DNA of 40,081 bases, from positions 1 through 40,081 of the forward strand of contig CAZOTP010000002.1 in NCBI GenBank assembly GCA_964582655.1. Direction: 5' to 3'. The position numbers and the translations under genes were made by a program. The notes beneath the pieces are model-generated. The model searched no databases and was not told where the DNA came from. It saw only the letters and a list, made by a program, of their open reading frames with translations. Source of the DNA: an uncultured Pirellulales bacterium. GTDB taxonomy: Bacteria > Planctomycetota > Phycisphaerae > Sedimentisphaerales > SM23-30. The number at the start of each line of letters is the position of its first letter. Position 1 is the first letter of the stretch. Shown one piece after another: positions 1 to 40,081 of this stretch.

Positions 1-892
1 CATCATTCACGCCCAGATGAATCAGCCAGACCCGGGGCTGCAACAATCTCATGCGTTCCTGCCATCCCGCATCCTGCCGCATCATCGTTAGATACCCTTC
101 GGCGGTGATTCCGCCAATTCCCTCATTGGCGATGAAAACCGGAGCCTGAAGGGATTGAGAGAGTTGATCGTTCAAATCCGTCATCCAGCTTTCCAGACAA
201 TTCACCTTCTCCGGATGATGAATGGACAGGGTTGGACCGAACTGCGGAAAGTTGCGGCCATCCTTCGAGACAACCTCCGCCGGAAAATCCTGATTGGAAA
301 GATGTTCGATGTCCCTCTGAAACGCCCGGCTCCAGTATCCTTCGGTAATGCTGTCGCCAATGGCGCAAACGACCAGGCCGATCCCAATTCTGTCGATTAC
401 AGAACGGCTGATCGTATTTCCTCTGCCGTCCAGAGTCCGGACCTCCAGTGCATATTCCCCGGACGGCAAATCAGCAAAAGCGGCGGCGGGATGATCTGCC
501 GAAAGGCACTGTTCTCCCACGCGCCGGGATCCGCAAGAGAGGATAATTTTTTTCATTGCCCGGGGAGAACCATCCGCATTTGCTTTAACGTCCAGAGTTC
601 GGCTGGATTGGATATAGGGAATGATATAGGTTCCCTGAATATCCGGAACGGCAAGAAAAAGAGAATGTTTCTCCATATCCGCTCGAAACACTCCATTGCC
701 GATGATTACATCGGGAGAGTCACTCGCCAGGGAGCACGATGGTTCAATCGTGTGTTCGCGACCGGCGGAAAAAGAACCGCATCCCGCGAGAAAAAGAAAA
801 AATCCTGTCCCGATTGTGATTCTGACCGCAAACCGGATTGTCAGTCCCTTCGCAAAACGGGACTCGTTGCGGACTGGTTTGGATTCAGCCAT
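1..892 (-). CDS. SGNH/GDSL-family hydrolase, predicted lipoprotein (3'-partial; runs off the window start)
   Basis: Absent from the supplied ORF track because it has no stop inside the window. My minus-strand translation from ATG 890-892 stays open to base 1 (297 codons): MAESKPVRNESRFAKGLTIRFAVRITIGTGFFLFLAGC... It has a lipobox (LAGC) followed by the SGNH blocks AIGDSITEGY (block I GDS), NEGIGGIT (block II) and LIHLGVND (block III GxND). An alternative in-frame ATG lies at 943. It sits 15-66 nt downstream of the SSS gene on the same strand. Confidence 0.7.
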   Translation of the reverse strand, partial: MAESKPVRNESRFAKGLTIRFAVRITIGTGFFLFLAGCGSFSAGREHTIEPSCSLASDSPDVIIGNGVFRADMEKHSLFLAVPDIQGTYIIPYIQSSRTLDVKANADGSPRAMKKIILSCGSRRVGEQCLSADHPAAAFADLPSGEYALEVRTLDGRGNTISRSVIDRIGIGLVVCAIGDSITEGYWSRAFQRDIEHLSNQDFPAEVVSKDGRNFPQFGPTLSIHHPEKVNCLESWMTDLNDQLSQSLQAPVFIANEGIGGITAEGYLTMMRQDAGWQERMRLLQPRVWLIHLGVND

Positions 893-958
893 CGGCGGCC
901 CATTTTTCTGTTGAATGACACTCAATACTTGCGTGATACCCATTGTAAACTCGATACT

Positions 959-2512
959 CTATGCGGATCCAACGGAATTCCGGGTAATCCGGCGAAACGT
1001 CCAGCCCAGCTGATCCGGTGAAGTTTTGCCGAGGAAGCAGCTGACCAGATACGCGGGGAGAAATGTAGCCGCTAAACCAAGGGGGCAGGTCCAGAGAAAA
1101 CTGATATCGGTGTAGAAGACAACATAGAAGGTCAGACACGGCCCGATAATGCCGCCGCAGAGAACGCCCCAGGAATTGGCCCGGCGGGTGAACATGCCCA
1201 GACAAAACAGGGCGAAGATCGGACCGACGAAGAGGCCGTTGACGCGGTTCAAAATGACGTAGAGTTCACCCTGCCGTCCGACGTTGGAGGCCAGCAGCGT
1301 CGTTGCCAATCCGAGGGCAACGGTGGCCAGACGCGAAACCATCACATCCCGCCTCTGCGTGGTTTCGGAATGAACCTCTGTCTGATTATTGCGGGAGCTC
1401 CGTTTATAGAAGTCGGAAATCACGATGCCGGCACAGGCGTTGATTCCGCCTTCGACGCAGGACAGGCTGGCGGCCAGGATGGCGGAGACCACCAGCCCTT
1501 TCAGGCCGATGGGGAAAAACTCCCCGATAAACGCGGGGAACACCTGATCCCGGGCCAGTTCATTTCCGAAACCGGTTTGTTTGACATAGGCAAACATCGC
1601 CAGTCCGATGAATCCGAGCACGATCATCCAGGCGGAATCCGTGGAGGCATTGATAAAAAAGGATTTAGCGGCTTCACGTTCGGACCGCGCGGCGGCCAGC
1701 CGCTGCACCATGATCTGATCGGAGGTGTACGCGGTCATTCGATACAGCAGGCTCGAAAACACCAGTCCCACCAGGGTGATGTCGGTGCAGAAAAAGGTCC
1801 GGAGGTGTTCCCAGGCGCCGACGGGATCGGCTGACGAAGGAGTTGCGACAAACCACCATCGACCTTCCGCCGATGCGTCGGCAAAAACCCGGCGCCAGTC
1901 ACCGGAGAGATTGGACATAATGACGCCCACGGTTACCGCCAGGCCGACGAACATAATGATAAACTGAAGGACCTGGGTCCAGACGACGGCGCGGAATCCG
2001 CCCAGCATGCAAAATACGGTCACGGTTACGCCGACGACGGCGACAACGCCGACCAGGGGGATTTTTCCCCGGGAGACGGAATGAATCGCCAGGCAGGGGA
2101 CATACAGTGCCGTTCCCATCCAGCACAGCCGCCAGAAAATAAAAATGACGGCCGAGAGGGTTCGTATGCGGCCGTCAAAGCGGTTTTCCAGATATTCATA
2201 GGCGGAAAAGAAATTGAGGCGGGTGTAAAACGGCACGCAGATGCGTGTAACATACACATACAGCACCAGCCAGAGCAGCGAAGGGATGACCACCAGAATA
2301 AACCCGTATCGCATGACGGCGGAGGGCTGGGTGAGGTAGTCGGTTCCGCTGTTCATGGCGGCCATGAGAGAGATTCCCAGCGGCAGCCAGGAGAGGCCTC
2401 GCCGTGCCTTGAAAAATTCGTCGATGGATTTCTGCCGCCCGGAAAACCAAATCCCCAGAAAGGTCATTCCCAGCAAATAGACGAGAATAATGGCGATATC
2501 GACGGCGTTCAT
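959..2512 (-). CDS. Sodium:solute symporter (SSS) family transporter
   Basis: 517-aa polytopic ORF with a typical SSS N-terminus (MNAVDIAIILVYLLGMTFLGIWFSGRQKSIDEFF...). The ATG at 2510-2512 overlaps the upstream stop (ATGA). Confidence 0.85.
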   Translation of the reverse strand: MNAVDIAIILVYLLGMTFLGIWFSGRQKSIDEFFKARRGLSWLPLGISLMAAMNSGTDYLTQPSAVMRYGFILVVIPSLLWLVLYVYVTRICVPFYTRLNFFSAYEYLENRFDGRIRTLSAVIFIFWRLCWMGTALYVPCLAIHSVSRGKIPLVGVVAVVGVTVTVFCMLGGFRAVVWTQVLQFIIMFVGLAVTVGVIMSNLSGDWRRVFADASAEGRWWFVATPSSADPVGAWEHLRTFFCTDITLVGLVFSSLLYRMTAYTSDQIMVQRLAAARSEREAAKSFFINASTDSAWMIVLGFIGLAMFAYVKQTGFGNELARDQVFPAFIGEFFPIGLKGLVVSAILAASLSCVEGGINACAGIVISDFYKRSSRNNQTEVHSETTQRRDVMVSRLATVALGLATTLLASNVGRQGELYVILNRVNGLFVGPIFALFCLGMFTRRANSWGVLCGGIIGPCLTFYVVFYTDISFLWTCPLGLAATFLPAYLVSCFLGKTSPDQLGWTFRRITRNSVGSA

Positions 2513-4101
2513 GGATTGTTCCTTATGCAGGGGATCGCTTCCAGGGCAAACAGACGAGCATGGGTCAGCTCAACATCCAAACGGAAGACCGGAATGGTCA
2601 GTGAGACGGCGTCGGTTTTTTCGCCGCGGGGAGTATTCCAGCGGACCGGCAGGGCCAGAGAGTCGCCGGTGACCGGTTCCATATCGGAATAATCATATCC
2701 GAGCAGCGGTCGGCCGTATTCATCGCAGATCCGAACGCGGATGCTGCCCTTCTGTGCCTGGGCGTTGAGAGTCAGCCGGAATGTGCCGTCCGGCGGGCAG
2801 CGGAACGGCGCAGTGAGAAGACGGCCGGGCTGGTCGCCTTCAGCGCCTCGGGACACAAAGCGGTCGCGGGGCATCTTCGCCAGGCCCAACTGCCGCCAGC
2901 GATCGCGTTCTCTTTTATGCCCCAGTTTATACCCGCCATAATACACATACAGTTCCTCTCCCATCGGCAGCACGCTACCCACCCAGGTCATGGCGCGGTC
3001 CCAGGTGTCGGGTTTTGGATTGCGGTCGAAGAAGATGTCGTCGTGGCGCTGCCAGGAAACGCCGTCGCGGCTGGTCGCCAGGGTGGTGTATCCGATGCCG
3101 TCGAAGTCGCCGCCGGGTTCGACGGGTTTTTCATCGTGCAGCATGCGGACAAACGTAATCATCAGGGTTCCGCGAACGAGAGGCTGGCAGCAGGAGTAAA
3201 ATTCCAGCAGCCCTTCATCGCGCGGTTCGGGAAGCATGATGCGCCAGGGGCGCCGCCAGTGAAAGAAATCCTCACTGGCGCTCATGGCGACGAGGCGGCG
3301 AAAATAATGGCCCGCGCGGGGACCGGGGATGTAGTTGTCTTCCGGAATCGCGGTGCTTTTGAAAAAGGCCCCGTAGCGATTCCGCAGCGGATCGTAAAAT
3401 ACCGTTATGATGTCGCTGGCCATCAGATGAAACCGGGGGTCTCCTTTTTTATAATACGGAATCACCGGATTATCGGGGTATGGCGTCCAGTGAATTCCAT
3501 CGGGGGATGTGGCGACCCGCAGGCCGCGGTTTTCTTCTTCGGGTCCCTTTTCGTCAGGACCCCACCAGGCCAGTTTATACCGCTGCGCCGGATTGGGAAA
3601 ATTCGGCCCTTCATCGAGCACTTCGGCATCAAAACCGCCAGGAATGAACAATAAACGATTGTCGTCCCCAAAGATGCCCAACGACGGAGTCTGCCACTGA
3701 ATGCCGTCTTTGGATTCCGCATAGGCGATGTAGGCGTCTTTCCCGATGCCGTGATTATACCACATGCGGAATGTTTGCGTCTGTTCGTCCTTCAGCACCG
3801 TCAGATAAGGCTGGGTGGTGTGCTGCTGATAGCCCAGAATCGGCTCTTCCAGGAACCGATCGGGCGAATGCGTCTTTTTGTCCAGGTGCGCCGATTCAGC
3901 GATGAGGTAATCATCGATGAACAGGTGGGGACCGGGGTACAGATCCACCGGTTCCAGCGCCGGTCTGGTCTGCACGCTGTAATTGGGAATATGGGTCGGC
4001 GTCCAGACCTGCGGCTCGGCCGCCGCATGCGATTGGAACCAAACACTGTTCATCAAAACTATCCGCCAAACGATTTTTGGAAACCGGAATCTGTTTTTCA
4101 C
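2509..4101 (-). CDS. Secreted beta-propeller glycoside-hydrolase-like protein (GH32/43/117/130-type fold suspected; family unresolved)
   Basis: 530-aa ORF with a GTG start at 4099-4101, 7 nt downstream of AGGAG. It has a signal-like N-terminus ending SHA/AAE. Repeated W/Y-rich blade-like segments are present (FRMWYNH, AYAESKDGIQW, VATSPDGIHW, LATSRDGVSW, LYVYYGG). The family assignment is by resemblance only. Confidence 0.55.
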   Translation of the reverse strand: MKNRFRFPKIVWRIVLMNSVWFQSHAAAEPQVWTPTHIPNYSVQTRPALEPVDLYPGPHLFIDDYLIAESAHLDKKTHSPDRFLEEPILGYQQHTTQPYLTVLKDEQTQTFRMWYNHGIGKDAYIAYAESKDGIQWQTPSLGIFGDDNRLLFIPGGFDAEVLDEGPNFPNPAQRYKLAWWGPDEKGPEEENRGLRVATSPDGIHWTPYPDNPVIPYYKKGDPRFHLMASDIITVFYDPLRNRYGAFFKSTAIPEDNYIPGPRAGHYFRRLVAMSASEDFFHWRRPWRIMLPEPRDEGLLEFYSCCQPLVRGTLMITFVRMLHDEKPVEPGGDFDGIGYTTLATSRDGVSWQRHDDIFFDRNPKPDTWDRAMTWVGSVLPMGEELYVYYGGYKLGHKRERDRWRQLGLAKMPRDRFVSRGAEGDQPGRLLTAPFRCPPDGTFRLTLNAQAQKGSIRVRICDEYGRPLLGYDYSDMEPVTGDSLALPVRWNTPRGEKTDAVSLTIPVFRLDVELTHARLFALEAIPCIRNNP

Positions 4102-4116
4102 GACTGCTCTCCTGAA

Positions 4117-5415
4117 TTAATGGTTCATTTTTCCTTCATTTCGCCACCATCGGACTTCATAACTGCCATGTTCGGCGCAGGCGGCGATATCCGGCCGGCT
4201 GTCCCCATTGAAATCGGCCAGAATCACCTGATTGGCGCTGATCCAGTTATCTTTGAGAATATGTTTGATCCATTTTTCACGGGGATCGCCGGAGTTTTCC
4301 AGCCAGACGACACGGCCGGGCGTTCGCCAGGATGTGGCGGCGACGTCGATATCGCCATCCTGATCCAGATCGCTGGCAACCGCTTCAAATCCGTCGGGAA
4401 AATCCCTGTCGATGATGTGTTTTTTCCATTGGGCTGCGGCCGGATTGCCGTCGTTCTCATACCAGACCACCTGATGGGTGTGCATGCGATCCTGATCGGT
4501 GGGAACGCCAAGTTTTTGCTTGAATTCCGGATCGTTGAGGTTGGCGGGCAACCCCAGCGCCAGAACCACGTCCAGATCACCATCTTTGTCGATATCCACC
4601 GGTTCGCCGTGCATGGGACGCGGGGAAACCGCATCAATAATATGCCGTTTCCAAGGTGCCGATGCCGGTCGGCCGCTGTTCTCGTACCAGAGAACCGTTT
4701 TCGCGCCCGTGGCCGTGACCAGCAGGTCCGGATCGCCGTCGCTATCCAGGTCTCCCGCGCGGATGTTTCTTGCCTCGACTACATTCGAGTCAATCGTGTG
4801 TTTTTTCCAAGGTTCCTCGCCGGAGGCGCCGGCATTTTCGAACCAGGCAATTTCATTCCCCAGCCGCCAGCCCGTTCCGGAAACATCCAGATCGCCGTCG
4901 CCGTCCAGATCGACCAGGGCCACATCGTACGCCCCCGGCAAATCGGTCGTTACGACATGACGCTGCCAGCGTTCATCCGATCGGGGGTTCCCGCTGTTTT
5001 GAAACCACAGGATCGAACCGAATTTGTTTTCCACAATGACAACATCGGGCCGACCGTCGTTATCCGTATCCCCAATGGCATGGCGTTCCAGCCGTTCCGG
5101 CTCATTCTTCTGGATGTAATGCCGCTGAAAACGTCCCAGCCCATCGTTTTCAAACCAGTACAGGCTGTATGGCGTTTCCCCCGTACGATAATTAATGCAA
5201 TCGGAGCTGGTCAGATCGAGATCGCCGTCGCCATCCAGGTCTGCCGCCGCAATGCCGTAGGCATACGCATATCGATCCGCAATTAAATGTTCTGAAAACC
5301 GGATGCTTTTTTGGAAACATCCTCCCGTCCCCCAAAAAAAGAGAAGGCTCAACACCATCCCAGCCGCCGTCCGACAAATGGAAACACCTTTCTTCAGAAT
5401 ACGATGATTCTTCAT
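4117..5415 (-). CDS. FG-GAP/VCBS repeat protein, 7-bladed integrin-alpha-like propeller (secreted or lipoprotein)
   Basis: Seven Ca-binding-like loops: DLDGDGDLD, DTDNDGRPD, DLDGDGDLD, DLDSDGDPD, DIDKDGDLD, DLDQDGDID, DFNGDSRPD. Each is followed about 20 aa later by W-[FYLW]-x-N-x-G (WFENDG, WFQNSG, WFENAG, WYENSG, WYENDG, WLENSG, WWRNEG). The N-terminus is hydrophobic (signal-like). The ATG is preceded by AAGGAA. Confidence 0.85.
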   Translation of the reverse strand: MKNHRILKKGVSICRTAAGMVLSLLFFWGTGGCFQKSIRFSEHLIADRYAYAYGIAAADLDGDGDLDLTSSDCINYRTGETPYSLYWFENDGLGRFQRHYIQKNEPERLERHAIGDTDNDGRPDVVIVENKFGSILWFQNSGNPRSDERWQRHVVTTDLPGAYDVALVDLDGDGDLDVSGTGWRLGNEIAWFENAGASGEEPWKKHTIDSNVVEARNIRAGDLDSDGDPDLLVTATGAKTVLWYENSGRPASAPWKRHIIDAVSPRPMHGEPVDIDKDGDLDVVLALGLPANLNDPEFKQKLGVPTDQDRMHTHQVVWYENDGNPAAAQWKKHIIDRDFPDGFEAVASDLDQDGDIDVAATSWRTPGRVVWLENSGDPREKWIKHILKDNWISANQVILADFNGDSRPDIAACAEHGSYEVRWWRNEGKMNH

Positions 5416-5451
5416 GGCATGTTCCTTTGCGAAAAAAGCTTAACATTTACC

Positions 5452-6645
5452 TCAATAATTGGTAAACGACTGATCTCCGCGATGAAAGTGAGGCGGCTCG
5501 GTCATGTCGGCGGGGTGTTCCGAGGCGGCCCGGCGGCTGAATTTTACGCCGATGCCGGGCTGATCGGGCACCGTCAGACGCGTACCGTCCAGCCGGAACG
5601 CGCACTGGAACACATCCGGCAGCATTTGGTGAGGCGGAAACACCACCTCCTGCGGCCCGGCGTTGGAGCAGGCCAGGTCCAGATGCAGCGACGCCGCCGT
5701 GCAGACAGGCCCCAGGGGATTATGGGGCAGAATTTTGATGAGATGGGTTTCGGCCATCGCGGCGATTTTTTTCGCCTCGGTCAATCCGCCGGCGATGCAG
5801 ATGTCGATGCGGGCGTAGTCGATCAGTTCCTCCTCAATCACCGTTCGGAAATCCCATTTGTTCGCCCACTGCTCTCCCGCCGCCAGGGGAACGTTCGTAT
5901 GTCGGCGAATGTGGCGGTAGCCGTCGATATGCTCCGAACGAATCGGATCCTCGACGACAAACAAATTCAATTCCTCCACCTGCCGGCAGAAGCGGATGGC
6001 TTCGGGCGGGTCGAGCCGGGCATGAAGGTCCACCATCAGTTCCATATCATCTCCGATGGCGTCCCGCACCGCGCGGAGACGATCGGCTAGCTCCTGTGCC
6101 ATGCGTCGAGGATCAAATAAATTTCCTTCGGCGGTCGGGCCGATGCGAAAATATTTGTGGCCGCTGGCCCGCGCGGCCTTGGCCAGCAGGACGGCTTTTT
6201 GAATATCCGAAACGCCCGAGGTCATCTGGTTCAGGCAATCCTGGGTCTGCGTATCCGGCGAACTGGTCAGATATCCCGGCATCAGAAAGCATTGCACGAA
6301 ATCCCGGCAGCGGCCTCCCAGAAGCTGATAGACCGGCACACCGAGCTTCTGCCCCAGGATATCCCACAGGGCTATGTCGATTCCGGCGATCGCCGAGCCG
6401 ATCAGCTTATCCGCCGGGTAAAATCCGCCGCGGAACATCCGCTGCCAGAGGTGTTCGATCCGCAGAGGGTCCTCGCCGATCAGCCACCGTTTCAGATGCT
6501 CCACCGTTCCGGCAATCGCCTTCCATCGCCGCTGCAGGCCCGCCTCGCCGACGCCTGTAATTCCTTCATCCGTCTCTACGAGGATGGGGACCAGCGTCCG
6601 GCCGGGCGCCTGCACCGGGATGCATTCGATGTTTGTGATTTTCAT
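5452..6645 (-). CDS. Enolase-superfamily acid-sugar dehydratase (D-mannonate/D-galactonate dehydratase-like; mandelate racemase/muconate lactonizing family)
   Basis: 397 aa. The sequence MKITNIECIPV...ETDEGITGVGEA...IAGIDIALWDILGQKLGVPVYQLLGG is the classic MR/MLE N-terminal capping domain plus barrel start. The ATG overlaps the upstream stop (ATGA 6642-6645). Confidence 0.85.
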   Translation of the reverse strand: MKITNIECIPVQAPGRTLVPILVETDEGITGVGEAGLQRRWKAIAGTVEHLKRWLIGEDPLRIEHLWQRMFRGGFYPADKLIGSAIAGIDIALWDILGQKLGVPVYQLLGGRCRDFVQCFLMPGYLTSSPDTQTQDCLNQMTSGVSDIQKAVLLAKAARASGHKYFRIGPTAEGNLFDPRRMAQELADRLRAVRDAIGDDMELMVDLHARLDPPEAIRFCRQVEELNLFVVEDPIRSEHIDGYRHIRRHTNVPLAAGEQWANKWDFRTVIEEELIDYARIDICIAGGLTEAKKIAAMAETHLIKILPHNPLGPVCTAASLHLDLACSNAGPQEVVFPPHQMLPDVFQCAFRLDGTRLTVPDQPGIGVKFSRRAASEHPADMTEPPHFHRGDQSFTNY

Positions 6646-7658
6646 GGCTCGTTCCTGATTTGAAACCGCTTTCGTTCGCCGGGTATCTCAAACACATCGG
6701 GGTTCACCACATACGCGGGCCGCTGGCCCTGTAAAACCTGCACGGCATTGTCCACCGTGCAGTCGAATACCGCATCCACTCCTTCGATGGCCCGATTGCC
6801 CATATGCGGCGTGGTAATTACGCTGGGCAGGCGCAGCAGCGGGCTTTCTTTGTCGGATAGCGGATCATCCATTGCAATGCCTGCAATCAATCCGCTCATC
6901 ACTGCTTCGGTCAACGCCGCCTCATCCACCAGTTTCAACCTTGCCGCATTAATCAGATACGCCGTTTTTTTCATTCGAGCCAGTTCCCGCCTTCCGATCA
7001 TACCTGTTGTCTGCGGATTGAGGCGGACGTGCAGACTGACAAAATCGCTCCGCTCCAGAAGCTCCTCCAGCGAAACCCGTTCAATCCCGTGCCGATGTAC
7101 AAAATCAGCATCGGGAGAGGGTTCGGCGGCGAGTATCTTCATCTCGAAACCGGCGGCCCGCCTCGCCACGGCCTTGCCGATATTGCCCAGGCCGACAATT
7201 CCCAGCGTTTTCCGCCATACGCTCACGCCCATGCCGCGGTGGTAATTTCCCAACCGGCATTGTGAGTCAAAATGGGGAATCTGCCTGGCCGCCGAGAGAA
7301 TCAGTCCCCACGTTAAATCTGCCACAACCTCGGCGCCGACGGGGATCGGGGCATACGTCACCAGGATCCCAAGCCGCGTCGCCGCTTCCACATCGAGCCA
7401 GTCATAGCCGCTGGCAGCGATGGAAATCACTTCGAGGTTCTTCGCCTCCCGCATTTCCTGTTCACTGGGCCTTTCGCGCAGATTGGAAGGCAGAATCACT
7501 CCGGATGCATCTGCGAGGATGTCCCGTATCTGGGATTCCCGAAGGATTTGAAATTCCGGCCGCGCCACGATTTCCACCGGCAGACGGCTCAGCCTCTGCT
7601 GATGCGATTCCAGCACCTCCAGACAGGTGGGATTCAAAATGACCAGACGTTTCTTCAT
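6642..7658 (-). CDS. D-isomer-specific 2-hydroxyacid dehydrogenase family (NAD-binding)
   Basis: 338 aa with a Rossmann motif GLGNIGKAVARR and a C-terminal TPHMG catalytic-His region. It has ATGA overlaps at both ends. Confidence 0.85.
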   Translation of the reverse strand: MKKRLVILNPTCLEVLESHQQRLSRLPVEIVARPEFQILRESQIRDILADASGVILPSNLRERPSEQEMREAKNLEVISIAASGYDWLDVEAATRLGILVTYAPIPVGAEVVADLTWGLILSAARQIPHFDSQCRLGNYHRGMGVSVWRKTLGIVGLGNIGKAVARRAAGFEMKILAAEPSPDADFVHRHGIERVSLEELLERSDFVSLHVRLNPQTTGMIGRRELARMKKTAYLINAARLKLVDEAALTEAVMSGLIAGIAMDDPLSDKESPLLRLPSVITTPHMGNRAIEGVDAVFDCTVDNAVQVLQGQRPAYVVNPDVFEIPGERKRFQIRNEP

Positions 7659-9100
7659 CCGAACGCCGCCGTTTGAATTTCGATGAATTCGTGTAGTCCT
7701 TCGATGCCGCCCTCGCGGCCGAATCCCGATTCCTTCATCCCGCCAAACGGCGCTTCGGGGGTCGGACCGGTTCCGGTATTCAGACCTACATGCCCGAACA
7801 TCAGTCGTTTCGAGATTCGCTCCAGCCGCCTGGAGCTGCCCGAAAAGACATACGCCGCCAGTCCGTAGCAGGTGTCGTTTGCTTTTTGAATCACCTCTTC
7901 CTCCCCGGAAAATTCCGAAATCGCAATCACCGGTCCGAATGTTTCTTCCTGAAACACCTGCATGCCGTGATGGACCCCTGCCAGCACTGTTGGCGGGTAA
8001 AAGCAGCCCCAGTCCTGCTCGGGTCGGTCGGCGACTCCGCCGGCCAGCAGTCGGGCCCCCCTGCTTACAGCATCCTGCACATGCTGGGCGACCTTGTCCA
8101 ATCCTTCCCGGTTAATCAGCGGACCGATCTCCGTCTGCGGGTCCATTCCATTGCCTGTTTTCATCCGCTTTACGCGATCCGTCACGGCTTTTTCGAAGGC
8201 CTTCGAAACCGCCTGATGCACATAGACCCGATTCGCGCACACGCACGTCTGGCCCGATCCGCGGAACTTATTGCCCATCAGTTCATCCGCCGCCCGCTCC
8301 AGATCGGCATCCTCGAACACGATGAACGGCGCGTTGCCGCCTAGTTCCAGGGACAGCCGCTTTACTCCAGCGGCACTGTTTCGAATCAGCTCTTTTCCGA
8401 TTTCCGTGCTTCCCGTAAAACTCAGGATGCGAACCGCCGGATGCGAGTACAGCGCCTCGGCGATGGGCCTTGCTTTGCCGGTGATGGCGTTGATTCGGCC
8501 CGGCGGAAAACCGGATTCCTCCAGCAGCCGGCACAGGGCAATTGTGGAAAGAGGCGTCAGAATCGACGGCTTGATGACCACGCTGCAGCCGACGGCCAGG
8601 GCGGCGCCGAGTTTTTTGGCCAGCATGCCCAGCGGAAAATTCCACGGCACAATCAGACCGGCGACTCCGGCCGGTCGATACCGCACCTGCCAGCGGCAAT
8701 TTTTGACGGTCTTTTCCAGCGAATAGCCGTGAACCGTTTCCAGAGCTTCGGCAAAAAAGCGGAAAAAGCCGATGGCATACTCCACTTCGCCGATTCCCTG
8801 CGAAATCACCTTGCCATGCTCCAGCGTGATAATGCGGCCCAGTTCTTGTTTCCGCTTTTCCATCCGATCGCACAAATCCAGCAGTCTTTGTTTTCTCAAA
8901 TCCGCCGGCTCCTCCCATCCGACCGATTCGGCCGCGCAGGCAATGGCCCGATCCGTTTCCGCCCGGCCCATGTTCGGCACCCTGGCCAGTTCCTCGCCCG
9001 TGGCGGGATTGGTCACCGCCAGAGCGGTTCCCGAATCCGCACCGGCCCATTGCCCGCCAATATAGCCGAGAGTTTGCTGGAGGATTTCTGATTGAATCAT
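7655..9100 (-). CDS. NAD(P)+ aldehyde dehydrogenase (succinate-semialdehyde/lactaldehyde dehydrogenase-like)
   Basis: Contains ALDH motifs LELGGNAP (catalytic Glu) and GQTCVCANR (catalytic Cys). I place the start at ATG 9098-9100 (MIQSEILQQ...), which overlaps the upstream stop (ATGA). The 50-codon extension in the ORF track (to 9250) lies inside the upstream gene. Confidence 0.85.
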   Translation of the reverse strand: MIQSEILQQTLGYIGGQWAGADSGTALAVTNPATGEELARVPNMGRAETDRAIACAAESVGWEEPADLRKQRLLDLCDRMEKRKQELGRIITLEHGKVISQGIGEVEYAIGFFRFFAEALETVHGYSLEKTVKNCRWQVRYRPAGVAGLIVPWNFPLGMLAKKLGAALAVGCSVVIKPSILTPLSTIALCRLLEESGFPPGRINAITGKARPIAEALYSHPAVRILSFTGSTEIGKELIRNSAAGVKRLSLELGGNAPFIVFEDADLERAADELMGNKFRGSGQTCVCANRVYVHQAVSKAFEKAVTDRVKRMKTGNGMDPQTEIGPLINREGLDKVAQHVQDAVSRGARLLAGGVADRPEQDWGCFYPPTVLAGVHHGMQVFQEETFGPVIAISEFSGEEEVIQKANDTCYGLAAYVFSGSSRRLERISKRLMFGHVGLNTGTGPTPEAPFGGMKESGFGREGGIEGLHEFIEIQTAAFG

Positions 9101-10161
9101 GCGTACACCTTTTCGATTTCTTCGAGAACCGCATCGGCAATCTCGACCGTCTTCTGTCTGCCTTTCTGCTGGGGCACTCCAACCCCCCGGGCGAGGGCGC
9201 TTTGGACCGCGGAACGGATCGCATCTGCGGCCGTGTTTTCTCCCAGCCATTCCAGCATCATCGCGGCGCTGAGAATCGCGGCGATGGGATTGGCAATTCC
9301 TTTTCCCGCGATATCCGGCGCGCTGCCATGGACCGGTTCGAACATCGAAGGAAAGACCCGGCCCGGATTCAGATTGGCGCTGGGGGCCAGCCCGATTCCC
9401 CCCGTGATGGCGCCGGCGAGGTCCGACAAAATATCCCCGAATAAATTCGACGCAACAACCACGTCAAACCCGGCGGGCTGAAGGGTAAAATTCATCGCCG
9501 CCGCATCCATGTGCTGCCGGTCCGCCTGCACCTGGGGATAATCCTTTCGTACCGACTCCAGCACATCATCCCAGAGCGTCATGCCATACCGCAGGGCGTT
9601 GGATTTGGTAATCAAAGTCAGATGGCCCCTTCGCTTCTTCGCCTGTTCGAACCCGAACCGCACGATTCGCTCGATGCCTTTTCGGGTGTGAATGGAAGTT
9701 TCGACGGCTACTTCCTCCGGCGAACCGGTCTTGAACCGCCCGCCGCAGGCGACGTATTCGCCCTCGGAATTTTCCCGCAGAATCAGGATATCCACCGGAC
9801 CGGGGCTGGCCAGCACCGACGCCACACCGTCATACAAACGGCAGGGACGATAACAGATGTACTGATCGAATCGCTGGCGAATTTGAACCAGCGGCGCCAG
9901 GGTGATATGATCGGGCAGACGGGACGGATATCCCAGCGCTCCCAGAAAAATCGCATCAAATTTCCGAAGCTGATCCAAAAAATCATCCGGCACAACCGCG
10001 CCGTGCCGATCGTAATAATCGCATCCCCATGGAACCGTTTCGCCGTCCAGACGAAACCCGCCGTCTTTTTTCTGAATTCGTTCCAGCACGCGAATCGCCT
10101 CTCGAATCACATCCACCCCGATGCCGTCCCCTGGATATATCGCGATTCGGTGCGTCTTCAT
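9097..10161 (-). CDS. Tartrate dehydrogenase/D-malate dehydrogenase (decarboxylating)/3-isopropylmalate dehydrogenase family
   Basis: MKTHRIAIYPGDGIGVDVIREAIRVLE... and NLFGDILSD are hallmarks of the isocitrate/isopropylmalate dehydrogenase family. About 354 aa from ATG 10159-10161, which overlaps the upstream stop (ATGA). Confidence 0.8.
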   Translation of the reverse strand: MKTHRIAIYPGDGIGVDVIREAIRVLERIQKKDGGFRLDGETVPWGCDYYDRHGAVVPDDFLDQLRKFDAIFLGALGYPSRLPDHITLAPLVQIRQRFDQYICYRPCRLYDGVASVLASPGPVDILILRENSEGEYVACGGRFKTGSPEEVAVETSIHTRKGIERIVRFGFEQAKKRRGHLTLITKSNALRYGMTLWDDVLESVRKDYPQVQADRQHMDAAAMNFTLQPAGFDVVVASNLFGDILSDLAGAITGGIGLAPSANLNPGRVFPSMFEPVHGSAPDIAGKGIANPIAAILSAAMMLEWLGENTAADAIRSAVQSALARGVGVPQQKGRQKTVEIADAVLEEIEKVYA

Positions 10162-10955
10162 GGCCGGTCCCCCTTCGCACGGACACTTTGCAGGACCTGC
10201 GGCCAGACGCGGCTCAAATCCATCACATCCCCGGCAAAAAACGCCAAGTCGCACCCCGCTTCCACCGCCGATTCCAACAGTTTGCCCGGCCGAACCAGTA
10301 TGCCGGCGTGTTTGCCCATCCGTTTTGCCGTGCGAATGCAATCCAGCGCCGTTTTTATTAAATCCAGATTGTCAAATTCCCCCGTGCATCCCAGCGCTGC
10401 GGAGAGATCGCCCGGCCCGATAAAAATCCCCGACAATCCTTCCACCGCGCAGATGGCCTCGACATTCGCCGCCGCCTGGCGAGTCTCTATCTGCGCGAAT
10501 ACATGGGTTCGGTCATTGGCCTTCGAAAACGCCGTTGTACAAGGCTCCAGCCCGAATTCCACGCCGCGGCTGCGGTTATTGAACCCCCGCTGTCCTAGAG
10601 GGGGAAATTTTCCCCATTCCACCATCTGCCTGGCCTGCTGGGCGGTATTGACCATCGGGACCACGACGATACCCGCCCCCACTTCCAGCGAACGGAGAAT
10701 ATATGTCCGCTGAAGCTCCGATACGCGGATCGTGGGGACCGCCCCGCCGGCCTGCGCCGCCAGGCAGAGCGACTCCGCCTCCCGAAACGTAGTCGAACAA
10801 TGTTCCATGTCGATCCATACCGTATCAAATCCCACGCGCCCCGCCAGTTCTGCCAGCATGGTCGAACCTGAATATAAAATCGCACCCCGCACCAGTCGCG
10901 GCTGCCCCTCTTGATTCACAAACAGATCGTTCTTCATGTTCATTTGATCCTGCAT
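10158..10955 (-). CDS. HpcH/HpaI-family class II (metal-dependent) 2-keto-3-deoxy-acid aldolase
   Basis: GFDTVWIDMEHC...VVPMVNTAQQARQMVEWGKFPPLGQRG is typical of HpcH/HpaI, YfaU and GarL-type aldolases. The start is chosen at ATG 10953-10955, which overlaps the GntR stop (TAATG) and gives 265 aa, the normal family size. The longer ORF in the track runs into the regulator gene. Confidence 0.8.
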   Translation of the reverse strand: MQDQMNMKNDLFVNQEGQPRLVRGAILYSGSTMLAELAGRVGFDTVWIDMEHCSTTFREAESLCLAAQAGGAVPTIRVSELQRTYILRSLEVGAGIVVVPMVNTAQQARQMVEWGKFPPLGQRGFNNRSRGVEFGLEPCTTAFSKANDRTHVFAQIETRQAAANVEAICAVEGLSGIFIGPGDLSAALGCTGEFDNLDLIKTALDCIRTAKRMGKHAGILVRPGKLLESAVEAGCDLAFFAGDVMDLSRVWPQVLQSVRAKGDRP

Positions 10956-11674
10956 TATACGGACAAGATCCATTTTGGAGCAAAGGTCCCCTCTTGAATC
11001 TGCTCCTCGATTCCTTCTCCCAGATTTCCGATATGATCCCGCATCAGCCGCTCCGCTTCTTCCTCCCGGCCCTCCTCGACGGCTTTCAACACCGCCAGGT
11101 GCTCCTGGAGAATCGCTTCCGCGCTTTTTTCCTGTCCCCGGATTATCTTCCCCAGCACCCAGAAATTCTCCGAAAGCCGCTGGAGCATCCGGTTGCCCGA
11201 AATCTCGATCAGCCTCTGATGAAACAGCCGATCCTGATAGGCCCACTCCTCCTGCCGATTTTCCTGCGAGAGGGCATAGATCGTCCTGGCATGATCCTCA
11301 AGCCGGCGGATTTGCTCTCTCGTGATTCGCCGGCAGCACAAACGTACCGCCAATCCCTCCAGCATCGCCCGGATCTGGATGGACTCCACAATCATCGCGC
11401 CATCCAGGGGACCGACAAAAACCCCCCGGTTGTCGTTGGTTTCCACCAGTCCGCCGATCTGAAGTTCCAGCAGGGCCTCCCGGATGACGCCCTGTGCCAC
11501 GCCGCATTTTTTCGCCAGTTCCTGCTGTCCCAGCCTCTGCCCCTGCCGGAATTTTCCCGACAGAATCATATCCTGAATCATCTGTCTGGCCCGATGCCGG
11601 GAGGGGATTCGGGTGCCGTTTTTGCCTTCTCCCGCTTTGACGGTTTTTTGGGGTGTTATGGTCTTGTTTGGCAT
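10955..11674 (-). CDS. GntR-family transcriptional regulator, FadR/FCD subfamily
   Basis: 239 aa with an N-terminal winged-HTH (QELAKKCGVAQGVIREALLELQIGGLVE) and a C-terminal helical FCD-like domain. It is the first gene of the operon. Confidence 0.9.
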   Translation of the reverse strand: MPNKTITPQKTVKAGEGKNGTRIPSRHRARQMIQDMILSGKFRQGQRLGQQELAKKCGVAQGVIREALLELQIGGLVETNDNRGVFVGPLDGAMIVESIQIRAMLEGLAVRLCCRRITREQIRRLEDHARTIYALSQENRQEEWAYQDRLFHQRLIEISGNRMLQRLSENFWVLGKIIRGQEKSAEAILQEHLAVLKAVEEGREEEAERLMRDHIGNLGEGIEEQIQEGTFAPKWILSV

Positions 11675-11677
11675 GGT

Positions 11678-11690
11678 CTATAAATTATAG
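11678..11690. promoter_or_regulatory. Perfect 6-1-6 palindrome CTATAA-a-TTATAG (candidate GntR operator)
   Basis: Read directly from the sequence. It lies 4 nt upstream of the regulator ATG and contains the candidate -10 box. The core TATAAATTAT recurs as a direct repeat 20 bp away (11679-11688 and 11699-11708). Confidence 0.4.
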
Positions 11691-11711
11691 ATAATTTTTA
11701 TAAATTATCAA
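11684..11711 (-). promoter_or_regulatory. Sigma70-like promoter TTGATA-N16-TATAAT for the GntR-headed operon
   Basis: On the minus strand the sequence reads TTGATAatttataaaaattatcTATAATttatagaccATG. The -10 box ends 9 nt before the ATG, which implies a leaderless or near-leaderless transcript. Confidence 0.4.
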
Positions 11712-11830
11712 TAATAATATGAACCGTGTTGGAAATTGCCGGTCTCGACCCGTTAAAAAAGATGTTACTCCTTATTAGACATGAAGTTGTGATATTATAG
11801 ATATTTTCCAGGACGGGGATGGGATACCTG

Positions 11831-11859
11831 AAAAATAACGGCATTCGATTCCCGAATGC
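11831..11859 (-). terminator. Rho-independent terminator ending the transketolase operon
   Basis: On the minus strand the sequence reads GCATTCG-ggaat-CGAATGC followed by CGTTATTTTT. It lies 30 nt downstream of the isomerase stop (11889). Confidence 0.55.
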
Positions 11860-11888
11860 GGATGAAAACCGAAAACCGAGGCCCTCCG

Positions 11889-13295
11889 CTATCGATCATA
11901 GTCGTAGAATTCGATATTCAGCAGATTCGTTAAATGTTGCAATTCCGCCTTGAGATTCCCTTCGACGGCAAGGATATGATTGGAGCCGAAGGTTTGCAGG
12001 AAGCGGGTTTTGTCGATCTGGACTTGGGCGAAGATGAGGGGCCTGACCAGGAGGGGAGACTGAGGCGGAAGCTGTTCCTGGACGGTTTTTCCGGTTATGA
12101 CACCCAAGGCATACCGGTCTTGCTGACGGAAGAGGCGGGCGAAGGTCATTTCGCGGCCTGGGGGGACGATGAATTGCGTGGAACCGCCTCCGGCCTGTCC
12201 GAAATTGTGGGGACCGAGGGTCAGAGATGCGAGATTTTCCTGCGGATTTTGGGAGAGGCGGGTGAAATAGGTGGCCATGGCGCCGCAGTTGGCGAGGGTG
12301 AGGCGGTTTTCGGTTACCTGCACCAAATCGTTTAGGGAGGTCGGTTTTCCGCCACTGAGGAGTTTTAGAATCTGCATCGTGAGGGCACCGTCGGCGTCGG
12401 CTTCGCAACTGCAGCAGATGGGCTCCTTGAGGCCTTCGGCATCATAGGGATCGTTGCAGAGAGAAACGGCCAGGCACTGGAGACAATAGTGGTTGCTCAT
12501 TTCGGTCTGGCATTTGACGCCGAGGAAATCCAGTTCATGCGCCCGGATGATTTCCTTGAGAGCGAGGTAGGAGCGAATCTGTCTTTCCAGGTGTTTCGAA
12601 GTGAACGTGGTTTCGTTGAATCGGAGAGCGCCGGTGTTTTGGGAAATCCAGTCGATATGCCGGCGGACCAGCGGTTCGGTCTGGTTTTCCGCCCGGAACA
12701 CGATTTCATACTGATCGATGTGTTCGATGTCCACCGCGAAGGTGCGCTGCCAGAGGGACAGGTCGGCGGTACCGGTGCTGATTCCCAGGGAGCGGCCTCC
12801 GAGGCCGCCGAAGGTCTGGCCCCGCAACTGCTGTTTTGCGGCGGCGGCGCGGAGGAAGTGAATCAGGCTGGAGCGGTGCGGCTCGACGACGGCGTCGCCG
12901 GGGACCCGAAAGCAGGGCGTTCCGATCTGCTGCATAGCACCGCTGACCGCCAGGAACGCCAACTGGCTGATGGAATCCGGGGCTTCGTTGCAGGCCAGGG
13001 CGATGGGGACGGGAATCAGGTTGGCGGTGTGGGCGACGACAGCGGGGGCAACGAAAATGCCGACGTAGAGGATGACCGCATCCACGCGGGCGGCTTGCAG
13101 CTCGGCGACGGCCTGAAGGGCCTGCTTTTTTCCGCGAATTTCCCGCGCGGCGGGCCAAACGATTTCGACCTCGTTGCCCAAAGCGGCGGCAAAACGGTTC
13201 ACTTCGCGGTCGCAAACAGGTTTTCGTTTTTGATAGACATCTTCGCGAGCCAGCGATTCGCTGAATACCAGCAATCCCACTTTCGGACGAATCAT
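11889..13295 (-). CDS. L-fucose/L-arabinose isomerase-family sugar isomerase
   Basis: About 468 aa from ATG 13293-13295 (MIRPKVGLLVFSESLAREDVY...), which overlaps the upstream stop (ATGA). The layout and size match the fucose-isomerase-like family. The family call is by resemblance. Confidence 0.65.
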   Translation of the reverse strand: MIRPKVGLLVFSESLAREDVYQKRKPVCDREVNRFAAALGNEVEIVWPAAREIRGKKQALQAVAELQAARVDAVILYVGIFVAPAVVAHTANLIPVPIALACNEAPDSISQLAFLAVSGAMQQIGTPCFRVPGDAVVEPHRSSLIHFLRAAAAKQQLRGQTFGGLGGRSLGISTGTADLSLWQRTFAVDIEHIDQYEIVFRAENQTEPLVRRHIDWISQNTGALRFNETTFTSKHLERQIRSYLALKEIIRAHELDFLGVKCQTEMSNHYCLQCLAVSLCNDPYDAEGLKEPICCSCEADADGALTMQILKLLSGGKPTSLNDLVQVTENRLTLANCGAMATYFTRLSQNPQENLASLTLGPHNFGQAGGGSTQFIVPPGREMTFARLFRQQDRYALGVITGKTVQEQLPPQSPLLVRPLIFAQVQIDKTRFLQTFGSNHILAVEGNLKAELQHLTNLLNIEFYDYDR

Positions 13296-14182
13296 GACTG
13301 CACCTCCTGCAGAGATTTTGGAATCAGGGGCCCAATAGAGCGAACGGGGGAGCAGCAGATCGGCTGACACAATCCCCTTGCGCTTAAAATGGCTTTCACT
13401 TTCATGACGGGATTGACTTCCGGGCCAAATTCGTTCCAGACGCAGAGCATGCGCTGCTGGAGCTCTTTTGCCTTTTGAGTATCGCCGGTTCCGACGGCGC
13501 GGATCATCTCTTTGCATATATTCGGCTCGACGTTGGTGTAGGACATGACCAGGCCGTCGGCGCCCAGTTCCAGTGCCTGAAAGGCCGTCCGCATTTCGCC
13601 GTTCATGACGCTCAGATCGCCCAGTTCCTGCCTGATTTCGATCAGTTTTTGAATATAGCCCAGGTCACCGGAGCTGTCTTTGATGCCAAGAATCCGTTTC
13701 TTTTGCCGCAGGATTCGCACGACATCGAGGGGGATGGCGACGCCATCGGTTTTGACGGGGAAGTTATAGAGAATCAGGGGTTTTTCCGTGGCGTCGTAAA
13801 TTGCCTGAACGTGGTCGATCATTTCGGGGGGATTTTTGAGCCAGTGGAAGATGGGCATCATGACGACGAGGGCATCGACCTGCTGCCTCGCGGCGCGTCT
13901 GGCCCAGAGGACGGCGCGGCGTGTGGCGGTTTCGGCGACTCCGACGAAGACGGGAAGACCGGGATTGAGCTCCAGGACGGCATCCAGGAGTCTGTCTCTG
14001 GCGGAATCCGTCAGGCAGGGTCCTTCGCCGCAGCTCCCCAGAAGGAACAGGGCGTCCGTTCCGTTTTCGCGCTGGAAGGAAATTAACTGCTGGAGAGGTT
14101 TGACATCCACCTCTTCATCCGCATTCAAGGGAGTAATCAGAGGAACCACGGAACCGCGCAATGAAAATGACTGTTTCGACAT
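13292..14182 (-). CDS. DHDPS/N-acetylneuraminate-lyase-family class I aldolase (or 2-keto-3-deoxy-acid dehydratase)
   Basis: 296 aa with the family motifs GSCGEG, LYNFP and the Schiff-base lysine motif GIKDSSG. Confidence 0.85.
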   Translation of the reverse strand: MSKQSFSLRGSVVPLITPLNADEEVDVKPLQQLISFQRENGTDALFLLGSCGEGPCLTDSARDRLLDAVLELNPGLPVFVGVAETATRRAVLWARRAARQQVDALVVMMPIFHWLKNPPEMIDHVQAIYDATEKPLILYNFPVKTDGVAIPLDVVRILRQKKRILGIKDSSGDLGYIQKLIEIRQELGDLSVMNGEMRTAFQALELGADGLVMSYTNVEPNICKEMIRAVGTGDTQKAKELQQRMLCVWNEFGPEVNPVMKVKAILSARGLCQPICCSPVRSIGPLIPKSLQEVQS

Positions 14183-14184
14183 AT

Positions 14185-15135
14185 TTACCTTTTCTGTTTT
14201 TGCTGGAGGACTTCTTCAACAGCGGTGATAATGGCTTCGGGTGAAAGACCGTAATGGCGCTGCAGCTCTGCATAGCTTCCGGACTGGCCAAACTGATCGG
14301 GAATAGCGATTATTCGCATTGGAATCGGGCAGGTTTCCGCCAAAAAACGGCTGATATAGGAGCCCATTCCGCCATATACGCTATGTTCTTCGCAGGTGAC
14401 CATACAGCGGCATTCCCGGGCAGCGGATAATATCACGTTTCCATCGAGAGGTTTGATCGTGTGAAGATCGATGAGGCGGACGGAGATTCCTTTTTGGGTC
14501 AACTGTTCCGCTGCTTGGCGAACTCTGTCAAAGATATGGCCGGTGGAGACCAGGGCCACATCGTTTCCGGGCTGTCGGATAAGGGCTTTTCCGATTTGGA
14601 AGGGAAGCGGATAATCCAGGCGGTTTACTTCAGCGCGGGATAAGCGGAGAAAAACCGGTCCGTCGTGTTCGAGGGCGGCCTCCAGCGCCAGTTCGGTTTC
14701 CGTCGCGTCCGCCGGACAGATCACGGTCATATTCGGCATGGAGAGGAAGAAGGATAGATCTTCGACGGATTGGTGGCTGCCGCCATCGGCGAAATCGCTC
14801 AGTCCCGCATAGCCGCCGGCGAAAATCACGGGGAGGCGGCTGTAGGCGATCTGGCTTCGGACCTGATCGGATGCGCGGGTGGCCAGCAGAAAAGCGAAGG
14901 CAGAGACCAGCGGTCTCATCCCAGCGGCGGCGAGACCGGCAGCGACCGAGACCATGTTGGCTTCCGCGATGCCGCAGTTGAGGAAGCGGTCGGGAAATGC
15001 CGTCTGGAACAGCCTGGTTTGCGTCGAAGAGGAGGTGTCGGCATCGAGCACGACTAAATCTTTGTGCTTTTGGCCCATTCGAACCAGATGTTCGCCAAAG
15101 ACGCGGCGCATGGGAGATGGCTGTTCGGTCGTCAT
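14185..15135 (-). CDS. Transketolase, C-terminal (Pyr plus C-terminal domain) subunit
   Basis: MTTEQPSPMRRVFGEHLV...FLNCGIAEANMVSVAAGLA is typical of the B subunit of split transketolases. ATG 15133-15135 overlaps the upstream stop (ATGA). Confidence 0.9.
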   Translation of the reverse strand: MTTEQPSPMRRVFGEHLVRMGQKHKDLVVLDADTSSSTQTRLFQTAFPDRFLNCGIAEANMVSVAAGLAAAGMRPLVSAFAFLLATRASDQVRSQIAYSRLPVIFAGGYAGLSDFADGGSHQSVEDLSFFLSMPNMTVICPADATETELALEAALEHDGPVFLRLSRAEVNRLDYPLPFQIGKALIRQPGNDVALVSTGHIFDRVRQAAEQLTQKGISVRLIDLHTIKPLDGNVILSAARECRCMVTCEEHSVYGGMGSYISRFLAETCPIPMRIIAIPDQFGQSGSYAELQRHYGLSPEAIITAVEEVLQQKQKR

Positions 15136-15959
15136 GGAGTTGGCTCCAGGTCTTTCATCGCGGTCTGATATTCTTTCTCGGAAAGGGGCGCTCCGTGCCA
15201 GACGTGATTGCCTTCCATGAAGGAGACGCCTTTTCCTTTTACGGTGCGGGCGAGAACGGCGACAGGACCTTTTGCCTGCATCGCCTCCTGCAGGGCCTGA
15301 TACACGGACCGGCAATCATGACCGTCGCAGGAAAGAGCGGCCCAGCCAAAGGCGTGGAATTTATCCGCCAGATTTCCCAGAGGTATGATATCGTTGGTGG
15401 CGCCATCGAGCTGGATGCTGTTCCAGTCCACAATGACAACCAGATTCGGGAGGTTGAGTTTTGCCGCGAGCATGGCGGCTTCCCAGTTTTGACCTTCGTC
15501 GAGTTCGCCATCGCCCGTCAGGACGAAGACCCGCCATGGTTCCCGGCGATGTCTTGCGGCCCAGGCCATGCCGATGCCGTTGGAGATTCCCATTCCCAGC
15601 GAGCCGGTGGATATTTCGACGCCGGGTACCTTCCGCATATCGGGATGGCCCTGGAGGGGGCTGCCGAATTGACGCAGGGTCTGAAGCTGATGGGCGGGGA
15701 AAAACCCTCTCTTAGCCAGGATGGCATACAGGCTCGGCGCCGCGTGTCCCTTGGATAAGACCAAGCGGTCGCGCTGGGGCCAGTCGGGGTGATAGGGGCG
15801 GAGATTCAAAATTGCCCGGTACAAGACGACGAGAATTTCCGCACAGGAGAGCGACCCGCCGCAATGCCCGGATCCGGCGCGATAGGCCATCTCAATTACG
15901 GTGCGGCGCAGCTCCTGCGCCTCCCGCCGCCAAAGCTCAAAATCATTCTGATCCGGCAT
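15132..15959 (-). CDS. Transketolase, N-terminal (ThDP/PP-domain) subunit
   Basis: GHCGGSLSCAEILVVLY and the ThDP-Mg motif GDGELDEGQNWEA are present. The start is ATG 15957-15959, 2 nt after the upstream stop. Confidence 0.9.
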   Translation of the reverse strand: MPDQNDFELWRREAQELRRTVIEMAYRAGSGHCGGSLSCAEILVVLYRAILNLRPYHPDWPQRDRLVLSKGHAAPSLYAILAKRGFFPAHQLQTLRQFGSPLQGHPDMRKVPGVEISTGSLGMGISNGIGMAWAARHRREPWRVFVLTGDGELDEGQNWEAAMLAAKLNLPNLVVIVDWNSIQLDGATNDIIPLGNLADKFHAFGWAALSCDGHDCRSVYQALQEAMQAKGPVAVLARTVKGKGVSFMEGNHVWHGAPLSEKEYQTAMKDLEPTP

Positions 15960-15961
15960 CG

Positions 15962-17035
15962 TCAATACTCCTTCCTGACAATCAGGCACAATCCTTCCGG
16001 CCGGAGGCGATTCAGGAGCATCTGAATCTGGTGTTCCGTTTTCAGGTTCATGATAATGACGGCTTTGCCGGCCCGCTGAATCCGCTGAAAGGGTTCGACC
16101 ATATCCTCCAGAGACGGGCCTGTCGGATCCAAAGCCCATTCAATCGCCGCCAGTTCCCGGATTTCCAATAGAGCGTCCAGGTGCTGAACGGCGGAGGAGT
16201 GAAAATGAATCGTAACCGTATCAAAAGCACAGGCGATTTTGCGGTAAGAGGGAACCAAGAGGTTCTGAAAATGTGCCGGGGACAGGATATTGGCGATATC
16301 GGCCTGAGTGACGATGTTTCGTCCGGGTCCCCAGATCCGATATCGATTGATCGAACCGCCATGAAAGGGCGGCAGGACCTCAAATTGAGCCTGGTATAAT
16401 TGAATGACGCAATCCGTCAGCCAGTCGGACATGGCTTATACCACCGCCCCCTTAGCATACAGCCCCAGCCAGACTCTTTCCGCGCCGATCAGGGCTTCGA
16501 GGCAATCCGCCGGTCCTCGCAGGAGAGTTTCGCTGATGAGATATTCCCCCGCCGAGGCATCCACGTTTTTTCGTGTCGCTTCGGCGAGCTTGTCCCGCCA
16601 GAGAGCGTTCAGACCGGCCATCAGTTGATCCAGGTTTTCCCGAACCTTTTCACCCGGCTTGGTCCAGACGGTTTGTGCCCGGCTGGAGAGATACACATTC
16701 GCACCGGTATAACCCTCGCTCCAGGGAATGGGTTCCAGGGGCATTTTCGCGGGGAACAGATCATCGCCCGGCAGAACCGCCGGACGAACTTGCGTATCGG
16801 CCGTGATGACGCGTTCGGTGATATCGGATGCGGCAAAAGGGCCTTCATGCTGAATCCGTAAATTCTGGAGCGGAAACAGGCGGCTCATCGGAGCGCAGCC
16901 GATGAGAGGAGTGCTGCCGGATTTGCGCCGCCAGAACGACGCATGATGAGCAAGAAGGTTTTCCTGTCGCGATGGATCCAGAGAAGTCAGCCAACTCGAT
17001 TCCGGAAAGACAGGGATGGGTCTGTTTGAAATCAT
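15962..17035 (-). pseudogene. URO-D-fold (uroporphyrinogen decarboxylase/MtaA-like) protein interrupted by a single in-frame TAA (16436-16438); alternatively a naturally split two-piece gene
   Basis: ORFs 16436..17035 (199 aa) and 15962..16432 (156 aa) are in the same frame. They are separated only by TAA-GCC-ATG (...KGAVV*AMSDWLTD...). Together they give about 356 aa, the normal URO-D-family length. The break falls in what looks like one continuous domain. Confidence 0.5.
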
Positions 17036-17045
17036 AAATTCCTCA

Positions 17046-18728
17046 TCAGCCGTTTGCCAGCCAGCCGGCCAGCCAGGTTACGCTTCCGATCAGCAGAAGC
17101 ACCACGAGGATCAGCAGGACAAACCCATACCATGCGTGTTTTCGGGTTTCGCGAAAATCGATCTTTCGAATGGCGGCGTCATAATCAAAGTCCTGATCGG
17201 CTTCGGGGGGCAACTCATATGTGCCGGTTCCCGGAATCTCACGGAATCCGACTTTATGCAGGATTTCCTCCTGACCGATGGGCGTTTTCAGGAGCAGATA
17301 AAACCGGTCCAGCCGATGTTTCGGTTCGGGGGGCGTGAGCAAACTGACGATAATTCCGGCCGCAATCCCCGCCGCGATATACAGCGTGACGGTTTTCGGC
17401 AACCCGGGATCACCCTGCCATTCCATGTGGAACTGAGCGAACACCACCGCGCCGACGGCGGCAAAAAACGCGGCGAACATGCCGTACCGGTTGGACCGCC
17501 GCCACAGAATCGCGAAGAAAAACGGAATCCCCATCAGGGGAATTGTCTGGAACAGGAATCGGATGGCTTTGGTGGTATCGTCGAAGAGATAGGAACAGGA
17601 TATGGACGCAACGGCAAAGACTACGGAGGACAAGCGGCTGACCAGAAGATACCGTTTTTCGGAGACATCCGGGCGGATGAATTTTTTATAGATGTTATTG
17701 GAGAACACGCCGGCAAAACAGAGCATCTGGACAGCGCAGTTATCCATCATGGACGCCATCACGCACGCCAGCATGAGCCCCACACATCCCGCCGGCAGCA
17801 GATCCTGGGAGATGGTCCCGAAAATATGGTCCGGTTTCAGTGTTCCCGCTCCATAGAGCGCCATCGCCATCACGCCGGTCAGGGCCCAGGGGATGGTGAT
17901 GAGCCGTTTGAGGAGCAGGCCTCCGACAAAACCGATCCGGCTGTCCATTTCGGTTTTTGCCGAAGCGGTATTGGACATGATATGGGGCTGGGTAACCATG
18001 CTGATCAGCGACGCCATGGTCACCATGACAATCCAGTACAGCGTCATATCCTGCGAGAGTACCAGCCGGAAGGTTTCCTGGGGATTTTCCAGTCCCGCCT
18101 GAAAGCCGTTCAGCCCGCCGATCCGATGCCAGAAAAAGGGGATAATGAGAATCGACATGACAATGGTGAGAATGCCCTGGAGAAAATCGTTCCACACGGC
18201 GGCGATCAGTCCTCCGGCGGCGCCGTAAAAGAAAGAAATCGATCCCAGAATCACAAGGATATATTGCCATGAAATCGTGTGGTCCATCAGGGCCTCCAGG
18301 AGCCGGCTGGAGGCATAGAGCATGATGCTGGTCGAGACCAGACTGTAGAACATGGAAAAGAGGGAATACAGCGCCATGAATTCCGTGCCGAACCTGCGCT
18401 CGAAGAAATCGGCGGTGGTGAGCACTCGCGCCCGCCGATAAATCGGCGCCAGGAGCCAATAGACGGGCAGGGTAAAGACCATGACCCACTGGTACCAGAT
18501 TCCGGCGAATCCCACTTTATACGACTGGGCGGCAACCCCCACCGCGTTATCCGCGTGGGTCCCTGCGCCAAAGGAAAACAGGATCATCATCGCCTTGCCG
18601 AAGCGGCGGCCCCCCATGAGAAAATCCTCGCGGTTGCGGATAAAATACGTGGCCGCCACGCCGATTCCCGCAATCACGAGGAAATACAGCAAAATCACAA
18701 GGCCATCAAGAATCGTTAATCCGAACAT
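17046..18728 (-). CDS. Sodium:solute symporter (SSS) family transporter with a C-terminal extension
   Basis: 560 aa. The N-terminus MFGLTILDGLVILLYFLVIAGIGVAATYF... is SSS-like. After the core comes a roughly 70-aa hydrophilic segment and one extra C-terminal TM helix. Confidence 0.85.
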   Translation of the reverse strand: MFGLTILDGLVILLYFLVIAGIGVAATYFIRNREDFLMGGRRFGKAMMILFSFGAGTHADNAVGVAAQSYKVGFAGIWYQWVMVFTLPVYWLLAPIYRRARVLTTADFFERRFGTEFMALYSLFSMFYSLVSTSIMLYASSRLLEALMDHTISWQYILVILGSISFFYGAAGGLIAAVWNDFLQGILTIVMSILIIPFFWHRIGGLNGFQAGLENPQETFRLVLSQDMTLYWIVMVTMASLISMVTQPHIMSNTASAKTEMDSRIGFVGGLLLKRLITIPWALTGVMAMALYGAGTLKPDHIFGTISQDLLPAGCVGLMLACVMASMMDNCAVQMLCFAGVFSNNIYKKFIRPDVSEKRYLLVSRLSSVVFAVASISCSYLFDDTTKAIRFLFQTIPLMGIPFFFAILWRRSNRYGMFAAFFAAVGAVVFAQFHMEWQGDPGLPKTVTLYIAAGIAAGIIVSLLTPPEPKHRLDRFYLLLKTPIGQEEILHKVGFREIPGTGTYELPPEADQDFDYDAAIRKIDFRETRKHAWYGFVLLILVVLLLIGSVTWLAGWLANG

Positions 18729-18764
18729 AGTTTGTTCTCGATAAACGAAGGCGGAATTGGAATC

Positions 18765-19487
18765 TTATTCCTGTTTGTTCCGCATGGTTTTCAGTTCCTG
18801 GGCTAATTCCTCGGGCGTCAGTTTCTGGATATGCTGACGGATCGCCTTTTCCGCCTCCTCGGGATTGCGGTTTTTGAGAGCGTCCAAAATGGGCTGGTGA
18901 CTTCGGCCGAAGACCGATTCGATGGGCCGCAGCGCGTGAAACAGAAGGTCCATCAATTCACTTTGCTCTTTGTAGCAGTAATTCTGCTGCATAATCGGTT
19001 CAAACATGTCCGCCAGCAGCGTATTGCCGCAGCGGCTTACGATATAACGATGAAAAACGACATCGGCGTCCTTGTATCGAGAACGGTCCTCCTCTTGATC
19101 CGCCAGGATCAGTTCCTGATGGATATCCGCCAGTTCGGACAATTCCTGATCCCGGATGCGGGATGCCAGAAGACGAACGGCTTCCACTTCCAGCGCCCGC
19201 CGGACTTCGAAAAGCTGACTCAAATCATTCTGACTGGAATAATCCTTGATGTAAACGCCGGAAGGTCTGTTGCGATGCACGGCCCAGCCTTTCTGCACGA
19301 GTTTTTCCAGGGCTTCCCGCACCGGCGCCTGACTGATGCGCAACTGCCTGGCCAGATCCCGCTGCACCAGTCGCATCCCGGAGCAAAATTTCCCGTCCCG
19401 GATATTGCCAACCACATAGTCATAAACCTGATCGGTCAGTCTGCATTCCATAACCGATTCATCCGAAAGGCGAATCGAACTATTCAT
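18765..19487 (-). CDS. GntR-family transcriptional regulator, FadR/FCD subfamily (second copy)
   Basis: 240 aa with a wHTH (RDLARQLRISQAPVREALEKLVQKGW) and an FCD-like C-terminal domain. It is the first gene of the operon. Confidence 0.9.
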   Translation of the reverse strand: MNSSIRLSDESVMECRLTDQVYDYVVGNIRDGKFCSGMRLVQRDLARQLRISQAPVREALEKLVQKGWAVHRNRPSGVYIKDYSSQNDLSQLFEVRRALEVEAVRLLASRIRDQELSELADIHQELILADQEEDRSRYKDADVVFHRYIVSRCGNTLLADMFEPIMQQNYCYKEQSELMDLLFHALRPIESVFGRSHQPILDALKNRNPEEAEKAIRQHIQKLTPEELAQELKTMRNKQE

Positions 19488-19552
19488 AAATCTCTTATTT
19501 ACAAAGGTTAGTGATTTTTAATTCATGAAACATATTACTATGATCTATCTTC

Positions 19553-19591
19553 TGATCGATCATATGATAGACCAATAATTTTAACTGTCAA
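19553..19591 (-). promoter_or_regulatory. Sigma70-like promoter TTGACA-N16-TATCAT plus the 10-bp palindrome TGATCGATCA at the predicted start site
   Basis: On the minus strand the sequence reads TTGACAgttaaaattattggtcTATCATaTGATCGATCAgaagatag. The -35 is at 19586-19591, the -10 at 19564-19569 and the palindrome at 19553-19562. The leader to the GntR ATG is about 70 nt. Confidence 0.4.
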
Positions 19592-19646
19592 TTGGATATT
19601 TTATTTTTGCCCGATGAAGGGGAAAGCGTTCGGCAAGGCGGGACTA

Positions 19647-20987
19647 TCAAGAATTCGATATCGAGGGAATTCCGTAGGGACCGTCGGGCAGAAGCAGAAG
19701 AGAAGCGCGGGGATTTTCCCGAAGGAGCTTGTCGAGGGCAAGTTGGGTGATTCGCTGCGTGAAGGAGCTGTCGGATTCGCCGGAATTTGGGGAGTGGAGG
19801 GTGGCGGCGTTGGTTTCGGGAATGGTTTTATCGCGCAGACGAGCGGCGCAGGTCATGAGATTTTTTGCGGTGCCTAGTTTTTGGAAGACTTTGGCCCACA
19901 TCTGCACCTGCCACTGTTCGGGAACGAAGGTCCAGCCGGGATCGCGGATCGCGCGGCGGAATTCCTGAGGAGTCATCTGCTGAAGGAGCGGGAGGATTTG
20001 TTTGTATCCCGCCCCACCGATGGGGTCCGGGTCGGTCAGATCGGCGGTGAGAAGGATATGGCCGTTTGGGCAGGCCGCACGACAGGCTTCGTAAGCGGCT
20101 TTGGCGCACTGGTAGTGGTTCACGCCCACATCGCCGGCCTGGGTGAGGACGATGTCGAACTCATGAGGAATTGGGATTCGCACAAAATCACGGATTTGAT
20201 CGATGGCGGCGCGGTGGGCCTGTTCCAGCGAACCGGCGAAGATGCCGGCGAGTTTTTTTTCAGAGTTAATGGTGACATTGACGGTAAAATCGACGCCGGC
20301 CATTTTTGCGATAGCGAGGGATTCTTCATGGCAGGGATTGCCTTCCAAGACAAGCGTGTCGGCGCGGGGGTGGTCGAGGATTTCGGCGGAATGGAAACCC
20401 CATGTGACGGACTGGCCGCAGATGCCGGGGCAGAGGGCTTTTCGGCCTCCGGAGTAGCCGGCCATGAAATGCGGCTCGACCAGGCTGGTGAGGATTTTCA
20501 GATCGGCCTGGCCATAAAATCGATTGATCGCAACCGTCGGATTGCGGGAGGTGCTTCCCAGGGTTATCAGCATGTCGGGATCGTCGGCGATGTGGTTGAG
20601 AATCTCGATGCCGGGGCGGAATGCCGAATCACCGAGCATGCGTCGAAGCTCCTCCTGGGACATGGCGCGATGCGTGCCGCAGGCGATAAGGATGCGGATT
20701 TGAGCGATGCCGCTTTGCCGGAGAATATCCAGGAGTGGAGCAAGAATGCCGTCCGGTTCTTTGTAGGGGACGGGCCGGGTGTTGTCGGAGACCACAATGA
20801 CGGCGGAACAACGTCCGGCGGCGAGCGCGGACAAGGGGGGAGAATCGACGGGATGGTTCAAGGCTTGATGCAATGTTTCCGCGGGATATTCCAGTGGGGG
20901 CATGGGGGACAATCGCAGAATCTGCGCCGAATCGGGGATTTGAAGAGTGAATTCTGATTTGCCATAAGGCCAGGAAATTCTTTTCAT
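19647..20987 (-). CDS. larA: LarA-family nickel-pincer-nucleotide (NPN)-dependent 2-hydroxyacid racemase/epimerase homolog
   Basis: 446 aa from ATG 20985-20987 (AAGGAA lies 5 nt upstream; the track start at 21005 is TTG). It carries VSDNTRP, CGTHR (His106) and PHFMAGYSGGRK...FH, giving His173, Lys183 and His199. This reproduces the H-x9-K-x15-H spacing of the catalytic His, the NPN-tethering Lys and the Ni-ligand His of L. plantarum LarA (His108/His174/Lys184/His200). Confidence 0.85.
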   Translation of the reverse strand: MKRISWPYGKSEFTLQIPDSAQILRLSPMPPLEYPAETLHQALNHPVDSPPLSALAAGRCSAVIVVSDNTRPVPYKEPDGILAPLLDILRQSGIAQIRILIACGTHRAMSQEELRRMLGDSAFRPGIEILNHIADDPDMLITLGSTSRNPTVAINRFYGQADLKILTSLVEPHFMAGYSGGRKALCPGICGQSVTWGFHSAEILDHPRADTLVLEGNPCHEESLAIAKMAGVDFTVNVTINSEKKLAGIFAGSLEQAHRAAIDQIRDFVRIPIPHEFDIVLTQAGDVGVNHYQCAKAAYEACRAACPNGHILLTADLTDPDPIGGAGYKQILPLLQQMTPQEFRRAIRDPGWTFVPEQWQVQMWAKVFQKLGTAKNLMTCAARLRDKTIPETNAATLHSPNSGESDSSFTQRITQLALDKLLRENPRASLLLLPDGPYGIPSISNS

Positions 20988-21009
20988 ACCGATTCCTTCA
21001 AGCAAGCGG

Positions 21010-22566
21010 TCAGGAGAACCAAGTTTGCAGTTGGCTGTAGAGGGACCAGACCCCAGTGATTAAAAATCCGCCGAAGGAAAACCAGAGCAGCACATCCCAG
21101 ATTCGGGCCGGCGTGAGCGGCTGGAGGGTTTTTCGATAGCGGAAATACAAGGCCGCAATTCCCAGCATCGGGAGCATGATCGCCTGGGCGACGCCGCTGG
21201 CGAGGACCATGGCGACGGGTGCCTGAACGAAAATATACGCCACGACAGCAACGAGGGGCCAGACGGCGCTGATCCAGCGGGTCCATCGCTGCCGGGTGCG
21301 CTCCGATTTGTCATGGAGGCCGAACAATCCCAGGCCGTCGGCGACCATTCGGGAATTGCCCGCCGCAGCGACAAAAAACGTGGAATAGAGCACGGCGAAG
21401 GCGCCGAAAAGAAAGACGCCGTCGGACCATTTCCCGAATACGGGAACGTACATCTCTTTGAGGGTACGAATCATATCCGTCTGCTGGGGATTCAGACGGG
21501 CGCGGCCCAGCACGGCGGCGCCGAGCCAATAAAACGCGACGGTGACAAAGGTATAAACGGCCATGGAGGCAAAGGCGTCGATGTGCAGGATTCGCAGCCA
21601 GCCTTTGGCTCGCGCCAGCCAGTCAGGGCTATCCTGGCGCGGGCCGGTGAAGCGGGCGTATCCTTTTTCCAGGCACCAGTAGGGATACATAATCAATTCC
21701 GCAGCTCCCACGCCGATGATGCCGAAGGCACCGAAGGCGGTGGCGATGGGATTGATGGAACTGTCCGGAAGCCTCGGCGGAAGCTGAAACCGCAATCCCT
21801 GAACGAGTTCTGAAGGTTGAATCGCCCATTCGGGTTTGGTTTGCAGGAGCAGCACGGTAAGAACGGTTACGACCGTGAAACCTGCCACGAGAATGGTAGA
21901 GACCGTTTGAATGAGGGTGTAGCGGCCGATATAGAGCAACACCGAAGTGGCGGCGGCGATGAGAACCGCCCAGAGGTAGGGATCGCGAGGTTCCTGGGAA
22001 GAACCATTTCGGACGGCGAGATCGGCGATTTTTTTCTGCCAGACGGGAATGTCCGAGGAATCGGGCCGTTGGGTCCGGAGCAAAGCAAGCTGGACTTTCG
22101 CCTGAATCAGATCGTTTTGCCTGTGGTTGTATTCCTTCCCTTCCTGCGTCAGGGGCCAAGTCATGGCCAAGGTCTGCCCCACCCCGCCGACAATTCCCCC
22201 CTGCTGAGTAATCACCAGCACCGTCATTGCGGCCCAGTACCACAGCAGCCAATTCACTTTCCATCGCGGCCCCGGCAGAGTATTGAGCGCCTCCAGCGGG
22301 GTCTGCGACCAGATAAGGGTATGCCGCCCAAATTCCACCTGCACAAAAACTTTAATGACGCAGCCCAGGACCATGAGCCAGAGCAGCCAGAAACCCGCTT
22401 CGGCTCCCACCTTGGTGGTGGCGATTAATTCCCCGGAGCCAACAATGGAACCGGCGATAATCATGCCTGGACCGAGGCTGAGAAGGATTTGCCCCAGCGA
22501 GCGGGGCGGCGGATGAGGCGACGACTTGTCCATAACCAACGTTCTCCGCGGTCCGGGCGAACACAT
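21010..22566 (-). CDS. Nramp-fold (MntH-like) transporter lacking the canonical DPGN and MPH metal-site motifs
   Basis: LGPGMIIAGSIVGSGELIATTKVGAEAGFWLLW aligns with MntH TM1 ([32 protein letters not shown]), but DPGN is replaced by GSGE. The TM6 region reads GVGAAELIMYPYW instead of GATIMPHVIYLHS. The start may be ATG 22566 or ATG 22533. Confidence 0.7.
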   Translation of the reverse strand: MCSPGPRRTLVMDKSSPHPPPRSLGQILLSLGPGMIIAGSIVGSGELIATTKVGAEAGFWLLWLMVLGCVIKVFVQVEFGRHTLIWSQTPLEALNTLPGPRWKVNWLLWYWAAMTVLVITQQGGIVGGVGQTLAMTWPLTQEGKEYNHRQNDLIQAKVQLALLRTQRPDSSDIPVWQKKIADLAVRNGSSQEPRDPYLWAVLIAAATSVLLYIGRYTLIQTVSTILVAGFTVVTVLTVLLLQTKPEWAIQPSELVQGLRFQLPPRLPDSSINPIATAFGAFGIIGVGAAELIMYPYWCLEKGYARFTGPRQDSPDWLARAKGWLRILHIDAFASMAVYTFVTVAFYWLGAAVLGRARLNPQQTDMIRTLKEMYVPVFGKWSDGVFLFGAFAVLYSTFFVAAAGNSRMVADGLGLFGLHDKSERTRQRWTRWISAVWPLVAVVAYIFVQAPVAMVLASGVAQAIMLPMLGIAALYFRYRKTLQPLTPARIWDVLLWFSFGGFLITGVWSLYSQLQTWFS

Positions 22567-22647
22567 TCAGAATATCTCTCTCTATATAACCCGAAAGCTC
22601 TCCCCTTGACAAGCTTTTCCCGAGGCCCGCAAACAGGGGAATAGGAT

Positions 22648-22677
22648 TTGACAGTTCCTGTCTGTATAAGGTAGCAT
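22648..22677 (+). promoter_or_regulatory. Candidate promoter TTGACA-N18-TAGCAT for the plus-strand operon
   Basis: Read directly from the sequence. It lies about 125 nt upstream of ATG 22802. The same -10 hexamer (TAGCAT) is found at the tRNA promoter. Confidence 0.35.
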
Positions 22678-22801
22678 AAGCAGTCAGGTTATCGGGATGA
22701 GCCTTCCCGCGGCGGAGGGGGGCCGGAATCTGCGTTGCAGAGGTGCTCCGGCCCTGCCATAGGGATGGGCGATCGCTGAGCCGGAACATTGGACAAACGC
22801 C

Positions 22802-24538
22802 ATGAACGCGACGGAGCGGACAATTCGAAACCGAATTAATCAGGAGAGGGAGCGGCAGCGGAATACGGCGGCGGAGACTCTGCTGGATTGGATTGAAGAA
22901 GGGCAGATCGTGCGGGCCCGGGGGAATCTGATGTTTCACACCGAACCGGAGAAGCTGGACGGGAAACTTCAAAAGCTTCTGCATCGTCTTTTGGAGAATC
23001 CGGAGCGTCTTTCCCGGAATCATCAGCAGCATCTGCTGCGGTTTTTGACCGACCTTGCGGCGGATCTGAAGAGCTTCGTCCCTCACTGGGTATTGAGTCC
23101 GCCTTTGACGGAGGACAATCTTCACCGGATGTTCCTGGCAGTGACTGAAGTGCTGAAACACCTTCTGCCCGTGTGCCGCGAGGCGGCGGCGGAAGTGACC
23201 AGGCAGATTCGGCGGAACACCCTCGCCCGCTTGCAGGCGGAAGGGATCGAGGATGCCTTTCGCGCGGCGGCTTTGACGGAAGAGCTTCTGGGCCATTCTC
23301 TTCTGGATTACATCCGCAATCTGACCGGGGAAATTCAACGGAGCAATTTTCTGAAGGCCTCCCTGGCCCGTAAAAACGGGATCTGCGCCACGGAGCTGGG
23401 AAACGATTACGCCGTTTTCCTGCCGTATGTTCTTCGGCTGGGCGGTTCGTTTGTGACGACCAATCCGGTGCTGATCCCGCTGGCGTGGGAGATCGAGCCG
23501 GAATACTGGAATCCCAGGGTGGATGAGCTGATCCGTTCCGGCTACCGCCGCGAGGAACTGCTGGACATTCAGAAAGATCCGCAAAAACGGGAGACCGCCG
23601 TTGTCGAAATCAATTCGCTGGTGACCATGGCAGTGGTGGAAGACAACTGCCGCCTTCTGCGGGATCTCTTTCTGGTCACCGAAGGCCGGGAAGGATATGT
23701 CAGCCTCCAGGTCAGTCCGAAGAACCACGATCAAACGGACCGGATGGTTTCGGAGGTGATGTCGCTGTATGGGCATCTGGAGCGGCGGCTGGGAGGCGTT
23801 CCCAACGCGGTCTTCAAGCTGCCGGCGACGGCGGCGGGACTGGCGGCGGCGGAGCAGATTACCGCAAAAGGAATCGGGGTTACGATTACCGTTCAGTTCG
23901 GAGTGTTTCAGGCAGCCGAGTTTGCGAAGGTTTTGCAGCGGGGCCATGCCCTGGTATGTTATCTGGCGCTGATGAACGGCCGCATGGCGTTCCCGGTGCG
24001 GGATGAAATGAAGGAAAAACAGGTTTCAGGCGGCGTGGAGGCGGCGCGCTGGGCGGGTGTCGAAGTTGCGCGAAAAGCGTTCCGGAATTTGTACGATGCT
24101 CCCGCACAGGGGGGGCTGGGGATCGATCGCGAAAAAGTGAAACTTCTGATCGCTTCGCTGCGGATTTACGATGACTGGCTGCCCGACATTTCAGAGCTGT
24201 GGGGCTGCCCAGTGATTACGGTGTTTCCCAATGTCCGGCGGGCCTATGATTCGCACCCTCGCGATTTTGACGGGCAGGCGGTGCGGGAGGTTACGCCGGC
24301 GGAGGAGATAAACACCCTGCTGGAAAGCGAAATTTTTCGACAGGCATGGTGGGCACCCGGAGATTCGCCGCGTTCCCGACCGCATCGGCCGCTGAGCCTG
24401 GAACCAAACGATTGTGACGCTGTTTTGCAATGGCCTCCTGTCGCCCAGACGCTTGGGCAGTTTATTTCGCTGTATGACAAAATGGGTGAGATGGTCAAGG
24501 CCCGAGTCCAGGCGCTGGCTGTCGTCGGAAAGGAGTGA
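22802..24538 (+). CDS. Oversized transaldolase-fold (class I aldolase) protein, atypical active site
   Basis: 578 aa. The core carries SFVTTNP (N221), GYVSLQVS (Q303), VFKLPATAAG (K339) and GVTITVQFG (T363). These align with E. coli TalB TTNP(N35), GRISTEVD(E96), KLAST(K132) and LTLLFS(T156). The Q303-K339 spacing (36) and K339-T363 spacing (24) are identical to TalB. There is an additional roughly 190-aa helical N-terminal extension and a roughly 130-aa C-terminal extension. Confidence 0.7.
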   Translation: MNATERTIRNRINQERERQRNTAAETLLDWIEEGQIVRARGNLMFHTEPEKLDGKLQKLLHRLLENPERLSRNHQQHLLRFLTDLAADLKSFVPHWVLSPPLTEDNLHRMFLAVTEVLKHLLPVCREAAAEVTRQIRRNTLARLQAEGIEDAFRAAALTEELLGHSLLDYIRNLTGEIQRSNFLKASLARKNGICATELGNDYAVFLPYVLRLGGSFVTTNPVLIPLAWEIEPEYWNPRVDELIRSGYRREELLDIQKDPQKRETAVVEINSLVTMAVVEDNCRLLRDLFLVTEGREGYVSLQVSPKNHDQTDRMVSEVMSLYGHLERRLGGVPNAVFKLPATAAGLAAAEQITAKGIGVTITVQFGVFQAAEFAKVLQRGHALVCYLALMNGRMAFPVRDEMKEKQVSGGVEAARWAGVEVARKAFRNLYDAPAQGGLGIDREKVKLLIASLRIYDDWLPDISELWGCPVITVFPNVRRAYDSHPRDFDGQAVREVTPAEEINTLLESEIFRQAWWAPGDSPRSRPHRPLSLEPNDCDAVLQWPPVAQTLGQFISLYDKMGEMVKARVQALAVVGKE

Positions 24539-24540
24539 AC

Positions 24541-25812
24541 ATGTCGGAGTTTGAAACCGCACAACGTCTTTTGAAACAATTCAAAGGGGAAACCTACTGT
24601 TTTGGGAGCGGCGTGTTGTCGAAAGCGGGAGCCATCGCGAAGGCCCTGGGATCGAAGGCGATTCTCATTTACGCGGATTTTGCCGGCGCGGAAGCGTATC
24701 GGAAAACTATTCAACACTCCCTGCAGCAGGCGGGAGTCGAGCTGAAAGCGTCCCTCCCCGGGGCGCGGCCCAACGCCCCCCGCGAGGATGTGGTTCGGAT
24801 TCTGGGCGATTTGAATGCTCACCACCCGGAAGTTGTCATCAGCCTGGGAGGCGGCAGCACGATTGACGCGGTGAAAGCGGCCACGGTACTGCACGCACTG
24901 GGAGGCGATATCGAAGCATATTTCGGCGTGGGAAAAGTTACGGAGGCTCTACAAGCCGCGGGAAAAACCCTCCTGCCCCATATCGCGATTCAAACGGCCG
25001 CCAGCTCCGCGGCCCATCTGACGAAGTACTCGAATATCACCGATCTGGCGACGGGGCAGAAGAAGCTCATTGTCGATGATGCGATTGTTCCGGCGCGGCC
25101 TGTTTTTGATTACCAGGTCACGCGGAACACGCCGCCTGAGTTGACGGCGGACGGCGCGCTGGACGGCATCGCGCACTGCGTGGAGGTTTTCTACGGAGCG
25201 GTCGGCAAGCCGTATTACTCCCAGATGGAAGAAATCACGTCGGCGGCGCTGAGTCTGGTATTGAACCATCTTCCCCGGGTGATGCAGAATCCCCGCGATG
25301 AGACGAGCCGCGAGGCGCTGTGCCTGGCGACCGATCTGGGGGGATACGCAATCATGCTGGGCGGCACCAACGGCGGACATCTGACCAGTTTTTCTCTGGT
25401 GGATATCTTGTCCCACGGGCGGGCCTGCGCCATTATGAATCCGTATTACACGGTCTTTTTCGCCCCGGCGATCGAGAAACCGCTGCGGGTGATCGGAGAG
25501 GCGTATCGCAAGGCGGGGTATCTGAAACAGGATCCGGAGAAATTGACCGGCCGAGAGCTGGGCACGGCAGTCGCCGAAGGGATGTTCGCGTTTGCCCGGA
25601 ACATCGGATTTCCCACGCGGCTTTCCGAGGTGAAAGGCTTTACGGAGGAGCATATCCGGCGGGCGCTGACGGCGGCGAAAAATCCGCAGTTGAAGATGAA
25701 ACTGGAAAACATGCCGGTGCCTCTGTCGGCGGAGATGATTGACGGATATATGAAACCGGTCCTGGAAGGGGCACGGGACGGGAATCTGGCGATGATTCGA
25801 AATGTTTCCTGA
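24541..25812 (+). CDS. Iron-containing (group III) alcohol dehydrogenase family oxidoreductase
   Basis: Contains the GGGSTIDAVKAA motif and has the family size. ATG 24541 lies 5 nt after AAGGAG. The track start at 24535 is a GTG overlapping the upstream stop. Confidence 0.85.
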   Translation: MSEFETAQRLLKQFKGETYCFGSGVLSKAGAIAKALGSKAILIYADFAGAEAYRKTIQHSLQQAGVELKASLPGARPNAPREDVVRILGDLNAHHPEVVISLGGGSTIDAVKAATVLHALGGDIEAYFGVGKVTEALQAAGKTLLPHIAIQTAASSAAHLTKYSNITDLATGQKKLIVDDAIVPARPVFDYQVTRNTPPELTADGALDGIAHCVEVFYGAVGKPYYSQMEEITSAALSLVLNHLPRVMQNPRDETSREALCLATDLGGYAIMLGGTNGGHLTSFSLVDILSHGRACAIMNPYYTVFFAPAIEKPLRVIGEAYRKAGYLKQDPEKLTGRELGTAVAEGMFAFARNIGFPTRLSEVKGFTEEHIRRALTAAKNPQLKMKLENMPVPLSAEMIDGYMKPVLEGARDGNLAMIRNVS

Positions 25813-25824
25813 GGAATCCGCGGC

Positions 25825-27573
25825 ATGACAGCGAAGACATTTGGCCAATTGCGAATCGATCCGGCGAAAAATCCGGCGGTGCTGGATACGGCAACGTGGG
25901 AGGAAGCGGCGGTGCGGGACAGAATCCAGGCGGCGGGGCCGGAATGGGGTAATCTGCTGGCGGATAGTCTTGCCGGCGGAAGGGATTGCCCCCCGCATTC
26001 CGATATTGCGGTGTACAGCGGTTCGGCAGGCCGGCAGGGAAGCAGCGATTTTGTCATGCTGGGCTTTTCCGATTCCCAGTATGCGTTCGCGGAGGCGGCG
26101 GGCCAGCGAGCTTCGGGGCTGTTTTCCAGTCCTCTGGCAACGCTCTCGCTGACGGGCGGCAGGCAACTGCTTGTGTATCCGGCGACGGCAGCGAATGCAG
26201 ATTGCTATGTGCGCAGCATCCAGCCGGACAAGGGGCCCCGGGCATTGGGAAGCGAGCCTCGAATCGGAATCGGGACGCGGATGTCCACATCGGTATGGCC
26301 GGCGATTTATCCGGCGATGCAGAAATACCGGTTCGCGGCAAACGCGATTCAGAATTCCATGCGGGAGCTGAACTGCCTGAACAATCTTCTGGCGGGAAAC
26401 CCGTCGGCGATGAATTACCTGTTCAGTTTCGGGGCCATCGAGGAGGGGCACACCGGCAGCACCTTCGAAGGGCTTTGGCTCTCCGGCGTGATCGAAGCGT
26501 TGAAATCCGACACGAAACCCCGGTACGGCGCGGATGCCGACCATATTCAGGTGAAGCGCGGGACGGCGGGACTGGAACGGGCGCAGAACGTCATTCAGGC
26601 GGCGCGATATTATACCTTTTACACAATGGATGTTTCCGATATCCTGAATTATCAGGCGATGCTGCCAACCGCTCCGCCGCCGAAAACGGATTATCCGGCA
26701 GACTGCATTCCCGATGCCGCGATGCGCCGCGAAATCATCCGGTATCACACCGGGCAGGGAGGCATCGCCGGAATTTCCTATGCGCCCGGGGAAGCGCTTC
26801 TTTCGAAACTCATCGGCAAATACTGGCATGCGCTGAACGCGATGGAGCGGCTGTCGGAGTATCTGGATAAGCTGAAACAGGGGATTCCGTACGATCTGGA
26901 ATTCAGCATCGACGAGAATCCGCCCGAGGTGAAGACTTGCCAGTGCATCACCGGCGAGGCGGAGCTGATTTTTGTGATACTGGAGAGCCGCCGCCGCCAC
27001 ATTCCCATTACCCATGTGGCGCCGAATTTCGGGATTGAAAAAGGGGTGGACTACCGCTGTCCGGACGGTCTTTCGGGGCTGGAAAAACGGATTGAACGCA
27101 TGCAGCGAATCGCCCTGGAGTCGGGGCTGATGCTTGATTTCCATTCCGGCGATGATTTGTCCAGCCAGACCCGGAAAGTGATCGGACGGGCGACGAGGGG
27201 GCATAACCATTTCAAAATCTCACCCATGCTGCAGGCGCTGTTTGCCGATGTCCTGTATGAAGTGCAACCGGACGCCTTTTGCTCCTGGTGGCAGGCGACG
27301 CGGCGCTATGTGGAGCAGAAGGCCCGCGACGGCTCCGAGTTTGCCACAGAATGCCTGCGTGAAACGGAAGGCACAGGCCATGCCCCCTCTCCGCAGGACC
27401 GGCTGTTTCATTACTACCATTTCGCGGCGGTGGGGATTCGCGACGCCCAGGGACAGTTCCTGAATCGCGAATTGTTTTATACATTATCGCCGGCATTTTA
27501 TGATCGGTATCGCCAGGCGGCGGAAAACCTGCTGGGCGAGGTAGCGGAAGATGTGCTTTCTCCAAACCGATAG
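25825..27573 (+). CDS. UxaE-like (tagaturonate/fructuronate epimerase family) TIM-barrel protein, tentative
   Basis: 582 aa. RIGIGTRMS..., ANAIQNSMREL... and YGADADHIQVKRG resemble the conserved blocks I recall for the UxaE family. This is not verified by any search. Confidence 0.45.
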   Translation: MTAKTFGQLRIDPAKNPAVLDTATWEEAAVRDRIQAAGPEWGNLLADSLAGGRDCPPHSDIAVYSGSAGRQGSSDFVMLGFSDSQYAFAEAAGQRASGLFSSPLATLSLTGGRQLLVYPATAANADCYVRSIQPDKGPRALGSEPRIGIGTRMSTSVWPAIYPAMQKYRFAANAIQNSMRELNCLNNLLAGNPSAMNYLFSFGAIEEGHTGSTFEGLWLSGVIEALKSDTKPRYGADADHIQVKRGTAGLERAQNVIQAARYYTFYTMDVSDILNYQAMLPTAPPPKTDYPADCIPDAAMRREIIRYHTGQGGIAGISYAPGEALLSKLIGKYWHALNAMERLSEYLDKLKQGIPYDLEFSIDENPPEVKTCQCITGEAELIFVILESRRRHIPITHVAPNFGIEKGVDYRCPDGLSGLEKRIERMQRIALESGLMLDFHSGDDLSSQTRKVIGRATRGHNHFKISPMLQALFADVLYEVQPDAFCSWWQATRRYVEQKARDGSEFATECLRETEGTGHAPSPQDRLFHYYHFAAVGIRDAQGQFLNRELFYTLSPAFYDRYRQAAENLLGEVAEDVLSPNR

Positions 27574-27581
27574 AGGCGCCT

Positions 27582-28403
27582 ATGGAACATCGACTGGAAA
27601 ACAAAGTGGCGATTGTCACCGGCGCCGCCCGGGGAATCGGGCGGGGCGCAGCGATCCATCTGGCGAGGTTGGGCGCCAAAGTCGCGGCAGCGGACCGGGA
27701 TGTAACTTCCGCCGGGCAAACCGCCGAGCAGATTCAACAGCAGGGCGGCGAGGCGATGGCCGTTGCGCTCGATCTGGCGTCAGTGCCCAGCATTCGGAGC
27801 ATGGTCGAGGCGGTCGTCCGGCAATGGCAGAAAATCGACATTCTCGTCAACGCTGCGGGCGTGATTCAGGCCAAGCCCCTGCTGGAGGTGACCGAAGCCG
27901 ACTGGGATCCGATTATCGATGTGAACCAAAAGGGGCTGGTGTTTTGCATTCAGGCGGTCGCGGCCCAGATGATTCGGCAGATTCCGGCGGACGTCCGGGC
28001 GGCGGGCCGGGCACCGCACAGCTACGGAAAAATCGTCAACTTTTCCTCCGTTTCGGGCCGCCGCGGCAGGCCCCTGCAGGTCCACTACGCCGCCAGCAAG
28101 GCCGCGGTAATCAACATTACCCAGTCGGCGGCGCTGGCACTGGCACCCTACCATATTAATGTGAACGGCATCGCGCCGGGGATGGTTCTCACCCCGATGT
28201 GGGATCAGAACGCCGCGGAAAAAGGGAAAATCTCCGGGCTCGATCCGCAGGAAGAAATTCGCCAGTTCATCGAAAAAATCCCCCTTCAGCGGCCCGGCAC
28301 GGTCGAGGAGTTGGCCCAAGTGACCGCTTTTTTCTGCTCGGAGGATTCCGACTACATCACCGGACAGACTCTCAACGTGGACGGCGGCTTCGAAATGGAT
28401 TGA
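27582..28403 (+). CDS. Short-chain dehydrogenase/reductase (SDR)
   Basis: Contains TGAARGIGRG (TGxxxGxG), the NAAG motif and the catalytic S...YAASK. Confidence 0.9.
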   Translation: MEHRLENKVAIVTGAARGIGRGAAIHLARLGAKVAAADRDVTSAGQTAEQIQQQGGEAMAVALDLASVPSIRSMVEAVVRQWQKIDILVNAAGVIQAKPLLEVTEADWDPIIDVNQKGLVFCIQAVAAQMIRQIPADVRAAGRAPHSYGKIVNFSSVSGRRGRPLQVHYAASKAAVINITQSAALALAPYHINVNGIAPGMVLTPMWDQNAAEKGKISGLDPQEEIRQFIEKIPLQRPGTVEELAQVTAFFCSEDSDYITGQTLNVDGGFEMD

Positions 28404-28427
28404 TCTCCGAATCATCAGGAGAATTCC

Positions 28428-29435
28428 TTGGCGCATTCCAGAATCATCCTGTGCCTCAGTGCGATCATGGCTTTGACGCTGGCCGGATGCCGGAAGAACG
28501 GCGATTCCCAGGACGTCGGCGCCCCGTCCCGCGTGATTCTGAAAATCGCCCATGTTCTGCCCGTCAACGAGCCGATTCACCAGGAACTTCTGGTGATGGC
28601 CCGGCAGATCGAACAGCGATCCGAAGGCACGCTCGAAATCCAGATTTACCCCAATTCCGAGCTGGGAAGCAACAAGGACAATCTGGAACAGATTCTCCGC
28701 GGCGCCAACCTTATCACTGTCGCCGATCCGGGATATGTGGGGGATTATCTTCCCGATTACACGATTATGAACGGCCCGTATCTATACCGCGGTTTTGATG
28801 ATATTCAGAAACTCGCCCAATCCGAATGGCAGGAAACGATGAAACGGCGGGCCGAGGAAAAAGGAATCAAAATCCTGGCGATGGACTGGTATTTCGGCCC
28901 GCGGCATTTTTTGAGCGACAAGCCCATCCGTACCCCTGCGGATCTGAAAAACCTCAAGGTCCGCGTTCCTCCCAACGCAATCTGGATCGAAACCATTCGG
29001 GCGATGGGCGGTCTGCCCACCCTCATGCAGTGGAGCGAAGTCTATACCGGACTGGCGCAGGGCGTGGTCGATGCGGTGGAGGCGCCTCTGTCTTCCCTCT
29101 ACGGCACAAGGCTGTACGAAGTCAAAAAACACATCTCTCTCACCGCGCACTTCCACGCCATCGCCGGGCTGCAGATTTCAAAACGGGTATTCGATTCCCT
29201 GACCGCCCGCCAGCAGACGATTTTGCTGGAAGAAGTCGATGCCGCCGGGCGGCGCGTCAGCCGGGAGGTTCAGGAGAGCGAAACGCGGTGGCGAAGCAAA
29301 CTGGAACAGCAGGGCGTCCAGTTTCACGAAGCGGATGCAGAGGCGTTTCGTACCGCCTGCCGGGAAGTCTATGACAAATTTCCGGACTGGTCGGCCGGCC
29401 TTTATGAGCAGGTGCAGGCCGCGTTAAAACCATGA
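28428..29435 (+). CDS. dctP: TRAP transporter solute-binding protein (DctP family), lipoprotein
   Basis: TTG start 6 nt after AGGAG. Signal peptide plus lipobox (LTLAGC). The layout is DctP-like (KIAHVLPVNEPIHQ..., NSELGSNKDNLEQ...). Confidence 0.85.
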   Translation: MAHSRIILCLSAIMALTLAGCRKNGDSQDVGAPSRVILKIAHVLPVNEPIHQELLVMARQIEQRSEGTLEIQIYPNSELGSNKDNLEQILRGANLITVADPGYVGDYLPDYTIMNGPYLYRGFDDIQKLAQSEWQETMKRRAEEKGIKILAMDWYFGPRHFLSDKPIRTPADLKNLKVRVPPNAIWIETIRAMGGLPTLMQWSEVYTGLAQGVVDAVEAPLSSLYGTRLYEVKKHISLTAHFHAIAGLQISKRVFDSLTARQQTILLEEVDAAGRRVSREVQESETRWRSKLEQQGVQFHEADAEAFRTACREVYDKFPDWSAGLYEQVQAALKP

Positions 29436-29974
29436 CAAACCCCCAATCCATTTCTGACTGCCGCGATGCAAATTCCCCCCCAAGAGGCAGCACCCTCGTA
29501 CGGGGGCTTCGGAATCTGGAAGAACTGCTCAGCGGCACCGCTTTGGCAATTGTGATCGGTGTGATTATCGTCAACGTGCTAATTCGGTTCTGCTTCGGCG
29601 ATTCGCTGGCATGGGCGGAGGAGATCGCGGCGATGGGATTCGCGTGGACGGTCTTTGTCGGCGCCGCGGCATGTTACAAACGAAAGCTGCATCTGGGAAT
29701 CGATCTTCTCACCCGCCTGCTGCCGGAAAGGTGGAATCGGCGGCTATCCCTGCTCACCGGCGTGCTGCTGCTGCTCACCCACGCTTATCTGACGTATTTG
29801 AGCACGGTATTTTCCTGCTCCGCGTGGAACAAACCCACCGCCGTCCTCCGTATTCCCTACACCTTCGTGGATCTTTCCGCCGCCGTCGGCTTCGCCCTGA
29901 TGACGCTCCACTCCCTGCGCTATCTGGCCGGATGGCTCCATGCCAATCCTCCGGCGGAAAGGCCGCCCGCATGA
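29432..29974 (+). CDS. dctQ: TRAP transporter small permease (DctQ family)
   Basis: 180 aa with 4 TM segments, positioned between the P and M components. The ATG overlaps the DctP stop (ATGA). Confidence 0.8.
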   Translation: MTNPQSISDCRDANSPPRGSTLVRGLRNLEELLSGTALAIVIGVIIVNVLIRFCFGDSLAWAEEIAAMGFAWTVFVGAAACYKRKLHLGIDLLTRLLPERWNRRLSLLTGVLLLLTHAYLTYLSTVFSCSAWNKPTAVLRIPYTFVDLSAAVGFALMTLHSLRYLAGWLHANPPAERPPA

Positions 29975-30011
29975 ACAAAACTACCCGGCGCATCCGTACG
30001 GAGGGGATCTG

Positions 30012-31295
30012 ATGGAATATCTTCCAATCGCCCTTCTGTTTGTCCTGTTTACGCTGGAAATCCCGGTCGCCTTCGCCCTGATCCTGGCGACCCTGAGCTA
30101 TTTTCTCTGGATCAACACGACCCTGCCGGCGGATATGATTTTTCAGCGCATGATCGCCACGGCAGAATCGTTTCCGCTGCTGGCCGTTCCCTTCTTTATC
30201 ACCGCCGGGACCGTGATGAACTATGCCGGAATCTCTTCACGGCTGATGGCCGTCGCGGAAGTCCTGATCGGTTACCAGCGGGGCGGGCTGGCCCAGGCGA
30301 ATATCCTGCTGAGCACCCTGATGGGCGGAGTCTCCGGTTCGGCCAACGCCGACGCCGCCATGGTCAGCAAAATCCTCGTCCCCCAGATGATCCAGCGGGG
30401 TTACAGCCCGGCCTTCTCGGCCGCCCTGACTGCCTCTGCCGCCGTCATCACCCCGATTATCCCGCCCGGCATCGCGCTGATTCTCTATGCCTTCATGGCC
30501 AACGTCTCCGTCGGAAAAATGTTTATCGCCGGCTATGTGCCCGGCATCCTGATGTGCCTGTTTCTGATGGCCGCCGTAAGCTGGATTTCCCGAAGACGCC
30601 GATACGCTCCCATCCGTCCCGCCCGCGCCGGCGCAAAGGAAATTCTTCACCAGCTCAAAGATTCGTTCTGGGCGATGGTACTGCCCCTGGGAATCATCAT
30701 GGGCCTTCGCTTCGGCGTGTTCACTCCCACCGAAGCGGGCGCCATCGCGATACTGTATTCCGCTCTGGTGGGATTTCTGGTCTATCGTCAATTGAGGCTT
30801 CGCGATTTTCCGAAAATCTTTTTGGAATCCGTTCTGGGAACCAGCGCCGTGATGCTCATCATCTGCGCCGCGTCCGCCTTTGGCTACTACATGAGCTGGG
30901 AACGGCTTCCCAACCAGGTCAGCGAACTGTTGCTGGGACTCACGCGGCAGCCCCTGGTGCTCATGGGATTAATTAATCTGCTGCTGCTCTTTTTCGGAAT
31001 GTTTATCGAGGGGACAGCGCTTCTGATAATCCTGACCCCCCTGCTCGTGCCGGCGGTCAGCGGGCTGGGAATCGATCTGGTCTATTTCGGAATCGTGATG
31101 GTCGTCAATCTCACCCTCGGCGGCGTCACGCCCCCCTTCGGCACGCTGATGTTCCTCACCTGCTCCATCGTCGGCATCCGCACCAGCGATTTTATTCGTG
31201 AAGTTCTTCCGTTTCTGCTGGCTCTGCTTGCCGTTCTGCTGCTGATTACATATATTCCTTCCCTGGTAACATGCCTGCCCCACTGGCTGATGTAG
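30012..31295 (+). CDS. dctM: TRAP transporter large permease (DctM family)
   Basis: 427 aa from ATG 30012 (MEYLPIALLFVLFTLEIPVAFAL...), a typical DctM sequence. The longer start in the track lies inside dctQ. Confidence 0.9.
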   Translation: MEYLPIALLFVLFTLEIPVAFALILATLSYFLWINTTLPADMIFQRMIATAESFPLLAVPFFITAGTVMNYAGISSRLMAVAEVLIGYQRGGLAQANILLSTLMGGVSGSANADAAMVSKILVPQMIQRGYSPAFSAALTASAAVITPIIPPGIALILYAFMANVSVGKMFIAGYVPGILMCLFLMAAVSWISRRRRYAPIRPARAGAKEILHQLKDSFWAMVLPLGIIMGLRFGVFTPTEAGAIAILYSALVGFLVYRQLRLRDFPKIFLESVLGTSAVMLIICAASAFGYYMSWERLPNQVSELLLGLTRQPLVLMGLINLLLLFFGMFIEGTALLIILTPLLVPAVSGLGIDLVYFGIVMVVNLTLGGVTPPFGTLMFLTCSIVGIRTSDFIREVLPFLLALLAVLLLITYIPSLVTCLPHWLM

Positions 31296-31303
31296 GAGAA
31301 TCC

Positions 31304-32590
31304 ATGAATTCGCGGGAACGTGTACTCCAAGCGGTCAATTTCCAGAACCCCGACCGGATTCCCATCGATCTGGGCGCGCTTCGCGCTTCCGGCATCAATG
31401 CCGTCGTCTATGATCGACTCAAACAGCGCATGGGCAGCCGCACCCCCACGCGCATCCATGATGCCATGCAGATTCTCGCCGACGTGGAAATGGACGTACT
31501 TGACCGCCTCCTCGGGGATGTCGTTCCCCTGGAAGAGATCGATTTTCCCTGGTTCGGCAAAGACGCCCGCCCCGTCGAAAAAACGCTGTTTTGCGGCCAA
31601 CAGGTGCTGTTTCCTCCCGGTACGATCATCCGGGAGCAGCCCGACGGCTCCTGGGTGCTCTGCCGCCCCGCCACCGGGGAACCGTATGCGCTGATGCCGA
31701 AAAACGGCTTTTACTTCGATGCTCTCCGGCCTACCATGTCCGGGAAAAAAATCGACCCGAACCTCTTTCAGCCCAACCGCACGGTATCCGATGAAATTCT
31801 GGAGTTCATGCGGCAGCGCGCCGATTTTTTATATCGAAACACCGACAAGGCGATTCTCGGCTGGGGAGGCAATGTTTCCATGCTGGGATTGAGTTTCCTG
31901 CTATCGGACAATATCACGCAGGGTTCGCTGGATGAATGGCTCTGCATGCTGATGGTCGAAAAGCAGACCGCCCATGAAATGATGAGCCGTTTCGTGGACG
32001 CCGCGATTTGCAAGCTCAAGCTTTATCACCAGGCCGTCGGCGACCGCTGCTTCGCCTGGGGCATCGCCAGCGACGACGCCGGCACCCAGAAAGGCGAACT
32101 GATTGCCCCCGATCTTTTCGCCGAAATGATCAAGCCCCACTACAAGCGCCTCTGTGACTGGGTCCACCAAAACACCAACTGGAAAACCTTCCTCCACTCC
32201 TGCGGATCCATTTTTCATTTCATCGAACACTGGATCGACGCCGGCATCGATATTCTCAATCCCGTCCAGATTTCCGCCGCCAACATGCAGCCTGAAAACC
32301 TCATGGCCCGCTACGGCGGAAAAATCGTCTTCTGGGGCGGCGGCTGCGACACCCAGCATGTCCTTCCCAACGGCACGCCGCGGGAAATCGCCGAACACGT
32401 CCAACACAATATCCAAATCTTCGGCAAGGGCCCCGGCGGCTATGTCTTCAACCAGGTCCACAACATCCAGCAAAACGTCCCCATCGAAAACGTGGAAGCC
32501 TTGTTTGCCGCCGCGCATGAATTTGCGGGCATGCAGAATTCGAAGGCATCCTCCGATTCAATGCATCCGTCCGGGAAGCGTTTGAAATGA
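31304..32590 (+). CDS. URO-D-fold (uroporphyrinogen decarboxylase/MT2 methyltransferase-like) protein
   Basis: 428 aa from ATG 31304 (GGAGAA upstream). The N-terminus RERVLQAVNFQNPDRIPIDLG is typical of URO-D-like proteins. LHSCG...GGGCD resembles the H-x-C...C zinc motif of MT2-type enzymes. It lies immediately downstream of dctM. Confidence 0.75.
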   Translation: MNSRERVLQAVNFQNPDRIPIDLGALRASGINAVVYDRLKQRMGSRTPTRIHDAMQILADVEMDVLDRLLGDVVPLEEIDFPWFGKDARPVEKTLFCGQQVLFPPGTIIREQPDGSWVLCRPATGEPYALMPKNGFYFDALRPTMSGKKIDPNLFQPNRTVSDEILEFMRQRADFLYRNTDKAILGWGGNVSMLGLSFLLSDNITQGSLDEWLCMLMVEKQTAHEMMSRFVDAAICKLKLYHQAVGDRCFAWGIASDDAGTQKGELIAPDLFAEMIKPHYKRLCDWVHQNTNWKTFLHSCGSIFHFIEHWIDAGIDILNPVQISAANMQPENLMARYGGKIVFWGGGCDTQHVLPNGTPREIAEHVQHNIQIFGKGPGGYVFNQVHNIQQNVPIENVEALFAAAHEFAGMQNSKASSDSMHPSGKRLK

Positions 32591-32606
32591 AGCAATATTT
32601 TGTTTT

Positions 32607-32876
32607 TCAATCTTCGGATCCAAAGTCCTTATAAGGGTTTGCTCTCTGCCGCACCAACGCACGCAAAATGGTATTAAGCACATCGTCGAGCCGCTTTCCA
32701 ACATCTTCCGCCAGGAACCGCAATACCATGTAGCCGTTCTCCTGCAGCAAGGCGTCTTTGCGCCGGTCACGGCGATAGGCGCCCGCGTCAGCTACATGCT
32801 GCGCCCCGTCCAGTTCCATCGCCAGATATAACGAACATTGATTAATACCGCCCTGAGATTGTGTCTGAGCGGCCAT
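32607..32876 (-). pseudogene. DUF559 (Vsr-like endonuclease fold) ORF, apparently N-terminally truncated
   Basis: 89 aa. LAMELDGAQH...YRRDRRKDALLQENGYMVLRFLAEDV...VLNTI matches the C-terminal two-thirds of DUF559. The usual N-terminal helix and first strands are missing. It starts 32 nt after the SNF2 stop. Confidence 0.55.
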
Positions 32877-32908
32877 TTCCTTTTCTGTTCGTTCTATCGT
32901 ATTCGATC

Positions 32909-35329
32909 CTATTTTAACTGTTTGGCGAAATGGCTGAGCAGGTTGGCGACACCTTCGAGAATATCTTTGGGCGGGATTGGCAGGTTCAGATGCTTTTGGC
33001 CGGTGGCGGCATCGGTCGTTATTTTCGATTCAGAAATCACCCGGACTAGTGTTTCGCCCAGCGATTTGCTCTGTCCGCCGAGGGACGCGCTGAGTTTATT
33101 CAGAAATGACAGGCCCGCAGCGGTTAGTTCGTTCCATGCGGGCTGCTGCTTCGAAGGTCTTTTTCCCGCGGCATCGCGATATGGTCGCTCTTCGGCGTCT
33201 GTTTGGATTTCTGAAACAGCGGGCATGGATTGCGGAATACTGCCGGTGGCTTTTTCCACGGAATCCATAAATCGCTTTAATCGTGTTCCCCCCAGGAAGA
33301 CCTCATCCTGCCCCTTGTCCAGCACGCCGGCAAAAAGCGATTGCTTGAACGACAGCAGAGACAGCATCCCATGCTCGATGGTTCCCTGGGCGACAAAGTT
33401 GACCACCCGCACCGGGCGGTGCTGGCCCAGGCGATGCACCCGCCCGATCCGCTGTTCCAGCACGGCCGGATTCCACGGCAAATCCATATTAATCACGGCC
33501 GAGGCGTTTTGCAGGTTCAGCCCCACACCGCCGGCGTCGGTCGAAAGAAACACCCGGCAGCGCGGATCCTCTTTGAATTGATGGATCAGGTCCTTGCGTT
33601 TGATCCCCGGCACGCCGCCGTGAAACAGCACATGGTTGTGTTTGAATTTCCGAAAGCGATCCTCGATAATTTCATGCGTTCCCAGCCACTGGCTGAAAAT
33701 CACGACTTTGGCGTCCGGCTGCTCGAAAATGTCTTTTAGAACGGCGATCAGCTCATCCGCCTTGACGCCGTAATCCGTCTTTTTGTCGAGCAAATAGGTG
33801 CTGTTGCAGCTCATCCGCATATTCTGAAGGGCGATCATCAAAATTCGCTGATCCGTCTCCGACAGGAATCCGTACCGCTGCCATTTCGCGACAATCCTCG
33901 CTACCGTTTCGCGATTTTCCTCATGGTGCTTCATCTGCTGATCGGTCATGGGAACAAAATAATTTTTCTCCAGCCGCTCCGGCAGTTCTTTCAACACTTC
34001 CTGTTTGGTTCGCCGGATCAATATGCTCTCCAGCGACTGGCCGATACGGGCCAGATGCCAATACCCGATCACCTTGCCGCGTTCATCCACGTGCTGATGC
34101 TCCGCCAGGAAACGGAACTGCGGCCCCAGATGAAATCGATCGACAAATTCGACGATCGAATGCAGCTCCTCCAGCCGATTTTCCAGCGGCGTACCGGTCA
34201 GCACAAGGGCGTACTGGGATTGCAGTTTTTTAACGCTTTGGGCCCGGCGTGTCTTCCAGTTTTTGATCCGCTGCGCTTCATCCAGGATAATCAGGTCCGG
34301 CCGCCATCGTCCGATCAGGTCGCAGTCCCGTTCCACCACATCATAATTGGTGATTTTGTAAAACGATTCCGAGGCGTATAGCCCCTCTCGCCGGACCAGC
34401 GAACCTTCCACCACCGCGGCAGACCGGGAACAGAACTTTTCAATTTCCTGTTTCCACTGATGTTTCAGCGAGGTTGGTGCGATAATCAGCACCCGTTCTA
34501 AACCGACAGTTTTAGCCAGGATCTCCACAGCCGCAATCGCCTGAATTGTTTTGCCCAGCCCCATGTCGTCGGCAATCAGGCATCGCCCTGCCTGGGCGGC
34601 AAACAACGCCCCTTTCCGCTGATACGGATACAGCCGAACTTTGAGCAGGGAATTAAACGCCCCGCTGTGAATACCCCGGGAAAATATTTTTTCAATCGTT
34701 TGTTTTCGATGAATGTTATCCCGCACCTGGGCGATAAACGCCAACGTATCCTCATAACAGCGCACCTCATGCGTATCGCGTGTTGCCTGCTTAAGAAATG
34801 CATCAAACGCTTGATACCTTTTTGGCGGCAAAATCCCCTGTTTATCAAAATACGTTCTCGCCAGCCGAACCAAAGATGTCGGGCATTGTGTTCCGGGCCG
34901 AAAGATCACCTCGCGCCGAGCGCCATAACGAAGGTAAATTTCCGAATACGCAGGCCGAAATCCCCTGGCAAAAGCGGATTTAGCCCCTTTTTTCTTCTGC
35001 AGGTGAACCAATGTCCATTCGATATGTTTGCAGGTCCCCAGCGTATTGACCGAAAAATCCGGACAGGAACAGTAATTATCGCCCAGTCCCAAGCCGCGAA
35101 TTGCTACGCGATACTCCCCGCCGCTTTGGGGATTCGTCACCAGAAATTCCGAAAAAATCGGATCCCTGCCTGTATTTTTAATTTGAAATTCCTGCGTTTG
35201 TGCGAATTGCTTCCGTAATGCGGTCTGCCAGTGTTCCAGCGACAGCTCTTCAGGCCTTCGCAAATGCGATATATTGGGCTTTTTCGCATTTTTATGATGA
35301 ATAGATGACCTTATTCGTTTTTTCATCAT
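32909..35329 (-). CDS. SNF2-family ATP-dependent helicase/translocase with an N-terminal SWIM zinc finger
   Basis: SWIM motif CSCPDFSVNTLGTCKHIEW. SNF2 motifs LIADDMGLGKT (I), DEAQRIKN (II), LVLTGTPLEN (III), and the C-terminal helicase motifs STDAGGVGLNLQ and QRIGRVHRLGQ. The start is placed at ATG 35327-35329, 6 nt after AGGAG. The track start at 35335 is TTG. Confidence 0.9.
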   Translation of the reverse strand: MMKKRIRSSIHHKNAKKPNISHLRRPEELSLEHWQTALRKQFAQTQEFQIKNTGRDPIFSEFLVTNPQSGGEYRVAIRGLGLGDNYCSCPDFSVNTLGTCKHIEWTLVHLQKKKGAKSAFARGFRPAYSEIYLRYGARREVIFRPGTQCPTSLVRLARTYFDKQGILPPKRYQAFDAFLKQATRDTHEVRCYEDTLAFIAQVRDNIHRKQTIEKIFSRGIHSGAFNSLLKVRLYPYQRKGALFAAQAGRCLIADDMGLGKTIQAIAAVEILAKTVGLERVLIIAPTSLKHQWKQEIEKFCSRSAAVVEGSLVRREGLYASESFYKITNYDVVERDCDLIGRWRPDLIILDEAQRIKNWKTRRAQSVKKLQSQYALVLTGTPLENRLEELHSIVEFVDRFHLGPQFRFLAEHQHVDERGKVIGYWHLARIGQSLESILIRRTKQEVLKELPERLEKNYFVPMTDQQMKHHEENRETVARIVAKWQRYGFLSETDQRILMIALQNMRMSCNSTYLLDKKTDYGVKADELIAVLKDIFEQPDAKVVIFSQWLGTHEIIEDRFRKFKHNHVLFHGGVPGIKRKDLIHQFKEDPRCRVFLSTDAGGVGLNLQNASAVINMDLPWNPAVLEQRIGRVHRLGQHRPVRVVNFVAQGTIEHGMLSLLSFKQSLFAGVLDKGQDEVFLGGTRLKRFMDSVEKATGSIPQSMPAVSEIQTDAEERPYRDAAGKRPSKQQPAWNELTAAGLSFLNKLSASLGGQSKSLGETLVRVISESKITTDAATGQKHLNLPIPPKDILEGVANLLSHFAKQLK

Positions 35330-35620
35330 CGGCAACTCCTGATTTTATATGACCTGATTATATGCAGGGCCGCTGAAGCAAAAAGTAAAATCTGAATTCA
35401 TCCGGCAACGCTGCAATTGTTCTTTACACTGGATTGATTGGAAGCCCAAATCCCTATTGCCAAGCCGGGTGAAAACGATCATTCCAAGGGAGCTGATTTT
35501 GGAGATATTTCCCACCCAATCAATTACGTTAAGTATTTATCACATAAGAATTTATATATTACGGGTTTCGGTGGAAGGCCCTGCGGTGAACAATATCCCA
35601 ATTACGTGCAAAATGAGCAT

Positions 35621-35649
35621 AAACGAAAAGACTTGCCGGGTAGCAAGTC
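35621..35649 (-). terminator. Rho-independent terminator downstream of the tRNA
   Basis: On the minus strand the sequence reads GACTTGC-tacccg-GCAAGTC followed by TTTTCGTTT. It lies 18 nt after the tRNA 3' end. Confidence 0.6.
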
Positions 35650-35666
35650 CTGACGAATTAAAAAAC

Positions 35667-35740
<74 letters not shown>

Positions 35741-35771
35741 GCCGTATCCAAGGCATCCGCCAAGGACACTA

Positions 35772-35800
35772 CATGCTAGGGAGAAAAGTGCCTCCTGTCA
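35772..35800 (-). promoter_or_regulatory. Sigma70-like promoter TTGACA-N17-TAGCAT for the tRNA
   Basis: On the minus strand the sequence reads TTGACAggaggcacttttctcccTAGCAT. The -10 box ends about 31 nt upstream of the mature tRNA 5' end. Confidence 0.45.
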
Positions 35801-36068
35801 AGGCAAATGCTTAAAAAACAACGAGTTAGGCAATTCGATGCAGGCTGCTCCGCAAACACCTCGTAAGTGCCTGTAAAAAATAGGGTTAGACCGACAAAGG
35901 AGCCCTGATTGATCTGTTTGGCACACCGGATGCCGCAGCTAATCCCTGCTTTTTTATCCTAAGAATGAAGAAAGTTGTGGTTTGAAAAGCTCCGGGAAGT
36001 ATGGTTCAATGGATTAGGCGGCGGCAGTCCGCCGCGTTAACAGATGAAATCCCGGATGGAGATGAAAT

Positions 36069-37265
36069 ATGCAGATTTTGGCAAGACACTCGCTTTGGAC
36101 AGCAGCGGCCATACTGGTGTGGCTAGCTTCCCTCTCGCTTGGGCAGCAGTCCAACCCCGAACCGTCAAACACCTCGGAAACGACCGCACCGACTCCCGCA
36201 GATCCAACACCCGCCGAAGCTCCTTCCCTGGAAACCACACCTGTTTCGGAAAATCATTTCGCTGGCGAGCTGGGCGGAACAGCCCTGCGGATCAATGAGG
36301 ATGCGATTACCTCCGCCGAAGTGCTGGCATCGATGACCGAAACCTTTAAGGAAATGGAAAAAGGACTCGACCCGAAGGTCTTCCTGGCCAAGGCCCAGCC
36401 TCTGGTCCTTCGGGCAACCACCGCCAAAATGTACGACCTCCTGATTTATCAGCATGCCAAAAGCGTCCTGTCCAAAAATGAAAATTATGAGGATATTCTC
36501 AACAAGGCGATGGAGACCGAGCGAAAAACCCTTCTGGCCCGCTATAACGGCGAAATTTCCCGCGCGCGCGAAGAACTCGCCCAAAAGGGCAGCACCATCG
36601 AGAAAGAGCTGGAAGCCGTAAAACGCGAACTGATTGTATCGAGCTTCCGCGAGGCCTATTTTACTCCCACCCTCGAAATCACCCGGGGCGAAAAACAGCA
36701 GTATTACTGGCGCAATCAGCAGAAGGAATTCGAACAGCCCGCCGAGCTGGAATTTCGCCTCATTGAGATTCCCTTTCAGGCCTTCGCTTCCGTCGGCATG
36801 ACAAAAACCCAGGCTGCTGAAAAAGCCAAAGCCCAGGCCGATGCGGCCATGGCAAAACTCTCCGAAGGAATGGATTTCGCCGAAGCCGCGAAAGAATACA
36901 GCCGTTTTCGGCCTGCCGAAGGCGGATACTGGAAAGGAAATCCCGATTCCCTTCAGGAACGCTATAGCCCCGTCGTCAAAGCCCTGGAAACCATCGCGCC
37001 CGGCGCCCATACCAACCTCGTCGAAAACGACGATCGCTTTTTCATCGCCCAGCTCATTCGCAGGCAGGACCCCAGAACCATCCCCTTCTCCGAGGCTCAG
37101 GAACTGATTACCGAACAGATTCGCAAAGAGCGGTGGCAAAAATTCTTCTCGGACCTGAGCGGCAAGCTCCTCGACAAAGCGGTCGTCGGAGATGTGGACA
37201 GCTTTGTGCGGGATACCGCCGCCGTCGCCTACAAAGTGTATCTAATGGAAAATCCCGGGAAGTAA
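36069..37265 (+). CDS. Secreted parvulin-type peptidyl-prolyl isomerase (SurA/PrsA/PpiD-like chaperone)
   Basis: Signal peptide followed by a P/T/E-rich linker. The C-terminal PpiC-type block reads EFRLIEIPF...LSEGMDFAEAAKEYSRFRPAEGGYWKG...RFFIAQLI. Confidence 0.7.
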   Translation: MQILARHSLWTAAAILVWLASLSLGQQSNPEPSNTSETTAPTPADPTPAEAPSLETTPVSENHFAGELGGTALRINEDAITSAEVLASMTETFKEMEKGLDPKVFLAKAQPLVLRATTAKMYDLLIYQHAKSVLSKNENYEDILNKAMETERKTLLARYNGEISRAREELAQKGSTIEKELEAVKRELIVSSFREAYFTPTLEITRGEKQQYYWRNQQKEFEQPAELEFRLIEIPFQAFASVGMTKTQAAEKAKAQADAAMAKLSEGMDFAEAAKEYSRFRPAEGGYWKGNPDSLQERYSPVVKALETIAPGAHTNLVENDDRFFIAQLIRRQDPRTIPFSEAQELITEQIRKERWQKFFSDLSGKLLDKAVVGDVDSFVRDTAAVAYKVYLMENPGK

Positions 37266-37289
37266 AATCCATCTTGCACTGAGGACCGT

Positions 37290-37823
37290 ATGGACAATCG
37301 GAATTTATGGGCGCCCTGGCGGATCGGCTATTTGCGGAGCCTGGACAGCCGTCAGAAAGCCGCCAAAGAAGATGGCGGCTGTTTTTTGTGCGAATACTGG
37401 AAACATCCCGAACACGACCGTGAAAATCTGGTCCTCTGGCGGGGAAAAACCAGCTTTGTCGTCTTCAACCGATTCCCCTATACCGGCGGCCACATGATGG
37501 TTGCCCCTGCGGCCCATGTCGCTAACCTCGGCGGCCTTCCCGATGAAACGCTCCTGGAAATGATGCGCCTGGGACGCGATGTCCAGACGATTCTGACCGA
37601 AGCGATTCGCGCCCAAGGCTTCAACATGGGAATCAATGTCCAGCGGTGCGCCGGTGCGGGACTGCCCGACCATGTCCACATGCACGTTGTGCCCCGCTGG
37701 GAAGGCGATACCAATTTCATGGATGTCATCGGCGATGTCCGCGTGATCAGCCAGTCCCTCGAGGAGCTCTACGACCAGTTGAAAACCCTCTCGGCAAAAA
37801 TGAACCTTCCCGCTGCCGGATAA
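37290..37823 (+). CDS. HIT-family nucleotide hydrolase/transferase
   Basis: Histidine-triad motif HVHMHVVPRW preceded by NRFPYTGGHMMVAP. GAGGA lies upstream of the ATG. Confidence 0.85.
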   Translation: MDNRNLWAPWRIGYLRSLDSRQKAAKEDGGCFLCEYWKHPEHDRENLVLWRGKTSFVVFNRFPYTGGHMMVAPAAHVANLGGLPDETLLEMMRLGRDVQTILTEAIRAQGFNMGINVQRCAGAGLPDHVHMHVVPRWEGDTNFMDVIGDVRVISQSLEELYDQLKTLSAKMNLPAAG

Positions 37824-37875
37824 AACCACTCGCCAAAACACAGCCCCTTGCAAATCGGGCAGGAGAATCATAATC

Positions 37876-38139
37876 ATGACGATTCGCGAATTTCAGCAGT
37901 TGATTTCGAAAAAATATGAACAGCGGGACCGCCAGCGCGGCACTCCCGCCACCTTTTTATGGTTCATCGAAGAGGTCGGCGAGCTGGCAACCGCCCTGGC
38001 CGGAACCGATCAGGATAACAAAGTCGAGGAATTCGGCGATGTCCTCGCCTGGCTTTGTACTCTCGCCAACATCAACGGCGTCGATCTCGAATCCGCCGTC
38101 CAGAAATACGCCGGCGAAAACCATCTCGGATATAAATAA
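37876..38139 (+). CDS. Small MazG-like nucleotide pyrophosphohydrolase domain protein
   Basis: 87 aa. The sequence FLWFIEEVGELATAL...EEFGDVLAWLCTLAN contains the EExxE...D-type MazG helices. Confidence 0.8.
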   Translation: MTIREFQQLISKKYEQRDRQRGTPATFLWFIEEVGELATALAGTDQDNKVEEFGDVLAWLCTLANINGVDLESAVQKYAGENHLGYK

Positions 38140-38244
38140 CCCCCCTGCCTCTCCGGCACATCCTCCGCTCCAGCCGGAGACTGGGCCTTGTCCTTTTCTC
38201 AATCCGAAGCGGCATGGCGGCAGGGCATCGTCGAAAAGAATCCC

Positions 38245-38273
38245 TTGACAGTGTCGACCGACAGAGATACTAT
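38245..38273 (+). promoter_or_regulatory. Promoter TTGACA-N17-TACTAT with the inverted repeat TGTCGacCGACA (38252-38263) in the spacer
   Basis: Read directly from the sequence. It lies about 44 nt upstream of the MNT ATG. The inverted-repeat position is typical of TA autoregulation. Confidence 0.45.
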
Positions 38274-38316
38274 AAGCTGGTTCTCTGGTATATGGATGAA
38301 TGGTTGGGCATTTGCC

Positions 38317-38619
38317 ATGATCGATATAAACAAAATTCAACCCGCCATTGCACAAACCTGCCGGCAGTTGTCCGTAAAACGACTGGGCCTGTTCGGCTCG
38401 GTCTTGACGGAGGACTTCTCCGACCGGAGCGATGTGGATGTGCTGGTGATCTTCGACGTCGAAAAAGATGTCGATTGGTTTGACCGCTATTTTTCCTTAA
38501 AGGAAAAACTCGAAGAAATCTTTCAGCGACAGGTCGATCTGGTCGTCGATAAAAAATTCCGAAATCCCGTATTTCAGCAGTCCGTGGACAGAACCCGCAC
38601 CGTTATCTATGAACGATGA
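38317..38619 (+). CDS. mntA: MNT-type nucleotidyltransferase antitoxin (MntA-like)
   Basis: 100 aa from ATG 38317. Contains the minimal NTase motif GLFGSVLTEDFSDRSDVDVLV (GS-x10-D-x-D). Confidence 0.85.
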   Translation: MIDINKIQPAIAQTCRQLSVKRLGLFGSVLTEDFSDRSDVDVLVIFDVEKDVDWFDRYFSLKEKLEEIFQRQVDLVVDKKFRNPVFQQSVDRTRTVIYER

Positions 38620-38954
38620 AATCCGAAAACATCTGTACGACATCCTCCAGGCCGCAGAGGAAATCCAGAATTTCATCCGCAGCATGGATCTCGCTGCCTA
38701 CCAAAATAGCCAGCCTCATCACCCAGCGGGCCGTTGAGAGGGATTTTGAAATCATCGGCGAGGCTCTGAACTGGATTCGGCATACAGATAACGAAATTCT
38801 CACCAGAATCTCCGAGTCCCGCCGCATTATCGAATTCCGTAATATCCTGATTCATGGCTATGATGTCGTGGATGAATCCATCGTCTGGAACGCCGTAACC
38901 GGCCATTTGCCGATTCTGATCGCCGAAATCCGGGATCTTTTCTCCCTCCAATAA
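38609..38954 (+). pseudogene. hepT: HEPN/DUF86 toxin (HepT-like) disrupted by a +1 frameshift (4-bp AGCC tandem duplication at 38708-38715)
   Basis: The frame starting at ATG 38609 encodes a textbook DUF86 N-terminus, MNDEIRKHLYDILQAAEEIQNFIRSMDLAAYQNS, then runs to a stop at 38735-38737. The rest of the domain (LITQRAVERDFEIIGEA...FRNILIHGY, an Rx4H motif) is in the frame of the track ORF 38616..38954. Removing one AGCC unit fuses them into a 113-aa DUF86 protein. Confidence 0.75.
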
Positions 38955-39371
38955 CACATTTTCCTGTCGCCCATGCCGTCGCCTTTCCGCTTTCCAAACT
39001 CTTCGTAACCAATGTCATCCCAAGCAAGGCAAAGCCCAACGTGGTGATCTCAACTGTTATTCCTGCAAAGGAATAACATCCCCGCGAAGGATTGTCACCC
39101 ATGCGGAGGTGGGGGCAGGGGCCCAAAAGAATGTAAAAATTCACCCGCTCACCCTATCCTTTCCTCGCCTCGCCCGCCGGTTCAGTTTTATAAACCATTT
39201 GTTGACAAGCAAATATGGCGGAATGGCAATTTTCCTTCCCTGGCCCGCCCGGTTCGGGTATAATACCTTTAATAAACTTGGAATCCAGTCAGCACGCCCA
39301 AAAGGCCTTTTCGGGATTTCAAATGCGGAAAGATTAAAATTTCGAAGGGACTATGCCGTAGGAGTTCTTGT

Positions 39372-40081
39372 ATGGGACAGCGCATTGGGTTTGGATTGGC
39401 GGCAGTTCTGGGGATTCTCACTTCGTTCACCTTCGCTCAGTGCGACTTCGACTGGAAACCGGGACAGGGGATTCCGGGTGTCGATGGTGTTGTACATGCG
39501 GTTACAACATGGGATCCAGATGGGGCTGGACCTCAACCAGAGCTTTTAATTGTTGGCGGAAGTTTCACTATAGCCGGGGATGTGATGGTCAATAACATCG
39601 CGGCTTGGGATGGTACTCAATGGCAACCGCTGGGAAGTGGGATGGATAATGCGGTTTCATCACTGACGGTATTTAACGGACATCTAGTCGCCGGAGGGAG
39701 TTTTATCTCCGCTGGCGGTGTCAGTGCTAACCATATCGCGAAGTGGGACGGCAGTATATGGCTTCAATTGGGAGACGGGATGAATGATTCCGTTCTTGCT
39801 TTGACTATTTATACCAACTATTTGATAGCGGGTGGAAATTTCACAATGGCGGGGGATATTTCCGCCAATCGAATTGCTCGCTGGGATGGATCTGCATGGC
39901 ATGCATTTGACCGTGAAATTGACGGAATAGATACTCAAGTTCGCGCTTTAACAACCTATAACAACCAGTTAATTGCGGGAGGATTTTTCACTTCTGCCAA
40001 TGGTGTGGCAACTCAAAACATTGCCACTTGGAACGGCAGTAATTGGCTGCCTCTGGGAACAGGAGTGAATAGCTATGTCTT
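39372..40081 (+). CDS. Secreted beta-propeller repeat protein (Kelch-like, roughly 46-aa repeats), 3'-partial
   Basis: Absent from the ORF track because it has no stop inside the window. ATG 39372 lies 8 nt after AGGAG. My translation is open to the window end (236 codons): MGQRIGFGLAAVLGILTSFTFAQC... It then contains at least four repeats of the form V-x-A/S-L-T-x-[YF]-x-x-x-L-[IV]-A-G-G-x-F-x-x-A-G-x-x-x-x-N-x-I-A-x-W-[DN]-G-[ST]-x-W-x-x-L-G. Confidence 0.7.
   Translation, partial: MGQRIGFGLAAVLGILTSFTFAQCDFDWKPGQGIPGVDGVVHAVTTWDPDGAGPQPELLIVGGSFTIAGDVMVNNIAAWDGTQWQPLGSGMDNAVSSLTVFNGHLVAGGSFISAGGVSANHIAKWDGSIWLQLGDGMNDSVLALTIYTNYLIAGGNFTMAGDISANRIARWDGSAWHAFDREIDGIDTQVRALTTYNNQLIAGGFFTSANGVATQNIATWNGSNWLPLGTGVNSYV

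Follow-up and report, generated by a model that had tools for sequence, protein, structure and literature searches.

The seven genes lying on the minus strand between positions 19487 and 11889 of the 40-kb window (the whole stretch of DNA analysed, 40,081 nt) are packed as one tight bacterial operon, and the data support its description as a compact, regulator-headed catabolic unit around a split transketolase. By analogy with the sulfo-TK pathway, we propose, giving it about an even chance of being right, that this dedicated GntR/FCD-regulated operon would degrade a sugar that is never phosphorylated, through a sulfo-TK-like transketolase route, and that its substrate would be carboxylated.

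All seven genes were recovered in the order that an earlier note, made from the sequence alone, had given for a single compact unit headed by one regulator, i.e., a GntR/FCD regulator, a sodium:solute symporter (SSS), a URO-D-fold protein (URODl), the two transketolase subunits (TK-N and TK-C), a DHDPS-family aldolase and a FucI-family isomerase (Table 1). Intergenic spacing was read from the gene calls on contig L001, which is 99.85% identical to the window. The gaps were 36, 10, 2 and 2 nt, with two 4-nt overlaps (TK-N/TK-C and DHDPS/isomerase), in agreement with the gaps of 36 nt or less and the two overlaps announced earlier. The intrinsic terminator said to close the unit was also recognized, as a terminator-like hairpin 30 nt past the last stop codon, that of the isomerase gene. 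At the other end, a sigma-70-like promoter precedes the regulator gene, and the palindromes at its -10 hexamer constitute a candidate GntR operator; a 19-mer of this region occurs once in the window, for a chance expectation of 0.01.

Table 1. Coordinates of the operon genes, associated signals and neighboring genes in the window.
Feature	Position	Strand	Description
Intrinsic-terminator-like hairpin	11841..11859	-	8-bp stem and T-run; followed by TTATTTTT
FucI-family aldose-ketose isomerase	11889..13295	-	468 aa; PF02952, PF07881, PF07882
DHDPS/NAL-family class I (Schiff-base) aldolase	13292..14182	-	296 aa; PF00701 (7e-48, 163 bits)
Transketolase C-terminal (Pyr + C) subunit, TK-C	14185..15135	-	316 aa; PF02779 and PF02780; GGY-AGLSDFADG signature
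Transketolase N-terminal (ThDP-binding) subunit, TK-N	15132..15959	-	275 aa; PF00456 (3e-57)
URO-D-fold protein, URODl	15962..17035	-	357 codons; in-frame TAA at 16438-16436 in the window
Substitution patch in URODl gene	16438..16474		37 bp; differs from L001 and L002 at 11 sites, each a transversion
Sodium:solute symporter (SSS)	17046..18728	-	560 aa; PF00474 (2e-35)
GntR/FCD transcriptional regulator	18765..19487	-	240-aa ORF; 228 aa as called on L001
Overlapping palindromes	19541..19574		Cover the -10 hexamer and the bases just downstream; include perfect 10-mer TGATCGATCA
Sigma-70-like promoter	19564..19591	-	TTGACA-16-TATCAT; 11/12 matches; 77 nt 5' of regulator ATG
LarA-family (NPN-dependent 2-hydroxyacid racemase/epimerase) homologue	19647..21005	-	Directly upstream of the module
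Fe-dependent alcohol dehydrogenase (Fe-ADH)	24535..25812	+	PF00465; 5 kb from the module, in another operon

The neighborhood search that the earlier note had proposed showed that the gene set recurs in about 12 independent loci, from Phycisphaerae, Victivallis (Victivallis vadensis), Acidobacteriota and metagenomes. The module is conserved but rare, and its arrangement goes beyond chance because the same genes are linked in so many independent loci of several phyla. Among the 11 informative loci, URODl adjoins the DHDPS gene in nine, the isomerase gene in eight and the TK-N/TK-C genes in six, and the gene order differs from one locus to another. In two loci (L012 and L013), URODl is accompanied by the transketolase and the isomerase but not by the aldolase, and no transketolase was seen nearby in L005 and L016-L018. 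Such variable gene sets leave the roles of the aldolase and of URODl unfixed.

The nearest structure to the transketolase is the split enzyme of C. hydrogenoformans (6yaj, E 1e-72). In human numbering, the activating Glu366, Asp424, which reads the C3/C4 hydroxyls, and the anion-pocket residues Arg318/Ser345/Arg474 are retained in all six module-linked TK-C subunits, all of which also have Tyr in place of His416 and Leu in place of Phe392. The phosphate-binding Arg/His/Ser pocket, to which the earlier note had drawn attention, is therefore only partly preserved: Arg/Ser/Arg are kept, but the canonical pentose-phosphate pocket Arg318/Ser345/His416/Arg474 is incomplete, its phosphate-binding His being replaced by Tyr. 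Both changes are also present in an isomerase-linked Lachnospiraceae transketolase, the GGY (Tyr) motif is found in 119 of the 120 best homologs, and a Paenibacillaceae member of this group also lies in a kinase-free isomerase cluster. Judged from its sequence, the transketolase is a member of a large GGY-signature clade of split transketolases and not a one-off. Since the Tyr signature is common to the whole clade, it gives no pointer to the substrate. The retained Arg/Ser/Arg pocket would be compatible with glyceraldehyde-3-phosphate as acceptor.

The main ORFs of the window yielded no sugar-kinase domain, and the genes called in the related loci include no sugar kinase beside the module. 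The earlier claim that the operon and its neighbors have no kinase thus extends to the window and to the related loci. Such an absence is less unusual for a transketolase route than the earlier note implied, as the sulfo-TK pathway already described does without a kinase too; there, the ketol is taken up by glyceraldehyde-3-phosphate, which makes a kinase dispensable (PMC9594981, PMC12890257).

The Schiff-base Lys of the aldolase lies in a GIKD motif (ILGIKDSSGD) and aligns with the catalytic Lys of DapA. Its assignment as DapA was judged on the TIGR00674 equivalog score, the triad Tyr133/Thr44/Tyr107 and Arg138, and was rejected: dapA is the top NCBIfam match, but with 176.2 bits for a cut-off of 206.15, and the enzyme has Phe instead of Tyr107, Cys instead of Thr45 and Lys instead of Arg138. 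The NanA equivalogs NF003164 and TIGR00683 were rejected likewise (105.9 bits vs 281 and 93.3 bits vs 382, respectively). The site of DapA Arg138, which binds the aspartate-semialdehyde carboxylate, is occupied by Lys, usually Lys-Lys, in all module aldolases. That top match, together with the transketolase catalytic residues, all of which are kept, could suggest that there is no pathway at all, i.e., that a housekeeping pentose-phosphate transketolase and a lysine-synthesis DapA happen to lie beside unrelated genes. We find this hardly credible in view of the sub-threshold score, the loss of the triad Tyr107 and a transketolase clade devoid of the conserved phosphate-binding His, as well as the translational coupling of the genes under a single regulator and the presence of the same set, in varied order, across phyla.

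The NAL/DHDPS family of the aldolase also suggests a route for ulosonic acids (Kdo, Kdn, sialic-acid-like or Dha) in which the aldolase would act first, releasing pyruvate and an aldose that the isomerase would convert to a ketose harvested by the transketolase, while URODl would trim or epimerise (e.g., deacetylation or 3-epimerisation). A fusion of NANM (sialic-acid mutarotase) and SSS directly after the module in L005, and GH20, GH123, GH42 and GH78 glycosidases with sulfatases nearby in several loci, are in line with this, and FucI-family enzymes are the classical D-arabinose isomerases. We nevertheless consider it unlikely, since the aldolase scores under both NanA cut-offs and reads NGEMR/NGELR, apparently without the sugar-binding Asp-Glu motif, at what we take to be its position from the E. 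coli NanA sequence. Besides, the Lys-Lys at the aldolase entrance suggests an acidic rather than a neutral aldehyde, L012 and L013 dispense with the aldolase, and Kdo would give, through D-arabinose, D-ribulose, whose configuration at C3 is wrong for donating to transketolase.

In the isomerase, E298, D323 and H440 are invariant and would fit the Glu/Asp/His metal (Mn) ligands of FucI. Its top NCBIfam match is the sulfoquinovose isomerase SftI (NF048012; 55.4 bits, far under the cut-off of 700). The FucI equivalogs are likewise far under their cut-off (36.9 bits vs 775), so that the enzyme is not FucI itself. Homologs that share 47-55% identity with it occur in operons containing TctABC or TRAP transporters, an HpcH aldolase and a 2-hydroxyacid dehydrogenase, as well as LarA-like proteins and sugar-acid dehydratases. 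The SftI match, the split transketolase with its retained anion pocket, the Fe-ADH, the missing kinase and the sulfatases common among the neighbors would all fit a true sulfo-TK variant, in which sulfoquinovose or another sulfonated or sulfated sugar is degraded and the leftover C2 sulfonate is reduced by the Fe-ADH and exported. However, the SftI score is very low, no sulfoquinovosidase YihQ, SqvB (PF16161), RpiB-type SqwI (PF02502) or sulfonate exporter was found in the main ORFs of the window, sulfo-TK offers no role for the aldolase or URODl, and the isomerase relatives adjoin tricarboxylate-type TctABC transporters, which makes such a variant decidedly improbable.

Alternatively, a neutral 6-deoxyhexose such as L-fucose could be degraded without kinase, the isomerase yielding fuculose, URODl epimerising it at C3 to 6-deoxy-L-sorbose, and two transketolase rounds giving 2 xylulose-5-phosphate and acetaldehyde or lactaldehyde, which the Fe-ADH would reduce. 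This accords with the FucI-family isomerase, the SGLT-like transporter, the Fe-ADH associated with the module, the GH78 or rhamnosidase-like genes found after the isomerase in L004 and L021, and hosts that are PVC-group polysaccharide degraders. The chances of this route appear slimmer still, because it leaves unexplained an alpha-keto-acid aldolase with basic entrance residues, the GntR/FCD regulator and the carboxylate transporters beside the isomerase relatives; moreover, the similarity of the isomerase to FucI is remote (E 4e-4) and the epimerase role of URODl is pure conjecture.

Two further genes may be linked to the proposed carboxylated-sugar pathway by association. Orthologues of the Fe-ADH, with 61% identity, adjoin URODl (L005) or the isomerase (L010/L011), and this enzyme is possibly part of the pathway; it scores 104.6 bits on the SarD model (cut-off 700). 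The LarA-like gene, which also flanks URODl in L005, is another possible member, with a LarA-family neighbor in two loci in total. Genes for an SSADH-like ALDH and a tartrate dehydrogenase (473.8 bits on TIGR02089, cut-off 470.4) lie next to the module, but in a separate operon with its own regulator and transporter, and their position beside the module is not conserved elsewhere.

The URO-D-fold gene listed in the earlier note is present and its fold was matched through structure, but in the window assembly it is interrupted by the in-frame TAA, which divides it into ORFs of 199 aa and 156 aa. This codon is created by one of the transversions of the patch listed in Table 1. Because the near-identical contigs L001 and L002 are free of the patch and encode an intact URODl of 357 aa, the patch is probably an assembly or sequencing artefact. 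A Pfam search returned no match for the two ORF halves of the window; URODl has 28 full-length homologs, the 76%-identical homolog P0001 barely passes the PF01208 cut-off (24.0 vs 23.9 bits), and weak PF01208 matches were obtained for 26 of 31 members of the wider family. No match was found at the sequence level among solved structures. Instead, the family was modelled confidently with AlphaFold2 (pLDDT 93), and Foldseek paired the model with human UROD, an MtaA-type methyltransferase and MetE (E about 6e-9 to 1e-8, TM about 0.6) at 12-14% identity to URO-D-superfamily structures, so that the "URO-D fold" label is confirmed by the predicted structure and not by sequence. His278-x-His280, Asp247, Asp304 and Arg174 are conserved across the wider family (about 1,700 cluster representatives), and these motifs suggest a metal-dependent TIM-barrel enzyme with an invariant His-x-His, belonging to a family without earlier characterisation. 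URODl shares the TIM-barrel fold of the URO-D superfamily (UROD, MtaA/MtbA, MetE), and its His-x-His corresponds by eye, as a sequence motif, to the zinc-binding His-x-Cys of MtaA. Unlike the settings of that superfamily, it lies in a carbohydrate operon, with no corrinoid protein or haem-pathway genes nearby.

The earlier note had suggested that the ketose either bears an anionic group of its own (sulfonate, sulfate ester or carboxylate) or is cleaved unphosphorylated. Indirect support for such a group comes from the regulator, the isomerase neighbors, the aldolase Lys and the transketolase anion pocket, and it points to a carboxylate. A carboxylated sugar is favored, by association, because relatives of the isomerase are found next to carboxylate transporters and because Lys takes the place of DapA Arg138 in the aldolase. 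The regulator type and the LarA-family neighbors are further pointers to an acidic substrate. The regulator combines an N-terminal winged helix-turn-helix (PF00392, 2e-12) with a C-terminal FCD domain (PF07729, 1e-25), as in the FadR/FCD subfamily, and falls under every NCBIfam equivalog cut-off. By contrast, the transporter counts against a carboxylated sugar, being nearer to the neutral-sugar carriers SGLT1/vSGLT (E about 1e-20), its closest solved relatives, than to the sialic-acid carrier SiaT (4e-8).

From these elements, we infer the following order of steps. The SSS transporter would bring in the substrate, which, or the ketose derived from it, would carry a carboxylate, and the Mn-type FucI-family isomerase would convert an aldose-type aldehyde to a 2-ketose; candidate routes lead from a uronate to fructuronate or 5-keto-gluconate, or from tartronate semialdehyde to hydroxypyruvate. 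The split ThDP transketolase would then move the C1-C2 ketol onto glyceraldehyde-3-phosphate, giving xylulose-5-phosphate and thereby an entry into the pentose-phosphate pathway without ATP or kinase. The remainder of the substrate molecule would be left as an aldehyde, probably reduced by the nearby Fe-ADH. The class I aldolase would split a 2-keto-3-deoxy acid into pyruvate and an acidic aldehyde that joins or leaves the transketolase route. URODl, tightly coupled to the aldolase, would fill a step without recognisable enzyme, most plausibly the dehydration, decarboxylation or epimerisation of a sugar acid.

The earlier note knew of no described pathway that joins a transketolase, a Schiff-base aldolase and a URO-D-fold enzyme; this combination is conserved, and literature searches returned no description of it. 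Its parts can be compared with several systems. The non-phosphorylative sugar-acid routes of E. coli YjhG/YjhH and YagF/YagE and of the Sulfolobus KDG aldolase are kinase-free and yield pyruvate and an aldehyde. As in these dehydratase/aldolase pairs, a class I DHDPS-family aldolase is here tied to one partner under a sugar-acid-type regulator, but the partner has a URO-D fold, unlike the IlvD or enolase-superfamily dehydratases of these pairs, and a dehydratase activity for it is conjecture; besides, YjhG/YjhH- and YagF/YagE-type pathways comprise no isomerase or transketolase. The D-apiose pathway, in which Carter et al. 2018 reportedly described the apulose-4-phosphate transketolase AptA/AptB, is alike by description in its catabolic split transketolase making xylulose-5-phosphate; there, however, a dedicated kinase phosphorylates apulose, and no such kinase was found in the window or the related loci.

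A chemical precedent for a carboxylated ketose as transketolase substrate may be seen in 5-keto-D-gluconate, which transketolase cleaves to tartaric semialdehyde, converted to tartrate by an SSADH-type dehydrogenase (PMC12016104). This cleavage was proposed in grapevine and Gluconobacter and obtained with the engineered E. coli TktA R358I/H461S/R520Q (PMC12016104, PMC7970118). It involves, as is proposed here, a transketolase acting on a ketose with a distal carboxylate. The position of His461, Ser in the engineered enzyme, is Tyr here; in contrast to its changed pocket Arg residues, both Arg are retained here. This chemistry is biosynthetic or engineered and not a described bacterial catabolic operon, and the adjacent SSADH-like ALDH and tartrate dehydrogenase are linked to the module by position only.

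The sulfo-TK system of Clostridium sp. MSTE9 consists of SqvD, SqwGH, SqwI and SqwF (PMC9594981, PMC12890257, PMC11659671). It shares with the present operon a PF02952 isomerase, a two-subunit ThDP transketolase, an Fe-ADH in the neighborhood and the lack of a kinase, and its substrate has an anionic distal group, as is proposed here. The transketolase is likened to SqwGH by its two-subunit make-up and intact catalytic residues and not by sequence orthology. Unlike in sulfo-TK, the isomerase does not qualify as an SftI/SqvD equivalog, the set additionally comprises a DHDPS-type aldolase and a URO-D-fold enzyme, and both the regulator and the genomic settings of the relatives favor a carboxylate over a sulfonate.

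Gene content was established from the ORF listing and from Pfam and NCBIfam scans of the window (see table). According to the gene calls on L001, a JGI metagenome contig 99.85% identical to the window, the seven genes of the transketolase operon are separated by 36, 10, 2 and 2 nt and by two 4-nt overlaps, exactly the packing claimed in the earlier note. Upstream, the -10 region is covered by overlapping palindromes, one of them a perfect TGATCGATCA, an arrangement that would fit an autoregulated GntR-type unit. The operator motif search found no second copy of the full palindromic 19-mer elsewhere in the window. Sugar-kinase domains were detected neither in the main ORFs of the whole window nor near the module in any locus fetched, in line with the initial view that the operon and its neighbours lack a kinase.

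Positions of the features discussed, in the window and in fetched loci of related genes
Feature	Sequence	Position	Strand	Remark
GntR+FCD regulator	window	19487-18765	minus	first gene in transcription order
Sodium:solute symporter (SSS)	window	18728-17046	minus	second gene
URO-D-fold protein (URODl)	window	17035-15962	minus	third gene; 357-codon reading frame, no Pfam match
Transketolase N subunit (TK-N)	window	15959-15132	minus	fourth gene
Transketolase C subunit (TK-C)	window	15135-14185	minus	fifth gene
DHDPS-family protein (aldolase)	window	14182-13292	minus	sixth gene
FucI-family protein (isomerase)	window	13295-11889	minus	seventh gene
Promoter-like site TTGACA-16-TATCAT	window	19591-19564		upstream of operon
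Hairpin and T-run	window	11859-11841		30 nt past last stop codon
Second GntR/FCD-headed, kinase-free operon	window	11674-959	minus	genes in order: GntR/FCD regulator, HpcH aldolase, tartrate dehydrogenase, SSADH-like ALDH, glyoxylate/hydroxypyruvate-reductase-like dehydrogenase, ManD/GalD-like MR/MLE dehydratase, FG-GAP-repeat protein, 530-aa protein without Pfam match, second SSS transporter
LarA-family (nickel-pincer cofactor) 2-hydroxyacid racemase/epimerase homologue and Nramp-like membrane protein	window	19647-22566	minus	directly upstream of operon
Plus-strand operon	window	22802-32590	plus	transaldolase-like protein (578 aa, unusually long), Fe-ADH, UxaE-like epimerase (582 aa), SDR, TRAP transporter (DctP/Q/M), 439-aa URO-D-family protein with MtaA-like His-Ser-Cys motif
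Fe-ADH	window	24535-25812		homologs near the module
SNF2-family helicase	window	32909-35335
HIT protein	window	37290-37823
Nucleotidyltransferase (MNT) and HepT-like RNase gene pair	window	38188-38954		typical toxin-antitoxin module
Second URO-D-like paralogue, 373 aa	L005; L018	8512-9633; 3562-4683		very divergent, His-Cys-Cys motif; directly after isomerase, no transketolase nearby
Kelch/NANM (sialic-acid mutarotase-like) domain fused to SSS transporter	L005	9645-12212		two genes downstream of isomerase, after URO-D paralogue; then sulfatase
PF12831 FAD-dependent oxidoreductase	L004; L007; L020	13484-14445; 8504-9973; 3926-5284		recurs beside module; between TK-C and aldolase in L020

The search for this gene combination in other genome neighbourhoods, which the earlier note had proposed, showed that the module recurs in varying order when window proteins are mapped onto every fetched locus. 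The complete series regulator-SSS-URODl-TK-N-TK-C-aldolase-isomerase is found in the window and L001, and its last five genes in Victivallis (L004/L009) and L021. In Phycisphaerae (L003/L006), URODl-aldolase-isomerase is followed by two genes and then by TK-N-TK-C, while L012/L013 carry regulator-URODl-TK-N-TK-C-isomerase without the aldolase and L020 carries URODl-TK-N-TK-C-FAD oxidoreductase-aldolase. URODl-aldolase-isomerase is present in L005 and L016-L018, with the second URO-D paralogue behind it in L005 and L018, and URODl-aldolase in L008. Among 11 informative loci, URODl has the aldolase as neighbour in nine, the isomerase in eight and the transketolase in six. Besides, an Fe-ADH 61% identical to that of the window adjoins URODl (L005) or the isomerase (L010/L011), and in both the window and L005 the module has a LarA-family gene at its side. 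A chance juxtaposition of housekeeping genes, the alternative on which this recurrence bears, is very unlikely. The combination is conserved and rare, and no description of it was found in the searchable literature.

The URO-D-fold gene assigned to the operon is indeed present, but its reading frame is broken in the window assembly by an in-frame TAA at 16438-16436, resulting in ORFs of 199 and 156 aa. An uninterrupted 357-aa protein is encoded by both L001 and L002, two near-identical metagenome contigs. The TAA is created by one of 11 substitutions, all of them transversions, that distinguish the window from both contigs within a 37-bp patch (16438-16474), compared with just 14 scattered differences across the other 16 kb. 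Because the patch is made up of transversions only and is missing from L001 and L002, and because 28 of 28 database homologs are full length, the TAA is probably an assembly or sequencing artefact; very recent pseudogenisation is the less probable explanation. Recoding (selenocysteine, pyrrolysine or an alternative code) was rejected on the same grounds, the codon being moreover TAA.

URODl itself is rarely encountered. Only 28 homologs of at least 48% identity were found among 5.8 billion proteins, with four loci in 185,579 species genomes (two Phycisphaerae, one Solibacteraceae and Victivallis vadensis) and seven in 241 million metagenome records. A profile search against the PDB returned only noise and no solved structure. 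The family alignment gave a confident AlphaFold2 model (pLDDT 93.1, pTM 0.90), and its best PDB fold matches were human uroporphyrinogen decarboxylase, a Methanosarcina mazei MtaA-type methyltransferase and MetE (E 6e-9 to 9e-5, TM ~0.6, identity 12-14%); hence, the URO-D fold label given to the third gene is right. An exhaustive profile search placed URODl as one subfamily of a larger family (1,691 cluster representatives at E ≤1e-3), with weak PF01208 matches in 26 of 31 sampled members and the name "hypothetical protein" for every member looked up. Across this wider family, conservation is complete or almost complete at His278-x-His280-Ser, Asp247, Asp304, Arg174-Gly-Pro-x-Asp178 and two Trp. 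In the model, a predicted barrel strand ends with the His-x-His. By eye, this motif resembles the zinc-binding His-x-Cys of MtaA; His-Ser-Cys or His-Cys-Cys is the corresponding motif in two other URO-D-family proteins of these loci. URODl could be a metal-dependent TIM-barrel enzyme. Profile comparison with the second URO-D paralogue of L005 gave a probability of 4%, too weak to place the metal motif, and the gene contexts of two distant family members (L023, L024) were uninformative. An MtaA-like, corrinoid-dependent O-demethylase role was also considered and rejected, no locus encoding a corrinoid protein and a literature search having found nothing.

Among solved structures, the C subunit is closest to the Carboxydothermus hydrogenoformans split transketolase (E 1e-72), with human transketolase next, and six module-linked orthologues were aligned with both (human numbering). 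The cofactor-activating Glu366, Asp424 and a His481-type histidine are kept. The phosphate-binding pocket, singled out for inspection in the earlier note, is conserved at three of its four residues (Arg318, Ser345 and Arg474), but His416 is replaced by Tyr, as is Phe392 by Leu, in all six orthologues. Both changes are found again in a Lachnospiraceae transketolase encoded beside a 48%-identical isomerase, and 119 of the 120 best TK-C homologs (P0301-P0420; 49-98% identity) have a GGY-(A)GLSD(F)ADG motif whose Tyr stands where the phosphate-binding His would be. A Paenibacillaceae transketolase of this type is encoded in a cluster that reads LacI-RpiB-(xylose-isomerase-like TIM barrel)-TK-N-TK-C-TIM barrel-2-hydroxyacid dehydrogenase, without kinase. 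Given the Tyr motif in nearly all best homologs and the kinase-free isomerase clusters, the operon transketolase is, as judged by sequence, a member of a large clade that turns up repeatedly together with isomerases in kinase-free catabolic clusters. A plain pentose-phosphate role is unlikely for it, and GGY-type split transketolases may represent a catabolic clade. In the clusters of the Lachnospiraceae and Paenibacillaceae members (L014, L027/L028), the isomerases are FucI-like, RpiB and xylose-isomerase-like TIM barrel proteins.

A number of independent associations indicate that the operon may act on a carboxylate. FCD-type GntR regulators typically sense carboxylates. Isomerase homologs (47-55% identity) are encoded in operons with TctABC transporters, an HpcH aldolase and a 2-hydroxyacid dehydrogenase (Anaerotruncus), others with a TRAP transporter, a split transketolase and RpiB (Lachnospiraceae), and further ones beside sugar-acid dehydratases, a LarA-like protein and an ALDH. 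Throughout the isomerase family, Glu298, Asp323 and His440, which match the metal ligands of FucI, are invariant, together with several Arg and Lys. The module aldolases keep the Schiff-base Lys and carry Lys, usually Lys-Lys, at the position of DapA Arg138, the residue that binds the aspartate-semialdehyde carboxylate. They lack DapA Tyr107 and score under the DapA and NanA cut-offs. A less likely alternative is an ulosonic-acid route in which the aldolase acts first. The SSS transporter speaks against a carboxylate, being more closely related to SGLT/vSGLT than to SiaT, a carrier of sialic acid. A neutral 6-deoxyhexose route is an unlikely alternative, and a literature search for a transketolase route of 6-deoxy sugars found nothing relevant.

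Transketolase chemistry on an acidic ketose is documented, since 5-keto-D-gluconate is cleaved to tartaric semialdehyde, which an SSADH-type enzyme oxidises to tartrate, and phosphate-pocket mutations in E. coli TktA, His461 included, improve this cleavage (PMC12016104). The second GntR/FCD-headed operon, whose tartrate dehydrogenase scores 473.8 bits against a TIGR02089 cut-off of 470.4, recalls this conversion. Its link with the transketolase operon is suggestive only, because it is separately regulated and is not conserved beside the module in other loci. HpcH and homologs of its 530-aa protein were, however, observed near URODl in L007, L008 and L012. On the other side, the plus-strand operon could play a part parallel to that of the transketolase operon, with a transaldolase-like enzyme acting on an acidic sugar, and the LarA-family homologue lies under all equivalog cut-offs.

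We propose for the operon, with about even confidence, a kinase-independent route for an acidic, probably carboxylated sugar that resembles the sulfoglycolytic transketolase (sulfo-TK) pathway. The substrate would be imported by the SSS transporter and the aldose converted to a 2-ketose by the isomerase, after which the transketolase would pass the ketol to glyceraldehyde-3-phosphate (G3P) and the Fe-ADH or an ALDH would dispose of the leftover acidic aldehyde. Within the same route, the class I aldolase would split a 2-keto-3-deoxy acid into pyruvate and an acidic aldehyde, and URODl would supply the step without recognisable enzyme. In a linear version, URODl would dehydrate a sugar acid to a keto-deoxy acid, the aldolase would release pyruvate and tartronate semialdehyde, the isomerase would convert the latter to hydroxypyruvate, and the transketolase would combine it with G3P to give xylulose-5-phosphate (Xu5P) and CO2. 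No gene is left without a role in this version, and its chemistry is complete, the dehydratase role of URODl being conjecture. It is a rather doubtful further proposition that (i) the operon encodes a natural transketolase pathway with a carboxylated, never-phosphorylated ketose donor (keto-uronate, 5-keto-gluconate or hydroxypyruvate), and (ii) URODl is the first representative of a new class of metal-dependent enzymes that act on sugar acids as dehydratase, decarboxylase or epimerase, within its family of about 1,700 sequence clusters. With such a donor, sugar acids would reach the pentose-phosphate pathway without ATP investment; transketolases naturally accepting carboxylated ketoses are sought in tartrate and rare-sugar biocatalysis.

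If the sulfo-TK-like route proved true, the transfer of C2 ketol units onto G3P without spending ATP on a kinase would reach beyond sulfoquinovose, to a broader range of acidic sugars used by polysaccharide-degrading Planctomycetota, Lentisphaerota and Verrucomicrobiota and by some Firmicutes. It would also provide a physiological role for the large split-transketolase clade with Tyr replacing the phosphate-binding His, and a first clue to function in a URO-D superfamily branch that is still uncharacterised. The sulfo-TK pathway comprises the FucI-family isomerase SqvD (PF02952), the two-subunit transketolase SqwGH, which moves the ketol onto G3P to yield Xu5P, the RpiB-family SqwI and the Fe-ADH SqwF, without a kinase (PMC9594981, PMC12890257, PMC11659671). 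Because this pathway is kinase-free too, the missing kinase of the operon is not paradoxical. A true sulfo-sugar route is an unlikely alternative. The kinase-free logic and three protein families are common to both systems; however, the operon does not qualify as a sulfo-TK member. Its isomerase reaches 55 bits, whereas the SftI model has a cut-off of 700, the window encodes neither a sulfoquinovosidase nor SqvB, SqwI or a sulfonate exporter, and the sulfo-TK pathway has no counterpart of the aldolase and URODl. The working principle of the operon has a clear precedent in sulfo-TK.

Follow-up and report, generated by a model that had tools for sequence, protein, structure and literature searches.

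A long-tail LarA homolog between acid-sugar operons of a planctomycete is a candidate NPN-dependent racemase/epimerase of short 2-hydroxyacids

Introduction

No substrate has been assigned to more than half of the LarA superfamily, and most members that have been characterized lack a known physiological role (PMC7583248, PMC11770544). Four positions of the substrate pocket were defined as specificity positions (Urdiain-Arraiza et al., 2024; PMC11770544), with the signatures F,F,W,E/Q for LAR, E,V,A,H for GntE, x,x,H/Q,K for MAR and Y,F,H/Q,T for HGR. In the same study, a Gln at the last of these positions was linked to the preference of LarAH43 for glycerate, and LarAH10 was found to epimerize gluconate without the GntE pocket (PMC11770544). 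With respect to genomic context, GlcD-like and ETF genes are listed for true LarA (Desguin, 2020).

The enzyme nearest by sequence and by structure to the protein described here is LarA_Ip (LarAH2/SAR, 9EIA/9EID), the broad-spectrum LarA and short-chain aliphatic 2-hydroxyacid racemase of the planctomycete Isosphaera pallida, with which it shares 33% identity. The crystallographic pocket of LarA_Ip consists of L174, M175, W356 and Q357; the enzyme works best on lactate and 2-hydroxybutyrate, followed by glycerate and 2,4-dihydroxybutyrate, and the flexible Gln and Met of the pocket widen the substrate range (bioRxiv 10.1101/2024.11.28.625916).

The gene in question lies at positions 19647-20987 (minus strand) of a 40,081-nucleotide stretch of DNA from an uncultured planctomycete (contig CAZOTP010000002.1, assembly GCA_964582655.1), the whole of which is referred to as the window in the following. 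Two DNA sequencing runs of a single anaerobic-digester study share at least half of the searched words and may represent the source sample, with no RNA run among those listed. It encodes a predicted LarA-family (DUF2088) NPN-dependent 2-hydroxyacid racemase/epimerase of 446 aa (window LarA) belonging to a "long-tail" clade.

Family Membership, Active Site and Fold

The reading frame starts with an ATG at 20987, which is preceded at a distance of 6-12 nt by the Shine-Dalgarno-like motif GAAGGAA, with a TTG at 21005 as an alternative start. Its product matches Pfam Lar_N (PF09861, DUF2088) over profile positions 1-201 of 204 (170.6 bits, E 3.2e-50, cut-off 23.3). The top solved relatives by sequence are the LarA_Ip structures 9EID/9EIA (E 1.9e-63), and L. 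plantarum LarA (5HUQ) was matched with an E-value of 8.3e-51. Alignments to 5HUQ/6C1W and 9EID served to check the residue equivalences. Those put forward in the original prediction proved exact in the HMMER alignment, with His106, His173, Lys183 and His199 corresponding to His108, His174, Lys184 and His200 of L. plantarum LarA. In addition, Asp68, Arg71 (Arg75 in L. plantarum) as well as Tyr292, Gln293 and Lys296 (Tyr294, Gln295 and Lys298) are present, and the catalytic/cofactor set of LarA_Ip is identical. The gene is thus a genuine LarA homolog with the full active-site set, as had been claimed. These nine residues (D68, R71, H106, H173, K183, H199, Y292, Q293, and K296) are invariant in alignment A1, and 200 of the 202 homologs aligned carry all of them, the cofactor-tethering K183 and the Ni-ligand H199 being unchanged in all 202; the nine residues are evidently under purifying selection.

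An AlphaFold2 model of window LarA (pLDDT 95.5, pTM 0.92) displays the two-domain LarA fold, for which Foldseek returned TMt values of 0.86-0.90 to 9EIA, 9EID, 5HUQ, and 2YJG (9EIA/9EID: TMq 0.85-0.86, TMt 0.89-0.90, 33% identity; 5HUQ: TMq 0.84). The single-His LarA-like enzymes 9Q2U and 9Q3J matched weakly, and window LarA keeps both catalytic His. As it retains the LarA fold and the complete set of catalytic and cofactor residues, window LarA should, judged by sequence and model, be NPN-dependent, which supports the respective claim of the original prediction.

Substrate Pocket and Long-Tail Clade

The four specificity positions of window LarA are occupied by F174, M175, W359, and Q360. Three of them fit the LAR pattern F,F,W,E/Q (positions 175, 176, 358, and 359 in L. 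plantarum), and the second position holds Met as in LarA_Ip. Compared to L. plantarum LarA1 (5HUQ/6C1W, NF033504), Trp358 is retained, F176 is replaced by Met and T359 by Gln, and the C-terminal region differs. LarA_Ip has three of the four pocket residues in common with window LarA (L,M,W,Q vs. F,M,W,Q) and carries Leu174 where window LarA has Phe. The malate-type H/Q and K at L. plantarum positions 358 and 359 are replaced by W and Q, and the malate racemase models NF052593 and NF052595 reached 245.6 and 229.2 bits vs. cut-offs of 500 and 462. The highest-scoring NCBIfam model is the lactate racemase equivalog NF033504, however, with 285.1 bits it stays below the cut-off of 460 and covers model positions 2-368 of 422 only. 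Taken by its residues, the pocket looks like the lactate/short-chain racemase type and not like the gluconate 2-epimerase type.

In a tree of sampled LarA homologs, which does not contain characterized references (LarAH42, 43, 51, and others), window LarA falls into a clade of 164 terminals with SH-like support of 0.99 and protein lengths of about 447-470 aa. The clade sample (at least 164 sequences) comprises Planctomycetota, Spirochaetota, Bacteroidota, Bacillota, and Verrucomicrobiota. The closest homologs (P0001-P0004) are 57-98% identical to window LarA, and the closest ones are labeled Planctomycetota, the group from which LarA_Ip also originates; among 40 relatives from the same family or order no close ortholog was found (best identity 37%). 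On NF033504, members of the clade reach 270-285 bits with alignments that end at about model position 370 of 422, whereas short-tail relatives attain 356-425 bits over the full length. LarA_Ip (425 aa) has such a short tail and is placed outside the long-tail clade by its length, with 69 aa vs. 87 aa in window LarA, which is about 20 residues longer and diverged after residue 371. Two residues specific to the long-tail clade, H291 directly before Y292/Q293 and W364 one helical turn past Q360, are invariant in it; G288, V287, and L212 are clade-specific, too, and together with these two they distinguish window LarA from LarA_Ip. The clade as a whole lies below every curated LarA subfamily cut-off and belongs to the LAR/SAR branch as a distinct, uncharacterized group. 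Since invariant residues are situated beside the substrate binders and the C-terminus is altered, a pocket rule derived from other clades may be misleading here. In addition, the genome loci were gathered with the pattern EPHFMAGY, by which the FM part of the pocket is partly pre-selected among them.

Gene Neighborhood in the Window and in Other Genomes

The description of the gene as embedded among sugar-acid genes was correct. Around LarA, the window encodes a ManD/galactonate-type dehydratase, a D-2-hydroxyacid dehydrogenase, an ALDH, a tartrate-dehydrogenase-like enzyme, and an HpcH aldolase; a split transketolase, a DHDPS-like aldolase, and a FucI-like isomerase; and a transaldolase-fold protein, an Fe-ADH, a UxaE-like protein, and a TRAP transporter. 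The Fe-dependent alcohol dehydrogenase family protein (Pfam Fe-ADH; 24535-25812, plus strand; 425 aa) reaches no NCBIfam equivalog, and its top PDB match amounts to only 112 bits. It is directly followed by the gene for a divergent UxaE-like TIM-barrel protein of 582 aa (25825-27573, plus strand). The N-terminal, ThDP-binding transketolase subunit TktN (15132-16139, minus strand) matches the split-chain transketolase 6YAK (E 8.8e-81); these coordinates are those of the longest ORF, and with homologs of 273-314 aa the actual start probably lies some 40-60 codons inside it. The longest ORF is also given for the C-terminal subunit TktC with the pyrimidine-binding and C-terminal domains (14185-15315, minus strand), which probably begins close to the TktN stop.

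Neighborhoods were compared across genome loci whose LarA is at most 52% identical to window LarA, namely 43 long-tail and 37 short-tail loci. At 13 long-tail loci from Planctomycetota, Bacteroidota, two lineages of Bacillota, and Spirochaetota, an Fe-ADH gene is located 9-73 nt from LarA, and a 14th such locus (L016) was detected by tblastn alone. Fe-ADH stands directly upstream of LarA in about one third of the long-tail loci, spread over four phyla. Nine Fe-ADH/LarA loci also contain split TktN/TktC, in eight cases immediately upstream of Fe-ADH; at the planctomycete locus L013 the two genes are found on the other strand at a distance of about 5 kb. In 10 Spirochaete loci, LarA is followed after 3-4 nt by a gene for a keto-uronate-epimerase-like TIM barrel, which is IolO-like (5-keto-L-gluconate-epimerase type, 254 bits vs. 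a cut-off of 300), and at L013 by a genuine UxaE and UxaC. The UxaE-like gene of the window, located behind Fe-ADH, takes the place that these TIM barrels have behind LarA. Aldo-keto reductase genes adjoin LarA at three loci (L014, L019, and L030) and are found within about 800 nt of it at two (L045 and L039). At L011, a 582-aa gene between an Fe-ADH-like gene and LarA had been considered as the counterpart of the window's UxaE-like protein; it actually encodes an aldehyde:ferredoxin oxidoreductase.

LarA-adjacent Fe-ADHs from three phyla match one and the same gene genome-wide, the window Fe-ADH, with 45-56% identity. Similarly, the best genome match of LarA-linked TktN is window TktN (45-58% identity vs. 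30-36% for the paralogs). The only Fe-ADH and the best transketolase copies of this module in the genome are encoded within 11 kb of LarA. Because orthologs of these genes adjoin LarAs of the same clade in other phyla, a functional tie of window LarA to the flanking operons, as suggested originally, is supported. The link to Fe-ADH is facultative: roughly two thirds of the long-tail loci have neither an Fe-ADH nor a Tkt neighbor, with unrelated genes next to those sampled, and an obligate co-occurrence was rejected since the Fe-ADH ortholog is missing in seven of eight genomes whose long-tail LarA has none adjacent, while positive controls were detected.

For Desguin's group 2 no conserved gene neighbors are described, whereas the long-tail clade recurs beside Fe-ADH and Tkt. 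A literature search for LarA together with transketolase or Fe-ADH found no report, and the partner COGs searched for (COG1454, COG3958, and COG3959) are absent from the genomic context table (Table S1) of Desguin (2020). Window LarA marks a sizeable multi-phylum clade with reproducible partners, i.e., keto-uronate-epimerase-like TIM barrels, a split transketolase, and an Fe-ADH of an unassigned subfamily. This partner set links the LarA gene to two neighboring kinase-free acid-sugar operons and represents a concrete module of four to five genes for joint expression.

The combination of a split transketolase (SqwGH) with an Fe-ADH (SqwF) is also the module of the sulfo-transketolase pathway, and as in the window, split transketolase and an Fe-ADH family reductase occur there in a kinase-free sugar-cleavage cluster. 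Window Fe-ADH also matches the sulfoacetaldehyde reductase SarD, but weakly, with 104.6 bits far under the equivalog cut-off of 700. The described sulfo-transketolase pathway is not known to include a LarA homolog. Neither a sulfoquinovosidase nor a sulfonate exporter was seen; the neighbors point to carboxylate sugars (UxaE, UxaC, IolO-like proteins, TRAP/TctA transporters).

Proposed Function and Alternative Explanations

From the observed site, fold, pocket type, clade, and Fe-ADH/split transketolase synteny, we infer substrate, reaction direction, and physiological role as follows. With a probability of roughly 60%, window LarA is a functional NPN-dependent C2 racemase/epimerase of a C3-C4 2-hydroxyacid that serves the flanking cleavage pathways. 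D/L-glycerate or D/L-lactate would be the foremost candidate substrates, with lactate, glycerate, and C4 acids being inseparable by computation; a tetronate pair (erythronate/threonate or a 4-deoxy form) appears less likely. Following the mechanism of the LarA family, Lys183 would tether NPN by a thioamide and His199 would complete the Ni coordination. Arg71, Gln293, and Lys296 would clamp the substrate carboxylate, with Tyr292 and His106 holding the 2-OH, and His106 and His173 would alternate as acid and base in a proton-coupled hydride transfer in which the hydride is parked on the cofactor. Phe174, Met175, Trp359, and Gln360 may form a small side-chain pocket as in lactate/short-chain racemases. 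LarA could have been recruited here to the flanking kinase-free, ThDP/aldolase-based acid-sugar pathways, where it would equalize small hydroxyacid stereoisomers left by C-C cleavage and aldehyde oxidation/reduction and would not epimerize an intact hexonate. A glycerate kinase is encoded in the genome, and together with the D-2-hydroxyacid dehydrogenase and the ALDH of the window it could take the inverted product further; searches of the assembly for a canonical tetronate kinase (DUF1537) and an MOFRL glycerate kinase were negative.

More tentatively, and with clearly less confidence than in the reading above, it is conceivable that carboxylated sugars are degraded by an undescribed ThDP-dependent route without kinases, in which the long-tail LarAs carry out the stereochemical inversion. 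In such a route, the TIM-barrel 3-epimerase would adjust keto-uronates, the split transketolase would cleave them, the dedicated Fe-ADH would reduce or oxidize the resulting C3/C4 aldehyde-acid, and the NPN enzyme would invert C2 of a polyhydroxy acid (glycerate or erythronate/threonate), which would make a single stereospecific enzyme sufficient downstream. If true, this would be the first physiological role of an NPN enzyme in central sugar catabolism, possibly including a new reaction, tetronate 2-epimerization.

Among the alternatives, an ordinary stand-alone D/L-lactate racemase, used for lactate utilization or D-lactate supply and placed between the sugar-acid operons incidentally, fares best, although we consider it unlikely. 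The pocket is near-identical to that of short-tail relatives in GlcD/ETF lactate-utilization contexts (FMWE/FMWQ). Moreover, LarA_Ip prefers lactate, NF033504 is the best model for window LarA, and the many long-tail loci lacking Fe-ADH and Tkt neighbors, with the ortholog mostly missing from those genomes altogether, would fit a stand-alone enzyme. However, the score of 285 bits is below the 460-bit equivalog cut-off, and the protein falls into a separate, well-supported clade in which residues next to the substrate binders are invariant and peculiar to that clade. In addition, GlcD-like or ETF genes are found near eight of the 37 short-tail loci but near none of the 43 long-tail loci, and no lactate permease occurs among the annotated neighbors of the latter. 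Unlike the L. plantarum type, window LarA itself also has no larBCE, lactate permease, GlcD-like, or ETF neighbors. Finally, an incidental position is difficult to reconcile with the adjacency to Fe-ADH in four phyla and with the module's only orthologs in this genome lying so close to LarA.

The original prediction had proposed a sugar-acid 2-epimerase, and the specific role of a hexonate 2-epimerase (gluconate/mannonate or galactonate/talonate) is not supported. In a wider form, this explanation assumes a C6 sugar-acid 2-epimerase, or C5 inversion of keto-uronates, which feeds the ManD/galactonate-type dehydratase or the transketolase; we regard it as distinctly improbable. Window LarA shares superfamily, NPN chemistry, and an acid-sugar setting with GntE (LarAH19/20/15) and the group-18 proteins (NF052594), and its situation between acid-sugar operons is compatible with such a role. 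The association of clade LarAs with keto-uronate epimerases (UxaE with UxaC at L013, or IolO-like TIM barrels) keeps a C6 substrate conceivable, the pocket rule is not absolute given the gluconate epimerization by LarAH10 (PMC11770544), and H291 and W364, which are specific to the clade, might alter the shape of the pocket. On the other hand, the bulky Trp is kept in the F,M,W,Q pocket where GntEs have E,V,A,H, and the GntE-type models NF052592 and NF052594 score 85.2 and 19.1 bits, far under their cut-offs of 740 and 500. Across the 43 long-tail loci, neither a dehydratase nor a sugar kinase is a conserved neighbor. The genome contains a dedicated second LarA homolog elsewhere (C1:32548-33825), which, unlike window LarA, reaches NF052594 ("putative hexonate epimerase," group 18; 668.9 bits, cut-off 500), has E,V at signature positions, and adjoins a 6-phosphogluconate dehydrogenase-like ORF. 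According to its sequence, this gene is the hexonate-epimerase candidate of the genome and not window LarA, which corrects a tempting mis-annotation.

Genes for NPN Cofactor Synthesis

As stated in the original prediction, no larB, larC, or larE is located nearby, matches being confined to other contigs of the 549-contig, 90.8% complete assembly. LarC is encoded on C484 (225.6 bits, its 5' part lost at the end of the contig) and two LarE proteins on C91 (334 bits) and C14 (311 bits). For LarB, the family model yielded PurE on C10 as the sole match genome-wide (38.8 bits vs. a cut-off of 175), and tblastn with the proteins of five relatives returned only PurE and noise (E >=0.1) in the assembly. 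The larBCE set, to be sought in the rest of the genome, is thus present with regard to LarC and LarE and not found with regard to LarB; an absence of the whole set, named in advance as speaking against the prediction, was not observed. Since 31 of 40 relatives possess LarB and the assembly is incomplete, the missing LarB is likely an assembly gap. In the five query relatives larB is not beside larC or larE, and the truncated LarC contig alone therefore does not explain it. That window LarA is catalytically silent for want of NPN, or uses NPN for a hydride transfer other than C2 inversion, is very improbable: the LarB gap, four genomes of a single genus in this family that likewise lack LarB (two of which consist of one or two contigs), and other conceivable NPN chemistries (Desguin, 2020) are outweighed by the likely assembly gap, the retained LarC, two LarE and two LarA homologs, and the conservation of all nine catalytic/cofactor residues including both catalytic His, in which it differs from the single-His proteins 9Q2U and 9Q3J.

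Transcription Unit

Directly upstream of LarA, separated by 22 nt, lies a gene for an Nramp-fold transporter (21010-22566, minus strand; Pfam Nramp 37.8 bits, NCBIfam Nramp_1 106 bits), and the two are presumably co-transcribed. A role of this gene in nickel supply was considered, however, the pairing is unconserved and comparative support is absent: in 29 other Planctomycetota genomes, no LarA is encoded within 1.5 kb of its orthologs, and none of the 80 LarA loci has an Nramp-like gene beside LarA. The Nramp-like/LarA unit and the transaldolase-fold/Fe-ADH operon diverge from an intergenic region at 22567-22801, which contains a sigma-70-like site at 22648-22677 (plus strand), a consensus match only, and the count of such matches does not exceed shuffle expectation. 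An operator common to the LarA unit and the promoter of the GntR/FCD gene that follows LarA was also considered and rejected, because 19553 is the only exact occurrence of TGATCGATCA and matches with one mismatch are within chance. This palindrome (19553-19562) and a promoter-like site TTGACA-16-TATCAT (19591-19564) lie ahead of the GntR/FCD gene in the intergenic region past the LarA stop (19488-19646, minus strand), which indicates that LarA is the last gene of its unit.

Active site, fold and substrate pocket of the LarA homolog

The larA gene is encoded on the minus strand, from an ATG at 20987 to a stop at 19647 (446 aa; 452 aa from an alternative TTG at 21005), with GAAGGAA at Shine-Dalgarno distance 5′ of the ATG. 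Its product matched Pfam Lar_N with 170.6 bits (E 3.2e-50), and a ranking of solved structures was led by the broad-spectrum LarA of Isosphaera pallida (LarA_Ip; 9EID/9EIA, E 1.9e-63), followed by L. plantarum LarA (5HUQ, E 8.3e-51) and the malate racemase Mar2 (E 4e-40). In the alignment His106, His173, Lys183 and His199 pair with His108, His174, Lys184 and His200 of the L. plantarum enzyme, the binders of the substrate carboxylate and hydroxyl are present as well (Arg71, Tyr292, Gln293, Lys296), and the nine-residue active-site set is identical in 200 of 202 aligned homologs. An AlphaFold2 model computed from an input alignment of 74 sequences (pLDDT 95.5, pTM 0.92) was superposed on 9EIA/9EID with a TMq of 0.85-0.86 and a TMt of 0.89-0.90, the overall likeness being far beyond chance. 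Judged by alignment and model, the protein is a genuine LarA-family enzyme with a LarA fold and an intact active site of the nickel-pincer nucleotide (NPN) type, and the original prediction was right about the complete nickel-pincer site and about the chemistry.

Four positions (175, 176, 358 and 359 in the numbering of L. plantarum LarA1) are related to specificity and read F, F, W, E/Q in lactate racemases, E, V, A, H in D-gluconate 2-epimerases (GntE), Y, F, H/Q, T in hydroxyglutarate racemases and x, x, H/Q, K in malate racemases (Urdiain-Arraiza et al., 2024; PMC11770544). The LarA studied here carries F174, M175, W359 and Q360 and thus keeps the pocket Trp, in place of which GntEs have an Ala. 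The crystal pocket of LarA_Ip is formed by L174, M175, W356 and Q357, with a flexible Gln that admits C4-C5 substrates, and this enzyme prefers lactate and 2-hydroxybutyrate over glycerate and 2,4-dihydroxybutyrate (bioRxiv 10.1101/2024.11.28.625916), while the glycerate preference of LarAH43 was tied to Gln at the fourth of these positions (PMC11770544). Compared with the signatures of lactate racemases and LarA_Ip, the residues F, M, W and Q predict a pocket of the small-substrate type, as in the lactate and short-chain 2-hydroxyacid racemase groups (LAR/SAR).

None of the curated NCBIfam LarA subfamilies was reached, neither lactate racemase NF033504 (285 bits, cut-off 460) nor malate racemase of the LarAH6 (246, cut-off 500) or LarAH5 type (229, cut-off 462), LarAH10 (207, cut-off 540), LarAH14/15/16 (85, cut-off 740) or hexonate epimerase NF052594 (19, cut-off 500). 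The role as hexonate 2-epimerase that had been proposed for this enzyme is therefore not supported, given the F, M, W, Q pocket, the scores far below cut-off for GntE-type models and the fact that a second LarA homolog of the same genome meets NF052594 instead. The latter (425 aa; contig C1:32548-33825, plus strand; L002:1414-2691) scored 668.9 bits against this model of a "nickel-dependent putative hexonate epimerase", has E and V, as in GntE, at signature positions one and two, which follow the second catalytic His, and is followed 27 nt 3′ by a 6-phosphogluconate dehydrogenase-like ORF. It is this gene that is the natural hexonate-epimerase candidate of the genome.

A long-tail clade of LarA homologs

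In a FastTree phylogeny of 202 homologs, the protein was placed inside a clade of 164 sequences (SH-like support 0.99). Proteins of this long-tail clade are 447-470 aa long, and their pocket Trp is followed by 86-108 residues, compared to 63-85 in other relatives; both crystallized close relatives, LarA_Ip (425 aa) and LarA1 (424 aa), are short-tail proteins. Against NF033504, long-tail members reached 270-285 bits and aligned only up to model position ~370 of 422; short-tail relatives reached 356-425 bits over the full length. His291, directly before Tyr292/Gln293, is found in 100% of the clade and is mostly Phe outside, and near-invariant in the clade are also Val287 (Tyr in short-tail relatives), Gly288 (Pro outside), Leu212 and Trp364, which lies one helical turn past the pocket Gln360 (Leu outside). 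Residues 287-291 and 364 are encoded at about 20115-20129 and 19896-19898, respectively.

Genes for GlcD-like FAD dehydrogenases and ETF constitute the context of true lactate racemases (Desguin, 2020). The former were found in eight of 37 short-tail loci, four of which contain ETF genes too, and neither occurred in any of the 43 long-tail loci. None of the organisms with a characterized LarAH is among the sources of long-tail loci, and the clade, in a tree built without characterized LarAH reference sequences, appears to be uncharacterized.

Conserved neighborhood and distribution

Eighty larA loci, taken from contigs of one genome per species, were compared with the proteins of the window by tblastn and by all-against-all clustering. 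Only an iron-dependent-type alcohol dehydrogenase (Fe-ADH), a split transketolase and a 272-aa TIM barrel recurred as neighbors. In 13 long-tail loci, the Fe-ADH gene and larA share a strand and are 9-73 nt apart, L016 being a fourteenth by tblastn only (Planctomycetota L013, Bacteroidota L020, Bacillota L016, Limnochordia L032 and ten Spirochaetota); the Fe-ADH gene is also present in one short-tail locus (L080). These Fe-ADHs are 44-56% identical to that of the window (24535-25812). Nine Fe-ADH-LarA loci contain both transketolase subunits (TktN and TktC), in eight cases just upstream of Fe-ADH and in L013 ~5 kb off on the opposite strand. In ten Spirochaete loci the TIM-barrel gene starts 3-4 nt downstream of larA, the best family match of its product being 5-keto-L-gluconate epimerase IolO (254 bits, cut-off 300). 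The order in L013 is GntR and, divergently, an E1-type ThDP dehydrogenase, a lipoyl protein, Fe-ADH, LarA, UxaE and UxaC.

When LarA-adjacent Fe-ADHs of three phyla were searched against the whole genome, the Fe-ADH of the window was the only match, and LarA-linked TktN/TktC were 42-58% identical to the window subunits (27-36% to paralogs). These reciprocal matches place all four module genes within 14185-25812. A divergent UxaE-like TIM-barrel gene comes after Fe-ADH, and the larA unit is transcribed away from the Fe-ADH operon across a 235-bp intergenic region. Long-tail larA is thus conservedly linked to Fe-ADH, transketolase and keto-uronate-epimerase genes, and this synteny supports the proposed tie to the neighboring operons. 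No Fe-ADH or transketolase COG is contained in the published LarA genomic-context table (Desguin, 2020), and literature searches for LarA with either enzyme yielded no paper linking them.

An obligatory Fe-ADH partner is ruled out, since no ortholog (E ≤ 1e-40) was found in seven of eight genomes having a long-tail LarA and no adjacent Fe-ADH, with positive controls detected. Many long-tail loci have unrelated neighbors. Since no close ortholog was found in 40 relatives (best 37% identity), a patchy, probably horizontal distribution is suggested. This overall pattern is consistent with an enzyme that acts on a common small metabolite and has been drawn into different pathways.

The co-oriented gene of an Nramp-fold transporter (21010-22566, minus strand) ends 22 nt before the larA ATG. 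Its orthologs in 29 other Planctomycetota genomes (34-55% identity) all lack a larA within 1.5 kb, so that, of the genomes examined, only this one shows the pairing, and nickel supply by this transporter is without comparative support.

Various other neighbors were observed, among them further genes of aldehyde-converting enzymes. Aldo-keto reductase genes directly adjoin long-tail larA in L014, L019 and L030 and are no more than ~800 nt away in L045 and L039; the closest locus (L011, 51.6% identity) has an aldehyde:ferredoxin oxidoreductase and an Fe-ADH-like gene nearby. L013:2906-5520 encodes a fused E1 alpha/beta dehydrogenase and a small lipoyl protein, and L042:6046-7773 an acetolactate-synthase-like ThDP protein below all equivalog cut-offs, each beside long-tail larA. 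The genome of L027, a Bacillota MAG, has four Fe-ADH-subfamily paralogs (54-57% identity to that of the window), none beside its larA. In a gene order conserved among Spirochaetota (L040-L049 and L052, e.g., L046:2782-13059), a gene for DUF362, an outgroup family of the LarA superfamily, precedes GntR, TktN, TktC, Fe-ADH, LarA and the IolO-like TIM barrel. Next come genes for a ZnuA-like binding protein and for an ABC ATPase that carries a fused TM1506/DUF1893 domain, and this ABC system could import a metal, perhaps nickel, for the NPN enzyme.

Candidate substrates

We propose that LarA would invert C2 of a C3-C4 2-hydroxyacid that the flanking pathways produce once a C-C bond has been cleaved. 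Dividing the options roughly, by judgement and not by computation, glycerate is the leading candidate at about 0.35. Glyceraldehyde and tartronate semialdehyde are its possible precursors. A glycerate kinase is encoded in the genome, and the window encodes a GhrB-like D-2-hydroxyacid dehydrogenase and a tartrate dehydrogenase-like enzyme. The latter, an Iso_dh family protein (9097-10341, minus strand), narrowly passes, with 473 bits, the cut-off of 470.4 for the NCBIfam equivalog of tartrate dehydrogenase. Enzymes of this kind convert meso-tartrate to D-glycerate, and this reaction is a possible source of the substrate. Lactate, almost as likely, might arise from lactaldehyde; genes of the window bearing on this route are those for an ALDH, for aldolases of the HpcH and DHDPS types and for a FucI-like isomerase. 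Some other substrate seems unlikely, and C4 acids more so: a tetronate could result from cleavage of a keto-uronate by transketolase and reduction by Fe-ADH, but the lack of a DUF1537 kinase in the assembly counts against this route. The value of this LarA is that it defines an uncharacterized clade whose partner module can be tested, and that it links this clade to two neighboring "kinase-free" operons.

NPN cofactor genes and further observations

The original prediction called for a search of the genome for larB, larC and larE, and in the assembly (3.72 Mb, 549 contigs, 90.8% complete), of which the window is contig C2, LarC and LarE were detected but not LarB. LarC is encoded at C484:1-1161 (plus strand), its 5′ end cut by the edge of the 2-kb contig, and two LarE paralogs, both above cut-off, at C91:5929-6702 and C14:2221-2997. 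The only match of the LarB family model in the assembly was PurE (38.8 bits, cut-off 175), and tblastn searches with LarB proteins of five family-level relatives yielded no hit. Of 40 relatives, 31 have LarB, including 20 of the 24 that belong to the same family, and in the larB loci examined from eight relatives larB adjoins neither larC nor larE (1.5 kb each side). As the genome retains LarC together with both LarE and both LarA homologs, the lack of LarB would most simply be explained by a gap in the assembly.

A URO-D/MtaA-like family travels with LarA elsewhere and occurs here in both flanking operons (31271-32590 and 15962-17035); in a Verrucomicrobiota MAG such a gene (L023:1520-2539) starts 5 nt past long-tail larA, and its product is 38% identical to the protein encoded at 31271-32590. 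The stretch that separates the larA stop from the GntR/FCD gene holds, at 19553-19591 (minus strand), a strong sigma-70-like site (TTGACA-16-TATCAT, 11/12 matches) and the perfect palindrome TGATCGATCA, the palindrome having a single exact occurrence within the window.

Follow-up and report, generated by a model that had tools for sequence, protein, structure and literature searches.

A recurrent gene module around a transaldolase-like protein in an uncultured planctomycete and its possible role in acidic-sugar catabolism

What might an operon do that places a transaldolase-like (TAL-like) protein beside an iron-dependent alcohol dehydrogenase (Fe-ADH), a UxaE-like epimerase, a short-chain dehydrogenase (SDR), a TRAP transporter and a URO-D-fold protein? 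The question is raised by a stretch of 40,081 nucleotides from an uncultured Pirellulales bacterium (the window), in which a sequence-only reading had seen a single TRAP-fed pathway for an acidic sugar. We find that four of the eight genes are part of a rare gene module that is conserved in uncultured bacteria and corresponds to no described pathway. The module probably splits a six-carbon sugar acid via a transaldolase-type enzyme, without prior phosphorylation; our literature search found no description of such a route.

Layout of the locus

Eight co-oriented ORFs on the plus strand (22802-32590) overlap or are spaced by at most 24 nt when the longest ORFs are taken (junctions in gene order: -4, +12, +8, +24, -4, -35 and -25 nt), within the limit of 37 nt given earlier. 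Pfam assigned TAL_FSA, Fe-ADH, UxaE, SDR, DctP, DctQ, DctM and URO-D domains to them, in agreement with the initial domain reading of all eight. The features of the cluster and its left flank are as follows.

14185..16139, minus strand: split transketolase, N- and C-terminal halves (Pfam Transketolase_N, Transket_pyr, Transketolase_C)
15962..17035, minus strand: homologue of a 358-aa protein encoded after the SDR in spirochaete loci
18765..19487, minus strand: GntR/FCD transcription regulator (Pfam GntR and FCD), 3.3 kb upstream of the cluster
19647..21005, minus strand: LarA-family (nickel-pincer nucleotide) 2-hydroxyacid racemase/epimerase homologue, 452 aa (Pfam Lar_N, 171 bits)
21010..22566, minus strand: Nramp-like membrane protein, 518 aa, divergent (Pfam Nramp, 38 bits); candidate substrate transporter
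22648..22677, plus strand: promoter-like site TTGACA-18-TAGCAT, about 125 nt 5' of the first gene
22802..24538, plus strand: TAL-like protein, 578 aa (Pfam TAL_FSA); proposed C3-C4 cleaving enzyme
24535..25812, plus strand: Fe-dependent alcohol dehydrogenase family protein, 425 aa (Pfam Fe-ADH and ADH_Fe_C); proposed aldehyde-fragment reductase
25825..27573, plus strand: UxaE-family (class II aldolase-like) ketose/keto-uronate 4-epimerase homologue, 582 aa (Pfam UxaE)
27582..28403, plus strand: SDR, 273 aa, sorbitol/L-iditol 2-dehydrogenase-like; proposed (omega-1)-dehydrogenase making a 2-ketose (5-keto-aldonate)
28428..29435, plus strand: TRAP solute-binding protein DctP (Pfam DctP, 252 bits)
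29432..29974, plus strand: TRAP small membrane subunit DctQ (Pfam DctQ, 100 bits)
29940..31295, plus strand: TRAP large membrane subunit DctM (Pfam DctM, 362 bits; TIGR00786, 426 bits)
31271..32590, plus strand: URO-D-fold protein, 439 aa as longest ORF (Pfam URO-D)

In a consensus scan the promoter-like site matched at 10 of 12 positions, and both of its hexamers are kept in the intergenic region of the closest related loci (L006 and L007), whose proteins are 74-83% identical to those of the window. The start of the cluster as first delimited, 22648, coincides with this site, and that delimitation leaves out the divergent LarA-like, Nramp-like and GntR genes and the split transketolase. The GntR/FCD gene has a promoter-like site of its own (19591-19564, 11 of 12 positions matching), and the encoded repressor probably controls the divergent operons; the absence of a regulator noted earlier therefore holds for the eight-gene span but not for the DNA 3.3 kb upstream. 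GntR/FCD genes also lie immediately 5' of the TAL-like gene in L001, L002, L004, L014 and L019-L022.

Homologues of the Nramp-like protein (63-83% identity) occupy the same divergent position in L003, L005-L009, L017 and L023; GSGE and MYPY stand where the canonical metal motifs DPGN and MPH would be. The LarA-like protein of the window is a divergent paralogue (NCBIfam LarA 285 bits, under the cutoff of 460), sharing about 30% identity with the LarA-type proteins encoded in related loci; these clear that cutoff at 493-500 bits. The homologue at 15962..17035 is interrupted by an in-frame TAA (16438-16436), aligns with L001:15690-16766 at 28% identity over 337 colinear residues, and has sub-threshold URO-D similarity. 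Farther away, at 5452-6645, lies the enolase-superfamily dehydratase of ManD/galactonate type that had been placed 17 kb off; it is about 16 kb from the cluster and scores 281 bits on both NCBIfam models, under both cutoffs. The window holds no glycerate kinase, and no UxaC, KdgK or KdgA domain occurs in the cluster.

The conserved core and its partners

The TAL-like protein starts with about 195 aa that are all helical and continues into a TAL barrel, and TAL_FSA covers only residues 218-506 (79 bits). Its AF2 model (pLDDT 89) finds transaldolases as best Foldseek matches (TMt up to 0.74), and the protein stays far under every cutoff of the NCBIfam transaldolase models (63 vs 367 bits). The family is small (94 representatives at E<=1e-30); the Schiff-base lysine K339 and the anion-site residues R394, S452 and R454 are invariant. 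Q303 stands at the position of TalB E96, as in FSA, and M391 at that of TalB F178. The E96Q exchange of this catalytic glutamate reportedly weakens TalB, so the reaction of the TAL-like protein could differ. The same Gln signature is found in a short TAL that lies beside UxaE-like, transketolase and TRAP genes in Ca. Vecturithrix.

Examination of the neighbourhood of the 578-aa protein showed that an enzyme core recurs, to which the TRAP and URO-D genes do not belong. The related loci come from Planctomycetota, Sedimentisphaerales, Spirochaetota, Anaerolineae and 'Bacteroides sp.' MAGs. In 28 of 32 related loci the TAL-like gene is followed directly by the UxaE-like gene, and 29 of the 32 have the SDR; the conserved core is the TAL-like protein, the UxaE-like protein and the sorbitol-dehydrogenase-like SDR. 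Frequent partners are the Fe-ADH, a LarA-type racemase, glycerate kinase, split transketolase, a GntR/FCD regulator and the atypical Nramp-like transporter. Clostridia loci have the TAL-like gene without the UxaE-like one, and L049 has the module without a TAL-like gene. Fusions occur in other metagenomes, joining the TAL-like protein to the UxaE-like protein (P0383 and P0402) or to the Fe-ADH (P0091).

The UxaE-like protein has a partial Pfam UxaE match (68 bits), and its AF2 model (pLDDT 87) aligns over its full length with tagatose 4-epimerases and Cohnella UxaE in Foldseek (TMt about 0.7, 16-21% identity). The SDR scores 257 bits on the NCBIfam L-iditol 2-dehydrogenase model, under the cutoff of 338; its first PDB match is 3WYE (a diacetyl reductase/butanediol dehydrogenase chimera), and the sorbitol dehydrogenases 4E6P, 1K2W and 6PEI are among the best. 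The Fe-ADH, with homologues at 60-66% identity in 11 related loci, meets no NCBIfam equivalog cutoff; it comes closest, at about 100 bits each, to the models for ErcA, sulfoacetaldehyde reductase and lactaldehyde reductase.

In L003, L005, L008 and L023, genes for the Fe-ADH, the LarA-type protein and glycerate kinase (TIGR00045, 409 bits) form an uninterrupted run, with the kinase as last gene of the homologous operon; that no kinase is present is accordingly true of the window but not of these loci. An acid-sugar (MR_MLE) dehydratase gene immediately precedes the module in L025, L026 and L029 and is found close by on the upstream side in L005, and an IolO-like 5-keto-gluconate epimerase homologue is present in 9 of 17 fully flanked loci. 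About 16 related loci have homologues of the split transketolase (43-60% identity) next to the TAL-like module, and in L048 a full-length transketolase adjoins a short Q-type TAL. The split transketolase probably serves the same metabolic island as an accessory.

The TRAP genes and the URO-D-like gene, by comparison, are additions specific to this window and lie outside the conserved module, so that the eight genes do not form one conserved unit. TRAPs of several lineages occur in nine loci (eight TAL-like loci and L048), with DctPs that are distant from that of the window (24-35% identity). L006 and L007 carry the Nramp-like transporter and no TRAP adjoining the module, both contigs ending about 1.3 kb past the SDR, and in L002 and L048 the module has CUT2 ABC systems as neighbours; being TRAP-fed is therefore not a trait of the pathway. 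Nor is being capped by a URO-D protein, of which we found no homologue in 39 TAL-like loci. The URO-D-like family is very large, with about 70% identity across phyla, and its members sit in unrelated glycan loci with GH42, GH141, GH95, FucIso_C-like and PFL-like neighbours. Pfam URO-D (74 bits) covers residues 220-418, i.e. only the C-terminal half of the protein, H298-x-C300...C348 is invariant, and the start is probably near 31304 (428 aa). In our proposal the URO-D-like gene accompanies the TRAP genes as a passenger and is co-transcribed with them here.

A proposed route and its alternatives

From the predicted functions and their gene contexts, we tentatively read the region as an island of genes for breaking down an anionic sugar (a hexonate or keto-uronate being the likeliest), with the Q-type TAL-like protein, the long UxaE-family epimerase, the sorbitol-dehydrogenase-like SDR and the Fe-ADH as its core. 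The acidic substrate assumed from the start remains the best guess, because TRAPs of several lineages, GntR/FCD regulators, acid-sugar dehydratases, 2-hydroxyacid racemases and glycerate kinase lie nearby. The earlier argument that a TRAP implies a carboxylate or sulfonate is too narrow, as the nearest solved relatives of DctP bind glycerol phosphate (4PFB) and diglycerol phosphate (4N6K), the next closest being 4O8M and 4OVT.

The Nramp-like carrier would take up the substrate, as would, in this organism, the appended TRAP system. The SDR would oxidise the penultimate carbinol of an aldonate (e.g. L-galactonate or L-gulonate) to a 5-keto-aldonate, which is D-tagaturonate or D-fructuronate, and the UxaE-like protein would epimerise the ketose at C4 (tagaturonate to fructuronate), yielding the 3S,4R configuration required by TAL/FSA enzymes. 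The TAL-like protein may then form a Schiff base at K339 and cleave C3-C4 with the substrate carboxylate held in the conserved phosphate pocket (R394, S452, R454), much as the sulfonate is in sulfofructose transaldolase. An aldose phosphate, for instance GAP, would take over the dihydroxyacetone unit to yield F6P; transfer seems favoured over release because no Tyr stands at the FSA position. The freed tartronate semialdehyde would be reduced by the Fe-ADH to glycerate, with the L-isomer expected from D-fructuronate, and in related loci the LarA-type racemase and glycerate kinase could route it into glycolysis. A planctomycete LarA racemises L-glycerate (PMC11851776). The order of steps is suggested by the two kinds of fusion protein; together with the gene order in 28 of 32 loci, these lend independent support to the earlier proposal of C-C cleavage followed by Fe-ADH action on the aldehyde fragment. 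Several observations count against the scheme. The recurrent split transketolase has no place in it, and no uronate isomerase nearby points to an entry substrate. The TAL-like protein has Gln for the catalytic Glu, its intact phosphate site would suit a phosphorylated substrate just as well, and L049 does without it. The window lacks a glycerate kinase and has only the divergent LarA paralogue. Neutral polyols and ketoses are also among the substrates of the SDR and UxaE families, and L002 and L048 have CUT2 ABC transporters.

The same genes might instead form a hexuronate/inositol branch of the Thermotoga type, which we consider unlikely. The UxaE-like protein would convert tagaturonate to fructuronate, the SDR would act as UxaD to give D-mannonate, and the LarA homologue as GntE (mannonate to gluconate) or the ManD-type dehydratase (to KDG) would follow, leaving the TAL-like protein and Fe-ADH as mere peripheral pentose-phosphate or redox helpers. 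UxaE, UxaD-type SDR and a GntE-type LarA homologue do make up the described T. maritima set (PMC7583248; PMC5673643), a ManD/galactonate-dehydratase-like gene lies in the window and MR_MLE genes by the module (L025, L026, L029 and L005), and IolO-like and IolM-like genes recur. However, the TAL-like protein is the most constant neighbour and is fused to both the UxaE-like protein and the Fe-ADH, the operon ends with glycerate kinase rather than gluconate or KDG kinase, and UxaC, KdgK and KdgA are absent from the cluster. The LarA proteins resemble LarA and malate racemases, with just 19 bits on the hexonate-epimerase model, and 1VL8, the entry for T. maritima UxaD, is not among the 60 best PDB matches of the sorbitol-dehydrogenase-like SDR.

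Quite improbable, in our view, is a neutral polyol or rare-ketose route, in which the SDR would oxidise galactitol or sorbitol to tagatose or fructose, the UxaE-like protein would be a tagatose 4-epimerase, free fructose would donate dihydroxyacetone to the TAL-like protein and the Fe-ADH would reduce the resulting glyceraldehyde. Such a route would suit the sorbitol/L-iditol dehydrogenases among the best SDR matches, the tagatose 4-epimerases working on free sugars among the closest solved UxaE-family structures, the CUT2-type sugar ABC transporters of L002 and L048, and the Gln at the TalB Glu96 position, reminiscent of FSA-type enzymes. Yet it leaves the LarA-type racemase, glycerate kinase and acid-sugar dehydratases without a role, and is hard to square with TRAPs in nine loci, recurrent GntR/FCD regulators and the invariant Arg/Ser/Arg of the TAL anion site.

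A substrate with a phosphate or sulfonate group is very unlikely. In that reading an intact organophosphate or sulfosugar derivative would enter through the TRAP, accounting for the lack of a kinase, and the TAL-like protein would use either an ordinary sugar phosphate or, as sulfo-TAL/TK sulfoglycolysis does, sulfofructose. The phosphate ligands of the two nearest DctP relatives, the fully conserved TAL phosphate site (which fits a phosphorylated substrate equally well), the nearby split transketolase, a weak Fe-ADH match to sulfoacetaldehyde reductase (105 bits) and a FucIso-like protein whose sole NCBIfam match is the sulfoquinovose isomerase SftI (55 bits) speak for it, but all these scores are far under cutoffs of 700, the module is not accompanied by this TRAP in related loci, neither a sulfonate exporter nor desulfonation genes were seen, and BmSF-TAL is only distantly matched (about 30 bits). 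No described sulfoglycolysis route is known to include a UxaE-like protein, LarA or glycerate kinase.

Comparison with known systems

As the sequence-only reading had suspected, the gene set matches no known pathway, and no characterised hexuronate locus fits it gene for gene. The proposed acidic-sugar route resembles other systems in parts. With sulfo-TAL sulfoglycolysis (SftI, SftT, sulfolactaldehyde reductase/dehydrogenase) it would share an unphosphorylated ketose whose terminal anion mimics phosphate, TAL-fold cleavage with transfer of a C3 unit to GAP, reduction or oxidation of an anionic C3 aldehyde, and the lack of a sugar kinase. Here, however, the proposed anion is a carboxylate, and the TAL-like protein, distant from BmSF-TAL, has the extra N-terminal helical region and Gln for the catalytic Glu, and is partnered by UxaE-like, SDR, LarA and glycerate kinase genes rather than by SftI and a sulfonate exporter.

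The T. maritima hexuronate/inositol network (UxaE, UxaD, GntE, IolM, IolO) likewise pairs a UxaE-family epimerase with a neighbouring SDR and includes a LarA-family enzyme. Related loci also contain homologues resembling IolO and IolM, and D-tagaturonate and D-fructuronate are likely common intermediates. The UxaE-like protein is nevertheless only 16-21% identical to solved UxaE-family members, the SDR is sorbitol-dehydrogenase-like rather than UxaD-like, the LarA proteins are lactate/malate-racemase-like rather than GntE-like, and the TAL-like protein, Fe-ADH and glycerate kinase replace the ending of dehydratase, KDG kinase and aldolase.

Compared with TalB and FSA, the TAL-like protein retains the barrel, the Schiff-base Lys and the Asn/Thr and Arg/Ser/Arg active-site positions, but has Gln at TalB E96 (as in FSA), Met at TalB F178 (FSA Y131) and Thr at N154, is 578 aa long against 220-350 aa in classical enzymes, and is encoded in a catabolic operon rather than by a pentose-phosphate housekeeping gene. 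Finally, the proposed conversion of tartronate semialdehyde via glycerate to phosphoglycerate recalls the glucarate/galactarate and glyoxylate pathways (GarR/GlxR, GarK/GlxK), whose glycerate kinase is of the same family as that in the related loci; here the reductase would be an Fe-ADH instead of a beta-hydroxyacid dehydrogenase, a LarA-type racemase would stand between reductase and kinase, and the semialdehyde would arise by TAL-type cleavage rather than from a KDG-type aldolase or glyoxylate carboligase.

Organisation of the cluster and its flanks

The eight plus-strand ORFs of the cluster lie on the same strand with successive junctions of -4, +12, +8, +24, -4, -35 and -25 nt, and they share the window with several minus-strand units.

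Genes of the window (the eight plus-strand genes from ORF calls)
959-11674, minus strand: second, separate GntR/FCD-controlled acid-sugar operon, leftmost in the window
11889-14182, minus strand: fucose-isomerase-like and DHDPS-family proteins, after the split transketolase
14185-16139, minus strand: split transketolase, left of the divergent genes
15962-17035, minus strand: 358-aa-type gene, colinear with a spirochaete-locus protein (28% identity over 337 aa)
18765-19487, minus strand: GntR/FCD regulator, after a 160-nt gap, with its own promoter-like site
19647-21005, minus strand: LarA-family protein, divergent from the same intergenic region as TAL-like
21010-22566, minus strand: Nramp-like membrane protein, divergent from that intergenic region
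22802-24538, plus strand: TAL-like, transaldolase-like protein, 578 aa
24535-25812, plus strand: Fe-ADH, iron-type alcohol dehydrogenase, 425 aa
25825-27573, plus strand: UxaE-like, UxaE-family epimerase homologue, 582 aa
27582-28403, plus strand: SDR, sorbitol-dehydrogenase-like, 273 aa
28428-29435, plus strand: DctP, TRAP system, 335 aa
29432-29974, plus strand: DctQ, TRAP system, 180 aa
29940-31295, plus strand: DctM, TRAP system, 451 aa
31271-32590, plus strand: URO-D-like, 439 aa

The sequence-only reading had described these eight genes as separated by gaps of 37 nt or less, which is correct because the junctions run from -35 to +24 nt, and Pfam bears out its domain calls for all eight. 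It had also reported no regulator and no kinase; given the flanking gene content, both statements hold only inside 22648-32590, as a GntR/FCD regulator lies outside at 18765-19487, and a glycerate kinase, absent from the window, is encoded in homologous loci, the planctomycete-type ones among them. The start that it chose, 22648, is a near-consensus promoter-like site (TTGACA-18-TAGCAT), of which both hexamers are kept in the closest related loci. Around the -10 hexamer stands an imperfect inverted repeat, CCTGTCTG...CAGTCAGG (22655-22692, plus strand), which could be an operator of the GntR/FCD regulator; an 11-nt segment absent from the related loci L006 and L007 contains part of it.

Further left on the minus strand are an SSF symporter, the 358-aa-type gene, the split transketolase, and the DHDPS-family and fucose-isomerase-like proteins. 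NCBIfam matches the fucose-isomerase-like protein to nothing but the sulfoquinovose isomerase SftI (55 bits, cutoff 700). In L041 and L045, too, FucIso_C-like genes adjoin URO-D-like genes. The leftmost operon (959-11674) encodes an HpcH-type aldolase, an Iso_dh protein (tartrate/isocitrate dehydrogenase-like), an aldehyde dehydrogenase, a D-2-hydroxyacid dehydrogenase, a ManD/galactonate-dehydratase-like enzyme, an FG-GAP protein, an SSF symporter and a 530-aa protein with no Pfam domain. To the right of the eight genes stands a convergent SNF2 helicase gene.

The 358-aa protein family follows SDR in spirochaete loci, and its window copy is broken by an in-frame TAA (16438-16436) and is therefore a pseudogene or an assembly error; selenocysteine at this stop is ruled out, the codon being TAA and not TGA. 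As a hidden URO-D-fold partner the family gave only sub-threshold signals: three of 11 members scored, with E no better than 2.6e-4, and the hhalign probability of a relationship with the 439-aa URO-D-like family was 15%.

A gene module in uncultured lineages

A TAL-like profile search across 1.84 billion cluster representatives returned only 94 at E<=1e-30. The full-length family (570-630 aa) occurs only in metagenomes and MAGs; among the cluster representatives there is also one more TAL subfamily, of about 460 aa. When one genome per species was scanned, 32 TAL-like loci emerged, every one a MAG, with hosts in Pirellulales and other Planctomycetota, Sedimentisphaerales, Spirochaetota, Anaerolineae and Clostridia as well as one 'Bacteroides sp.'. 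Neighbourhoods were taken from gene calls in these loci together with tblastn and blastp searches using the window proteins. In the neighbourhoods of the 578-aa protein, whose conservation the sequence-only reading had proposed to analyse, UxaE-like is the next gene after TAL-like in 28 of the 32 sufficiently flanked loci, and SDR occurs in 29. Other partners were counted over the 17 loci with at least 8 kb on each side.

Partners of TAL-like in the 17 fully flanked loci
IolM/Tdh-like Zn-ADH: 10/17
IolO-like AP_endonuc_2 protein: 9/17
LarA-type protein: 9/17
Split transketolase: 8-9/17
Fe-ADH: 6/17
TRAP system: 5/17
Nramp-like protein: 4/17
Glycerate kinase: 4/17
439-aa URO-D-like protein: 0/17

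Planctomycete-type loci (L003, L005, L008 and L023) read TAL-like, UxaE-like, SDR, Fe-ADH, LarA and glycerate kinase, with the Nramp-like gene kept divergently upstream. The closest relatives, L006 and L007, encode proteins 74-83% identical to those of the window in the order Nramp-like, TAL-like, UxaE-like, SDR; neither has a TRAP system beside the module, and both contigs stop about 1.3 kb beyond SDR. Two loci picked via UxaE-like rather than TAL-like give the same picture. L048 (Ca. Vecturithrix granuli) carries GntR/FCD, Zn-ADH, TRAP, a short 350-aa TAL, a full-length transketolase, a further Zn-ADH, UxaE-like, a CUT2 ABC system and SDR, while L049 (Phycisphaerales) holds Nramp-like, UxaE-like, SDR, Fe-ADH and LarA genes without TAL-like. 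Moreover, metagenomic homologues include a TAL-like::Fe-ADH fusion (P0091, 1000 aa) and two TAL-like::UxaE-like fusions (P0383, 1136 aa; P0402, 1084 aa). We consider it likely that these genes form a conserved, uncharacterised catabolic module in which epimerase, TAL-type cleavage and alcohol dehydrogenase follow in sequence.

Spirochaete modules (L001, L004, L014, L019, L020, L022 and others) carry an IolO-like protein, an IolM/Tdh-like Zn-ADH and a second, FabG-like SDR instead of Fe-ADH and glycerate kinase, the IolO-like AP_endonuc_2 protein being 5-keto-L-gluconate epimerase-like. An AP_endonuc_2::TAL fusion (P0476, 655 aa) was also found, and L002 contains an OtnC-like class II aldolase.

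The DctP, DctQ and DctM genes of the window are adjacent and overlapping (Pfam 252, 100 and 362 bits). DctP is about 46% identical to FN1258 (4PFB), as read from the alignment, and its two closest solved relatives, 4PFB and 4N6K, bind glycerol phosphate and diglycerol phosphate; both conserved Arg positions, which hold phosphate in these structures, are present in DctP. Next come 4O8M and 4OVT, which we take to be aldonate binders. The DctPs of related loci matched only SiaP-type structures (about 30% identity) or none, and the nearest DctP from metagenomes (53%, L046) has CoA-transferase and hydratase genes as neighbours. Reading the ligand from the kinship of TRAP binding proteins was rejected, as it led to no assignment.

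The URO-D-like protein was likewise rejected as a core part of the pathway: none of the 39 related loci encodes a homologue, and its own neighbourhoods are unrelated glycan loci. Its URO-D match (PF01208, 74 bits) covers only the C-terminal half, at model positions 162-346, and it is not an equivalog of HemE (23 bits) or of MtaA-type models (30-42 bits; cutoffs 235-400), nor does it match any PDB entry by sequence. The family is very large, about 70% identical across many phyla, with an invariant HxC...C motif, and it occurs in glycan-utilisation loci with GH42, GH141, GH95, FucIso_C-like, GFO_IDH and PFL-like/glycyl-radical genes. These loci, including L041, L042 and L045, often hold URO-D paralogues. 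The label 'uroporphyrinogen decarboxylase' is probably wrong for this family. The sequence-only reading was essentially right in its observation, and its pathway logic was good; its boundaries and its emphasis on a TRAP-fed operon, a URO-D cap and a missing regulator were not borne out.

Predicted properties of the encoded proteins

Pfam places the TAL_FSA domain (PF00923) of TAL-like at residues 218-506 only (79 bits against a cutoff of 27), and the NCBIfam transaldolase equivalog level is not reached (63 bits against 367). In the AF2 model (pLDDT 89, pTM 0.89) the first 195 residues or so are all-helical, and a TAL (alpha/beta)8 barrel comes after them; the top 37 Foldseek matches of the model (E<=3e-7, TMt up to 0.74) are all TAL-family, namely transaldolases and one Prochlorococcus 'aldolase'. 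Residues were mapped by profile alignment to N. gonorrhoeae TAL and by hhalign to E. coli TalB.

TalB residues and their counterparts in TAL-like
K132, Schiff-base Lys: K339, invariant
R181, S226, R228, phosphate site: R394, S452, R454, invariant
T156, active site: T363
E96, catalytic Glu: Q303, invariant
N154, active site: T361
F178 (Tyr in FSA): M391

K339, invariant in 19 homologues, aligns with the catalytic Lys of both reference enzymes, and the catalytic Glu of true transaldolases is missing, SLQV standing in place of S[L/T]EV. The conserved Lys and anion site, together with the Glu-to-Gln change, make TAL-like a plausible Schiff-base C-C lyase or transferase with an anion pocket rather than a standard transaldolase. 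The short TAL of L048 (5744-6796) also has Gln in place of Glu, and the N-terminal helical region is missing from it; it sits between the TRAP system and the full-length transketolase, next to UxaE-like.

UxaE-like matches UxaE (PF16257) at 68 bits against a cutoff of 27.1, over model positions 120-390 only. Its AF2 model (pLDDT 87) aligns full length with the tagatose 4-epimerases 9LHW and 9KCS and with Cohnella UxaE (6IL9), over 513-570 Foldseek columns at TMt 0.68-0.73 and 16-21% identity. UxaE-like is a distant subfamily of the class II aldolase-like 4-epimerase family, and its invariant His/Asp/Glu set (D237, D239, H240, H397, H440 and others) is compatible with a candidate metal site. 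The top NCBIfam model for SDR is L-iditol 2-dehydrogenase (257 bits, under the 338 cutoff), and sorbitol dehydrogenases are among its best solved matches, just after a diacetyl reductase/butanediol dehydrogenase chimera. Pfam recognises an N- and a C-terminal domain in Fe-ADH, which reaches no NCBIfam equivalog cutoff.

Nramp metal transporters bind their ion through DPGN (TM1) and MPH (TM6) motifs. In NCBIfam the Nramp-like protein clears the cutoff for 'Nramp divalent metal transporter', and it has GSGE and MYPY at these places, so lacking the metal-ligand motifs; it is more likely an organic-solute carrier. The window LarA protein reaches 285 bits where the cutoff is 460, its LarA_C match is weak, and it shares only about 30% identity with the LarA-type proteins of related loci, those of L001, L003 and L049 passing at 493-500 bits. 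Annotation pipelines would name the latter lactate racemase; LarAIp, a LarA from a planctomycete, racemises L-glycerate well (PMC11851776).

A candidate sugar-acid pathway and its alternatives

Taken together, the genes are a well-supported comparative-genomic lead to what would be an undescribed sugar-acid pathway. Conserved gene order and fusions indicate consecutive steps, with SDR and UxaE-like acting first, then TAL-like, then Fe-ADH. TAL/FSA enzymes require a 2-ketose of 3S,4R configuration with an anionic tail. In the scheme that we propose, the sorbitol-dehydrogenase-like SDR would oxidise aldonates to 5-keto-aldonates, and a UxaE-type 4-epimerase would convert D-tagaturonate to D-fructuronate, supplying the 3S,4R 2-ketose. 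TAL-like would then cleave D-fructuronate between C3 and C4, passing the dihydroxyacetone unit to GAP to give F6P and releasing tartronate semialdehyde, which Fe-ADH would reduce to glycerate, formally the L-isomer. This specific course from fructuronate through tartronate semialdehyde to glycerate is advanced tentatively, at somewhat below an even chance. The scheme would account for the Fe-ADH, LarA and glycerate kinase genes that stand side by side in related loci, and for the repeated presence of TRAP systems, FCD regulators, acid-sugar dehydratases and homologues of the IolO-like 5-keto-gluconate epimerase type.

The whole might be a kinase-free 'urono-transaldolase' route, in which a D-fructuronate/5-keto-hexonate TAL and a UxaE-type 4-epimerase are joined by Fe-ADH yielding L-glycerate, racemisation by a nickel-pincer LarA enzyme and glycerate kinase; in this complete form we regard it as possible and rather doubtful. 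Its distribution seems limited to uncultured Planctomycetota, Spirochaetota, Anaerolineae and relatives. No uronate isomerase was seen near the module. The literature searched contains no description of a keto-uronate transaldolase route or such a gene combination, and that on glycerate racemase and fructuronate/transaldolase pathways gave no earlier account of the module.

A neutral polyol or tagatose route, to which the SDR, the UxaE family and the ABC transporters would be suited, is unlikely in view of the TRAP systems, FCD regulators, LarA, glycerate kinase and conserved anion site, none of which fits it. We also think it improbable that the substrate is phosphorylated or sulfonated: the relatives of DctP and the conserved phosphate site of TAL-like agree with such a substrate, but the window TRAP is not conserved with the module, and every sulfoglycolysis score falls far under its cutoff. 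Membership of sulfo-TAL or sulfo-TK sulfoglycolysis, which calls for an SftT- or SqwGH-type enzyme, an SQ isomerase and a sulfonate exporter, was itself rejected on the BmSF-TAL match (about 30 bits), SftI (55 against 700) and SarD (105 against 700), and no sulfonate exporter was seen. A Thermotoga-type UxaE/UxaD/GntE branch is disfavoured by the TAL fusions and by types of SDR and LarA that do not suit it. A myo-inositol (IolM/N/O) origin was not adopted, as IolM-like and IolO-like scores lie under cutoff and IolG and IolN were not seen.

If the urono-transaldolase route is true, TAL-like would be the first transaldolase-family enzyme to accept a carboxylated ketose, and hexuronates and hexonates would have a third catabolic strategy beside the isomerase/dehydratase and oxidative routes. 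Should the chemistry be right, it would add a new branch of sugar-acid catabolism, make glycerate racemisation the role of a LarA-type racemase, and give functions to a distinct long UxaE-like subfamily and to a module restricted to uncultured lineages that degrade polysaccharides. The automatic labels 'transaldolase', 'lactate racemase', 'Nramp metal transporter' and 'uroporphyrinogen decarboxylase' are probably all misleading in these lineages. The 4-epimerase and the Q-type TAL could also serve as biocatalysts for rare sugars or sugar acids.

The canonical hexuronate isomerase locus comprises UxaC, UxaB/UxuB, UxaA/UxuA, KdgK and KdgA, and the window cluster is unlike it. There is no gene-for-gene match, since Pfam finds no uronate isomerase (UxaC), KDG kinase (KdgK) or KDPG aldolase (KdgA) domains among the 35 window ORFs, in which only the ManD/galactonate-dehydratase-like, DHDPS-family and HpcH-family proteins come near to hexuronate genes. 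Sulfo-TAL sulfoglycolysis follows a parallel logic, with a sulfonate as its anion where the module's proposed anion is a carboxylate; the principle of an anion mimicking phosphate in a transaldolase would, if the proposed chemistry is right, extend from sulfoglycolysis to carboxylated sugars.
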